DNA of 64,000 nucleotides from Macrostomum lignano (GCA_002269645.1 NIVC01001272.1:124001-188000), one strand, 5' to 3'. Counted from the first letter of the stretch, positions 1 through 64,000 are shown. Numbers and translations are program-made. The notes: generated by a model from the sequence alone, not told the origin.

Positions 1-1069
1 CACGATACGGTATGAGTGAACAATCTGATTGTGGTGGTACGCTCCAAGACAGCGTTAGTTGTCGCTCGCCTGCTGCGTGGAGAGTGGCGACGGCCAGTGG
101 AGTTAGTTATGTCCACGCCGCTGTCAGAAGCTGATGTGGTAGATTAAAGCGCATCATCTGTTCCACAGTTGTCGGGATGATGCAACCTTTTGTTGAATAA
201 ACACAATGTTTGATTGAAACGCCAGTGATTATTCCATCGGATCTGTTGGACTAGCAAAAGCGGCGATTTTAGTAATCAAGGTGGATGCCGTTATCGTTTG
301 AGTACGGGAGGCAAGGCAGTTGTCCTGCAAAGATGTCTGTATGGCTGACCGGAATAGTTGTTGGCCAGAAACTGTTGCTGCGATTTGTAGTTGGCCATCA
401 GGTGAGTTTCTGGACTCGACCCATTGTTGACAAGCGAGTGGCGTTATCGATTTCGATTGCACAGTTATTGAATATTTGGGCTTCGGGAAAAGTGCGTAAG
501 TGTGAGCCAAGACGATTGCAGTTGATTGTTATTTCTTCCCGATAACAAATGTTCATCATTATCCGGGTCTTCGCTAGGTTCGAAGTGTAGAGCCGTAGAC
601 GCACTGGGACGGCTTTTGCTTCTTGTGGGTTGAAGGACTCGCACCGTATTTCGGTAGGAATCTTGAAAATTCGAACTGGGCCGTTGAGTGGGCAGACCAT
701 TGGTGTGTCGACGAATGTCGGGTGATCGAGTGGTGCCGTTGCGTTACGTGTTTCGACACTTCCAATCAGAGTGGTGATCAGCAAACCAAGGAGTAGTACG
801 TCTGGTTGACCGTGAGTGTTTAGATGAGTCGTCTTGCAGACCGGTTGTCTCAGAGGACGCTGAGTTGTGGGCGCGAAGTCCGGGCAGTCGGGAGTCCAGG
901 AGACGACCTGGATGCCCATGAGAAGGTTGTACTGCGGTCCAGTCCCAGTGAAGTAGTATGGTCCACTAGTTGCTGGAGTAGACACATTGACTTCCGGTTT
1001 TGATTCCATGGCCTTGTCGGCACCCGTCGGCTGCGGTTGTTCAGTGCTGGAGGGGGCGCCTGTCGTCAC
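1..1069 (-). pseudogene. env: env-like glycoprotein ORF of an LTR retroelement, frameshifted; runs off the window start
   Basis: ORF 1069->398 has a hydrophobic signal-like stretch (VLLLGLLITTLIGS) followed by Cys-spaced ectodomain sequence (PMVCPLNGPVRIFKIPTEIRC). This continues in other frames as SITPLACQQWVESRNSPDGQL, WPTT and GVSIKHCVYSTKGCII. An RSRR furin-type motif lies at 77->66. It sits directly downstream of gag. Family assignment is by recalled similarity only. Confidence 0.65.
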
Positions 1070-1195
1070 GACCTGTAGGGCGTTTAGCGAGGCGGCTGGG
1101 GCTCGCGGTGATGGCGATCGTGAGTAACTTCCATTTGGTCGGTTTGGGCCATAGGAATTTCTGTTGGAGAAGCGGCCCTGTCGTCTGTCTGAGTG

Positions 1196-2439
1196 TTAAT
1201 ATTTGATTGCGCAGCATTCTCTGGTATTGTGAGATGTTGTGCGATGGAATTTGCAGTACTTTTTCTCAATACCACTAGTGAAAGGTGATTGTGAGCGCTG
1301 GCGTTGAGGGTTTTGGTCAAATCTCCTTTGACGACAGTCTCTGGCGATGTGGCCGACCTTGTTGCAGTTGTAACATTCGCGACTGGAAGGTCGTCTAGGT
1401 GGTTGAGGCAGTGTGGGACAGCGGCAAGTGTGGGTTTTGTAGTCTGGTTCCCGGATTCTAGGGCGGCTAGCCGTTTTGTGAGCTCGGCCATTTCGGTGGA
1501 GGCTGTGGCGTGAGTATTATCTCCAATTTGTTCTGCTCGGATGGCCTGACTCAGTAATTCTGGTTCCGTTTGGATTGGGATGCGCATCAGTTCTCGGCGA
1601 ATGTAGGGTAGCGTCCCGTTTATAATGTTGGCAATCAGTTTCGTTGTGAAATCATTGTCCCGTTGGCGGATTACAGCCTGGTTGGGGGGTTCGTTGAGAC
1701 CGTCGGGAATTGGTTCCGGTGCGATGGCGGGATAGACCGTGCGTAGTTTTTTGCGGACGTCGCTGAAGTATTGAGTGAACGATTCGCCGTGCTGCTGTCT
1801 TCGATTTGCAATTTGTTGCAGAAGTGAGTTGGATCCGTTTGTCAGGTCTCGAATGCGGGCACGCATGTGCTCAAGCATGCCCGTGTAGGTACCTTGTTGC
1901 GCGGGCGTCAAATTGGAGAATTCGATTTTGAGCAAATCGTTTAAGAATCGCGGGAAAATTCGAAGCTTAGTATCATCATCCAAGTTGAAAGTGCGGGTGG
2001 CCAGGTCAAACTCCATGACAAACGTCGCGAAGCCGTGCAGTTGATCGATATCCTTCAGGGCTTCGCGGATTTCGTTGATCGTCGATGATGATACTGAAGG
2101 CGTTGGTCTTTGGGCTGGCTGCGCGGCACCAAGCTGTTGTAGTAGTTGCTGTTGCTGCAGCTGCTGTTGCTGTGTAAGGTTTTGGATGAGCTCTTGCAGC
2201 TGGTTGGCGTCCATGATGATTTCCGGTACAAGCAGATAGGCTGGTGGTGAATAACCAGAGGGCCAAGCAGTTGGGGAAGTAGTTACGTCGGGAGTAGAGC
2301 CGGAAAGTCATCGGGTACTCGAGGTTGTTCTGTCAAGTGCTTGGTCTGTGTCAGCGGCTGGCGCTGGGTTTAGTTGCAACTTTCGCGATTTAGTTGTAGG
2401 GGATTGTGATGCTGCTGGTCGACCAGAGCGTAAGAGCAT
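1196..2439 (-). pseudogene. gag: LTR retrotransposon gag with two zinc knuckles, disrupted
   Basis: The ATG at 2439 (MLLRSGR...) is in frame with ORF 2214->1084, with one TGA at 2310-2308. The capsid-type motif RRQQHGESFTQYFSDVRKK is present. After a 1-bp frameshift near 1415 the reading gives CYNCNKVGHIARDC (CCHC) and CKFHRTTSHNTREC, then TAA at 1198-1196. Confidence 0.85.
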
Positions 2440-2827
2440 GCAGGATCCTGCTATCAAAAGAAGAGATTCTGGTTTGTAATAAGAGTGTAGTGAAGATGAA
2501 AAATAATTGAATTAAGCAATATTTTGAGACTACACTGAACATTATAGCATCTGGGTCGTGTTTATCTGGACTATCCCTTTGGTCATCATTTTGTAATATC
2601 GGTATGACTTGTAATGAGAATTTTGATATGTATGTACACGAGTGACTACTGTTTAAGTAGTATCAGACGATAATCAAACAGAATATGTGTGTATCAGCGT
2701 ATTGATCAAAATTGTAGGCTGTAGAGCCTGTAGACTTCTTTGTAAACGAATACGAGCATCTATTGCAAAATAGGATATACAACAGGGCCACAGACTACGG
2801 TATGGGCTTGCTAGGAAACGGTACGAC

Positions 2828-2910
2828 GGGTGCCACAGGTGCGTTTGTGGGCTTATTGCGAGACGATATAGCGGGTGCCACAGGTGCGTTTGTGAGCTTA
2901 TTACGTGAGT
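2828..2910. repeat. ~45-bp direct tandem repeat (about 2 copies), probably in the LTR or leader of the gag-env element
   Basis: gggtgccacaggtgcgtttgtg(g/a)gcttatt occurs at about 2828 and 2873. Confidence 0.7.
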
Positions 2911-3120
2911 TCGGTACACGAACTGTGATGCATAATGAGTTGCCAGCCATGAATGAATGTCGCGACAGGGCGACCGTCGCAGCTTGTGTGACCTTTTAAC
3001 CGGAATCGCCGATTTGCGATCTCCGACCAGCTCTTCGGGCACAGCTTGTGTGGCCGGGTTAACGACTGAGTGCCACTACCAAATTAGTGGCACGTATTGG
3101 GGTCGTAATTCGAATTACCG

Positions 3121-4630
3121 AATTACGACCCCAAGAAACCCGTTGCTCTGGAGTGTGATGCTTCCCAAAAAGGACTGGGCGGAGTTCTGATTCAAGACAA
3201 CAGACCGGTTTTTTTTCATCAGCAAGAGGTTATCAGAAGTCGAGAAAGAGTATTCTCAGATCGAAAGGGAGGCCCTTGCAATTGTCTGGTCAACTCAGAG
3301 GTGTCAGCGATTTTTAGCGGGACGTCATTTCAAGCTGATCACGGATCACAGACCATTAACCTACATCTTTGGGCCGAACGAGGGCCTGCCTACGCGCGTA
3401 TCAGCATGCCTTCAAAGATGGGCGATATCGCTAATGGCTAATGGTCGCTAATGGCATATGGGTATACGCTCGTACAATCGGGAGCATCCAACTACCCTCA
3501 ACGATCATATCCATTCAAGGGGTTAGAGACCAATCACAGGATTGCCCAGAGATCGTTCTGTTAAAAGAAGCCATCCGGACGAGCAACTTTAACGACCCGA
3601 GAATCCGCCCCTACAAGGCAATCGCGGACGAACTGACGATCGAGTTGGACGTGGTACTCCGAGAGATGCGAGTCATTCTTCCAAAGACGTTGCGGTTATC
3701 GGCAGTCCAAACGGCACACAGCACACATCTAGGCATTGACCGAACCAAGTCACTGTTAAGAGCACAATTTTGGTGGCCCGGCTTGGATCGAGACGTAAAA
3801 CGACTCATCGGAAATTGCAATACGTGCAAAATGGTCAAGGCTGACAATCGAAACTACCTAAAGTCTTGGCCGACAGCAATGGACGCTGGAGAGCGCGTAC
3901 ATGCGGATTTTGCGGGTCCAATAGATGGCCAATATTTGTTGGTGCTGGTGGACGCCATGTCGACCTACCCTGACCGCCAACATGGAGTCATCTACAGTCA
4001 TCTCTAGGCTATGGAGAACTTTTTCGCAGTGGGGTGTGCCAAGAACACTTGTCACCGACAACGGCCCAAGCTTCGTCTCAGCTGAAACAACACAGTGGCT
4101 GAAAGCAATCGGGTGCAGCCATCTGACCACACCTCCATATCAGCCTCAGAGAAACGGAGTCGCTGAGAGATTTGTCCGCACAGTGAAAGAATCTGTGTCA
4201 GCGTTGGGTCTGAGTCAACACAACATTGACAAGTTCCTACTGTTCTACCGATCATCCAAAGGAAATGATGGTCGCACACCGTCGGAGGTCTAAACGTCCG
4301 GACTCCTTTGATGACAGAGTTTTCTGGAGATGACGATGTGGTGTACAGGACACAAGGAGCTACGTCACTAGCCAGAATCGTCCTGCCAACACGGCAATCA
4401 TCAAGCTTGAAAACGGCTTGTACAAGAAGGCTCACAGAGACCAGATACGGAGCTTCAAGGGCAGCGATGACAAGGACATTGGCCCGGAACAAGCTACCAC
4501 TGGTGCTGCTGGTGAGGTCGATCACCCTCCAGCTATGCGCCCTGGAGAAGAGGAGCGGGAGCAGCAGCAGCAGCAACCTAGAAGAAGTGAAAGACTGATG
4601 AACAGACCGACTGTGAATTATAAGGAGTGA
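3121..4630 (+). pseudogene. pol: Ty3/gypsy pol fragment (RNase H and integrase), 5'-truncated and frameshifted
   Basis: RNase H motifs: YDPKKPVALECDASQKGLGGVL, YSQIEREALAIVW, LITDHRPL. Integrase Zn domain: AHSTHLGIDRTK...WWPGL...CNTC. Integrase core: HADFAGP, VTDNGPSF, PYQPQRNGVAERFVRTVK. Domain order RH-IN is the gypsy order. Confidence 0.93.
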
Positions 4631-4652
4631 ACTGTAATTTTGAAGCAAGGAG

Positions 4653-5081
4653 GTGCTGCGGTCTGGCTTCTGCCCGAGCAGATTGAACTTTAATTGCCAC
4701 AGACGAGTTTATTTGCCTGTACTGCGATTTTTGGCGCAAGTGTCAAAGAACCTTCGTAACACAAAAGAAATACATAAGTATTCAAGAAGACTCTGATAAG
4801 AGTAACGGCTGCCAGTAGCGCAACCAGAAATTTTTTTAGGGGGGGCGGATTCTGGAAGGTAAAGTCCCGGGAGGGGGGGGGCGGAGGGGAGGTTCTGTTT
4901 TTGGCGAAAATTCGCTTGGTCCCCCCTTCGATTTTTTTTTGAGTCTCCGCCTAAGGGGGGGGGCGACCGCCCCCCGCCCCCCCCCCCCCCCTGGTTGCGC
5001 CACTGACGGCTGCAAGAGCCGAGAGTGCACGGCACACAACTTGCATAAATATAACGCAATACAAAAGACCGACTTGTAACA
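4653..5081 (+). mobile_element. Probable 3' LTR of the gypsy element, interrupted by a MITE
   Basis: A purine tract (gaagcaaggagg) follows the pol stop and precedes TG at about 4653. The segment ends ...tgtaaca at about 5081. There is no second LTR in the window to confirm the boundaries. Confidence 0.5.
4813..5005. mobile_element. hAT-type MITE (193 bp)
   Basis: 15-bp TIRs cagtagcgcaaccag / ctggttgcgccactg (1 mismatch). Perfect 8-bp TSD acggctgc at 4805-4812 and 5006-5013. Confidence 0.92.
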
Positions 5082-5166
5082 ATTAGGAAGAGGGGAGGGA
5101 CCCTAGAATTGGATGGGCAGATAGGCTGAAGGGGGAGCGCGGGTAACAAAGCGCGGGGGGTCCAAG

Positions 5167-5358
5167 TGGGAAGTTTGATGCTCGAATATCGACCGATGTG
5201 GAGAGGATAGGGAGGCTGGGAAGGAATGTCCCGTGCCGACCTGTGTACTTCAGCGTGGGAAGTGGGAAGTGGGAAGCTTGATGCACGAATATCGACCGAT
5301 GTGGAGAGGATAGGGAGGCTGGGAAGGAATGTCCCGTGCCGACCTGTGTACTTCAGCG
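5167..5358. repeat. 89-bp direct duplication separated by (tgggaag)2
   Basis: 5167-5255 and 5270-5358 differ at 2 positions. Confidence 0.9.
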
Positions 5359-5794
5359 GGAGGTACAAGTCAGTATCCGACGAAGACAGACCGGACTGTA
5401 CTGTTAAAGTAGACGTCTGGGGAAGGATCGATCGAAGGGGGGTTGTCTAAAGGGCGAGAGCGGTCGGGGACGAGCAGGGGCTGTACTATCCAGACATACC
5501 AGAGCTTCTAAATGTCAGCCGTAGCCCCCAAAAGGACGAGGCGGCTGATGCGTGCCCTCTGCAGCGCGTATCTCTCCGCCATTGCCATGTAGTGTACACA
5601 AAAGCCCAATACCGTCGGCCTAATGCACAGTAAGCAGTCAAATTTAGTTCCTTGTTAATCAACTTGCCTAAAATCGATCACCATGTAGTCAAACAGGGAT
5701 AAAAGCATCAATTCGTTCAGTCGATCGCGGTCTATCAAGCACAGAAGAGCGCGATATACAGATAATCTCGGGATTGAAAATTTGAGTTGTTAAA

Positions 5795-6681
5795 ATGTCC
5801 AGCTTCAAAGGAGGAGGTGGCCGGCCTACAGGACCCAGTCAGCAGGATCTGCAGGCAGGACCCATGAGAAACCTGCTCGATCAGCAGGTGGTGAGCATGC
5901 GGCACGTTAAGCGTCCTCTAGGCAGCTCCGGAGTTATGCCCTGGCCCTTTTCGCACAGCGGCACCGAAGCGGTTACCGCTGACGGAAAGCACTGGCTGAT
6001 TCACAAGGGTGCGCTTTAAACTGTGCCGATCGGTTTTTTATATTTTCGAAGTTGCAGACGGAACCATTGGCCAGAACGGCTACAATGCACCCTAAGCCAG
6101 AACGGCTACAATCCACCCTAAGCCAGAACGGCTACAATCCACCCTAAGCCAGAACGGCTACATATTCCACCCTAAAGCAGAACGGCTACAATCCACCCTA
6201 AGCCAGAACGGCTACATATTCCACCCTAAGCCAGAACGGCTACAATCCACCCTAAGACAGAGTGCACGAAGGCAATTAGTGATTCGAATTTTATGACCGA
6301 TTTATATCAAGAACAAAGACAGACAATCATAGCTCCTACAATAGTTGTACCGGTACAGCGATCCCGTATTTCTCTTAGCTTCGTTTGGCTTTTCTTCAAT
6401 TTTTTCCTCCTGATTTTTATGTAAACTTCTATTTTTAAGGAGGTAAAAAAGGATCCGATTTCGGTCGAGAGAAAGGTGGCAACACGGTTGTGACTGACGC
6501 CAAGAACATGTCGGGCGCCTGGAGGACGACCGGATGCGTTGGCGGCGGATGGACTGACACCAAGCCTGGCACCAGGGTGACGGACTTGGTGAAGACTGGC
6601 GGCAAGGATTACAACCTGCTTTTTAGCAACTGCCACTTTGCGGCCCGCAATGCGGCTAAGTTTGCTGCTGAAAAAAAATGA
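5795..6681 (+). CDS. Two-exon 151-aa protein with a permuted papain-like (LRAT/PPPDE-like) His...Asn-Cys layout
   Basis: Exon 1 is 5795-6008 and ends HKG|gt. The intron is 6009-6439 (GT..AG, phase 1). Exon 2 is 6440-6681. The spliced CDS is 456 nt and stays in frame: ...FSHSGTEAVTADGKHWLIHKGGKKGSDFGREKGGNTVVTDAKNMSGAW...GGKDYNLLFSNCHFAA. Confidence 0.75.
6070..6255. repeat. 26-28-bp minisatellite, 7 copies, intronic
   Basis: Unit gccagaacggctaca(a/ta)tccaccctaa repeated with no spacers. Confidence 0.95.
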
Positions 6682-7428
6682 CTTTGAAACTTACTGAAGG
6701 AGAGTACAGACAGTGGGACAAGTACTATATTGTCCAAGTTTTTTTCAAATATCGCTTACGTTGTCTCTAAGGTCGACTTTAATTTTAAACATATATCTTC
6801 TTTTCATATAATAGCTTTCACACTACCTTGAGTATGTAGGTTTTTCTTAAACAAAAATTTATTTACTCAACCTTCATCCATTAAATCTGTGACTGTCCTA
6901 AAACTTTAATTATTCTAGCAACATTTATTGCAAGAGGTTTCATACAGTGATTCAATATTTTTTTCTTTCCTTGACCAATATTTTACAATTCAGACTATTC
7001 AAAATATTCAGCTTCTATTTCACCAAGTGGCATATAAACTTCAAATTCTCCCATAATTATTTATTTCTCTAAGCTAAACTCGATACGGCTCGATAAATAT
7101 TATTTAAAAAATAAATAAACACGTTGATTTACGTGTCGGGCCAGGCACCAACATGCTTAACTACCAACTGCCTTCGACTGTCTTCACTTTTCCACACTGG
7201 TTTACAATTTAAAAAAAACTTTAAAAACAAAATCTTGGAAAACCACGCTAAAAAGTAAGAAACTTGTCTCTCAGGTGTTTGCCAGAAAATGGTATTTTAC
7301 GTAAAAGTTCGATATTTAAATATTTGTTTTGAGACCCGAAAATTCTATCACTGCAAGAACGCGCCAGGTTTACAGGAAAACCCGAAAAAACGTCATCAAA
7401 ACTGGCGGGAAAAGCGATTTATTTAAAC

Positions 7429-7845
7429 CAAGGGTCGCCAAACGTTTTACTTCAAGGGCTAGATAAGGAGTTTAGATCATTGCTGCGAGAGGAGATGACA
7501 GAAGAAAGGAGAGATGAGAGACGCGATAAGAGAATAGATAAGATAGAAGGTACTCTTCTCATAGAAGATAAAATGAGATGTGTTCATGTAGATATAGCTA
7601 GGATAGAGATGAGAAAAGAGAGAAGAAAGTTGAGGAGATTAGAGATGAGAGATGGAAGGCGGGAGATGAGATAAGAGAGAGGAGAAAGAAGACGATATGA
7701 GATGAGAGAAAACAGAGAAGAAAAAAGAAAGGAGACAACTTATAAAACACACAGACCCTGATTGGGCCGGATTGCTATTGTGAAGTTTCAAAGGACCCGA
7801 GGGCCGGATGGAGAGGCTTCGCGGGCCGGAGGTTGCCGACTCCTC
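7429..7845. mobile_element. hAT (Charlie-like) MITE with a GA-rich interior
   Basis: Imperfect TIRs caagggtcgccaaac / ggttgccgactcctc. Perfect 8-bp TSD atttaaac at 7421-7428 and 7846-7853. Subterminal gggccgga motifs. Confidence 0.85.
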
Positions 7846-8768
7846 ATTTAAACAAACCTTGGATGACTAAAAGATGGTTAAATAACATGAAACTATAATT
7901 ATTGAAATCTAGAGTATATTTTCACCTAAGCTGGTTTTAAACAAAAATATACTGTTTATTGATAATCTAATATACTAAAAATTAAAAAACAATGCATGCT
8001 TGCTTGCTTAAATAGACTAAAAACAAAACTGAACTAAACTAAGTAGGTACAAAAATTGACACAAAAAATAATGAAAAATGTCATTATACGTTATAATGAA
8101 AAGTGCCACATAGTCTTAGCCGAAATGACAATTTGCGGCTTCAAACTCGCCACTGTCAGTTCTGTTGAGCTTTTAACTCTACTAAGGTTAGTTATATTTC
8201 TACCCTGTACAATAATTTCTCAAGCAAAAATTTGCAGCGTGTCACGAGCTCTGCATTCACTCGTTGAACAATAGAGAAAAACAGATTATGCGTGGGCACT
8301 GAAAATAATAAAAAGACAAGTGTACAATTGTAAATTTCGACAGAGAAACAAGAAGCGAATGCAGCGAGCCCCAGAAAAAATGAAATGAAAGGAGCGAAGG
8401 GTTGAGCAGAGTGTGCGAGGAGCAGTTGCTTGGATACCTAATAGCCTCACTCCGACCCCCACTGCTCGGCTTACTCTCGGCGTTAAAGACCTCAATAAAA
8501 TAGGTCAGTATCTTTCCATTGCTTCAAATGAGATTACCTTAGAATTGTAGTAACAAGAGGGTTGCTCTGAGAAAAGCCCTTATAGCCCATGGCTTACGTC
8601 GCCTCCAAACCGTCATTACCAGGGGGTGTCACCGCTATTTAGGGCGCTGCATCGCAGGGGCGCCAAGGCTTAAGGCTTTCATTAACTCCACTAAAACTGT
8701 GTGATACAATGCAAAAAATGATATTTTACGCCAACTTACGTTTCTAGATTGAAGGCTTTCTTGATTAA

Positions 8769-9534
<766 letters not shown>

Positions 9535-9906
9535 TACTGAAGATTTATCCAAAAAAATACAGTATCCGTGAAAGCCCAATACGCTCGCACCTTCCGCAGC
9601 ATTTAGTTCTTTCAACTTGAAACACGAAATTCTATACGACTGTGTGCTTCGCATATTTCTGCTTGAAGTAGACGGTTGGCGTCACTAAAATTATTCCCAT
9701 TATTTCATGAATTCCAAGCTGCTTTATTTTTTAGCCTTCAATTAAGAAAGTAAAAACAGCATATCGCTGATTGCTTAGGTACAATTAAGGTCACTTCTGC
9801 TTTCTCTGTTATAGCTAGCTAGTTACTCTTCTGCTTCTGCTCATAAACTACTGAAACAATCCTATTCGTTTTGGAACAACTTCTACCTTCATTTTTTTCT
9901 TTTCAG

Positions 9907-9986
9907 AGCCGTTTCAGTGGCAGTAAAATATCATTGACTTGCCGAGAGCAATAGCAGAAGCACACTTTGCGCCTGGGGCGCCAGAG
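9907..9986 (+). other. Possible 5'-UTR exon of TRP paralogue 1
   Basis: A polypyrimidine tract and cag end at 9906, followed by a donor gag|gtaaaa at 9987. A further acceptor tttcag at 10416 lies just before the ATG at 10449. No transcript evidence. Confidence 0.35.
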
Positions 9987-10448
9987 GTAAAATTAGCTGA
10001 TTATTTCATTGTGTTTTATTCGAGGTCAAGTGTAGTATGATTACTTGATAATTAATATCAGACGTCTAAGACTGTACTGTAATCCGTATTCGTACTTAAT
10101 CATCCTTAGCTGTCGTAGCTCGTAGACATTTTACCCACGTTTGTTGTTAATTGAATTGTTAGACCTCATTGTCTAAGTCCTCGGATCAGCCGTGGAGGGG
10201 CTCTGCCGATTAATTATAAATTTAAAGCGATTAATTTTGGTTATTCAAATATAAAAATTAAGAATATTTATATTTATATGTACATTTGGATATAAAAAAT
10301 TGCACTAAATATTTACCCATATTTACCCCTATTACCCATGTTTACAACAGTTTTGTTGCAAATTAACAGCCCCAAAAATGCCAAAATTTTTAGCCAACTT
10401 GATCGCCAATTTTCAGTGAGTCGCTGCTGAACACTCGAAAGCACCTGC

Positions 10449-13400
10449 ATGACAATGGAGGAAAAAGATAAATGTTGGATCGAAAGTCCAATTAGCTACT
10501 GGGATGAAGAGGAGATCGACGTTAATCCTTGCAAAAGGCTTCTTTACTTAACTAAACAATACGATTTTGAAAAAGCCATTCAGTGTCTCAGAAACTTTGC
10601 ATCATATGAAACTAAGCCACATCTTTTGCCAGATGAATTTCTCAGAACAGCCGCTCACTACGCAGCCATGCATCAGGATGGAGAGGCTGCGCTTACTGAA
10701 ATAGTTAAGAAAGTCGATTCGGATTGCCTGACAACTCCCGATGAGGACAAAATAACTCCTTTACACTTGTCGGCCCGTTATCACTCAGACAAGTCTTGGC
10801 AGCAGAACTTCGAACTCACCCAGAGAACTAACAATGAGCTTCGATTTAGCCTATCCCGGTTCAAAGATTCAAATGGAGACACGTGCGCTCATTGGGCTGC
10901 CAGAAACGCTCAAAACCCGAAAATGGTATTGACAGTTAGAGAAAAATCGTCCAGTGTTTGCTGGAACTGGAAGAACAGTAGAAATGAGACTGTATTGCAC
11001 TATGCTCTCCAGTATTGCTCTCAAATGAGTTCTCTTACGGAGATTCTAAAGCAAAGGGACATCGAAAGCTACATGTTTGCCGAAGAGGATGTCGATGGCA
11101 ACACCGCCGCCCATTTCGCCGCGAGGAATGAAAACTCTGGCTATCGACACTTTAGAAAGATATCTAAAATGCGTACCGATAGTTCTGCTAATCACTGGCT
11201 AAAATGTATGAACAAAAAGGACGAAACTGTTCTTCACTTGGCTGCTCTGCATGGCAGTCCCAGTTTGGCATCGAAGCTGATTCAACTAGCTTCTGAAAAT
11301 CCTAAGACCTTGCGAGAATGGTATGAATTGAAAGACAAGCAGGGAAACACGTTCCTGCACGCATTGGCTCGGAGCGAAGGAAAAGATTCCGTGCTTTTGG
11401 AGGCTCTTAACTTGAAAGCAGCAAGCCCTAATCAAAAGCAGCCTAAACGACAAGAGCTGATAGCGTCGCTGGAACAAAATATGCCAGAAAACGCGCCTCA
11501 ACCGCAGGAAAATCAAGAAAACCAAGCAAAAGCACAGCATGAAAAAAGCCGTTCTGTTGCATCTACCGCCTCACAGGGCCGGCAGCCAGACAACTCAGAT
11601 GTTTCTCGTGTATTGCTTTGCCAAAACAAGCGCAAATCCACAGTTCTTCATTATGCTGTCGAAAACTGCGAGCGGGAAACTATTGAGAAGCTGCTAAAAG
11701 CTATGAAGACGCTTGCCGGAATTCTAATCTGCTGTGACTAAGCGGGAAACACAGTCTTCCACATTGCTGCTAAAAGAACCGATAAAACTGAAGTCCTAAA
11801 GCTCCTGCTTAAATCCCTTAGATTAACTACGGTCGAGCAGGTTGCCCCGATTATGAGAAAAAGAAACAACAAAAACCGATCCGTGTTTCATTTTGCGATT
11901 GACGCAATGGACCCTTCGGATTCCGATGATTCGACTCCAAATGATCCTCCGCTGTCTCAGGAGGATCAGCTGTCTCAGGAGTGGACCATTAAACGCCTGA
12001 TTACGAGCAAAGCAATTTCAAAAGAGGAGCTCCAACGCACTGACAGAGCAGGAAACACGCTTTTGCATTCGCTGATGCAGAGCCAACTCACCTATGATGG
12101 ATTCGAACAGGACATTTTGGATCGATTCAAGCTGCTTGTCAAAAATAAAGTCAAAAAAGACTGCTCACAACAACCTCAATCTAAACTGTCTACATGCAAC
12201 AAAACTGGATCCTTCAGTTCTGCACAAATTGTTGTCGAAAGAAGAAGCAGCAACGCTCTTTGAGGATCTATTAGTTAATTCAGCAACAGGTGCACACATC
12301 ATTCACACTTTCTCAGGTCAGTATGATCTCATTCCTAAAAGCAAGCAGACGCGCAGTGGTCCAGATGGGCAGACAATGCTGGATGTGATTGAAAAAGTAT
12401 CGAATAAAGGAAAAGCAAAGGAGTCGAGTACAGAAATAGAAAAAGAACCAAAGATAGACATTCTAATTAAGAAGAGAGTCAATCCGCCATCTTGCGAAAA
12501 CGCAGAGCACGGAGAGACATGCTTGCACTTTGCTTGCGCTTACGGACATCAAGAAAATATTGCTTTTCTACTCCAGAAAGGCTTGAAAATTTGGTGCGAG
12601 TCCCATTCTGGACAGACGTGTGTTGACTACGCCTTTGACAACGGAAATTTAGATGAGTTCATTTTAGCCGTTCGCAAATACAATCGCAACCCAAACCTGT
12701 ATACTCGGGAAAAAGATACTCAGAGTTCAGGTTCAGGGTCACCGCAACTAACTAACAACAAGGAGATTAAAATGACAGACATATGGCGCCTTCTTGATCC
12801 TCCTAAGCGAGCGCTTAAGCTTCCTGACAGGCAAGCCGCTAGAACAACTCTTGTAACCATTACAAATGACTATGAAACCACAAGAAACCAGCAAGAAAAA
12901 AAGAAGCAAAAGACCGACAGAATGGTTTTGATCAGATCGTTGGAAATGGACTCCAGAAGAATATTTCGCGCCGCTCTCAGTCTGGACATTGTGACGCGCG
13001 AGACCGAGCCTGACTTCACCGAGTATTTCATTGCAACACTGAGGATTGATGGAAATATCAGGAGAGCTTTTCAACAACAGAACATTTTCAAGCACATGGA
13101 TCATGTTGATGACACTTTCGAGCTGGCACTTCTTGACTTGGCTGCCTTCTTCCACCGCGACGAGATCCTACCGGATCTGATTCTGACTCGACAGTTCGAG
13201 CTCATTCCGTGCTGCCTCAGCTTGCTCATCCGACTGGGCCCTGAAATCATCAAGATGCGAGCCAAGGCAGAAGGCAAGCATGAGCAGCTGCTGCAACTGC
13301 AGAAGAAAGTCACAAATATTGCAGTAAACGCACTGAATGAGCTGTTCGAAAACGCTGACAGGACTGAGTTGGAGCTTCTGAACAAGTACATCAAAGGAGA

Positions 13401-15242
13401 AATTACGAACTGCTACAGTAGCCATGACCGAAGTGATGCAAAAGTCAGTAATGATTACCATGGACCAAAATTTCCATACCGAGTCTGGAAACAAAGCGGT
13501 GGAAAGGTGAAGTACAAAAGTGTGTTTGAACTAGTAAAAAAAGCAGACACCCCAGATCTCTTTGCAACTGACTGCATCTACGCACTGACGAATGAACAAT
13601 GGAGGAACCCCATTTCCTCATGCTCAGTTGAGGACGGATATTCGCAAAACTGCGAAGCAGGCAGCTGCTGCCTGCAGTTATGTGGCTCCAGATGCAGGCC
13701 AAAATGGTCTTTACCAACTTCTCCGAGAGCAAAATTTTGGAGTCACACAGCGGCGTTTGCTCTTTTCCTTGGATTTTTCGGTTGGTACGTTCTGGATTTT
13801 CAGATCAGCTACAAAACACCTGAGGTTGACGCGCTTCTTGTAGCCTATCTTCTTTCTTTCTGCTTGCAAGAATGGGTTGAGTTCTGGCGACAGCGATCTG
13901 CAAAGGAGAATTGCAAAATTGGCAAGCATGTCAGACGGCTCAGAGCCTACTTTGTTGATTGGCTAAACATTTTCGATCTTCTCGCCATTTTTTTCCTGTC
14001 GGCCGGTTTGATAGCAAGATGGTTCTACTTTGGTTGGGGTTTCAAGGTGGAGGACGCCTATCCCAGCCAGATGCTCTTGAGCACCTCCTTTGCACTTTTC
14101 TGCTTTCGGTCCGTATCTTTTTTGAGTTATTTTGAAGGTATTGGACCCATGATCAGCATGCTTTGGAACCTGATAATCTTTGATCTGCTGCCTTTCTTGA
14201 TGATTTTGTTCGTCATTTTCGGTTGTTTCGGGGTGTTTTTCACGTGCCTGTTGTTCTCCTTCGCCTGGGCTCCTGAAGCTCACGATGGCAACCCGTACTA
14301 CCGATGGCAAGTCTTCATTCAGGCTGCCACTCTGCCGTTTAACTTGTTGTTCAACAACTTCGACCAGCTCGAGTTCAGTTCTTCTCCGGACAGCACAACG
14401 CTAGGAAAAGTCGCTATCAAACAAGGCCACGAGTGGTTTTACTATTTACTAATATTCATTTTCCTGGGCCTTGTGAATGTGGTGATGATGAACATGCTGA
14501 TCGCGCTCTTCAATTTGCGAGTCACCCAAATGTACGGCGTGGCTATCGGGATCTGGAGAAAGAGATCATTTGAGATGCTGCAAGAGTACCAAGAGATGTC
14601 TCTTTTTCCGCCACCATTTTCGTTTTTGGTGTACTTTTTCTTCAATTTTCCGACATTCGTTTACAGTAAATGTTGCAATCGCAAGAAGAATAAAGTAATT
14701 GCTGACAGCAATTCAAACAATGGTTCTGGTAATATGAACGAAGATGATATGGTAAGTTTCATCAGATTTCGCTTCATAAATTTCTCAAACATTGAAGAAA
14801 ATCTACGGCTACCTTTCTGTTTTTTTAGAACGACAAAACGAAGAGATGGTGGCTGGACAAGAAAAGTTACCCCGCTGATTACACCAGGTTTTTGGCGTTC
14901 CAAGCGACTCAGTTTCGCCGTTGTCGCTCCCGCCTGCTGCGCGACACGCAGTGGAACAGAAACGATTTCGACGTCGTGAAGGCGCACACGGGCAACGAGC
15001 TGGCGGATTTTAAATTAGAGGTGCAGGAAATGCTGGATAACCTGAAGCAGCATGGCAAGCATGAGCATGAAAGTGCTCATAAGTCGGCAGATAAGAGTGA
15101 CGACTTGGAAAACCTCAAGCAGCGGATAGATGATATCGATAAAAAATTGGAACAGCTGCTTGCCCTAGTAAGGCCTGACCGTGCAGTCGAAGTTCGGGGA
15201 CAACTTAGTCCACCTACAATGGATTCGGGTCAGCAGCAGTAG
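10449..15242 (+). pseudogene. Ankyrin-repeat TRP channel (TRPM-like channel core), paralogue 1, disrupted
   Basis: It is collinear with the intact copy at 44393. An in-frame TAA at 11739-11741 replaces the K of the D-K-A/D-G-N-T motif seen in the paralogues. A +1 frameshift lies at the A6 run 12153-12158. A phase-0 intron spans 14752-14828 (gtaagt..ttag). The last exon, 14829-15242, encodes a coiled coil. Confidence 0.85.
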
Positions 15243-16619
15243 CTCTTTTTAACTGATCACGCGGCCTAATTTGACCAGTTTGGCTATTAAAAACTTTTTT
15301 TATTTTCTAGAAATGCCATTATGTTAAAGCCATAACTCAAATTTTAAGCCTATTTCAAATAGATCCCAAACGTTGAAGTCGTAAGAATCGCCTCATAATT
15401 AGAAGTACAAGCGACTATGGATATCGCCATAGATTTATGGTGGGGGGACAAAGGCAAAATTCTACATGACTAAATTTGAACATAAGTTTGGGAATGGGTG
15501 TTGTTAGCACTCATTTTTGGTGGTATTTTTTAGCGCATTGAAGCAAAAATATTGATTTCCGTGACGGTTCACAAGGTAGGGCGGGTGGGGGATAAAGCAG
15601 TGGCCCTGTTTTTAAAATTGCTAATTTATTTGCACTCTTTAACCTGCGCAGATTAACAGCACATATTTAACTTATTTTATCCAATGTACTAAAATGAGCT
15701 GCTTGTATTTAGGTACGCTCGTATGCGATAGATTTCAGAACTTTTTTTACTAAAAGTTCCTAACTACGACCTTTATTAAGACCCACGGATTACCCTTTGC
15801 TTTTTTGATTGATGCTCATTATATCTACGAATTTCTCCCCAGTTACCAATGCGCAGAAATTAGCCATGGACATGTGCTTGCATGGAAGTTAAGATTTTGT
15901 ATCCTATGCTTCACGGTATTTTGATTTTTGCGTCTATCTACTTATATGATACGACTATTATTTACGACTCGTAAAATGGCTCATGCCGCGTTCGTCATTG
16001 CCAATTCACTAGAATGAAATTTTGTGTTTTTTAAAGATTACAATCCCATAGATCTTGCTCCCATTGTACGCTTTTATTTTTTACAACGCCATATTATCTT
16101 AACAATTCTTTTTCGCGAAGAAATCAAAATAAGCCACGAATTGATAAGAAACGATGTATATATCTAAATTTTTTATTATTCTGCTAATCCAATGATTTTT
16201 TTTTCATTTTTACTTACTTCGAGTACTTGCAGCTGCAAATTGTTCAAAAGTTCCCAACATCTCAGGTTGATTTTGTTGAGATGTATTGCTATGCAGATAA
16301 TCACCGATTACTGATCTGTTCCACTTTCTAGAATATGTTCTACACTGGCTGTTGTTTTCTAGGGTACTGTCTGTTTTTTTAGTGTCCGTTTATTTGATTC
16401 AGTACCTTTGCTGCCCTCTTAATAAACAAAGATTATTTAAGGACAAATTTTTATCGATTTTAACTAACCTAGAACAGCTTAGTTACGGCTAGCTGCTTTT
16501 TGCGTTATTTCATCTCTTTCTGTTTGTCTTCACCTCCTGCCTTTGACATCAATCCGGCCAATTAACTCGTAAAAAGAGAAACATTTTTTTGCATTATCAA
16601 ATAAAGATGCTCGTGTATT

Positions 16620-17850
16620 TCAGCTAGGGGCGTCACAAGAATTTTTTCTTTGGGTACGGGTGCCAGCACCAGGGGCTTTAGCACCAGGGGCTTTAGCACC
16701 AGGGGCTTTAGCACCAGGGGCTTTAGCACCAGGGGCTTTAGCACCAGGGGCTTTAGCACCAGGGGCTTTAGCACCAGGGGCTTTAGCACCAGGGGCTTTA
16801 GCACCAGGGGCTTTAGCACCAGGGGCTTTAGCACCAGGGGCTTTAGCACCAGGGGCTTTAGCACCAGGGGCTTTAGCACCAGGGGCTTTAGCACCAGGGG
16901 CCTTAGCACCGGGGGCCTTAGCACCGGGCGCTTTAGCAACAGGGGCCTTAGCACTAGGGGCTTTAGCACCAGGGGCTTTAGCACGAGAGGCTTTAGCACC
17001 AGGGGCTTTAGCACCAGGGGCCTTAGCACCGGGGGCCTTAGCACCGGGGGCCTTAGCACCGGGCGCTTTAGCAACAGGGGCCTTAGCACTAGGGGCTTTA
17101 GCACCAGGGGCTTTAGCACGAGAGGCTTTAGCACCAGGGGCTTTAGCACCAGGGGCTTTAGCACCAGGGGCTTTAGCACCAGGGGATTTGGCATCAGGGG
17201 ATTTAGCACCAGGGGCTTTAGCACCAGAGGCTTTAGCAACAGGGGCTGTAGCACCAGGGGCTTTAGCAACAGGGGCTGTAGCACCAGGGGCTTTCTCCTG
17301 AACACTTGCAACCTACGCGGCAGCCACTGAACCCGAGAAAGTGTCAGAGGCCAGGAAAAAAATTTGGTCCTCAGACACTATCTTGGACTCGAAGGCTAAC
17401 TAACGGCAGACGGACAGCATGCATCCAGCTAGTGTGAAGAAATTGGATGATTGAATGATCGAAGTTTTTTTAATTTCATGCTGTAGGCGAAGTTTCAGCT
17501 CCTGAAATCCAGTTTGACACCATGTTTAGCCTTTCAGGCACAATTTGAGGCATAATTTGGCACTCGTTAAGTTGTCAGACGTTAGACAACCTGCTTTTGC
17601 TTTCATTTGGTTTAGTTTTCGGTTGATAGACAAGGTAAAAGCATGCCTCCCCAGTCCTTCAACCTGGGGAATTTCCTTCTGGCTACTACATTTTTCGACG
17701 ACTGTGAGGTCCAGCAGAGTGTACAATCGGCAGCTCCTAACTTACTTGAATCCATGGATGGTCGCTTGCCCGGTAGCCTTTAGCTAGCGGACGAGCTGGC
17801 GGAAATTTGAGTTTTGGCCAAGGTAGGTGAGCCTGTCTAGTCCTGATTAG
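16620..17850 (-). pseudogene. Degenerate ORF remnant, possibly transposon-derived, whose 3' part is the (KAPGA)n repeat
   Basis: The 17726->17526 ORF frame continues through stops at about 17528, 17402 and 17315 straight into EKAPGATAPVAKAPGA.... No family motif was recognised with confidence. Confidence 0.35.
16653..17292. repeat. 15-bp minisatellite (GCACCAGGGGCTTTA), about 43 copies, with an internal block duplication
   Basis: Direct reading. A block of variant units near 16891-16995 recurs, with one extra unit, near 17011-17130. Confidence 0.97.
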
Positions 17851-18104
17851 AGGCTGGACATTCATAGATGAATGATGAGGCATTCCTAGCTACGGATTTT
17901 TTCTTGGAGATAGCGATGCTTAGCAAAACAGCCATGGTCTGATATAGGGTCCTGGTTAATGCCCTGATGTCTCGGGGGTTGAGTCAAAGCAGGGCCCTTC
18001 AGAGGGATTTTCTGGCAGTCGGAAGCGTTATCCCCTCCTTCCCTGCGCTTAGATTCAATCCAATAGTTAATCAGAGTGGTGATAAAACCGACAGCTCAGC
18101 CGTA

Positions 18105-18326
18105 GCTATTGCGTGGGGCTGTTCAGTCCAAGGACTTGGGGGGTCGCCACACACACATCCTCAATTACCCCAGCTAATGCTGGCACCCATTTTACAGCTG
18201 GGTGAAGTGAAGCAATGCATAGTTAAGTGTTTTGCTCAAGGACACAATTTTTTTCGAGTAAAGGTCGAAAATCGAACCTCCGAACTTTCAGTCGTAGTCA
18301 GACTCTCTAACCGCTAGGCTACGGCA
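18105..18326 (+). mobile_element. SINE-like interspersed repeat, copy 1
   Basis: It shares cagctaatgctggcacccattttacag.tggg...gaagcaatgca.agttaagtgt...gacacaa...aatcgaacc with 19874-20061. The gttaagtg..ttgc.caagg.cac pattern recalls CORE-type SINEs. Confidence 0.65.
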
Positions 18327-19873
18327 TAATCCCATTTTTAGTTGAAATCTTTTTTGCTTGTTAAAATCAGTAAACTTCGAAAAATACTTAGAAAGGCTTT
18401 AAATAGGGACTTAATAATAAGATTATTTTTAGCTATACTATTTCTGGGCAAGCGTTAAAAACTGCCAAAACTAATTAAACCTGCAGGATCAATAAGATAG
18501 ACTTGAGCAAGCATAGTGGCACAACAAGATGCTTCTAGAATTGTACTCATTTCATTCCTTCATTTTCTATTTTACCTGCCTGGTGTGATGTGAGGGGTAG
18601 AGAGGGGTAGAGAAAATATCTTACCCTCTGCCCTTAGCTAGTTAGTTTTTTTACAGAGGCGCGCTGCATCTTCGCAAAATGAACTTAAGACTCTATATCT
18701 CGAGGGTCGAGAGCCCGCCAGTGCAACTCATCTTCATTCAAAATGGCGCCACTTGTCTGCACTTCTGTACAATTGTTTTTTATAAAAAAATAATAGCCGA
18801 CACCCGGTGCCGCGGTGAAACGATAAAAGACAAGGCAGCTGTAATTGCGAGTGGCTGGCGCTAGGTATGCAAGCTGGAATCTGCAGTCTGCGCTCTCAGT
18901 TGTTTTGGTAAGATATCTTTCAATAAATTTTGGAAACGTACAGCTTGTAATAGTCATATTTATTACTACAATAAGTTGTTAATCCACCTCTCTTGAATGT
19001 CTGAAAATTTTCGCACCCCCGGTTTCCATTGATCTCAAAAGAATGAGCAAAATCTACGAAACTTTCCAATCTTTATTGTGTACTTTTGTTTTGATTTCAT
19101 TACTCAGACCTTGCAGTGTTAATCCGGCATTAATTCCGATAACATCAAATCGATTCATTTACAGAAAAACTTGACGACTCGCTGAAGCTGAAGCTGAAGC
19201 AGCTGAGAAGGTGAGGAAATGAAGCATCAAGTTCATACCTGTATCCACACTTTATATCACAGAAAGTTAAATATAAAATTTTGTCTAAGTTACAGTATTG
19301 CCTCTATGCCTCAACAACCGTAATTTAAGATTGCGCCTTATACAGACGCTCTAGAAAAAGAACATATTCTACTAGTTATAGCAAAAGAAATTTATCTAGA
19401 AATTCCAAAACACTGAATCATCTCCTGAACTTCTTTTTTCATACAGCAATTGCAAGATTTGTACAGCGCTGAATAGGTTTTTTGCCATAGACAATTCATA
19501 TGAAAAAAATCGACAAAAGTCATCTAGAAGATTTGATCGAAATCTATAAGTATACCAGGAAAAGTTCGCCAAACTTCTCTTCAGAAATTTGGCATTTCTA
19601 AAGGTCTAGAAATGTCTATTAACTTCTCAAATTAGTTCTGTTTAATTCTGAACAAATGAATGCGACTAAGCCTGTCGATGTTTTGGAGTGGCTCCTGTTG
19701 AACAAAACAAAAAACGGAATTCCTCAAATATTTCGATTGATTTTTATTCGCATGTTTGTCTGTTATCTGTAAAATCAATAATTACCAAACAGACAGTATT
19801 TTTGCTATGGAGTATTAATATGGTAATGTAATTGACTTCACCTGCACCAATTGGGCCAAGTATGCAACAGACG

Positions 19874-20061
19874 GCTATTGAGGCTGTATAGGGCTGTGCA
19901 GTCCATGGACTGGAAAGTCTCAGCTAATGCTGGCACCCATTTTACAGTTGGGTTAACTGAAGCAATGCAGAGTTAAGTGTCTTCGCTAATGACACAAAAT
20001 GTTCCGAGTAGGTAAAGAATCGAACCCCCGACCTTCAAGTCGTGAACCAAAAAGCTACAAC
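19874..20061 (+). mobile_element. SINE-like interspersed repeat, copy 2
   Basis: Diverged homologue of 18105-18326 in the same orientation. Confidence 0.65.
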
Positions 20062-20381
20062 CCCTATGGAGTATATACTCGTACATCTACGAGTGCATCA
20101 AAGCACTAAAATCAACTCAATATGATTGGCCACAGTCATTAAATTCAAAATTGTTGACTCCAGCCACGTACGACACCTGTTAGCCAGGCTCTCGAATTTC
20201 TCAAATTATTAATATATTAATACCCATGCTTTGATGGCGTTAAAGCTCAAAGCATGGGTGTTAATACCCATTAACGCCCGCAATTATGTACTATTAACCG
20301 CCCGGAATTTGCGGGCATTTATTGCAGTTTAAACCATGGACATATATGCTTCACTTATTTTTCCAATGTGTCCATTCGAGT

Positions 20382-20801
20382 CAGCGGGCCTTAATCGAGT
20401 CTATGACATTGTCCAGAAGACACAGCCTGGCGTAATGACAAACTCAACTGGCCATTATTTCAGCTACTTCTCGTCAGCTCAAGCCTATTATCAGCTTATT
20501 CAGTTATAGTCTATGGCCCAACAGCTTTTTTATTTATAGTCTATGGCCCAAATACCGCCCTCTTTACGCAGTCGCACGCACGCAGACTCTTACCCTGAAA
20601 TAATGACCGCTTCCGGCACGCTGAAATAATGGCCAGGCTGTGTCTTATAGACAATGACGTTGCGTAGTAGGTAAGGGGCTGAAATAATGGCCATAGACAC
20701 TCGTGCGCTACGCCCGCTACGCGCACTCGTGTTTGGCCATTATTTCAGCCCCTTACCTACTACGCAATCTACCAATATCGGGCACAATTATTGGCCCGCT
20801 G
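20382..20801. mobile_element. Multi-hairpin foldback (palindromic) non-autonomous element
   Basis: Terminal IR cagcgggcc (20382-20390) / ggcccgctg (20793-20801). IR 20407-20428 / 20635-20656 (2 mismatches). Perfect IR 20449-20464 / 20620-20635. Perfect 34-bp IR 20660-20693 / 20734-20767. Confidence 0.7.
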
Positions 20802-20854
20802 GGCAAAAGGGTCATGGTACAATGTAAATACCTACAATTTTCATTGATAAATTA

Positions 20855-21518
20855 CACCTTTTCTCGTTCAATTGCAACAACACAACAGTTCTTTGTAGAC
20901 AAGACGATATTCTATTTAGACACTCTAAGGTTTGGAGCACAGTTCCAAGCATTCAAATTAGACAAACTGAAATTCTTTTTAGCCAGTGAATATTCAGTTT
21001 AGACTGATAAAAGTGGATAAAAGTGTCATATATGGGTGTTGGCACATTCAATTTAAACAGCCAGCATTCATTTTAGACACCAAGCACAAGGCTCACCTCT
21101 CCCAACTTCCCCAAAGATAACTTTTAAAAGTTCACACAAAAAATCTACTTAGCAAATTTTATAAGAAAAAGATGGCCGCTGTGGTACATGTAGAAGATGA
21201 AGAGGAGATTATCGAATTATCGAAGAGATTGGAGAAGACGAAGAAGAGCTCGACGATGTAGAAGAAGGGGTTGAAGAAGAACAAGACCGACGAGGGCCCT
21301 ATAGGAGAATATCCAATGAGGATCGAGCTGGTGAGGATTTTGTTTTCTTGGTGGAGAGGATGGGAATCAAAAGAACTGCGGCATATTCCATCGTTCGATC
21401 GGGAAGAAGAGAAAAGCGATCAAAGGGCGGCAGAACATACGCTAAGTTTGACGCGCAGATGTTGCAGTTCTGCTCCGAAATTCTGGAAGAATTCTTGTTC
21501 TGTATATCTGTCTCTTTA

Positions 21519-21590
<72 letters not shown>

Positions 21591-21927
21591 TCATTTGCTT
21601 TTAAATAAAAAACAGTAAAAAAACGACTCAAATGGTGATTTAAAAGAAGCGACAGGTTTTTAGGTTCGTACACGTTTTTAGCCAGTCCAGCCATTTCCTT
21701 GTGACGAAATAGAATGTTGCTAAATTGAATGACAGTTTGTTTGCAAGCAGTAACTTGTAACTAAAATTTAAGTATGTGTCTAAACTGAATATTCACTGGC
21801 TAAAAAGAATTTCAGTTTGTCTAATTTGAATGCTTGGAGCTATGCTCAAATTCCTAGAGTGTCTAAATAGAATATCATCTTGTCTAAAAATAACTGTTGT
21901 TTTGTTGAAATTGAACGAGAAAAGGTG
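20855..21927 (+). mobile_element. Internally deleted Tc1/IS630-like DNA transposon with ~150-bp TIRs
   Basis: It starts CACCTTTTCTCGTTCAATT and ends AATTGAACGAGAAAAGGTG, flanked by TA (20853-54 and 21928-29). The TIRs are about 20855-21004 and 21778-21927. An HTH-like remnant reads RGPYRRISNEDR...MGIKRTAAYSIVRSGRR..KGGR. A (TC)n tract sits where the DDE domain would be. Confidence 0.88.
21522..21586. repeat. (TC)n microsatellite inside the Tc1-like element
   Basis: Direct reading. Confidence 0.95.
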
Positions 21928-22018
21928 TAGCTGTTGGAAAATAAATATGCAACCAGTTTTCTATTCTGTTCATTTTCAGGTCTGCACTTCCGCTCAACGG
22001 TATCCACAGCTTCTCGGA

Positions 22019-25000
22019 ATGTCGGAAGCTGACTACAAGAAAAGCACAAACGAGGACCTTTGTTGGCTCAAAAGTGCCACTGAAGAACAGGTAGACGACA
22101 ATCCGAACAAAGAGTTGCTCCTTGTCGCTAGAAAGTATGACTTTATCAAGGTCCGTAAAATTTTAAGTGAAGAGAGTACGGATCTGCAACTCCTGATGGA
22201 TGACAATCTTAGAACTGGCGCTCACTATGCAGCCATGCATCAAGATGGAGAAGAGGCACTCGCTGAAATTGTTCAGAGGTTTGGAACGGCCTGCCTCGTG
22301 AGTCCTGACGTTGACAAAATAACTCCTTTGCACTTGTCAGCCTGCTATCATTCGGCTCAGTCTTGGGAGAAAAATTTTCAAGGCGTCCCATCGGTCCGTT
22401 TATATCAACTGAGAGACTCCAACGGCAACACGTGCGCCCACTGGGCTGCTCAAAACTCAAAAGATTGTACAATGGTGCTAACCGTAAATAACCAGGCTTC
22501 CGGACTTTGCTGGAAGTTGAGAAATAATGGACATGAAACTGTATTTCATCACGTACTTCAGTATTGCCAAGACAGAAACGTTCTCAAAAATATTCTAGAT
22601 TGCATTGCAAAGACGAGTGGCATCCTTGGTGAAAAAGATGCGGCGGGAAATACGGCAGCACACTTTGCAGCCAAAAGCAAAATAGATGCTATCGAATATG
22701 TGCAAAGAAATGGATGAAAAGACAAAACAATTGGTTAGTATCAACGAACAGAAAGAAGGAAACAGTTCTACACTTGGCACTGATGCATTGTAGCGAGGAG
22801 TTGGCGAAGAGGCTGCTTGAGCAGTATTATTTACCGCCTCATTGGTGCGAATTGAGAGACAATCAGGGCAACACCTCTCTGCACGTACTGGCTCAGTGCC
22901 AAGGAAGAGATGCAGTGCTCCTAAAAGCTGTAGAAGTTGCGTCAAGGCAGAGTCAGAAGCAATCTTTCCAGAACCAAGATTTGGAGGCACGCCAAGTTCA
23001 GGCACAAAGATTACGTCCTCGAAAGCAAGACATGAGTAAAGCTCCTGGTTTTTTATCCACAGATTTGCCAGGAATTCAATCTGCAAAGTTTGTAGACGAA
23101 TCCAGCTATTTGCTTGCCCAAAACAAGCGCAAATCCACTGTTCTTCACTACGCTGTTGAAAATTGTCAGTTGGAAACTGTTAAAGAACTTCTTGCTAAAA
23201 TAAAGAAGTTTCGCCACCTTTTGATTGCCGACAAAGCCGGCAACACAATTCTCCACATTGCTGCTAAAAGAAAGGACAAAGCCAAAATGTTCAATCTTCT
23301 AATTGAAAAATTTGAAACTAAAATGGAGAGACAATTAGTCAAGATTATAAGCAAGAGAAACAACAAAAATCAATCGGTGCTTCACCTGGCAATCGATGTA
23401 TTCGATTCTGCTGATTCGAGAATTACCCAGAAGCTACCAAAGAGAATTTTAAAAAGCTCAGTATTGAGAATCTCTTAAAAGCGATGTCAGAGCAAGAGCA
23501 AGAGCAAGAGCTCAAGCTCGTCGACAAAGCAGGAAACACGCTGCTGCATTCGCTGATGCAGAGCCAACTCACCTATGATGGAGTCGAACAGCACATTTTG
23601 GATAGATTCAAGTTGCTCGTCAGTATGGGAGTCGATGTGAAAGCTGTAAACAACCTCAATCTGAACTGCCTACACGCGACAAAACTCGATGCTTCAGTTT
23701 TGTGCAAGTTGCTGTCAAAAGAAGAAGCAGCAACGCTCTTTGAGGTTCTGTTAGTTAATTCAGCCACAGGTGCTCACATCATCCACACTTTCTCAGGCCA
23801 ATACGATCTACAGCAGTTGAGCAGTCTTCAAGGCGGGCAGACAATGCTGGATGTGATTGCAAAAGTATCAAAAACTCATAAAGACATTCTCATCAAGAAG
23901 AGAGTCAATCCGCAATCTTGCGAAAACGCAGAGCATGGAGAGACATGCTTGCACTTTGCTTGCGCTTACGGACATCAGGAAAACATTCATTTTCTGCTGT
24001 GGAGTGGTCTGAGCCTTTGGTCGGAGTCCCATGCAGGACAGACTTGCGTTGACTACGCCTATGAAAATGGAAATTTCTACGACCTTGTTCAAGCTGTTCG
24101 GGGATACAATGATGCATGCAGATTCAATAACGACCAGAATTCTTCTGCTGAGGTGAGTTCAGATCTAATTGATGTTCCAACCACTCACAAAGAGATCAGA
24201 ATGGTCGACGTATTGTGTCTCCTAGATCCGCCTCAAAGAGCGCTAGCGCTGCCTGACAGGCAAGCTGCGAGAACGACTTTGGTGTCGATAACGAACGACT
24301 ATGGAACTACAAGGCGACAAAAGCAATTTACAAGGGGCGCTGATACGAAAAAGCAAAAAACGGACAAGATGGTTCTGATCAGAGCACTCGAAATGGACTC
24401 CAAAAAAATATTTCGCGCTGCTCTTAGCTTAAACATGCTGACAAATGCAACAGAAGCACTATTTACAGAATATTTCATCGAAACCCTGATCACAGAAGAA
24501 GACATCCGAAAAGCCTTCTCACGACAGAACATGTTCAAGAATATGCCTCACGTTGATGCAGCCACCTCGGAATTGGCACTGATAGACTTGGCCGCGTTTT
24601 TCTACCGCGACGAGATCCTACCCGATCTGATTCTGACTCGACAGTTTGAGCTGATTCCGTGCTGCCTCAGCTTGCTCATCCAGCTTGGTCCCGAAATCAT
24701 CAAGATGCGAGCCAAGGCAAAAGGCAAGCATGAGCAGCTGCTGCAACTGCAGAAGAAAGTCACAAACATTGCAATGAACGCGCTGAATGAGCTGTTTATT
24801 AACGCTAACAGCATCGAAAGCGAGCTGCTCTTCAAGTACATTAGAGGAGAAATGAAAAATCTGCAATTAAGCAGCGAAAACGGAGCAGCTGCAGAATGTA
24901 ACAAGTCTTCGGGGCCAAAATTTCCATATCGAGTCTCAGATGGATACAATGATCAGATAAAATATGGCAGCGTGCTTGACCTTGTCAAACAAGCCGACAA

Positions 25001-26726
25001 CCCAGATCTGTTTGCCACTGACTGCATCTATTCTTTGACCAAAGAAGAGTGGAGGAAGCCTATTTATGAGTGTTCAAGGGAGCAAACGAATTCTCAAAGC
25101 TGTTGCGCCAGCCTGTGCAGCTTTTCGTACAGACCGAAAATTTCAAAACCCGAGTCACCAAAGGCAAAGTTCTGGATCCACACTGTCGCATTCGTTGTGT
25201 TCCTTGGATTCTTCGGCTGGTACATTCTGAACTTCCAGAGAAGCTTTCCGCTGCCAGAAGTTGATGCACTTCTTGTAGCGTATCTTCTTTCTTTCGGCTT
25301 GCAAGAAGCAACTAAAATCTGGAGACAACGCAAAGCAAGAGAAAATTGCAAGATCGGTTCACATGTATGGTGCGTTCCTGCCTACATGGTTGACTGGCTA
25401 AATATTTTTGACCTACTGGCCATTGTGCTAATGCTGGTTGGTCTGATCGCACGGTGGTTCTACTATGGGATGGGTTTCAAGGTGGAGGACGCCTATCCTA
25501 GCCAAATGATTTTGAGCACGTCCTTTTCTCTTTTCTGCTTTCGCTCAGTTTCGCTTCTAAGTTACTTCGAAGCCGTCGGACCAATGATCAACATGCTGTC
25601 AAGTCTAATTTTTTATGACTTGCTGCCATTTTTGACAATCTTGTTTGTCATTTTCAGTTGCTTCGGCGTATTTTTCACTTGTCTGTTGTTTTCCTTTGCC
25701 TGGAATCCTGAAGCTCACGTTGGAAATCCGTACAATGGATGGCAAATGTTCATTCAGGCTGCCACCCTGCCGTTCAACTTGTTGTTCGGCAACTTCGACC
25801 TGATCGAATTCACTTATTCTCCAGACAGCACAAAGCTAGGAAAGGTTGCCATCAAGGAAGGCTATGAATGGTTTTATCATTTGCTAGTATTCATTTTCAT
25901 GGGCCTGGTAAATGTGGTTATGATGAACCTGCTGATCGCGCTCTTCAACTTGCGAGTCACTCAAATTTATGGCGTGGCCACCGGGATTTGGAGAAAGAGG
26001 TACTTTCAGATGCTGCAGGAGTACCAGACACTTACTACAATTCCACCGCCTTTCAGCTTTCTGAAGTACATTTTCAACATTCTGCAGTTCGTATTTTCGC
26101 ACTGTTGTAAGGGCTGTGGTGCGAAGAATTCAATTTCCAATGAAAATAATTTCGACGCCGATAATGTGAGTTAATTATCTTCCTCTTTTGGATTTTCGCC
26201 GCCGTTGTATATAAAATTAAAACAAATCTTTGCAAGTTTTTTATTTTACTTTTAGGCGAACACGTCGGATTGTTGGTGGCAGGACAAAAGAAGCTATACT
26301 GCCGAATACAATCGTTTCCTGGAGTTCCAGGCCATTCAGTTCCGTCGGTGCCGCTCCCGCCTGCTGCGAGACACCCAGTGGAACAGAAACGATTTCGATG
26401 TGGTGAAGGCGCACGCAGCAAATGAGCTGTCGGATTTGAAGTCGGAGTTGCTAGAGACGCTTGAAGAAGCAAAACAGCACGGTAAAAACAGCTACCGCAA
26501 GCAGGACTCGCTGTCCCAAGCAAGTACCATGGAACCGGAGCCGCGTGTGCCCAGAAAATTATCTGATACCGACAGCAATCAAAAGCTGCTTAAAGAGCTG
26601 AAGGAACAATACCAAAAAATTGAAGACAAAATGCATCGACAAAGGAGGCGAATGAAAGGCATGGAGTCGAAGCTGGACCAGCTACTGGCTCTTGTTAATC
26701 AGCAGCCTCATCACTTATCAAAATGA
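22019..26726 (+). pseudogene. Ankyrin-repeat TRP channel (TRPM-like channel core), paralogue 2, with two frameshifts (real or assembly errors)
   Basis: The acceptor ttttcag is at 21979 and the ATG at 22019. Apparent 1-bp deletions lie near 22690-22715 and 23410-23420, with no other stops. A phase-0 intron spans 26166-26255 (gtgagt..tttag). The last exon is 26256-26726. About 1,540 aa if repaired. Confidence 0.82.
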
Positions 26727-26808
26727 AACGGTAGTGTAGCACTGTAGCAGCTGCTAAACGTACGTGTAACTAATAAAACTGCACTTGCTTTAGGAAACAT
26801 ATATATAT

Positions 26809-29189
26809 ACGAGGCCAACTCCTCCGTTGGCGGAGTAAGGGGAAAAACTCCCATCGCCAGAATTTCATTTTCTGAAATCCATCAGCTGAATCCAATGACA
26901 CGAATCCCATCGTCCAAATCCTCTCCAAATCCTCTATTAAGCTCCCAAAAACCATGTTGTTTTACCTGTTTGCAAAAACTGACTGCCTGCCATCATCCAG
27001 ACTGACTCTCGCCTGTCTCCTCTCTCCTCTTTGCTCTATCATCTCTAATCTCTCCTATCTCCTCTCTGCTCTCATCTCCTCGCTTATCTATCATTTCTCA
27101 TCTCATCTCTCATCTCTACTCTCTTATCTCTCCTCTCTGCGTTCTCATATTTACTCTCTTCTTTCTCCTCACTACTTTCTCCTCTCTACTTTTTCCTCTC
27201 TCCTCTTTTATCTCTTCTCTCTTCTCTCTTCTCTCTTCTCTCCTTTATCTCCTCTCTGCTCACTCATCTCTCTACTTTCTCCCCTCTCCTCTCTCCCTTA
27301 TCCTCTCGCTTCTCTCTCCTCTCTCTCCCCTCATCTCTACTCATTTATCTCTTCTCTCTCGTCTTTCGGCTCTACTCCCTCCTGTCTCCTCTTTCTCCTC
27401 TCTTACCCCCCTCTCCTCTCTCCTCCTAATTCCCTCGTCTCTTCTCTCGCCTTTATTCTCTTTTTTTCTTTTCTCTAATCTGTCCCTTTTAATTCTCTCT
27501 GTTTATGTTCTCTTTCATCTAATCTTTTATCTTCTCTTTCCTTTTCTCTTTTCTCTATTCCATTTCATTTAGCCATTTCATCCTCTCCATGAAACAGATA
27601 TCATCAAAATCCTCTCCGTTAAACTGCAATCCATCAATTTAAAAAATATTATCTCTATCAAATTTCAGTCAATCAAGACTATGAAACTGAAGTTTATAAA
27701 AATATGCTTTTTACTTGTCTGGGTATACGTCAAAAAGTCTTCCAAATCTTCCAAATCCTCCATAAAACCTCTGAAATATCATAGCAAGTTTTCTCTTCTC
27801 GCTTCTCTCTCTCTCTCCATTCTTCTCTCTTATCTCTTCTCTCCTGTCTTCTCTCAATTCTCTCTTATCTCTCCTCTTCTCTCTCATCTCTTATCTCTAG
27901 TCGCTTATCTATCGCCTCTCCTCTACCCTGTCCTCTCTCTCTCTTCTCTTTTCTCTATCGTCTCTCCTCTCTGCTCTCATTTCTCATACTCCTATTTTCT
28001 CTCTTACCCTCTCCTTTTTCATCTGTCATCTTTCCCCTCTCCTCTCTACCGTTTCCTGTCTCATCTCTCCTCTCTCTTCTCTCTCCTCTGTACTCTCTTA
28101 TCCCTCCTCTCTCCTCCCATCTTTCCTCCCTCCTCTGCTCTCTCATTTTTCCTCTCTCCCCCCTCTAAATTCTCTTCTCTTCTCTCTCCCTCTTCATCAT
28201 TCCCGCCTCACTCCCCTCTGTCGTCTTTAATCTTTCATCTCTCATATCTACTGTCTTTTCTATCATGTTTCTATCCTCTCTTCTCCTTGAAATCTCTCTT
28301 CTCTCTACTCTCTTATCTGACGGACTGAAAGCGCCGATAATCAAACCAATTGAAATTTGTCACCCGCCTCCTCCATTACGGAAATTACACAAATGATAGC
28401 TGGCTTGAATTTCTGTACGCAACCCCCCCCCCCCCCAACTACAATCTTGGCAGAAAGTTTAAAAGTATGGAAATCGTTTTTTCAATGCTGTGCTTTTTGT
28501 TTTCATATTTAAAGCAAATAACTTATATCCCCAAACTCAGCGTTGCAAGATCTTTCCAGCAATATAAGTCTCTTTTCTCAAAGTTTAAAACTCAAGGAAC
28601 AGTTAGCCTTTGAACTTCCTGATTTAAAGCATTGAAGTATCGAGTGTACAGTCACTGCCTCCTACAGTAAGAGGCTCGCAAGTTTATTCATTGAATTTCA
28701 CTGCCCAGCTAATACACAGGGCTGCCTTTTGAAAGACGCCGATCTCGACACAGTCATATCTATCTGCTTACAATGTACTTTGCTATGTACACTCAGCCCA
28801 AACCAACCCCCCCCCCTATTCCGGGGGAATCATAAAATTTTTCTGCACCCCCAACACGCGGGGTTTTATTAGCATTGAACCCAGAACACGCGTCATCCAC
28901 CCCTCCAATACACAGCGACCTGCGGGGGGAGGTTGGGGTGGTTGTTTTTACAATTATGCCACTACCCCTCCACTGAAGAGGCAAAGTGGCCAAAGAAGGT
29001 TAAGAAAACAGTTTTCTGCTTTTTTAACGGACTTAACTTTTAATTTTTTAACATTAAAATAGCCTATTTGTTGCGTAGGAAAATTCTGCATTGATATATA
29101 TAAGTCCCGCATTTGAGTTGCCAGCCGTCTAGGAGGAGATACGCGTTAAACCCGGCCGGTCGATCGATCCACTCAGCTTTAGATATAAG
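26809..29189 (-). mobile_element. DINE-1/HINE-like (Helentron-type non-autonomous) unit A
   Basis: It starts acgaggccaactcctcc like unit B. It contains long CT-rich tracts and the conserved block (...gttgcaagatctttccagcaatataagtctc...) shared with units B-D. The far end is more diverged (ctaggaggagat). Confidence 0.6.
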
Positions 29190-30427
29190 ACGAGGCCAAC
29201 TCCTCCTTCGGAGAAGAAAGGGGAAGAACTCCAATCAGCGGAATTCCATTCCCTGAACTCCATCAGCGGAATCCCATTTTCCAACACCTCTCCGCGCAAC
29301 AGAAATCGTCTCCGTGAAACTGAACACTATCGAAATCCTCTCCGTGAAACTGAACACCATCGAAATATTCTCCGCGAAATAGAAATCCTCTCCGTGAAAC
29401 TGGACTAAATCGAAATTTCTCCGTCAAACAGCCCAGCTCTCAGAATTCATTGGTTAGGGTTAGGGTTAGGGTTAGAGCTACACACAGCTGCGTGTTGAAA
29501 GGCGCCGTAAAAACATTGAACCAATTAAATTGCGCAACTTATTTCTCAGGCAGTCAGTATCAGCGTCGGTTAAAGTTAACAAAAAGATTGCGCAATCTAA
29601 ATCAGCCCTCCAATACACAGCAACCGACCCCCTTCCAATACGCAGTGCAGCTAGAAATTGAACCCCCCCCTACTAACTATTGGGGGGGGTGTCGGTCGAA
29701 CCCCATTGAACTCCAAAATGAGCAAAATCTTTGCAGAAAGCTAAAAGTATGAAAATCTTTTCTTGAATGCTGTGAATTTAATTTTCATATTTAAAGCAAA
29801 AAACTTATATCCCCGAACTCATCGCAGCAAGATCTTTCCAGCAATATAAGTCTATCCTCTCTAAGTTCAAAACTCGAGCAACAGTTAGTGTTTGAAACTT
29901 TCTGATTTTAAGCATTGAAATATCGAGTGTACGTTCACTGCCTGCTAAAGATGCTCGCAAGTTTATGCATTAAAATGCACTGAATTTCACTGTGCAAAAA
30001 TTACACAGGGATTCCTGTTAAAAAACAGAACACAAATAGTTGCGCAATTGTCTATAAAGTCAGCCAGTGAGCCAGGGTCCAATTGTACACACGCCGCCAA
30101 TGAGAACGCGCCCATTCCCCCACAGGAGAGAAAATGCACTGGCGACATAGGAAAAAGTTGTGGCGTAATCACTCAAAATTCATGCAAATTTTCAGCTCCG
30201 AGCAGAAAAAGGGTACAATTAAGATTATCAAAGGTCAGAATTGCCGTTTTCTGCTTTTTTAGGGATCTTAAAATGTAAAAATAAAAGATTAAAATAGCCT
30301 AAAGCCATCCTCGGAAAATTTGCAGTTTTCCCACATAAGTTTCAACGCTGACTTGCAAGTATTCTAGGAGGAGTTATCCAACAAACACACACACACACAG
30401 ACAAACAACGCACCAGTTTTAGTATTA
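29190..30427 (-). mobile_element. DINE-1/HINE-like unit B
   Basis: AACTCCTCCTT at one end and AGGAGGAGTT near the other (subterminal IRs). It has ~30-bp internal repeats, (GGTTAG)4, the conserved block and a CA/GACA microsatellite end. Confidence 0.7.
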
Positions 30428-32935
30428 AAGTGGAACTCCTCCTTCGGAGGAGAAAGGGGAAGAACTCCCATCACCGGAATTCCATTCCCTGAAATCCATC
30501 AGCTGAAACTCCATGACTTGAATCCCATCTTCCAAATCGTCTCCAAATTCTTTACAAAACCTTTGAAAGACCATAGCTCAAAGACTCTCACGTCTCTCAT
30601 ATCTCCTCTCTCCTCTCTTCGCTATTATCGTGACTCTCTTCTCTCTCCTCTCTCTCATCTCATCTCTACCCCTACTCCCTTATTTATATCTTCTCCCTGG
30701 TCTTTCGTCTCTACTCTCTCCTGTCTCATTTCTCCCCTCTTTTCTCCTCTCTTCTCTCTCCCCTCTCCTCCCTCATCTCTCATCCTTCATCTCAGTCTTT
30801 CTTTCTTCTCTACTCTCCCCTCTCTTCTATTTCCCCTGTACGCTCTTATCCCTCATCTCTATTCTCTCTCCTATCATCTCTCCAAATTCTTTACAAAACC
30901 TTTCAAAGACCATAGCTCAAAGACTCTCACGTCTCTCATATCTCCTCTCTCATATCTCTTCCCTCATCTCACTCTTTCTTTCTCCTCTACTCTCCCCTCT
31001 CTTCTATTTCCTCTGTACGCTCTTATCCGTCATCTATTCTCTTTCCTATTATCTCTCTTGTCTCCCTCTGCTATCTCATATCTCCCCTCTCATCTCCTCT
31101 CTCCTCTTCTCTTCTCTCTCCCTCTTCGTTTCCGCCTTACTCCCCTCTTCTCTTCCATCGGTCATGTCTAATCTATCCACTCATTTCTACTCTGTTTTAT
31201 ACCATCTCATGTCTCTTCTCTTTTCGATCTTCTCTTTACTCTCTTTTATGACTGATTGAAGATGCCAAATCTATCAAGATCCTCTCCGCGAAGCAGAAAT
31301 CCTCTCCGTGAAACTGAAAACCATTGAAATCCTCTCCGCGAAACAGAAATCCTCTCCGTGAAACTGAAAACCATCGAAATTATCTCTTTAAAACTGGACT
31401 CAATCGAAATTTTCTCCGTCAAAAAGAATAAAATATTAGGATTCATTGGTTAGGGTTATTGTTAGGGTTAGGGTTAGGGTTAAAGCTACACACAGCTGCG
31501 TGTTTAAATAAAAAATTGAGCCAATTGAATCAATTGATTGCGCAACCGATTTCAAAGTCAGTCAGTATCAGTCTCGGGTAAAGTGAACAAAAAGATTGCG
31601 AAATTTAAATCAACCCTCCAGTACACAGAGACCGGCCCCTTTTCAATACGCAGTGGCAGTTAGAAATTTAACCCGGGTGTTGGGGGCATTGAACTAAAAA
31701 TGAGTACAATCTTTGCAGAAAGCTAAAAGTATGGAAATAGTTTTTGTATGCTGTGCTTTTAGTCTTTATATTTAAAGCAAACAATTTATATCCTCGAACT
31801 CAGCGTTGCAAGATCTTTTCAGCAGTATAAGTCTCTTCTCTTAAAGTTTAGAACTCGAAGAGCAGTTAGCGTTTGAAAGTTCCCGTTTTAAAGCATTGAA
31901 ATATCGAGTGTACGTTCACTGCCTGCCAAAGAGGCTCGCAAGTTTATTCATTCATTACACAGGCCGGCTATTACACAGGGCAGCCTATTAAAAGGCACAG
32001 ATAATGAAAAAAATTGATGTCGCAACCGATTTCACAGTCAGTCATTATCAGTCTCAGTTAAAGTTAACAAAAACATTGCGCAATATAAATCAACCCTCCA
32101 ATCCACAGCAGTAGTGAGAAGTTGAACCCTCCCCCCAACTTTATCTATTTCGTCTCGCAAAACTGAGTACAATATTTGCAAAAAGTTAAAGTATGGAAAT
32201 AGTTTTTCAAATGCTGTGCTTTTTCTTTTCATATTTAAAGCAAACAACTTATATCCCCGAACTCAGCGTTGCAAGATCTTTCCAGCAATATAAGTTTCTC
32301 TTTTCAAAGTTTAAAACTCGAGGAACAGTTAGCGTTTGAAACTGTCTGATTTATAGCATTGAAGTATGGAGTGTACGTTCACTGCCTGCTTGCAAGTTGA
32401 TGCATTGAATTTCAATGTCCAACAAATACACAGGGCTGCCCATTGAGAGGCAGGAAAACTTATCAGTAGCCATATATTGCGCAATTATCTATACAGTCAG
32501 CCAGTGAGCCAGGGTCCAAGTGTACACACGCAGCCACTGAGAACGCTCCCACCCCCCACTGGAAAGAAAATACACTACAGAGATAGGGAAAAGTTGTGGC
32601 GCAATCACTAAAAATTCGTGCATTTTTCAGCTCCAAGCAGAAAGAGGGGACAATTAAGATTATCAAAGGTCAAGATTCAAGTTTTCTGCTTTTTTGAGGA
32701 TCTTAGAAATTAAAATTTCAGAATTAAAATAGCCTATAGCCGACCTCGGATAATTTCCAATCTTCCCATATAAGTTTCAACGCTGAGTTGGCACTATTCA
32801 AGGAGGAGTTGTCGAAATGACAGACAGACACACAGACAGACAGACAAACAACGCGTCAACTTTAGTATATATAGATGACAGACAGACACACAGACAGACA
32901 GACAAACAACGCGTCAACTTTAGTATATATAGATA
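30428..32935 (-). mobile_element. DINE-1/HINE-like unit C
   Basis: Same ends as unit D. The conserved block is internally duplicated (about 31520-31960 and 32020-32420). The 58-bp terminal segment is duplicated (32817-32874 and 32875-32932). Confidence 0.75.
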
Positions 32936-35730
32936 GAAGTGGAACTCCTCCTTCGGAGGAGAAAGGGGAAGAACTCCCATCACCGGAATTCTATTCCCTG
33001 AAATATCCATCAACTGAAATTCCATGTCTTTAACCCTATCTTCCAAATCGTCTCCAAATTCTTTACAAAATCTTTCAAAGACCATAGCTCAAAGACTCTT
33101 ACGTCTCTCATATCTACTCTCTCCTCTCTTCGCTATTATCGTGACTCGCTTCTCTCTCCTCTCTCTCATCTCATCTCTACCCCTACTCTCTTATTTATCT
33201 CTACTCCCTTATTTATCTCTTCTCCCTCGTCTTTCGTCTGTACCCTATCCTGTCTACTCTCCTATCTTCTATCTTATCTCTCCCCTTTTCTCTCCTCTCT
33301 CATATCTAATCTCTAATCACTTATCTATCGTCTCCGCTCTACTTTCTCTCTTCTTTTTTCTCTCTTCTCTCTGCTCTCATTTCTCGTATCTCTTATACGC
33401 TCTCACCCTCTCCTTTCTTATCTCCCATCTTTCTTCCCTCCTTTCTACTGCATCACCTGTCTCCTCTCTTCTCTTTTCTCTCCTCTCCATTCTCTCTTCT
33501 CTACTCTCATCTCCCCTCATCTCTTCTCTAATCTCTAATCTCTTCTCTCTCTTATTTTCTCACTCATCTCTTTTCTCATTGCATCTCTCATCTCTCCTCT
33601 CTCTCTCTCCTCTCATCTGTACTATCTTTTTTATCTCTTCTCCCAGGTCTTTCAAATTTACTCTCTCCTGTCTCCTCTCTCCCCTCGTCTTTCCTCTCTC
33701 ATATCTCTTCTCTACTCACTTATATATTCTCTCTCCTCTGCTCCCCTTTTACACTTTCCTATATGCTCTCACTCTCACCCTCCCCTTTCTTATCTGCTGT
33801 TTTTACACTCCTTTCTACCACCTGTCTCCTCTCGTTTCTCTCCTCTCTGCACTCTCATCTTTACCCTCTTCTTTCTCCTCACTACTTTCTTCTCTTAAAT
33901 CTCTGATCTCTGATCTTTCATCTCTCTCCTCTCACCTCTCACCTCTCTCCTCTCTTTCCTCTCTTCTATTGCCTCTGTACGCTCTTGTCCCTCCTTTCTT
34001 CTCCATCCTGTCTCCTCTCTGCAATCTCATATCTCCTCTCTCATATCCTCTCCCTTCATCTCCTCTCTCCTCTTCTCTTCTCTCTCCTTCGTTCCCGCCT
34101 TACTTTCCTCTTCTCTCCCATCTGTCATGTCTAATCTCTCCACTCATTTCTACTCTGTTTTCTATCATCTCATCTCTCTTCTCTTTTCATTCTTCTCTTT
34201 ACTCTCTTCTCTGACTGATTGAAGATGCCAAATCCATCAAGATCCTCTCCGCGAAGCAGAAATCCTGTCCGTGCAACTGAAAACCATCGAAATCCTCTCC
34301 GTGAAACTGGACTCCTTCGAAATCCTCTCCTTGAAACTTAAATCCATCAAAATCGTCTCCATAAAACAGAAATCAATCATAAATTATCTCCGCGAAACAG
34401 AAATCCTCTCCGTGAAGCTGAACATCATCGAAATCCTCTCCGTGAAACTGAACACCTTCGAAATCCTCTCCGTGAAACTGAACACCTTCGAAATCCTCTC
34501 CTTGAAACTTAAATCTATCAAAATCGTCTCCATAAAGCAGAAATCAATCATAAATTTAACTCCGCGAAACAGAAATCCTCTCCGTGAAGCTGAACATCAT
34601 CAAAATCCTCTCCGTGAAACTGAGCACCATCGAAATCCTCTCCACGAAACAGAAATCCTCTTTGTCAAAATTAAAACATTGAAATCGTCTCCGCTAAACT
34701 GGACTCAATCAATTTTTTCCGTCAAACAACTCAACTCTCCGGATTCATTGGTTAGGGTTAGGGTTAGGGTTAGGGTTAGGGTTAGGGTTAGAACTACGCA
34801 CAGCTTCGTGTTAAAAGGCACTGATAAACTATTGAACTAATTGAATCAATTCATTGCGCAACCGATTTCACAGTCAGTCAGTATCAGTCTCAGTTAAAGT
34901 TAACAAAAACATTGCGCAATCTAAATCAACCCTCCAATACAAAGCAACTGACCCCCTTCCTATACACAGCGCCAGTTGGAAGTCGAAACCCCCAACTTTA
35001 TCTCTCACCTCTCGCCAAAATGAGTACAATCTTTGCAGAAAGTTTAAAGTATGGAAATAGTTTTTGCAATGCAGAGCTTTTAGTTTTCATATTTGAAGCA
35101 AACAATTTATATCCCTGAAATCAGCTTTGCAAGTTCTTTCCAGCAATATAAATTTTTTCTCTCAAAGTTAAAAACTCGAGCAACAGTTTGCGTTTGAAAC
35201 TTTCTGATTTAAAGCATTGAAATATCGATTGTACGTTCACTGCCTGCTAAAGAGGCCCGCAAGTTTATGCATTGAATTTCAACGTTCAACAAAATCACAG
35301 GGCTGCCTATTGAAAATTAGAACACAAATCTTTGCGCAATTGTCGATACAGTCAGCCAGTGAGCCAGGGTCCGATTGTACACAGGCAGCCATTTAGAACG
35401 CCCCATCCCCCCACTGGAGAGAAAATACACTGCAGAGATAGGGAAAAGTTGTGGCGCAATCACTTGAAATTCATGCAAATTTTCAGCTCCAAGCAGAAAG
35501 AGGGGACAATTAAGATTATCAAAGGTCAAGACCGCCGTTTTCTGCTTTTTTGAGGATTTTAGAAATTAAAATTTCAGAATTAAAATAGCCTATAGCCGAC
35601 CTCGGATAATTTCCAATCTTCCCATATAAGTTTCAACGCTGAGTTGCCACTATTCAAGGAGGAGTTGTCGAAATGACAGACAGACACACAGACAGACAGA
35701 CAAACAACGCGTCAACTTTAGTATATATAG
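32936..35730 (-). mobile_element. DINE-1/HINE-like unit D
   Basis: Terminal hairpin ctcctcc-ttc-ggaggag overlaps the subTIR aactcctcctt, with its inverse aaggaggagtt near the other end. It has a GTCT microsatellite on the minus strand, central tandem repeats (34240-34720), (GGTTAG)7 at 34750-34791 and a tatatatag terminus. Confidence 0.75.
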
Positions 35731-36511
35731 AGATAAGAGATATAAGAAACAATTTTTGACTGACAGAGAGGCTACCGCTCTAATAAACGACGTTCAGTCT
35801 TACAGTGAATACAGATTGACATCGCTAATCAGTCTTTTTAGTTTTGAAATTTTTTGTTAATTTTTTTTCTGATTTGTTAACAATATATGCACCTTCTCTG
35901 AAACCTAGTATGAAAATTTAAGCCACCGCTAATATCAGCCTTTTTATAAATACGAATGTAATTTGACTAGCTAATTTAACGTTACCTAACTGGAGTATAG
36001 TAAATTCTTATCCTCTTATTTTTTAAGTACATGAGAACTTACGTGTATTCAATGTAAAAAAACTAAATATCGCTGATTCTTTTGCTTCTTACTTCTTTTT
36101 ACTTCTTTTACTTCTTTCTACTTACTTCTTACTTCTTTTTACTTGCTTCTTACTTCTTACTTTTGCTTCTTTGCAAATTTTAATCTGAATTTTGACATTA
36201 TAAATATTAAGAAATGGATATAAAACGTTTTACTACGGTCGTAGCTCGTACACGGCTTGATTTGCTTTGAATTTGACAGTTAAATTATTTTTCCGTAAGA
36301 ATTCCTTAAGACGTTTAACGTTGGTTCTGCTCATTTTTTAAAACATTAGTATTACCTTGATTGCCTATCACTGTTTGATCTGCTTTGCTACGTATTAGCA
36401 GGTAAGATAAGCTTGAATGAAGATCCGCCTCCACTGTGCTAGAAGTTGGTACTTCAGCTGAATCTTTCATTGAATCTGTGAGCCCCGTTAGTCACGCTAT
36501 CGGCTCCTGAA

Positions 36512-36892
36512 TGGTTCCACGACAATTGCCTGCGCACAATTGCCTGCAGCGATAGCTGACTGTGGAGACAACTGACTGCTAGCTGTGCTAGTTTCAACAA
36601 CTCAGAGCGCAACATTATAGTTATTATTAGTAATTAGAAGAAAATATAATATACCAAACAGAGAAATAAAAAACTGGTTTTAGAAACTATTTGTTACTAC
36701 TACAGTACATTGGTTTACTTAGTTTTTAAATTGAACAAAAGCAACAGGGAACACACGCACAAACAAAAGGAAACATTGTGCAATGAATTTTAAAAAAGTA
36801 AATGCACATTTACAAAACTTTTTCTTTGATTGGAATTTAATTCATTACCACCTCAACAGTTGTCGTGCAGGCATTAACTGTCGTGCTGCCTC
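36512..36892. mobile_element. Possible MITE with imperfect TIRs
   Basis: ggttccacgacaattgcctgc at one end versus the reverse complement of gcaggcattaactgtcgtgctgcc at the other. No clear TSD. Confidence 0.35.
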
Positions 36893-38445
36893 CTGAATAT
36901 CCGCTAGAGGATGAACTATGTCTGCTATTTTGAAAAACTTAATTTATCCTTGTCCGCGTAGCCAGTTCGTTGTTACTCCGTTTTTATAGGCATAAAACAC
37001 ATTGATTTTGACTCTGTGTAAGAAGGTGAGATATCTGAGGATTGGAGATTAATTATTGCATGTATCTGGTTTTATTTCATTCATTTATCGGTACTACCGC
37101 TGCCACAATTTTATAAATGCGTACGAACGGCAACAGAGATAGGAACAAGCGCAAATAGATTGACGAGCTCAATTGTTTTATTTCAACAAATATACGAATA
37201 ACGAACCAACGATTTAAAACACGATTTCCCAATCATCATACGAGTATTCATTACTGAAATAAAAATGCTATGATTTATGATAAAGCAGAAAGTGTCATTA
37301 GGGTCGCACATGAGGGTAAAGGACGAAATGTTTAAACAGTAAGCATATCATAGCGTAGCATAGAGATAGAGCTGTCTCTCCTGCTGAAATTGATAAGCAA
37401 TTAATCCCATATTTTATGCTATATTTTATGAATTCCAGTCGGTCATAGTGAACTTAGCTCGTAAAAAGGAAGACTATGCAGTGTAGCGTGACCCCCTTGA
37501 GTTGGTAGGCTTAGGAATGTGAGAGTGAGGCAAGAACATGAAATATTATCGTTTATCTCAATAGATTTAGATTTAACTAAATAGGCTAAATTAGCTTTGA
37601 TCAACATACATGTAGATCGTCAGATAGAATGAATCACGTATATTTTTCTGCAGACTAAATTAGAAATAGTGTATAAAATACTGCTTTGATTTGCTTTAAG
37701 TATGGGGTCAGACTAGGGGTGCTCTAGTCTTGCACTTTTACCAAAGAAACTGAAAATCTGATGTTTTTCATGCCTTTTCATTCCTTAGAAAGGCACACTG
37801 ATAGCTGGCTGCAGCAGCAATGCCTATTTTCTAGAATTTCTTTCTGTTTCGCTTATTGCTTAACTAACTCAGTGATGAGAGAGATAGAGGGGGGAGGTAG
37901 TGAAAGAGAGAAAATCTCTCTCAGGAAGACCGAACTCGGCAAAACGTACACGACTACTTGCCCTTTGCTGCGAGTTAACCGTTGCCAAATGCTTAATATC
38001 AGAAGCTCTTCGTTTTGAAGTATAGCTACCAAACCTTTTACAATAAAGAGCTTTCCAGCTGACGGTTTTTTTACCTTTTTTTGAATGCTTCTCCAGAGCA
38101 GAACAATAGTACCTAGACTAGACTCAAGCCCCTGGCAAGTTTGCAAGTTTCGCATTCCAAAAATATTCAGAGTGGATGAGGGGGAGGGGGCAGGCTCGGG
38201 CTAGCCTCCCAGCTAAGTCAAAGTGGCGCCACTTTGTTAGGAGTTTCAGTTTCTATTTATATTGAAAAAAAAAGGTTTTAAAGTGTAACAGAAGCCCCCC
38301 GGAGCGCAGGTCCGAGCTTTCACTCGGAAACATTTCAAGTGACGGCAGGCATCACAGAATTTTGGTAAGTTATCAAACTGACATATTTTCCGATTGAATT
38401 TTTTAAGTTTTCACACGAGTATCTAAATTCCTACGTAACTCTAAC

Positions 38446-38637
38446 AGTGGCAGATCATTTTGGGGGGGGGGGCGATTCAAGTTTGGGGTGCCAGCACGAG
38501 TATAAGGGGCGCCAATAAGCTAAAGGGCACAAAAAATACGGATAGGGGCAAAAAAACAAGCTTAGGTGGCTCAAACTTAGGTTTTTGGGGGGTGCAATAT
38601 GTTCTGTCAAGCCCCCTTCTCCCTAAATCCACCCCTA
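38446..38637. mobile_element. Degenerate CAGTGGC-type MITE
   Basis: It starts cagtggcagat and ends aaatccacccct, with a G-rich interior like the MITE at 4813. The TSD is not clean. Confidence 0.4.
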
Positions 38638-38966
38638 ACAGAGTCTAACAGAATTTTTACTGCGACAGGTTGTCATCGAGTTTAAATCACCCCTTGATTT
38701 TCAAGTCACTTCATCCTCATTCTTCCTACAGTCCGTTTGAAAAATTATTCAAAATTATTTTGACATAATGTAGCTCGTAACACGGTCGAAATGTATTAAC
38801 TCAATGATTAATCATGGTTTGTGCTACTCGTATATTGCCGGCGAATTTATTTCTCCCAACTGAGAGAACGACGTTTGAGATGTAAATGTTTCCTCGAGCG
38901 TTATTTGTATATCTGACTACTGTGCTCAGGGACAAATAAAACTACCGGGAAGCGAAACAAGCCAAA

Positions 38967-39830
38967 TCATGGTGAAAAAAAGTTGGGGGCTCGTTTGAAA
39001 GCAGTGTTCTATGGCCGTTCCAACTATAACTCTTCAGTCTAAAGAGGTGTGAGGGCAAATAAAAAGCCCTCAACTCTTGTGCGACTGTGAAAAATTTCGA
39101 GAAAGTGCAGCGTCTTTAACTGCAGATCAAACCATAACTCAGAACACAGCCGGAAAACGATATTTGCTCTTCTTTGAGATGCACGAGACCGGGAGCGTTG
39201 GAGACAAACCCTACCAAATATTTTTGAGGTAAGAAGGATGTTAATTCTACGCGATCATACGCTGGTGTGCGTGGATGAATTTATTACAAACAAATTGTTA
39301 AAAATAACCACTGCGATAAAATTTACCATTCTAGAAAGTGACTGAACACATGGACATATGCCAAAGGCACTGGCCAAGTGACACCCCATGTTGAAGAATG
39401 GTCGACATGAAAGACCGAAAGATCCGCCTTCTGTCTTCTCTGGCTTTCCCTCTTCGTGCTTGATACAGACGGACAGACAGACAGTTTTTATTGCCGTAAA
39501 CTTCTCCGTTCGCGCATTCATTATGCATACGCCAGTTTTGATTCGAGACTTGCAACACTTGGCAAACTGAATCCAATGGAAAATTTAACTAGTCAACTGC
39601 CAGGTGCAGACAATTATATCGGCCAAATGGATGGACGTGATCCGACTGTACAAATCAGAAGAATATCACGTTGTCAAACGAACGGAATTAACCCATGAAG
39701 CTTGCTATCCTTCAGTTCAAGCATACAGAAAAACGAAGGTAACACTCGCTCTCCAAGTCTTCAATGAAAAGGTTGTTGCAGCACTGAAGTGCGACGGCTC
39801 TATAGACACGGCAGTATAAGTCGTCGGCTT
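38967..39830 (+). pseudogene. P-element/THAP9-like transposase remnant
   Basis: AKWMDVIRLYKSEEYHVVKRTELTHEACYPS...KVTLALQVFNEKVVAALKCDG resembles the GTP-binding insertion of P-type transposases. There may be a decayed THAP start near 38967 (MVKK...AVFYGRSNYNS). Confidence 0.55.
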
Positions 39831-40885
39831 AACGAATGTTTATTTTAAAGGCCTGGTAAAGTGCTAATCGAAGGTTGCACCTGCACCGACTACATTGCAA
39901 GACAGAAAGCTACGCAGACTGGGAGGCCAGTGAATTTGCGGTATAGTTTTTAGTATTCTGTCTTTGGAGTTTCAAATTCTCCAATCCGAAATCTTTCATA
40001 TCTAGCTGCTCCTCATCTGAGTTCCTCCTAAAATTCGTTCTATTTAGTCCTGATTTTCTGTGTTCTTTTCTACGAGTACGAGTTGCCTTGTACTTTTGTA
40101 CACACACCATTTCATGCTTTTAAACTTTTTTCCCCATAGACTCAAACGAGCACTCAACTTTTTTCGCCATGATTTGGCTTGTTTCGCGTCCCGGTAGTTT
40201 AAGCTGTCTTTGCTATCGAATACTCGTTCCAATACCATCACTCGATGTTTTTAAACAGTCGTATTACTATCAGTAGCTAGTTAACTGATCAGTAGCCGTT
40301 GCTGTCATCAGGCTTTGCCCATATGATCCGGGAGTGCTTGAGCTAGTCCAAACGCAAGACACCAACTGTAAGACTTCCCTTTGTGGTTTTGTGGCTGCAA
40401 AGGTACATACGAGGGTGCTTGGCTACTAAAAGTATTACGAACGAGCATGTGCTCCATGGTTTCCACAGAAGGGTCCTGTATTTCCAGTGTTAGCATTACA
40501 AGTTGTAATAGATCTTGTAATGACATATGGAGAAACGATATCTAGTATGCGTATTTTGCTACAACATATTACTATGTCGATTGCGGTTGAAACGCTTTAG
40601 GGTTAGGTAAAAAAATTAAAATAATCAGATAAAATTATTCCATTGCTAAAACTATCTGCCTACTTCAATTCCAGATTAAATCTATAACAAAAAGTTGAGA
40701 CCCGTAGCCAGCTGAGGCGGCAGAGGTAAGTAAAAAAATTACACATTAATTTACAATTAATTTATTTTTCAAGAAAAAAAGTTTGAAGGAAAAATAAGAC
40801 AGCTCATACATAAATAAGTTGTGTTAACATAACTTTGTAGTAAAAAATAAATATATATTTGCTTACTATAACAGTGATATCATCC

Positions 40886-41108
40886 TGTTGGCTTTTAAAC
40901 GCAGTAGTGTAGCTGATCGAATATAATTCTTAGTCAACGAGCAAAAGGGGAAAGTTAAGAGAAGATGGTGCCAGAGGCTGATTTAATCACTTTAGCTTTA
41001 GGCATAGACAAACTTATACAGTATCGTTCTAGAAAGTTCTAAGACTTTGGGAATCTAACGAGAGTTACTATAAATAGCATAGATACAATTTACACTACTT
41101 TTTCAACA
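40886..41108 (-). repeat. copia 3' LTR (223 bp)
   Basis: It differs from the 5' LTR by 9 substitutions (manual count) and a 10-bp insertion, atggtgccag. Confidence 0.95.
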
Positions 41109-41202
41109 CTCCCACTTAATGAAAATTGTCCACGTATGCGGTTACAAAAATTTGTCCAGTTTTCACAAAGTTCCGATTAAGATGTCAGTAAATTCAAACT
41201 CC

Positions 41203-42621
41203 TCTGTTACATTTTAACAACTCCAAGCATTGTTCACAGTTGCATGAACTTGTCCTTCGGTAGCGGCTTAGTAAGCGCATCTGCAACCCTATCGCCAGTT
41301 GGACAGTAGACCACCCGAATAGTCCCATTGCTGACGGCTTCACGAATGAAGTGATGTCTGATATCAATGTGCTTTGTCCGTCGGCTTCCAGCAGAATTCT
41401 CAGAAAGAGCAATGGTTCCTTGGTTGTCCTCGTAGATCACAGTGGGTCGCTCAGATCCTGATCTTTCAAGATCACTTAGTAGCCGCCGTAGCCACATGGC
41501 TTCTTGTGCTGCAGAGCTCAGCGCAACGTACTCAGCTTCCGTTGTCGAGAGTGAGACAGTTGATTGCTTCTTGCTAAGCCGGCTGATAGCGCCACCAGAT
41601 AGCTTAAACACGATGCCAGAGGTGGAATGTCGATCATCTGCGTCACTCGCCCAATCTGCATCAGAATAGCCGATCAAGTTCTCTACACTAGAGTTGTACT
41701 CTAGGCCAAAGTCGATTGTTCCCTTTAGGTATCGGAAGATTCGTTTTACTGCGGTTAGATGTATTTCTCTTGGTTTGTTGTTGAACTTGGAGACAACTCC
41801 CACTGCATACGAGATGTCTGGACGTGTAACAGTTTCTGCATAGAGCAAGCTTCCAACCATTGACTGGTAAGCTGTTGAATCAACTGGATTGCTGCCCTCG
41901 TCGTATTTGGCTAATTTTACGTTGGGATCCATCGGAGTTTTCAGGGCTACGTCGATCGTTTTCGGTTCGATAAATTCGGTCATTCTGAACGCAAAGTGTA
42001 CGGCTTCAGATGCCATTTTTGCACCTTCATATTTGAGATGGTCAGGGGCTCTCCTTTCACGTTGAGGGTATCGCTTCTGATCAGTTTCTGTCGACACTGA
42101 CTGTTCCTGTTCTTGCCTGGTGTCTCTTCTGTCATATTGGGCTCATCAAGTTTCAAGTTGAACCAGCTCGCGTCCTTGTCTCTTGTTCTATTCTTTGAGG
42201 TTCCAAAATCAGTCTCGTTGAACACCACATCGTAGCGGATGACTGTCTTTCTCAACCTTTCATCAAACAGTCTGTAGCTTCTTCCATCCGTATTGTAGCC
42301 AACGAACCGTAGCTTTTCGGCCTTCTTGTCTAGCTTCTTTCGCTTCACATCTGGTATGTGGGCATAGGCTACGCAGCCGAAAACACGAAAGTGCCCAACG
42401 TCGGGCTTGCGCCCATACCAACGCTGGTACGGCGTCATTTGCGGAGTAACAGCAGTCGTCACGACTCTATTTCGCACATAAGCTGCGGTGTTTACTGCTT
42501 CTGCCCAGAACTGGTTGCTTACTCCAGCATGGGCCATCATTGTGGGGGCTGATTCAACGAGAGTGCGATTCATCCGTTCGGCAACGCCATTTTGCTGAGG
42601 TGTATGAGCCACGGTAGTCAT
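41203..42621 (-). pseudogene. pol: copia pol remnant: C-terminal integrase core, RT C-terminus and RNase H
   Basis: Motifs: HTPQQNGVAERMNRTLVE, WAEAVNTAAY, RVFGCVAY, EPKT..|TPMD, YQSMVGSLLY, GYSDADWA, STTEAEYVA, YEDNQG, KHIDIRHHFIRE, ADALTKPL. Most of RT is missing, and there is a frameshift near 42110. Confidence 0.93.
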
Positions 42622-42661
42622 TTGACAACACGATGTCGCAGACCTTGACCTTTTTGGGTCT

Positions 42662-43291
42662 TCAGTGCAGACTCTTCACCCTGTGTTCCTGTGTACCACC
42701 AGACCCTCGCTCACCTAATTCACTCCGCTTTTGCTCCTCGTTGATGAGTGCTTGGTGAACCATCTGCAGTGTAAGATCATCACCGCGAGCTTCCAAGGCA
42801 GTAACCAAGGTAGAGTAGCTCTCAGGCAGGCTGCTGAGCAGCATGACCACTTGGTCCTCTTCACTGACGGGTGCGTTGATAGAGGCCAGTTTGTCGGTCA
42901 GCTCCTTCATATGGCGTATATGATCCTGTACGCGGGTCCCTTCACTCATCTGCAGCCGGAAAAGCTGCTTCTTCAAATAGATCTTATTCGCAGTTGATTC
43001 TTGTTCGAAGTGCTGTTGGAGAGCTTGCCACATGCGATGTGGATCTTCGCCACACGAAGTTATTAGATAGATTAACTCTTTCTTGATTGAAAGAACGATC
43101 ACTGCAGCAGCTCTCTGTTGCTGCTCTCGAAATTCGTTTTCTTGCTCCTGAGTGGCATCCTCTGCGAGAATTACGGAACCGTCGACGACTCCCCAGAGCT
43201 TCCTCGCTATAAGACAGAACTTGATCTGGATCTTCCAGGTAGTGCAGATTCCGCTTCCCAGCTTGTCGACTTGAAACTTATCATCCGCCAT
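42662..43291 (-). pseudogene. gag: copia gag (UBN2-type), truncated before the zinc knuckle
   Basis: WKIQIKFCLIARKLWGVVDG, MWQALQQHFE, LKKQLFRLQMSEG, LLSSLPESYSTLV. Confidence 0.9.
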
Positions 43292-43381
43292 TTCTTCGGA
43301 AAGTTCGTGTCGAGAACAAGCCTATTTTCCGTCTGAGCGAGGCTTCTGGATCAGCTACCACTTATGCGCAGTGGAAGCGTG

Positions 43382-43395
43382 CTGGGCCCATAACC
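43382..43395 (-). promoter_or_regulatory. Primer-binding site of the internal (half-tRNA iMet) type
   Basis: GGTTATGGGCCCAG directly follows the 5' LTR. It lacks the TGG start expected for priming from a tRNA 3'-CCA end. Confidence 0.75.
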
Positions 43396-43608
43396 TGTTG
43401 TCTTTTAAACGTATTAGTGTAGCTGATCGAATATATTTCTTAGTCAACGAGCAAAAGGGGAAAGTTAAGAGAAGAGGCTGATTTAATCACTTTAGTTTTA
43501 GGCATAGACAAACTTATGCAGTGTCGTTCTAGAAAGTTCTAAGACTTGGGGAATCTAACGAGAGTTACTATAAATAGCATAGATACAATTTACATTACTT
43601 TTTCAACA
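43396..43608 (-). repeat. copia 5' LTR (213 bp)
   Basis: Paired with 40886-41108. Confidence 0.95.
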
Positions 43609-43626
43609 CATCCCATATCCCATCCT

Positions 43627-44320
43627 AGATCCCAGATCCTAGATCCCAGATCCTAGATCCCAGATCCTAGATCCCAGATCCTAGATCCCAGATCCTAGAT
43701 CCCAGATCCTAGATCCCAGATCCTAGATCCCAGATCCTAGATCCCAGATCCTAGATCCCAGATCCTAGATCCCAGATCCTAGATCCCAGATCCTAGATCC
43801 CAGATCCTAGATCCCAGATCCTAGATCCCAGATCCTAGATCCCAGATCCTAGATCCCAGATCCTAGATCCCAGATCCTAGATCCCAGATCCTAGATCCCA
43901 GATCCTAGATCCCAGATCCTAGATCCCAGATCCTAGATCCCAGATCCTAGATCCCAGATCCTAGATCCCAGATCCTAGATCCCAGATCCTAGATCCCAGA
44001 TCCTAGATCCCAGATCCTAGATCCCAGATCCTAGATCCCAGATCCTAGATCCCAGATCCTAGATCCCAGATCCTAGATCCCAGATCCTAGATCCCAGATC
44101 CTAGATCCCAGATCCTAGATCCCAGATCCTAGATCCCAGATCCTAGATCCCAGATCCTAGATCCCAGATCCTAGATCCCAGATCCTAGATCCCAGATCCT
44201 AGATCCCAGATCCTAGATCCCAGATCCTAGATCCCAGATCCTAGATCCCAGATCCTAGATCCCAGATCCTAGATCCCAGATCCTAGATCCCAGATCCTAG
44301 ATCCCAGATCCTAGATCCCA
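43627..44320. repeat. 14-bp tandem array (AGATCCC-AGATCCT), about 50 copies
   Basis: No variant units were seen in the body of the array; only the edges are degenerate. Confidence 0.98.
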
Positions 44321-44392
44321 GAACTAGATCATGTTTAACCATATGTCTTTGCAGTTTCTGCCGTCAGTGAGCAAAATCGTCATTTTCTAAAG

Positions 44393-47300
44393 ATGGCTGA
44401 AACGGCTGGAGCACATGTAAAGCAAATTGCGGATGTTGAAAAATGCTGGCTTGAAAGTTCACCTACTTTTTGGGACGCAGAAGAGGTCGATAATAATCAA
44501 AACAAAGGTCTGCTCTTCTACGCAAAAAGTTACGACTTTCAGGTGGTAATTGATATCATTAAAGACTTCGAAAAGCTAGAATTACTAGAAGATGACAATC
44601 GTCGGACGGCAGCTCACTTTGCAGCCATGCATCAGAATGGAGAAGACGCGCTGACAGCTTTAGTTCAGAAGTTCGGAGCAACCTGTCTGCAAAGTCGTGA
44701 CTTAGACAATATAACCCCGCTGCACTTGTCTGCTCGCTATCACTCGCCGCCGTCCTGGAGGTCAAATTTCAAACTTATCAAGTCTGTTAACCTCTCAAAC
44801 TACAAAGATTCAAACGGAGACACGTGCGCTCACTGGGCTGCTCAAAACGCGAATGACTACAAAATGGTGCTCACCGTGAAGGACCATGCTTTTGGAGTTT
44901 GCTGGAATTGGAAGAATAACAGAGAAGAAACTGTATTACACCATGTACTTCAGTATTTCCGAAGCGAGGAAGCTCTCAAGGAGATCCTCGATAGCATAGG
45001 GAAGACTAGCGATGTCTTTACAGAAAAAGACGTCGACAACTATACCGTAGTGCACTTTGCTGCCAAAAATAATAATTTCGATGCCATTAGCATCTTAAAA
45101 CCGTGGTATAGTATAAGTTTATCTTCTACTAGCAAAGAAGCATCAAATAATGACAAAAAGGAGACAGTTCTACATTTGGCCCTGAAACACTACAGCGAAG
45201 AAACAGCAATGAAACTCATTGATGACGCTGCTTCTAAAGTGTCGTTAACGAAGCTGCTAGAGCAGAAGGACAGTCAGGGAAACACCTATCTGCATGCGAT
45301 GGCTCAGTGCCAAGGCAAAGATGCAGCGCTACTGAAGGCTGCATTGCAGCATGCTCGAGAGCAAGAAACTATGGAACCAGCCCATAAAAAAAGGCCTGTA
45401 CCTCAGAAAAAATTGTCCTATTTAAGTAAATCTGGAGTTCAACAGTACAAAAACATCTCGGTAGAAGGTGACCGCCAGCATTGCCTTCTTGATCAAAACA
45501 AGCGCAAATCTACGGTTCTTCATTACGCTATGGAAAATTGTAGACTCGAAACTGTAAAAAAACTGCTCGGCGAGCTAAAGTCTGTCGATAGCCTACTAAT
45601 CCGCGACAAAGACGGAAACACAGCTATCCACATCGCAGCAAAGAGAAAAGACAAGTATGAGGTGCTTAATGAAATTATCAAACACTATAGCTTAACGCAG
45701 CAGAATGGAGCTCATTCGATTTTAAGCAAGCGAAACAACAAAAATCAATCAGTGCTTCACCTGGCAATCGATGCGATGGGTCCATCTGAGCCCGATCAAC
45801 AGCACGAAACTATAGAGTCTTTGATTAAAAAAATGCCACAGGATGAGCTCATCCGAACCGATAGAGCAGGAAATACACTACTGCATTCACTGATGCAGAG
45901 TAGACTCACTTATGATGGAGTTGAACAGCAAATATTTAATCGATTCATGTGGCTTGCTAATGAAGCCAATGTAAATCCTGAAGCTGTAAACAACCTCAGT
46001 CTGAACTGCCTGCATGCAACAAAACTTGATGCTTCAATTCTGTGCAAGCTGCTTCGTAAAGTTAAAGACAAAAAAGCAAAAAAGATCTTCGATAAACTAC
46101 TCGTAAATTCAGCGACTGGTGCCCACGTTATTCACACGTTTTCCGGGCAGTACAGCCTTCAGCAGTCAGTATCTACACAGGGCGAGCAGTCGACAACTAT
46201 GCTACATATAATCGCAAAATTATCAAAAGTAACTGGAGATCCTGAGTCTCAAGTCTTAAAACTGATCAAGAAGAAAGTAAATCCGCCATCTTGCGGGAAC
46301 AATGAACACGGAGAGACATGCTTGCATTTTGCCTGCGCTTATGGCCATCGCGAAAACATTGTGTTTTTGCTTTCGAAAGGCTTAAGCCTTTGGTCAACGT
46401 CTCATTCGGGGCAAACTTGCGTGGACTTCGCCTTTGAAAACGGAAAATTTGATGACCTTGCGCAGGCTGCTAGAGAATATAACAAAAAAATTCAGGAGGG
46501 GGCTTTAATTAAAACTGAAAGTCCGCAACATGACAGAACCGATCCACTAACGGTTAGTCGTGATTTATATGATTCTCGCAAAGCAATCAAAACAATTGAC
46601 ATGTGCCGTCTTCTAGATCCGCCTCATAGGGCGCTAAAGCTTCCTGACAGGCAAGACGCTAGAAAGACTCTGGCGCCCATCATGAACGAATATAGAGCCA
46701 CAAAGCAAAGCCACGGCTTAAACACAAAGAAACATATGAGGGATAAAATTGTGCTGATCAGAGCGCTAGAAATGGACTCCACAAAAATATTTCGCTCTGC
46801 ACTTAGCCTGGACATGGTGACGCGTGAAACAGGGGAGTCTTTCACTAGCTATTTCCTTGATGCACTCAAAAACGAGAAAGATCTCCTTCGAAACGGTTTC
46901 CCTCGACAGAACGTATTCAAGCAAATGACTCACGTCGATGCTGCTTTTGAATTGGAAATTTTAGACTTGGCCGCCTTCTTCTACCGTGACGAGATTATGC
47001 CGGATCTGATTTTGACTCGACAATTTGAGCTGATTCCGTGCTGCCTCAGCTTGCTCATCCATCTGGGTCCGAAAATTGTTGAATTGCAAGCTAAGTCAGA
47101 AGACAAGCATGAGCAATTGCTTCAACTGCAGAGGAAAGTAACTAACATTGCAATGAACGCATTAAATGAGTTATTTATTAACGCTGAGGGCGCTGAGAGG
47201 GAGCTGCTGTTTAAATACATTAAAGGAGAGTTAACACCCTTAACTCTGACCAACGAAGAAAAATCGATGAAAAAGTACAGCGACTTTTTGGGGCCTAAGT

Positions 47301-49178
47301 TTCCATACCGAGTCTCTGATGGAAGTGAGAGAATAAATTACGGCAGCGTACTTGACCTTGTGAAGGAAGCCGATTGCTCGGATCTTTTTGCAACCGACTG
47401 CATCTATTATCTGACGAAAGTAGAGTGGAGAGAACCCATCTCATCTTGCTCAAAGGAACATGGATGTTGTGGAAACTGTCTTTTATGCAGCGCCTCCAAA
47501 AGATTTTTCACCAGCCAGTCAAAATTTTCGAAACTAAACTCTCCAAAAGCAAAATTCTTGAGCCAAATATTCACCTTTATTTTGTTTCTTGCTTTCTTTG
47601 GCTGGTACGTTATAAATTTTCAGAAAACTTTCTGGATGGGTCCTGTGGATGCAGTTCTTGTGGCGTACTTTTTTTCGTTCCTCCTGCAAGAGTTGCGGGA
47701 AATAAAACGATTAAAAGGAAAGAAAGCTTTAGTAATCTTAGGTAAGCGCGTAAAGTGGGTTAACCCATACGTCAGAGACTGGCAGAATATGCTCGATATC
47801 GCTGCCCTTTCGTTGCTACTCTTCGGACTGGGCACAAGGTACTTTTATTACTCTAAAGGTTTTAAGTCGGAAGACGCCTATCCAAGTCAGATGATTCTTG
47901 GAACATCATACGCACTTTTCTGTTTTCGATCTGTATCGTTTCTTGGGAAATTTTATAGCGTCGGACCCATGATAAGCATGCTTGGGAATTTAATATTTTT
48001 TGACTTGCTACCATTTCTGCTGATACTGATGGTAATATTCTGCTCTTTTGGAGTCTTTTTTACCTGCTTGCTGTTTTCTTTTACTTGGGCTCCTAAAGCT
48101 GACGTTGACAATCCGTACTATGGATGGGAAGTGTTTGTTCAAACTGCCACCCTGCCGTTTAACTTGCTGTTTAACAACTTCGACCAGATCGAGTTCAGTT
48201 CTTCTCCAGACAGCACAAAGTTAGGAAAAGTCGCTATCAAACCAGGCCATGAGTGGTTTTATCAACTGCTAATATTCATTTTCCTGGGCCTGGTGAATGT
48301 GGTGATGATGAACCTGCTGATCGCGCTCTTCAATTTGCGAGTCACCCAAATGTACGGCGTGGCCATCGGCATCTGGAGAAAAAAGTACTTTCAGGTGCTA
48401 CAGGAGTACAAGAAAATGACAACGCTTCCTCCTCCCTTTTCTTTTCTGGAGCACACTTTAAGCTTAATTTGCTTCATAAACAAGAAAATTTGCAAATACT
48501 GTTGCAAAAACGACGTGAGCAGCTTAGCGACATGTGACTTTGAAACTCACCCTGACTATAAACAATTTGAGGTAAGTTTTGCATCGCTCCATTTGCTACG
48601 TTTTTTACGTCAGGTTTCATTGAGTTTTAAATTTTTTCTACCCCTTAATACGCTTTCAGGATGATTATGCAAAGTGGTGGATGGACGAAAAGCGCTACCC
48701 CGCAGATTACCTGCGATTTCTCCAGTTCCAAGCAATTCAGTTCCGCAGATGCCGACATCGACTGCTTCGCGACTCCCAGTGGAACAAAAACGACTTTGAC
48801 CTGGTGACGGCACGCACGGCAAACGAGCTTTCCGATTTAAAATCGGAGCTGCAGGAAATGCTGGAAAATTTTAAGCGAAAAGAAGAGGACAGGCAGCACA
48901 GACACGATTCGCCGAATGACAGTAAGCAGAAAAGTAGAGAAATGGATCATTCGGAACGAACTGCAACGCCGGAGTACGATCTCACCCAAGAAACGCAGGA
49001 GAACCGCCAAATTCAAACATTGCTGGAGGAGCTAAATGAACGAAGAAATGAAAGTGTTGAAAAATTGACAAAACTCGAAGAGCGAATGACGCGACAAAGG
49101 CGTCGAATAAAAGACATGGAGTCGAAACTTGACAAGCTTTTAGAGCTTGCTGAGCAGCAGCATCACGCATCCACATGA
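44393..49178 (+). CDS. Ankyrin-repeat TRP cation channel with a TRPM-like MHR3/4-TM-TRP helix-coiled coil core, paralogue 3, intact (1,565 aa)
   Basis: Exon 44393-48571, phase-0 intron 48572-48659 (gtaagt..ttcag), exon 48660-49178. About 14-16 TxxH-type ankyrin motifs, pre-S1 SPKAKF, six hydrophobic segments, NLLIALF...IW...EY...LPPPF and a C-terminal coiled coil (LEERMTRQRRRIKDMESKLDKLLEL). Confidence 0.92.
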
Positions 49179-52100
49179 ATCCGATACTGTTACAAGTCTA
49201 TAAGGACAAGCTTGCGTACCGCTGCTCCCAATTTGTGACGCACATTCGGCTTTTCACATTGCCGTTGCTAATTCTTTTCATTCCATATTATTTCACTCTG
49301 AGCTATTTAAACTTTCAACTACCGAAGGGTCAGCAGAGCTAATGTAATCAAATAATAGACCAAAAAGCATAACCACCAATAATTTTTTTGAAGTCTGTCT
49401 CGTAATAAATAAGCATTTGTGCTCCATAGCCTTTCTGCCGAGAATGTTCTGCACCTTTGTCAAAAGAAAAAAGGTAAAAAAGTCGTACCTTCACTGTATC
49501 TAGCTACACGTAGAAAACTAACGAAAGTGTGTTTTAAAATGTCATATTTCTTCGGCAAGGTATAATAAACGACACATAGTTATAACAAAGGGTTGAAACT
49601 ATTTACAAATGCACTAAGAACCTTAAAATATAACAAAACAGCATGCGAAGATTGCACCAGATTAGTAGTCGTAGATGCAAGGTGAAGCTCTCGTGTGACA
49701 GATTGGGATTCCGTATGGTTAAATGAATTTTTTCTATGGCATTCGTTTAATCATTAGATGTGATTTTTATAAGTACAGCTGCAGTAGCCTTTCGGGCATA
49801 TACCTGCTTGTAAGATTTTTAACTGTTTTCCCATCATAGTTTTTGTTTTCTTTACGAAAAAATAATTGCATGCTTTGTTACGAGCGTAAGACAGCGGAAA
49901 CCATTATTAATTAAGTTTTCTAAAACGTATTTTTTGCTGTAGCTTTATGTTCGCATTCTGTTGTTTTGAATTTCGAACACTTTATAAATCATTAGTGACG
50001 ACGTGTACTTGCATGTAGCTATTTAAGGTTCACGAAATGCGTTGCATAAAAAATCGGCACATGACATAATTTGTGGAATATAGATTTTTATTGAGAATGG
50101 TTACATACCCGTTTAATGATTGTGCATCAAGTTCAGTTAAACGCGTATTGGAAGATTTTTTGGTAAACGCAGTCTTAAATTAGAAAAAAAATTTCTATGT
50201 TCGCTTTACTGTAAATTTTAATTGTTATTAATATTTTTAAAGCATTCGCGATTTAAAACTTCACTAATAGAGGTTTGCCTTATTTTTGTGGTCTTGTTTC
50301 TTATCATATATAAGACTGAATTTACATGTAAAACTGATCTTAAAGTTTGTTGCTACTTTTTTACAGCAACTGGTATTGCTTCAAAGTAGAAATAAAAAAA
50401 TCAGTGGCTTCTCCACCTTTTTGCCGTGTTTAAACCCATAGAAGCAAAAACATTCCTAATGGACACTTTGACTGACTCGCTTTGACTGACTGACTCAGTC
50501 GTTAAATCTCTTTGCAAACAAATGCCTTAAAACGTAATACGATTTCTTGGCTTTCCAGGTTTGGGTAAAATTAATTAAAACTTCTGTGTGTTTCAGCAAA
50601 TCAACTCAGCCGGCAAGAATGTTAAACGACAAGTTTTGACTACGCACAACTTTTTTTAACCGACAGGTTTGAGTTCAAAATCATCTGTATCTACCTCAAA
50701 TTAATAATGGATAAATAATCAGCGGTCCCAGTGCGGGACAACGATTGTCTGGCGAGCGCCGGTAGGCGCGAGCCATAGACAAATCGTTGTCACGTGCTGC
50801 GTACCGCTGATTCTTTGCATTGTTTTTCTGTTTGACGATCCTACAGACAATGCATTGTTTGTAGTAATGGATTGTTCTGCATTAAAAATGTGAATAATGA
50901 TCGTCAAATTGCTAAACAATGAGTACGCGGCTGAACCTGAATATATACACAAAGATAAGCCTGAAGTGACGGTCACAGGACAACTTCAGCGCCCAGCAGT
51001 CTGGGTTTCTTAAACCTACTTAGTTGGGTCGAACCACACTTCATCTGGTCCGTTTTTATTTGATTTGATAAATCCGATATTATTGCACTCTCTCTGGCAA
51101 AACAAAACGGATATCATGACAAGATAATTTTATGCAAAACAGGATAGCAAACCCTGTTTTGGTAGCTCTGGTAGTGCAAAAGTGATCCGGTATAAATTGT
51201 TTTTGTGTGACGAAATCTTAACGCTACTTCGCGCAAAATTCAGGGCAAGAGTCGTTGAACAGATACATTCCGGTAATTCACCAGGCAGATTCACACAAGG
51301 AAACGCTGTGTTATTGCGCCTACTGTTACCCCAACCAATAGTGTGGTGAGCCAGTACGAGCTAGAATTACCGTTAGGTGTCTCACTCGAGTCAGCAGCTT
51401 CTCTCGCTCTAGGCCTGCCTGTTTTCTGGTGAGGGGCTGAGCTCCCCCCTTCGGTCTGCCTGCTTCCCGCCTCACTCCCCTATTTTCCCTGGTTTCGTTT
51501 GGAGCCACTGAGCAGCTTGGGCTGTGTGGCCTGCATATGCTCTTTCTTTCCTCTGCGTGCAGCGGTCACTGGTGCTTTTACTGGTGGCCCGTCTCTCCCT
51601 TTGTCATGTGAGCAAGTCACATGAAAATCTCTATTTTCTCGCAATCCGAAGTACAGTGACACCTAATTTATTATTGCACGGTTAATCACTGCTTATGGCG
51701 GAAATCATGTTTCCATGCCCAGGCACCCTTGCCTTCTCTAAGGCAGCATGATGTCAGTTTCTAAAAATAGATACAGCGTCACGCAATATCTTGGGTGCTC
51801 TGACGCAATGGGGGTTGCCCTAGCTAGGTTATAACTACGAGCCCTTTCAGCCTTCTTTCCGTTAAGGATTCACTCCCAGTTTTTGAGCTCGACGCGAGTT
51901 GTCTGCATTTGCAAATCAAACATTGTCTCGATCAAGTGCTTATCTGAAACCCAGACTACTAACCACGGCAATCACCCGCTTAGCCCCGACAGGATCTGCT
52001 GATTAGTCGCCAAAATCCTAAATTTGCACGAAGTGTTGAGCTTTCTCGATTTGCCTAATTTCGTTCCGACTGGACGCTCACCTCACCAAAGACTGAGACC

Positions 52101-52344
52101 CGGAGGACTGGTGGCAGCAACTACATTTACCTACCCTACTAGAGAAGGCTTCGATAGAAGAGGCACTTCAGAAGGCCTAAAGGTACAAATATGGTGCCTG
52201 TACTTCAATAGCTATGGCGTTTTCAGATGGATGTAAATATATATGTACGAGTAAAGAGCGAAAAACAAGAGAGAAAAAGGCAAAAATGCATTTTTGTCCA
52301 CATTGGAATCCCAAAAATTGTTTATTTAGTCTGATTTCTGGAAT

Positions 52345-54200
52345 ATGGCAAAAGTGCTGAAAGTGCGAATCTGCGTGAAGTCTGACCACAGCCTGGTGGC
52401 CTGTGACATCGACCAACGCTGGATTAAGCTGAAGCATTCGACCAGTCTGCTGACTCTTTCAGTCTGCCGTCCTGCCACGGCTGAAAGCAAATCAACCCAA
52501 GACGCTGTAGGACAACGACCCGGAAATTCTCCGGGCGAGGCAAAAGGTGCAGCGCGCCACTGCTATTCACGGCTACGAAAGCTACGAGGTCAGTACTACT
52601 CCGGACCAGCTGCAGAGCATCGGGACGCTCAGCGGGACCGAGATCTTCATCAAAGAAGCAGTGAGCAAAATTCAACTAGCGACTGACAACTGCCGCCACA
52701 ACGCTGCTTGTTGAGTCATTAATAAGATGACAGGCAGGAGGCCAGGCCCAGCACAGTCCTCGGTGTGACTCTATCCAGCACCGCAAAGTCTAGCTGGGTC
52801 TCGCACTACATCGACGTGCTCAACGCCCCTGCTCCAGCCACCCCACTCCAGGGTCTTGAAGACCATGCGCGCTAATGCAGACTCTGGGGTCGATTCCATT
52901 CCCACCAGTATCCTGAAGCTGCCCGAGCTAATAACTCCTGTTGTTTGGAACCGCCTGTTGAAAAAGCACTTGCAGTCTTGGAGGCGGTAAGGCTAGCTGC
53001 ATGGGCCCCACCACAATGGCGGCCACCTCCAAGATCGTTTTGATCCCGAAGTGGGGGGCCTCTACCAGCCTGAAAACTAGCGAGGCATTGCGCAGGAACG
53101 CATCATCGCAAAGACCTGTCAGGTCCAACACATAGAGGCCTGCAAGACCCGCCAACGCTCCGTGTCGATCGTCTTCGTGAACTTTCGTGCTCAGGCTTGC
53201 GATCGAGTGGTTGTGGTCCTACTACGGCGTTCCCCCTGTACTGGTAGCTGCGGTGATGGACCTGTAGTGATTTCTGGGCGTTTGTGCGGATGAGCGACGG
53301 CCCCCACCGATGGGTTCAGCACAATCTCCGGCGTCCTGCAGGGCAACACGCTGGCTCCCCTGCTTTTCATCATGGTCGTGAATTACGTGCTGCGCCGCTC
53401 CCTTCAAGAGGACAATATAGCTATACATGTACATGCTGGTCCCATACCGAAGCTCCGACATCCCGCTGTTCCGCTGCCTGCTCCTCTATCGCGACCCAGA
53501 ATGGCGATGGACGACTTGGTCTTACGAGTAGTTTGCGCACGCCATGGTTTCACAGCCTCCGATTTTCTTGGGTTAATTTCTCTTCAGGTGGAAGCAGCTA
53601 GGCATTTTGCGGCGGTCTCGCGGCACTGAGATAGTGGTGACGTCGAACTTGTTTTTCATCCACGTAAGTAATCGCCAACGTGCTTGGCGTATATGCCAGT
53701 GTGACCGGACCGCTAGCTACCTTTGTTTCAGAGTTGTCCAACAATCTGTTTTGGCCCGGCCCAAACAGGTAACCCGCAGGAAACAGGAACTGCTCGTCAT
53801 TAAACAATGCCCGGGAGGATCCCTCGTGGAAATGCGTATGATGCGCGGAAAAACGGGGGCACTTTTAGTAGTTAAAAGTTTCTCTGGGGTTTTACTAACG
53901 AGAAGCGCTTTTTCAGCGTGTCGATGCGCTGCTGAAAATCTCGTTTGTCACATTGCTCTACCTGGATCATATTCACCAGGCACTTGACGCGGCTTGCCGG
54001 CATCTGCATAATCGAGCAGACCAATATCGTCTTAGCTAGAGACTGTACGGTATAGGTCGACATGCGAGCAGGGTCACACACGGCACTCTTGCTAAGAATG
54101 TCCTGCTTAGCTAGTCGGTCCAGCCGACGCTCAACTAATGTTCATTGCCTCATCCACGAAAGCACCGGCTCGACTGGAATCAGCGTCCCTGGTTTGTTAG
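52345..54200 (+). pseudogene. Decayed non-LTR retrotransposon ORF2 (RTE-like): endonuclease end and RT
   Basis: SDHSLV (APE C-terminal motif), GVLQGNTLAPLLFIMVVNYVLR (RT motif) and RLAGHLH (C-terminal motif), with many frameshifts and stops. Confidence 0.75.
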
Positions 54201-55694
54201 AGGTGCTCTGAAATAGAAATAAACTAGAGCACGAAGCGGGCCGATTTCGTTTATAATCGATCGCGTATAATCGCGTACATGTACACATACAGTACTACTA
54301 CTAGCGGCATTGCCGACGGCCGTTCGTTCCATTTTTTCGATGGCTTTGATTGAATCGCCGATTGAGTACAGAGAGAAGCCAAAATAATTTGATCATTCAA
54401 TATATTCCGTGGCTAAGTACATGTGCGTTAAAAACAAAGGCATTGTGCGCACGTTGTTTTTTATTTTTTTGACACAAGATCAAATCGAGAAAACTTACAT
54501 GTATTCGTAGCTGCTCGCTGCTTCACAAATTAAAATTATAGGCGACTGAGACTAAAAGATTTTTAAGTGTTACATTCATTTTATCTTATTCCCTATCTAC
54601 ACCGAAACTGGCCAACAGTAGTATCTGATGCGCCATTTTGATTTAATTATTTATACAAACGTGGACTCGGGGAGCAGTATTAGAAAACGCTGCATCTCAA
54701 TTATAATATTGATTGTATTCAGATTAGTAATGACGCGAAACCAAGTGCTAGATTTTACTATGTCACATGTTGGTATAGTTGTATAGTTTTACAGCAGTGG
54801 CGAATCGGCTAATTACCACCCACATGCATGCAGTCAATCCGTCGGACCAACTGCAAGCTCCCTGCCTTAACAAACGCGCCCTTGGTTTGCAACGTCAAAA
54901 GCTCTCATGCAGACTGAAGTGGAACATTTATCTGACGTTCAATAATGATTATTATAAAAATTAAATTATAAGCACAAATTTAGGAATTACTGGGATGCCA
55001 GTAAGCTACTCGAAATCTCCTGTTGCAACAGCATAGACTTGACTCTTTTCAAACTAAAAAGTCAAATAAATAAAAAATATAAGCTATAAAATAAATTATT
55101 TTTATATTTTTACCTATATCGTTACTAACTAAAAGGATTTGTTTAAGCGCGAATAAAAGCTGTTTATTTTTAAATGTAAATTTTTACGTGAAATTTCTTG
55201 GAAATTCTTAATTAATTCTTTTATTGCACAAGTAGGGTAAACTGTGGACACGGAACCTCTTTGCTCTTTGAATTCTGTGAACTTGTTACAATTAGTGTAA
55301 AAATATCTTAAGCTCTACAAGCCTATAGCAACAATAACGAGGCATTTCATTCTGCGTGTAACGTTGATTTAAACACTATTTCCAGTATTGCCCAATTGTT
55401 TCGGCCTAGCCTAAGCAACGCTGTGAATCGTGGCTTTATTATAATTTATTCATAGGAATAATTTTAATAACACAGATTTAAATAGTCAATTGAATTAAAT
55501 TGAGTTAACATATTTAAAACTTTCAAATTTCTTTTCACCCTATTAGAGTTGTCTTGTGTAATTTATTACACTTTTGGTTATTTTTAAGCTTGCTAGACTA
55601 CTAGTACTAATTTATAACTTGTATATTACACATAAATTATAGCTAAGCAAAGTTATAATAATATAAGTCAGAAGCCTTCCTAGTAATTAGTGTT

Positions 55695-58600
55695 ATGGCT
55701 ACAAATGATTATAGCCATTTATTCAAGCTACTTATAATTGGAGATAGTGGTAAGTGTAATTTTCATTTTTAGAGTTTGTTTGACATATTCATTTCCCAAT
55801 TGACATTCAGATTCACATTCAAATTTAACAAAGCCACTGTAAATTTTCTTTACTTGAACGAAACACTTAAAAATTTTACAAATACTTTGATGCAATCAAG
55901 AAAAGAAAACAACATAAAATATCTCAGCATTTAAAAATAGAATATACAAATTATTCACATATAAATTTTATTCCTATTTCCTTAGTGTATTATAATGCAA
56001 CTCAACACAATGCCTTGGTCAATGGCTTAAAATACACGCAGAGCTACAAAACTTTATTTTTCTCTTGACGCACGCGAGATGCGTTGGCAAGTCAAAAATC
56101 AATGTGTTTAACTTATCCCGCACGATTTCCCGCATCGTTTCCTGCATACTTTCCCGCATGATCTCCCGCATTGTTTCCTGTATACTTTCCCGCACAATTT
56201 CCCGCATACTTTCCCGCACAATTTCCCACATTGTTTCCCGCATACTTTCCCGCACAATCTCCCGCATCGTTTCCCGCATACTTTCCTATATGATTCATAC
56301 ATGTATATGTCCTTCTCTTATATTATATGTACGTGTACAATATACCAATTATATACCAAGGACTACTTAACAACTTAAAACAAGATTTTAAGAATGCAAA
56401 GAAGTTGGCTATTTGCTCTAGCTTGTCTACTTGATGCTCTAAGCTACAGACTTATAGGCTATCATGTTGCGCTGCTATGTGAATTACTAAGCAAAAGGCC
56501 ACTAAAACCATAGACACGTATTCAAAGCGCCCTTTTAGAATCGGGCCTGAATGTATCAGGCCTACCGTTGCTGTAGTTTCTTCTCAGAGTTGAGTGGTTG
56601 GCCAGGCTAGTGCAGACTGGATTATGGAAGCAGATCAACAGGTGGTCGATGGCACACGTAAGGATAGTGCTGGTAAGAATGGTACATGTTTGGTGCAAAC
56701 AGCTAGGAAAGGTAGGAAATTATTTTTTTCTGAATGTAACAAGATCTTGCTTCACATTCCTTACTTTCTACTTGTTCAGTAGACGGTCTCTTATACCCTT
56801 ATTGCTTAGTTTGATAGACAATAGGAGATAGGCACACCGATATCTCACACAGACTACATGTAGATGAATGATTCTTTAAAAGCAATCTTTTAGTCAAAAG
56901 CAAATTTTAATACAACATTCTAGCTACATGTAGTCGTGCAAGCAAACAAGCCAAATATAGCTAGGTACTACATGTACGCAGGAAAGTGCGGGAAACCATG
57001 TGGAAAATCGTGCGGGAAAGTATGTGGGAAATTGTGCGGGAAAGTATTTGGGAAATTGTGCGGGAAATCGTGCAGGAAAGTATGCAGGAAATCGTGCGGG
57101 AAAGTATGCGGGAAACGATGCGGGACATGTAGGAAATCGTGCAGAACATGCGGGAAATTATGCGATAAAACATGCAGGAAATTGTGCGGGATAAGTTAAA
57201 CACATCAAAAATCAGCACTCTAGCTTAAAGCCTATATGAGTTATTCACCTGCAAAGTGTGTTCCTATCTCCATAGTGTATTTTGGGTGTCTAGCTTGACA
57301 TCTGCTGACAGACACTACTACTCAACGCAGAGCTACGAAACTTTATTTTTCTCTTGACGCATGTGAGATGCCAATACACTACGGAGATAGGAACACAGTT
57401 TGCAGGTGAATAACTCATGCAGGCTTTAAGCTAAGGTGCTGATTTTTTACTTGCCAACGCATCTCGTGTGCATCAAGAGAAAAATAAAGTTTCGTAGCTC
57501 TGCGTTGAGTAGAAGTGTCTGTTAGCGAATGTTAAGCTGGACCCCCAAAATACACTACGGAGATAGGAACACAGTTTGCAGGTGAATAACTAGTACAGGC
57601 TTTAAGCTAGGATGCTGATTTTTGACTTGCCAATGCATATCGCGTGCATCAAGAGAAAAATGAAGTTTCGTAGCTCTACGTGTATTTTAAGCCATTGTGT
57701 TGAGTTGCATAATAATACACTAAGGAGATAGGAACAAACTTTATATGTGAATAATTTGTACAGTCTATTTTTAAATGCCAAGATATTTTACGTTGTTTTT
57801 TTTGATTGCGTCAAATTTTGTTGTCAATAGAAATGGCCGGGTGAATCCTTAGGTTGTGCCTAAGCATGCATGTCAGCATAAACACATGTTTATAAATGTA
57901 AAGTCATACAAAACTTGGTCTTCTGTATTTAGTAAATGAATAACATTTATTCATTTATTCAGCAACACAGTTAAGTAAAGGTGATAATTATATTATATAA
58001 AAAAATTGCTATGCTCTTATTGGCACTCATATCAAAATTATTGGTTGCTAACCGCTAAATCCATGAATCACAGAACTAGCATTAAGTTATGCTAGGTAAT
58101 CTGAATGGATGTGGTCAATCAAAATTGCTTACTTATTTCTTTTTACACAATCAAAATTCTATGATCGTATCCTATTGGTTAAAATGGCAACATATTACAT
58201 GTATATTGCGCATGCATCCTATATCTATATTTGTATAAAAGCAATTAAATGCAAGACCCATGTAGCTACTGGTCTGCGCACTATATATTTACTATTTTAT
58301 ACTCAAGAATATTGACCTGATATCTTCTCTATATCTAAAAAACAGATAGCTAGCTGTCTTGTCACCGAATTGACCTGGGACCCACCTGGGTCACCCCTTG
58401 GTCAGCTACCCCATAATTTTGTTGTCTAGTATACAACCACCCCACTCCCACTATGTACATTTTAATGTTGGTTTTAACATATTTTAGGCTAAGAACAATC
58501 AAACATTATTTTATAAGACATTTTTTAATTTAGTCTATTAACTAGCAATCTTCGCCCTTCAATGGGGGACATCTGGATAGAATCCTTGTTCTTTACAAAT

Positions 58601-60690
58601 AACAAATAGACAGCAAAATAAAGCCTTCATAAAAAACAACAGACATTCCCTCTAAAAACAAAAACTCCCAAGACAGCAAGCATCCCCCAGACAGCATTCA
58701 AGCATCGATCCCCAGATAGCAAGCATCCCCCAGATAGCAAGCATCCCCCAGATAGCAAGCATCCCCTAGACAGCAAGCATCCCCCAGACCGCAAGCAACC
58801 CCAGATAGCAAGCATAACCTGGATACAAAGAGACCTTATAGATATCTAGCTTGATTGATTATTTTTTTGTATCAGATAAAGAGAAAAAATAGCTATTTAC
58901 ATTATGGCAGTTAGTATCTAGAAAAGGTACACACATTTTATAAGAGACATGGTTAGTGGAATTTCCCAGCTATTTAAATTCTAACAATACTATTTATATT
59001 TGCTTATTCAGCCTTTATTTTGGCACTTCTTTCACTTATCTCCATCTCAGGTGTTGGCAAGAGCTCCCTACTAGTTCGCTACACAGATGACACTTTTTCT
59101 GGCAGTTACATCACCACTATTGGCGTTGACTTCAAGATTAAAACTATTGAAGTAAATGGCGTCAGAGTGAAGCTGCAGATTTGGGACACTGCTGGTAAGG
59201 TATACATTTTGAAAACTGTACATCTAATTTATAAATTGATTTCAAAATCTGTCATAGAGGGTTTGAAAATCGGTCATGAACTGATTGTAAAATCGGTCAT
59301 AAACTTATTTAAAAATTGGTCATAGACTAATTTAAAAATCAGTCATCAACTGATTTAAAAATTGGTCATAGAGTGTTTAAAAATCGGTCATAGACTAATT
59401 TAAAAATCAGTCATCAACTGGTTTAAAAATTGGTCATAGAGTGTTTAAAAATCAGTCATAGACTAATTTCAAAATCGGTCATCAACTGATTTAAAAATCG
59501 GTCATAGAGTGTTTAAAATCGGTCACAGAGTGATTTGAAAATCGGTCCTAAACTGATTTCAAAATCGGTCTTAAAATGATTGGAAAATCGGTCATAGACT
59601 AATTTCAACATCGGTCATAAACTGATTTCAACATCGGTCATAAACTGATTTCAATATCGGTCATAGAGTGTTTGAAAATCGGCCATGAACTGATTTGAAA
59701 ATCGGTCATAAACTGATTGTAAAATCGGTCATAAACTTATTTAAATATCGGTCATAGACTAATTTAGAAATCGGTCATCAACTTATTTAAAAATCGGTCA
59801 CAGTGATTTGAAAATCGGCCATAGACTAATTTCAAAATCGGTCATCAACTGATTTAAAAATCGGTCACAGTGATTTCAAAATCGGTCATAGACTAATTTC
59901 AAAATCGTATCATCAACTGATTTGAAAATCGGTCATAAACTGCATTACTAAGCCTGACGCTTCTTGTATGTAAACATTATCGCAGGTCAGGAAAGATTCC
60001 GCACAATCACAGCAACGTATTACCGCGGCGCTCACGGAATTATTGTTGTGTACGACGTGAACTCTGCTGGCACTTTTTTAAACGTAAAACGCTGGTTTGA
60101 AGAGATTCAACAGCACTGTCCAACTGCTGTTGCTAAGGTTATTGGTGAGTAGTACTTAGGCTTTTTATTTTCTAAATTTGAGTTTTAATCTGAAATCGAT
60201 TCTAAAATAAAATTATATACGCTACATATCGGCAGTTGTCGGATATCAGATATTTAATAAAGTTACCTACGCTACATATCGGTAGTTTTGCACACTACAA
60301 ACCGTCAACCATTTAAAACTGTACCCCCAGTTGGCAACAAAAACGACTGCCCAGAGACTAAAGTGATCTCAACGCCAGACTTGAAAACCGTGGCCGACGA
60401 ATTCAATGTGCCATTTGTGGAAACCTCCGCCAAAGACAACGTCAATGTTGATTTGGTAAGAGTTATTTATACAAAATTTATTAATAATTGCCAACTTGTA
60501 CATGTATTGCTGCATTAATTTTCAGCTATTCAATTTAATTACTGAGGAGATTCTGAAAACCAAGCGATCGGGCGGTCAGAGCGGAGGCAACGGCGCCGAC
60601 AAAGGCGGAGGAGGCAGCAGCGGCGGCGCCATCAAAGTGACCAAAGTCAAGAGCGGCACCGGCAGCGGTGGAAAAAAGAAATGCTGCTAA
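55695..60690 (+). CDS. RAB35: Rab35-like small GTPase (215 aa)
   Basis: Exons 55695-55749, 59051-59194, 59986-60144, 60331-60455 and 60526-60690. All introns are GT-AG and the CDS totals 648 nt. Motifs: [74 protein letters not shown] and a KKKCC prenylation tail. Confidence 0.9.
55880..57820. mobile_element. Foldback-type element in Rab intron 1: long inverted arms with 12-bp internal tandem repeats
   Basis: 55887-56105 is the inverse of 57606-57814. The (tttcccgca...) array at 56113-56285 is the inverse of the (...tgcgggaaa) array at 56975-57193. Extra duplicated modules lie at 57205-57600. Confidence 0.75.
58668..58815. repeat. ~18-19-bp minisatellite (cagatagcaagcatcccc), about 7 copies, intronic
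   Basis: Direct reading. Confidence 0.9.
59230..59941. repeat. ~21-22-bp minisatellite (aaaatcggtcat...actgattt), about 30 copies, filling Rab intron 2
   Basis: Direct reading. Confidence 0.93.
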
Positions 60691-60875
60691 ATTATTGTTT
60701 TTATTGCCGTTTGAATTGTGTTGGGGGTATTTGTGCAATTTTTCTTGTGTATTATAAAACAAACTCTAATTAAGGAAGGATGTGTGTCTTTGTCCCAAAC
60801 CGCTTGTTTTTTATACGAAAGTAGTTACCTTTAAATTAACTTTAGAATTAATTTTGCTCCGTGCTACAGAGCCGC

Positions 60876-62090
60876 TACCGAAAGGGGCGGAAGCTACAGA
60901 AGGGGCGGAAGCTACAGAAGGGGTGGAAGCTACAGAAGGGGCGGAAGCTACAGAAGGGGCGGAAGCTACAGAAGCGGAAGCTACAGAAGGGGTGGAAGCT
61001 ACAGAAGGGGTGGAAGCTACCGAAGGGGTGGAAGCTACAGAAGGGGTGGAAGCTACAGAGAGGGGTGGAAGCTACAGAAGGGGTGGAAGCTACAGAGAGG
61101 GGGCGGAAGCTACAGAAGGGGCGGAAGCTACAGAAGGGGTGGAAGCTACAGAAGGGGTGGAAGCTACAGAAGGGGTGGAAGCTACAGAGAGGGGGTGGAA
61201 GCTGCAGAAGGGGTGGAAGCTACAGAAGGGGTGGAAGCTACAGAGAAGGGGCGGAAGCTACAGAAGGGGTGGAAGCTACAGAAGCGGAAGCTACAGAAGG
61301 GGTGGAAGCTACAGAAGGGGTGGAAGCTACAGAGAGGGGGTGGAAGCTACAGAAGGGGCGGAAGCTACAGAAGGGGCGGAAGCTACAGAAGGGGTGGAAG
61401 CTATAGAAGGGGTGGAAGCTAAAAAAGGGGGGAAGCTACAGAGGGGGTGGAAGCTACAGAAGGGGCGGAAGCTACAGAAGGGGTGGAAGCTACAGAAGGG
61501 GTAGAAGCTACAGAAGGGGCGGAAGCTACAGAAGGGGCGGAAGCTACAGAAGCGGAAGCTACAGAAGGGGTGGAAGCTACAGAAGGGGTGGAAGCTACAG
61601 AGAGGGGGTGGAAGCTACAGAAGGGGTGGAAGCTACAGAAGGGGTAGAAGCTACAGAAGGGGTGGAAGCTATAGAAGGGGTGGAAGCTAAAAAAAGGGGG
61701 GAAGCTACAGAGGGGGTGGAAGCTACAGAAGGGGCGGAAGCTACAGAAGGGGTGGAAGCTACAGAAGGGGCGGAAGCTACAGAAGGGGCGGAAGCTACAG
61801 AAGGGGCGGAAGCTACAGAAGCGGAAGCTACAGAAGGGGTGGAAGCTACAGAAGGGGTGGAAGCTACAGAAGGGGCGGAAGCTACAGAATAGCCGGAAGC
61901 TACAGAAGGGGTGGAAGCTACAGAATAGGCGGAACCTACAGAATAGGCGGAAGCTACAGAAGGGGCGGAAGCTACAGAATAGCCGGAAGCTACAGAAGGG
62001 GTGGAAGCTACAGAATAGGCGGAAGCTACAGAAGGGGCGGAAGCTACAGAGAAGGGGCGGAAGCTACAGAAGGGGCGGAAGCTACAGAAG
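60876..62090. repeat. 18-bp G-rich minisatellite (GGAAGCTACAGAAGGGG[T/C]), about 65 copies
   Basis: Direct reading, with 12-, 19- and 20-bp variant units. Confidence 0.97.
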
Positions 62091-62734
62091 AGATTTTACC
62101 CGCATGTTATGTTCTAGTATATTGTGGCCGCGGCAAAGCCTCCAGTGAGTGCATGATTTGATGAATTGAATTCACTCTTTTAATGCTACATGTACTTGTT
62201 GTTACTGCTAGAAGTAAGTAGGGCGAATCAGATTGCGCTCTTGTTATTAATAATTATTATTGTTTATTCTAGTAGTGTATTAAGCGCTTGCTAAGTACAA
62301 CATATGAGTTGAAATCTGGCAAACAAAATGACCCAGATTTATAATTAGCTCCAATGTGCCTATAAAAGCTAAACATAATCAATTGTTTTTAAATTGGTGC
62401 TTTACCTTCCTGTGACACTATATGTATTTTTTTATTTTTAATGTGCCCTATTTTGTTGATCTGCTTTGCCGCTATTGTTTTAATATTTTTTAATTTCCAA
62501 GTTTTTTGCCCCTGTTTCTCGTTTAGTTGCTAATTTTTTATTCTTTTTTACAACTGCGATTGTTGCGTACTCAGAAATTAGTTTTTTAAAATATAAAGAA
62601 ATATATTTATGCTCACAATTATTTACAAATATTTATATTATATAAAATAGAATTTTGATTCCAATATGAACTGCTCGCTTGCATGCCAAAGATTGTGCCT
62701 TCACTCCTGTTTTCTTATTTCTTAGCTGTCACTC

Positions 62735-63245
62735 CCCCTCTCCCCCTGTCACTCCCTTATCTGCACTGTCACTCCCTTATCTGCACTGTCACTCCACTTA
62801 TCTGCCCTGTCACTCCCTTATCTGCACTGTCACTCCACTTATCTGCCCTGTCACTCCCTTATCTGCACTGTCACTCCACTTATCTGCCCTGTCACTCCCT
62901 TATCTGCACTGTCACTCCACTTATCTGCCCTGTCACTCCCTTATCTGCACTGTCACTCCACTTATCTGCCCTGTCACTCCCTTATCTGCACTGTCACTCC
63001 ACTTATCTGCCCTGTCACTCCCTTATCTGCACTGTCACTCCACTTATCTGCCCTGTCACTCCCTTATCTGCACTGTCACTCCACTTATCTGCCCTGTCAC
63101 TCCCTTATCTGCACTGTCACTCCACTTATCTGCCCTGTCACTCCCTTATCTGCACTGTCACTCCACTTATCTGCCCTGTCACTCCCTTATCTGCAATGTC
63201 ACTCCACTTATCTGCCCGTCACTCCCCTTATCAGCACTGTCACTC
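62735..63245. repeat. 41-bp minisatellite (20+21-bp dimer), about 12 copies
   Basis: cactcccttatctgcactgt alternates with cactccacttatctgccctgt. Confidence 0.95.
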
Positions 63246-63391
63246 CGCTCCCCTTTCACTGCCCTCTTCATCTACAATGTCGGACCTTTTTTCACCCAGC
63301 ATTTTCGCTCCTGCCCCCATAAATATTCATTTTTAAAACTTGTCAATTTGTTCAAATTTCTGCTGACAAGGCCGCATTAGCGTAGCCAATC

Positions 63392-64000
63392 ATGGAGAAT
63401 TTTGTCCTATACGAGGACATCACAAATTCGCCCAACATAGCCGGTTGCACCACAACTCACAAAGGTCGCCGCAAAGGCACCATTGCTTTCCTGGCTATCA
63501 GCAGTGTGAAGAAGCGAGCCAGAGCTCCCGTCACCAATCACGTGAGATTTGTGAGCGAGTTGCGGCACCCTCTTGTCGTGCAGTTTATGGAATGGTATGA
63601 AACCACTAATCACCTGTGGCTGGTGTTTGAGCTGTGCTCAGGCGGCGATTTAGATACCCTGTTGCAACTTGATGGAGCACTGCCGGAGACTGCGATCAGG
63701 CAGTTCGGCATGGATTTAGTTCGAGCATTGCACTATCTGCATAGCAGCGATATTGTGTACGCGGACCTGTGCCCCAGTAAAGTGCTAATCGATAATGAAG
63801 GCCAGATGAAGCTGGCCGATTTCTCTTTGGCATTTAAAAATGGCGAACTGCTGTCGGATCTGTATTGTCATTTTGTCGATATGGGCGGCGGAGATGAGGA
63901 GTCGGATTTATCCGCCGGGGCGGATGGCGATGCGGATGGGGGCGGAGGTGGCGGTCAGATCCGGGAGCCTCAGATGCCGCAGCTGGACTGGCTGGCTCCT
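63392..64000 (+). CDS. ULK4: ULK4 serine/threonine pseudokinase, 5' part (open at the window end)
   Basis: 203 uninterrupted codons: MENFVLYEDI...KGRRKGTIAFLAI...FMEWYETTNHLWLVFELCSGGDL...FGMDLVRALHYLHS...YADLCPSKVL...KLADFSLA. This matches the ULK4 N-terminus. It is absent from the ORF track because there is no stop within the window. Confidence 0.92.
   Translation, partial: MENFVLYEDITNSPNIAGCTTTHKGRRKGTIAFLAISSVKKRARAPVTNHVRFVSELRHPLVVQFMEWYETTNHLWLVFELCSGGDLDTLLQLDGALPETAIRQFGMDLVRALHYLHSSDIVYADLCPSKVLIDNEGQMKLADFSLAFKNGELLSDLYCHFVDMGGGDEESDLSAGADGDADGGGGGGQIREPQMPQLDWLAP

What the first reader, a model, noticed from the sequence alone, without database searches (positions are those of the whole stretch)
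44393..49178. Ankyrin-TRPM chimera: a long TRPA-like ankyrin array on a TRPM-type channel body
Seen: about 14-16 ankyrin motifs (residues ~70-680), then a helical linker, S1-S6, TRP helix and coiled coil. Established: TRPM channels lack ankyrin repeats and start with MHR1/2 (SLOG). TRPA has about 14-17 repeats with a short linker and no LPPPF box, TRPC has about 4 and TRPN about 29. Inference from motif alignment by eye: ALEMDSTKIF, DLAAFFYRDEI..., KVTNIAMNALNELF, DLFATDC.....EW, SPKAKF and NLLIALF....IW....EY...LPPPF line up with TRPM MHR3, MHR4, pre-S1, S1, S6 and the TRP domain. The ankyrin array would then replace MHR1/2, an architecture outside the usual TRP subfamily definitions. This may be a lineage-specific sensory channel family.
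Basis: partly seen in the sequence, partly recalled or inferred. Interest (0 to 1): 0.85.

Follow-up and report, generated by a model that had tools for sequence, protein, structure and literature searches.

The report
Flatworm ankyrin-TRPM-like cation channel gene
This is an intact gene of the flatworm Macrostomum lignano for a TRP cation channel that has a long ankyrin-repeat arm where melastatin-type (TRPM) channels normally have their N-terminal domain; that build is real but was already described in parasitic flatworms (the meclonazepam target TRPM_MCLZ), and this gene belongs to a large, undescribed sister expansion with a much longer ankyrin arm.

Summary
Window 44393-49178 (+) is a two-exon gene with an 88-nt GT..AG intron at 48572-48659. 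It encodes 1565 aa, differing at 8 residues from Macrostomum lignano BOX15_Mlig002051g1.

The protein has about 16 ankyrin repeats (res 36-701), a helical linker, S1-S6, a TRP helix with LPPPF, and C-terminal heptads.

The channel body is TRPM-type. PDB sequence hits reach E 1e-16 for TRPM3/2/7/4/5, and all top 50 Foldseek hits are TRPM. TRPN/TRPC outgroups score about half as much, and TRPA1 matches only the ankyrin part. The distal linker (res ~852-1015) matches TRPM MHR4/pre-S1, but only through an intermediate. MHR3 equivalence is not supported.

The novelty claim fails in part. An ankyrin N-terminus on a TRPM body lacking MHR1/2-SLOG is published for flatworm TRPM_MCLZ, whose clade is called "TRPM-like". 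This gene belongs to a sister family (100% bootstrap for the family, about 65-70% for the sister link). Its ankyrin array is about three times longer, it is greatly expanded in M. lignano, and three tandem copies lie in this window.

Function is inferred: a tetrameric cation channel, probably Ca2+-modulated, with unknown stimulus. I rate it a new variant of a known kind, moderate interest.

The parts
44393..48571 (+). Exon 1 (codons 1-1393): ankyrin array, linker, S1-S6, TRP helix
   Evidence: Uninterrupted ORF. GT donor at 48572. Matches P0001 residues 1-1393.
48572..48659 (+). Intron, 88 nt, GT..AG
   Evidence: Sequence read. The junction ...KQFE|DDYAKWW reproduces P0001. The same intron is in the other assembly copy, L001, and at the same position in tandem paralog B.
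48660..49178 (+). Exon 2 (codons 1394-1565 plus stop): family-conserved C-terminal region and heptad segment
   Evidence: The C-terminal part is conserved across paralogs, with phmmer E down to 1e-43.
44498..46495 (+). Ankyrin-repeat solenoid, about 16 repeats (res 36-701), with a disordered insert at res 329-359
   Evidence: Pfam ankyrin families. AF2 model with pLDDT 79.3 and 16 helix pairs. Foldseek matches to ankyrin-1, AnkB, NOMPC and TRPA1 arrays.
46496..46945 (+). Proximal linker (res 702-851) with the family-conserved motif RLLDPPxRALKLPDR (res 739-753). It has no detectable relative outside the family.
   Evidence: Conserved in family alignments. No PDB hit. No profile match to MHR3.
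46946..47437 (+). MHR4-like helical domain plus pre-S1 (res 852-1015)
   Evidence: hhalign of the family linker against the TRPM_MCLZ-like linker gives probability 96%, E 4.6e-9. That linker against canonical TRPM MHR3/4 gives 99.3%, E 2e-20. The direct comparison is not significant (E 0.028) but is colinear. phmmer cross-hits are.
47543..47944 (+). S1-S4 voltage-sensor-like domain (res 1051-1184). E1100, E1103, N1132 and D1135 sit at the TRPM Ca2+-site positions, and R1179 lies in S4.
   Evidence: Helices in the AF2 model. Alignment to TRPMs. Residue numbering.
47963..48352 (+). S4-S5 linker, S5, pore helix, filter region (LLFNNFDQIEF, with the TRPM filter Gly replaced by Asn) and S6 (VNVVMMNLLIALF)
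48353..48439 (+). TRP helix (IWRKKYFQVLQEY) and LPPPF box (res 1321-1349)
   Evidence: Aligned to the TRPM3/TRPM2 TRP domain. Family consensus W-R-x-x-R/Y...EY...LPPP.
49005..49160 (+). Heptad-repeat segment (res ~1509-1560), a putative coiled coil
   Evidence: In 28-residue windows, at least 75% of a/d positions are L/I/V/M. Pfam TRPM_tetra was not hit.

Best explanation
The region is an intact two-exon gene of the free-living flatworm Macrostomum lignano. It encodes a 1565-aa subunit of a TRP cation channel from the flatworm 'TRPM-like' lineage, whose characterised member is TRPM_MCLZ.

Shown:
- In place of the SLOG/MHR1-2 domain of canonical TRPMs, the N-terminus is an ankyrin solenoid of about 16 repeats.
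- The distal linker is remotely homologous to TRPM MHR4/pre-S1.
- S1-S6, the TRP helix and the LPPPF box are TRPM-type.
- The gene is one of three tandem paralogs in the window and part of a large M. lignano expansion.

Inferred:
- Four subunits assemble into a cation channel, helped by the C-terminal coiled coil.
- The MHR4-like domain and TRP helix couple the cytoplasmic arm to the S6 gate, as in TRPMs.
- The conserved acidic/amide quartet in S2-S3 (E1100, E1103, N1132, D1135) binds Ca2+ and makes gating Ca2+-dependent, as in TRPM2/4/5/8.
- The long ankyrin arm supplies a docking, tethering or spring surface that sets what each paralog responds to.

The physiological stimulus and the ion selectivity are unknown. 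The canonical filter glycine is Asn here.
For: Gene model and organism:
- Searches give the model and species. The same gene with the same intron sits in an independent assembly copy at 99% DNA identity, with 10 synonymous and 8 nonsynonymous codon differences.

Domain content:
- The ankyrin array is shown.
- No LSDAT/SLOG hit or any other TRPM N-terminal Pfam hit was found.

TRPM-type channel body:
- PDB phmmer places res 1046-1367 on TRPM3/2/7/4/5 at E 1e-16 to 1e-12. The NOMPC TM segment gets only 18 bits, and TRPA1 matches only the ankyrin part.
- The top 50 Foldseek PDB hits of the linker+TM model are all TRPM, at E 4e-11 to 1e-9 over about 800 aligned columns.
- The family HMM scores TRPM_MCLZ-like proteins at a median of 153 bits, canonical TRPM at 120, and TRPN/TRPC at 61. 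The outgroups were verified as NOMPC-like and TRPC4/5-like.

Linker and tree:
- Linker homology runs family -> MCLZ-like at 96% and MCLZ-like -> TRPM MHR3/4 at 99.3%. PF25508 is found above its cutoff in the MCLZ-like proteins P0050 and P0064.
- In the NJ tree the family gets 200/200 bootstraps, and family plus MCLZ-like gets 65-70%.

Residues and literature:
- The Ca2+-site positions, S4 Arg, GP in the S4-S5 linker, NLLIA in S6 and W in the TRP helix are conserved.
- TRPM_MCLZ forms a functional channel with this architecture in HEK293 cells (PMC10788528).
Against: - No experimental or transcript data for this gene were seen.
- The AF2 model of the linker+TM part has low confidence (pLDDT 59.8, pTM 0.45). 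The fold match therefore has TM-scores of only about 0.4.
- The direct profile match of the family linker to canonical TRPM is not significant, at E 0.028. No family member hits PF25508 even at E<=10.
- The sister relation to TRPM_MCLZ-like proteins has only 65-70% NJ bootstrap support. It could be inflated by long-branch attraction between fast-evolving flatworm sequences.
- TRPA, TRPV and TRPS were not included in the tree.
- The selectivity-filter glycine is replaced (LLFNNF), so conduction properties cannot be inferred.
- Pfam TRPM_tetra was not hit.
Confidence: 0.8

Rival explanations
1. It belongs to an independent, ancient TRP family that is sister to TRPM (and TRPS) and kept the ancestral ankyrin N-terminus. 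On this reading it is not a flatworm-specific derivative of a TRPM in which ankyrin repeats replaced SLOG.
For: In the NJ tree the ankyrin-bearing clade sits outside the canonical TRPMs, and the branching order is unresolved: canonical TRPM monophyly has only 9/200 support. Himmel et al. did not sample Platyhelminthes when they inferred an ankyrin-free TRPM-TRPS ancestor (PMC7306681). PMC12861061 places the TRPM_MCLZ clade 'next to' the TRPMs.
Against: Every ankyrin-bearing member whose source I could name comes from a flatworm: M. lignano, Opisthorchis or Schistocephalus. The exceptions are a few unnamed representatives and one unattributed 5-kb environmental contig. An exhaustive HMMER scan of 1.8 billion representatives showed no ankyrin-TRPM among the non-flatworm hits in the best 150. 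MCLZ-like proteins still carry a recognisable TRPM MHR3/4 domain, which fits descent from a TRPM.
Confidence: 0.1
2. It is a young duplicate that no longer makes a working channel: a decaying or non-conducting copy in a tandem array.
For: The TRPM filter glycine is replaced by Asn. Neighbouring tandem copies show defects in this window: an in-frame stop in copy A and two frame changes in copy B. The gene lies among retrotransposon fragments and satellite arrays.
Against: The gene has 1565 codons with no stop or frameshift and an intact GT..AG intron, and is identical in structure in a second assembly copy. Gating and structural residues are conserved. The filter Gly-to-Thr/Asn change is shared by several intact paralogs (P0017, P0168, P0176), so it is a subfamily trait and not decay. 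The ratio of 8 nonsynonymous to 10 synonymous codon changes suggests constraint, although the counts are small.
Confidence: 0.08
3. It is really a TRPA-, TRPN- or TRPC-type channel whose TM region only looks TRPM-like. Alternatively, it is an assembly or annotation chimera that joins an ankyrin gene to a channel gene.
For: The repeat count (about 16) is in the TRPA1 range. The ankyrin part aligns to NOMPC and TRPA1. From my own knowledge, LPPPF-type boxes also occur in TRPC.
Against: The TM region matches only TRPMs strongly. TRPN and TRPC outgroups score half as much and never group with the family. The ankyrin array and channel lie in one uninterrupted exon. That arrangement recurs in two assemblies, in three tandem copies and in dozens of paralogs.
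Confidence: 0.02

Closest known systems
TRPM_MCLZ (Schistosoma mansoni Smp_333650) and its orthologs, the flatworm 'TRPM-like' clade
   Same: - Ankyrin repeats at the N-terminus in place of MHR1/2-SLOG.
- A TRPM-type S1-S6 and TRP helix.
- An MHR4-like linker (hhalign 96%).
- Intron-poor genes: 3 exons there, 2 here.
- Sister groups in the TM tree at 65-70% bootstrap.
- TRPM_MCLZ is a proven cation channel (PMC10788528; PMC11731825; PMC12861061).
   Different: - About 16 repeats over 670 residues here, against Pfam-detected ankyrin repeats spanning about 200 residues in P0051, P0178 and P0050.
- A shorter linker (about 340 aa against 460) that Pfam PF25508 no longer recognises.
- Only about 20-23% identity in the TM region.
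- The S2 'EExRQ' motif becomes QELRE, and the filter differs.
- A distinct conserved C-terminal region is present.
- The family is massively expanded in M. lignano, which also keeps MCLZ-like genes such as P0050.
- Meclonazepam sensitivity is unknown.
Canonical TRPM channels (TRPM2/3/4/5/7/8)
   Same: They are the best sequence and fold matches for S1-S6 and the TRP domain. The S2/S3 Ca2+-site positions, S4 Arg, NLLIA S6 motif, W..RY..EY TRP helix, LPPP box and MHR4/pre-S1 remnant are shared.
   Different: There is no SLOG/MHR1-2, no detectable MHR3, and no Nudix or kinase domain. Ankyrin repeats are present, whereas TRPM and TRPS are described as ankyrin-free (PMC7306681). TRPM_tetra was not detected.
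NOMPC/TRPN and TRPA1
   Same: Both have a long N-terminal ankyrin solenoid on a six-TM TRP channel. The array superposes on the NOMPC and fly TRPA1 arrays.
   Different: The TM region is not of their type: NOMPC TM gets 18 bits, TRPA1 TM gets no hit, and the TRPN/TRPC HMM gives about 65 bits against about 140 for TRPM. The resemblance is one of architecture (convergence or domain shuffling) and does not indicate common descent of the channel body.

Membership tests
TRPM (canonical melastatin) | N-terminal MHR1/2 = SLOG (Pfam LSDAT_euk) | tested here: not met
   Pfam scan at E<=0.1 returns only ankyrin families for res 1-1423. Res 36-701 fold as an ankyrin solenoid.
TRPM (canonical melastatin) | MHR3/MHR4 helical region before S1 (Pfam PF25508 covers the distal part) | tested here: inconclusive
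   MHR4/pre-S1 homology is seen only transitively, at 96% and then 99.3% hhalign probability. The direct comparison gives E 0.028. No PF25508 hit appears in 7 family sequences at E<=10. No signal was found for MHR3.
TRPM (canonical melastatin) | S1-S6 and TRP domain closest to TRPM; TRP helix W-K/R-x-x-R-Y..EY followed by LPPP | tested here: met
   PDB phmmer gives E 1e-16 to TRPM3/2. All top 50 Foldseek hits are TRPM. HMM cross-scores are and motif blocks.
TRPM (canonical melastatin) | No ankyrin repeats (as stated in PMC7306681) | tested here: not met
   About 16 repeats are present.
TRPM (canonical melastatin) | C-terminal tetramerising coiled coil (Pfam TRPM_tetra) | tested here: inconclusive
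   Heptads occur at res 1509-1560, but there is no PF16519 hit.
Flatworm TRPM-like clade (TRPM_MCLZ type) | N-terminal ankyrin repeats instead of SLOG on a TRPM-type body | tested here: met
   The definition comes from PMC11731825 section 3.1 and the PMC12861061 Fig. 1 legend.
Flatworm TRPM-like clade (TRPM_MCLZ type) | Groups with TRPM_MCLZ orthologs in a TM-region tree | tested here: met
   The NJ tree puts the family together with P0043, P0051, P0178 and related sequences in 65-70% of 200 bootstraps. The reciprocal HMM score is highest for this group. Support is moderate and the method is distance-based only. The Opisthorchis members show the duplicated exon 3 reported for TRPM_MCLZ (PMC12861061 section 3.4).
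Flatworm TRPM-like clade (TRPM_MCLZ type) | Activation by meclonazepam through the S1-S4 pocket (His at the key S4 position) | not tested
TRPA | TRPA1-type TM domain behind a 14-17-repeat ankyrin array | tested here: not met
   The repeat count fits, but TRPA1 chains match only res 59-276, the ankyrin part, and never the TM region. No TRPA appears in the top 50 fold hits. TRPA was not included in the tree.
TRPN (NOMPC) | About 29 ankyrin repeats, NOMPC-type TM domain, EWKFGRA TRP box | tested here: not met
   There are 16 repeats. The NOMPC TM stretch scores 18 bits. The TRPN/TRPC HMM gives about 65 bits against about 140 for TRPM. The TRP box is IWRKKY.
TRPC | About 4 ankyrin repeats, TRPC-type TM domain, EWKFAR TRP box | tested here: not met
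   A verified TRPC (P0215) sits in the outgroup. No TRP_2 Pfam hit was found, and the TRP box differs.
TRPS (soromelastatin) | SLOG and Nudix domains, no ankyrin repeats, sister clade to TRPM | tested here: not met
   Domain content does not fit. The phylogenetic relation to TRPS could not be tested because no identified TRPS reference sequence was at hand.

The most novel reading that the evidence does not exclude
The ankyrin-bearing flatworm channels (TRPM_MCLZ-like plus this long-array family) could form a separate, old TRP family that branched off before canonical TRPMs diversified. It would have kept, or very early regained, an ankyrin N-terminus. Within it, Macrostomum would have evolved a radiation of long-spring channels that act as tethered mechano- or multimodal sensors: a NOMPC-like design built on a TRPM chassis. 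This would revise the 'ankyrin-free TRPM-TRPS ancestor' picture.
Probability: 0.1. Interest if true: 0.7.

Novelty: new variant of a known kind. Interest (0 to 1): 0.4.

Why it matters
TRPM_MCLZ and TRPM_PZQ are the targets of anthelmintic drugs, so the evolution of flatworm TRPM-type channels has practical interest. This locus shows three things about the ankyrin-for-SLOG swap:
- It is not confined to parasites.
- It exists in a free-living model flatworm in two forms, short-array MCLZ-like genes and a long-array family.
- The long-array form has radiated into at least about 18 lineages that are less than 50% identical to each other, some of them in tandem clusters.

That gives a genetically tractable system (RNAi and transgenesis in M. 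lignano) for asking what an ankyrin arm does on a TRPM body. It also adds a phylum that was missing from the analyses which concluded that TRPM/TRPS ancestors lacked ankyrin repeats.

Tried and rejected
1. The linker alone against PDB sequences found nothing.
2. The direct profile-profile comparison of the family linker with canonical TRPM MHR3/4 was not significant, at E 0.028. WIN 521-860 against MHR3 found nothing. I therefore dropped the MHR3 claim.
3. A Pfam PF25508 scan of family members at E<=10 gave no hit.
4. The word-indexed homolog search reached little beyond M. lignano in all three tries. As a result the MSAs for structure prediction stayed shallow (17 and 12 sequences) and the linker+TM model is poor.
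5. I looked for a ready-made flatworm TRP reference FASTA, Supplementary Dataset 1 of PMC12861061. It is not held. The tree therefore lacks named TRPA, TRPV and TRPS references and Smp_333650 itself.
6. No maximum-likelihood software was available. I used neighbour joining on Kimura-corrected distances with 200 bootstraps.
7. I considered an assembly or annotation chimera and rejected it. The single exon, the second assembly copy and the many paralogs argue against it.
8. I considered specific TRPA affinity of the array and rejected it. The best fold matches are ankyrin-1 and AnkB.
9. I checked whether the 'P0048-type' hits are TRPS. They have no SLOG hit, so they were left unclassified.


Full report
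**What is at the coordinates**

The 1423-codon ORF at 44393-48664 and the 165-codon ORF at 48681-49178 are two exons of one gene. The sequence reads ...CAATTTGAG|GTAAGT...TTTCAG|GATGATTAT..., which gives an 88-nt GT..AG intron at 48572-48659. Splicing yields a 1565-aa protein. It differs at 8 residues from P0001, 'hypothetical protein BOX15_Mlig002051g1' of Macrostomum lignano.

The public contig carrying P0001 is NIVC01000114.1 (locus L001). It is about 99% identical in DNA to window 36.9-55.6 kb. The window is therefore the same locus in another haplotype or assembly. Across the gene there are 18 nucleotide differences, giving 10 synonymous and 8 nonsynonymous codon changes and none in the intron. 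The host is a free-living flatworm (Platyhelminthes, Macrostomorpha).

**Anatomy**

- *Ankyrin array.* Pfam finds only ankyrin families in exon 1, with Ank_2 at E 1.4e-29 in 6 stretches. An AlphaFold2 model of res 1-720 is good (pLDDT 79.3, pTM 0.71). It shows 16 helix-pair units from res 36 to 701, interrupted by a disordered insert at 329-359.
- *Array type.* The best PDB fold matches are long solenoids of any origin: ankyrin-1, AnkB, NOMPC, latrotoxin and fly TRPA1. The array is long, but it is not specifically TRPA-like.
- *Linker and TM region.* The model of res 620-1393 is weak (pLDDT 59.8, pTM 0.45, built from only 17 sequences). It still shows an all-helical linker, six TM helices, a pore helix and a long S6-TRP helix.
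- *C-terminus.* Exon 2 carries a family-conserved segment (WW.D..YP.EY..FL.FQA.QFRR...) and heptads at about res 1509-1560.

**Which TRP family the channel body belongs to**

- *Sequence matches.* phmmer against all PDB chains aligns res 1046-1367 with TRPM3, TRPM2, TRPM7, TRPM4 and TRPM5 at E 1e-16 to 1e-12. The NOMPC TM segment gets 18 bits, and TRPA1 chains match only the ankyrin part.
- *Fold matches.* Foldseek with the linker+TM model returns TRPM chains for all top 50 places (E 4e-11 to 1e-9, about 800 aligned columns). TM-scores are only about 0.4 because the model is poor.
- *Exhaustive scan.* A HMMER scan of 1.84 billion representatives with res 698-1423 gave two tiers. About 45 clusters share linker, TM and C-terminus; this is the 'family'. 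Below E of about 1e-20, hits match the TM region only.
- *The second tier.* It consists of canonical TRPMs (lamprey TRPM5, lungfish and abalone TRPM2-like) and a second kind of flatworm protein with a short ankyrin block, an MHR-like linker and a TRPM-type TM region. Examples are P0051/P0189 (Schistocephalus), P0178 and P0043/P0177 (Opisthorchis), and P0050 (M. lignano).
- *HMM cross-scores.* A family HMM scores those short-ankyrin proteins best (median 153 bits). Canonical TRPMs follow at 120, and a TRPN/TRPC outgroup scores 61. The outgroup was verified as NOMPC-like (P0209, 312 bits) and TRPC4/5-like (P0215, 219 bits).
- *Tree.* A neighbour-joining tree of 318 TM columns gives the family 200/200 bootstraps. 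The family plus two further M. lignano genes gets 199/200. That group plus the short-ankyrin flatworm group gets 65-70%. The position of this combined clade relative to canonical TRPMs is not resolved.

**The linker**

Alone, the linker hits nothing in the PDB or in Pfam. Profile-profile comparison gives a chain of matches.

- The family linker (WIN about 852-1015) against the short-ankyrin group's linker: probability 96%, E 4.6e-9.
- That linker against canonical TRPM MHR3/4: 99.3%, E 2e-20.
- The direct comparison is not significant (E 0.028). It does pair KVTNIAMNALNELF and SVLDLVKEADCSDLFATDCIYYLTKVEW with the TRPM MHR4 and pre-S1 motifs, in the right order.

Pfam PF25508 ('TRPM2-like domain') lies just before S1 in TRPMs. 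It is found above its cutoff in the short-ankyrin proteins P0050 and P0064. MHR4/pre-S1 ancestry of res 852-1015 is therefore supported, though only through an intermediate. Res 702-851, which includes ALEMDSTKIF and the family motif RLLDPPxRALKLPDR, has no detectable relative, and no MHR3 signal was found.

**Functional residues**

The alignment blocks show the following in this protein.

| Element | Sequence or residues | Comparison |
|---|---|---|
| S2 | QELRE (E1100, E1103) | TRPMs have EExRQ |
| S3 | NxxD (N1132, D1135) | Same pattern as TRPMs |
| S4 | R1179 | Conserved Arg |
| S4-S5 linker | GP | Invariant |
| S6 | VNVVMMNLLIALF | NLLIA motif kept |
| TRP helix | IWRKKYFQVLQEY, then LPPPF | TRPM-type |
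| Filter | FNNF | TRPM F-G-(E/Q) glycine replaced by Asn; related intact paralogs have Thr |

From established knowledge of TRPM2/4/5/8 structures, the S2 and S3 positions are the Ca2+-coordinating ones. They correspond to E768, Q771, N794 and D797 of zebrafish TRPM5; mutants at Q771 and D797 appear among the PDB titles. Keeping four oxygen ligands at these positions makes a Ca2+ site plausible. Because of the filter change, selectivity cannot be predicted.

**What is already known**

The architecture is not new.

[quoted passage not shown] It was previously called TRPM7-like and gives meclonazepam-evoked cation currents in HEK293 cells (PMC10788528).
- A review states that it 'lacks the NH2-terminal MHR1/2 or SLOG domain' and has ankyrin-like modules instead (PMC11731825, section 3.1).
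- A 2026 paper places it in a clade next to the TRPMs and calls the group 'TRPM-like' because of the N-terminal ankyrin repeats (PMC12861061).

The short-ankyrin flatworm proteins found here are that group. They come from parasitic flatworms, one carries the name 'TRPM7', and their TM region lies at about 850-1150, as the residues H946 and Y1038 of Sm.TRPM_MCLZ imply. The Opisthorchis models contain two TM copies, which matches the duplicated exon 3 reported for Opisthorchis TRPM_MCLZ (PMC12861061, section 3.4).

I found no description of the long-array family or of its expansion in M. lignano. The large TRPM/TRPS surveys did not sample flatworms, or do not mention ankyrin-bearing TRPMs (PMC7306681; PMC13143021).

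**What is new here**

This is a sister subfamily to TRPM_MCLZ-like channels.

- Its ankyrin array is about three times longer. Some paralogs of 1700-2100 aa have longer arrays still.
- Its linker is shorter and more diverged.
- It has its own conserved C-terminus.

Every named member is from M. lignano, with at least about 18 full-length lineages below 50% identity. The exceptions are one protein on a 5.1-kb environmental contig binned as a bacterial MAG, plus a few unnamed representatives. M. lignano also keeps MCLZ-like genes such as P0050.

The window itself holds three tandem copies on the + strand.

| Copy | Window coordinates | Notes |
|---|---|---|
| A | 10467 to about 15240 | Has an in-frame stop near 11739 |
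| B | 22019-26723 | Is P0002 at 97-99.6% identity, with two frame changes at 22705 and 23418 |
| C | 44393-49178 | The gene of the finding |

**Mechanism (inferred)**

I infer a tetrameric cation channel in which the MHR4-like domain and TRP helix couple the cytoplasmic arm to the gate. A retained S2-S3 cation site would make gating Ca2+-dependent. The ankyrin arm would serve as a docking or tether surface whose diversification across paralogs tunes the stimulus. None of this was tested.

**Verdict**

The 'outside known definitions' claim is superseded by the TRPM_MCLZ literature. I rate this a new variant of a known kind, of moderate interest.

Noticed in passing
window 10467-15240 and 22019-26723 (+): Two further tandem paralogs of the same ankyrin-TRPM-like family lie upstream. 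Copy A is 47-59% identical and partly matches gene model P0007; it has an in-frame stop near 11739. Copy B is P0002 at 97-99.6% identity but needs frame changes at 22705 and 23418, and has its intron at the same position as the gene of the finding. The defects could be real (decaying copies) or indel errors of this assembly.
   Followed up: partly
window 43622-44330: A 14-nt tandem array (ATCCTAGATCCCAG, about 50 copies, 99% matches) ends 63 nt before the start codon of the gene. Its length differs in the other assembly copy (L001).
   Followed up: no
window 41234-43291 (-) and 3441-4007 (+): LTR-retrotransposon fragments are present: copia-type gag (Retrotran_gag_2, E 3e-45), a retroviral polymerase SH3-like domain, and an integrase zinc-binding domain. 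Compared with the window, L001 has an extra 1.1 kb at the junction near window position 42619.
   Followed up: partly
window 8769-9534, 16665-17294, 59231-59942, 60882-62090, 62746-63246: Several large satellite or microsatellite arrays are present: (ATAG)x191, a 15-mer x42, a 23/68-mer, an 18-mer x67 and a 41-mer x12. Some create long spurious ORFs on both strands.
   Followed up: no
window 26000-36000: This block has strongly negative GC skew (-0.24 to -0.45), unlike the rest of the window. It contains a 171-nt/30-nt repeat at 34259-34655 and a 396-aa ORF (33024-34214) with no Pfam hit.
   Followed up: no
P0032/P0175 (not in the window): The only full-length family member not attributed to M. 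lignano sits on a 5,106-bp contig deposited as 'MAG: Kangiellaceae bacterium'. A 1537-aa ankyrin-TRP channel there is almost certainly eukaryotic contamination of a bacterial bin.
   Followed up: no
P0043/P0177 (Opisthorchis viverrini, not in the window): These gene models of 1906-2059 aa contain two copies of the TM region. This is probably the alternative exons 3a and 3b of TRPM_MCLZ joined end to end by the annotator (compare PMC12861061, section 3.4).
   Followed up: partly
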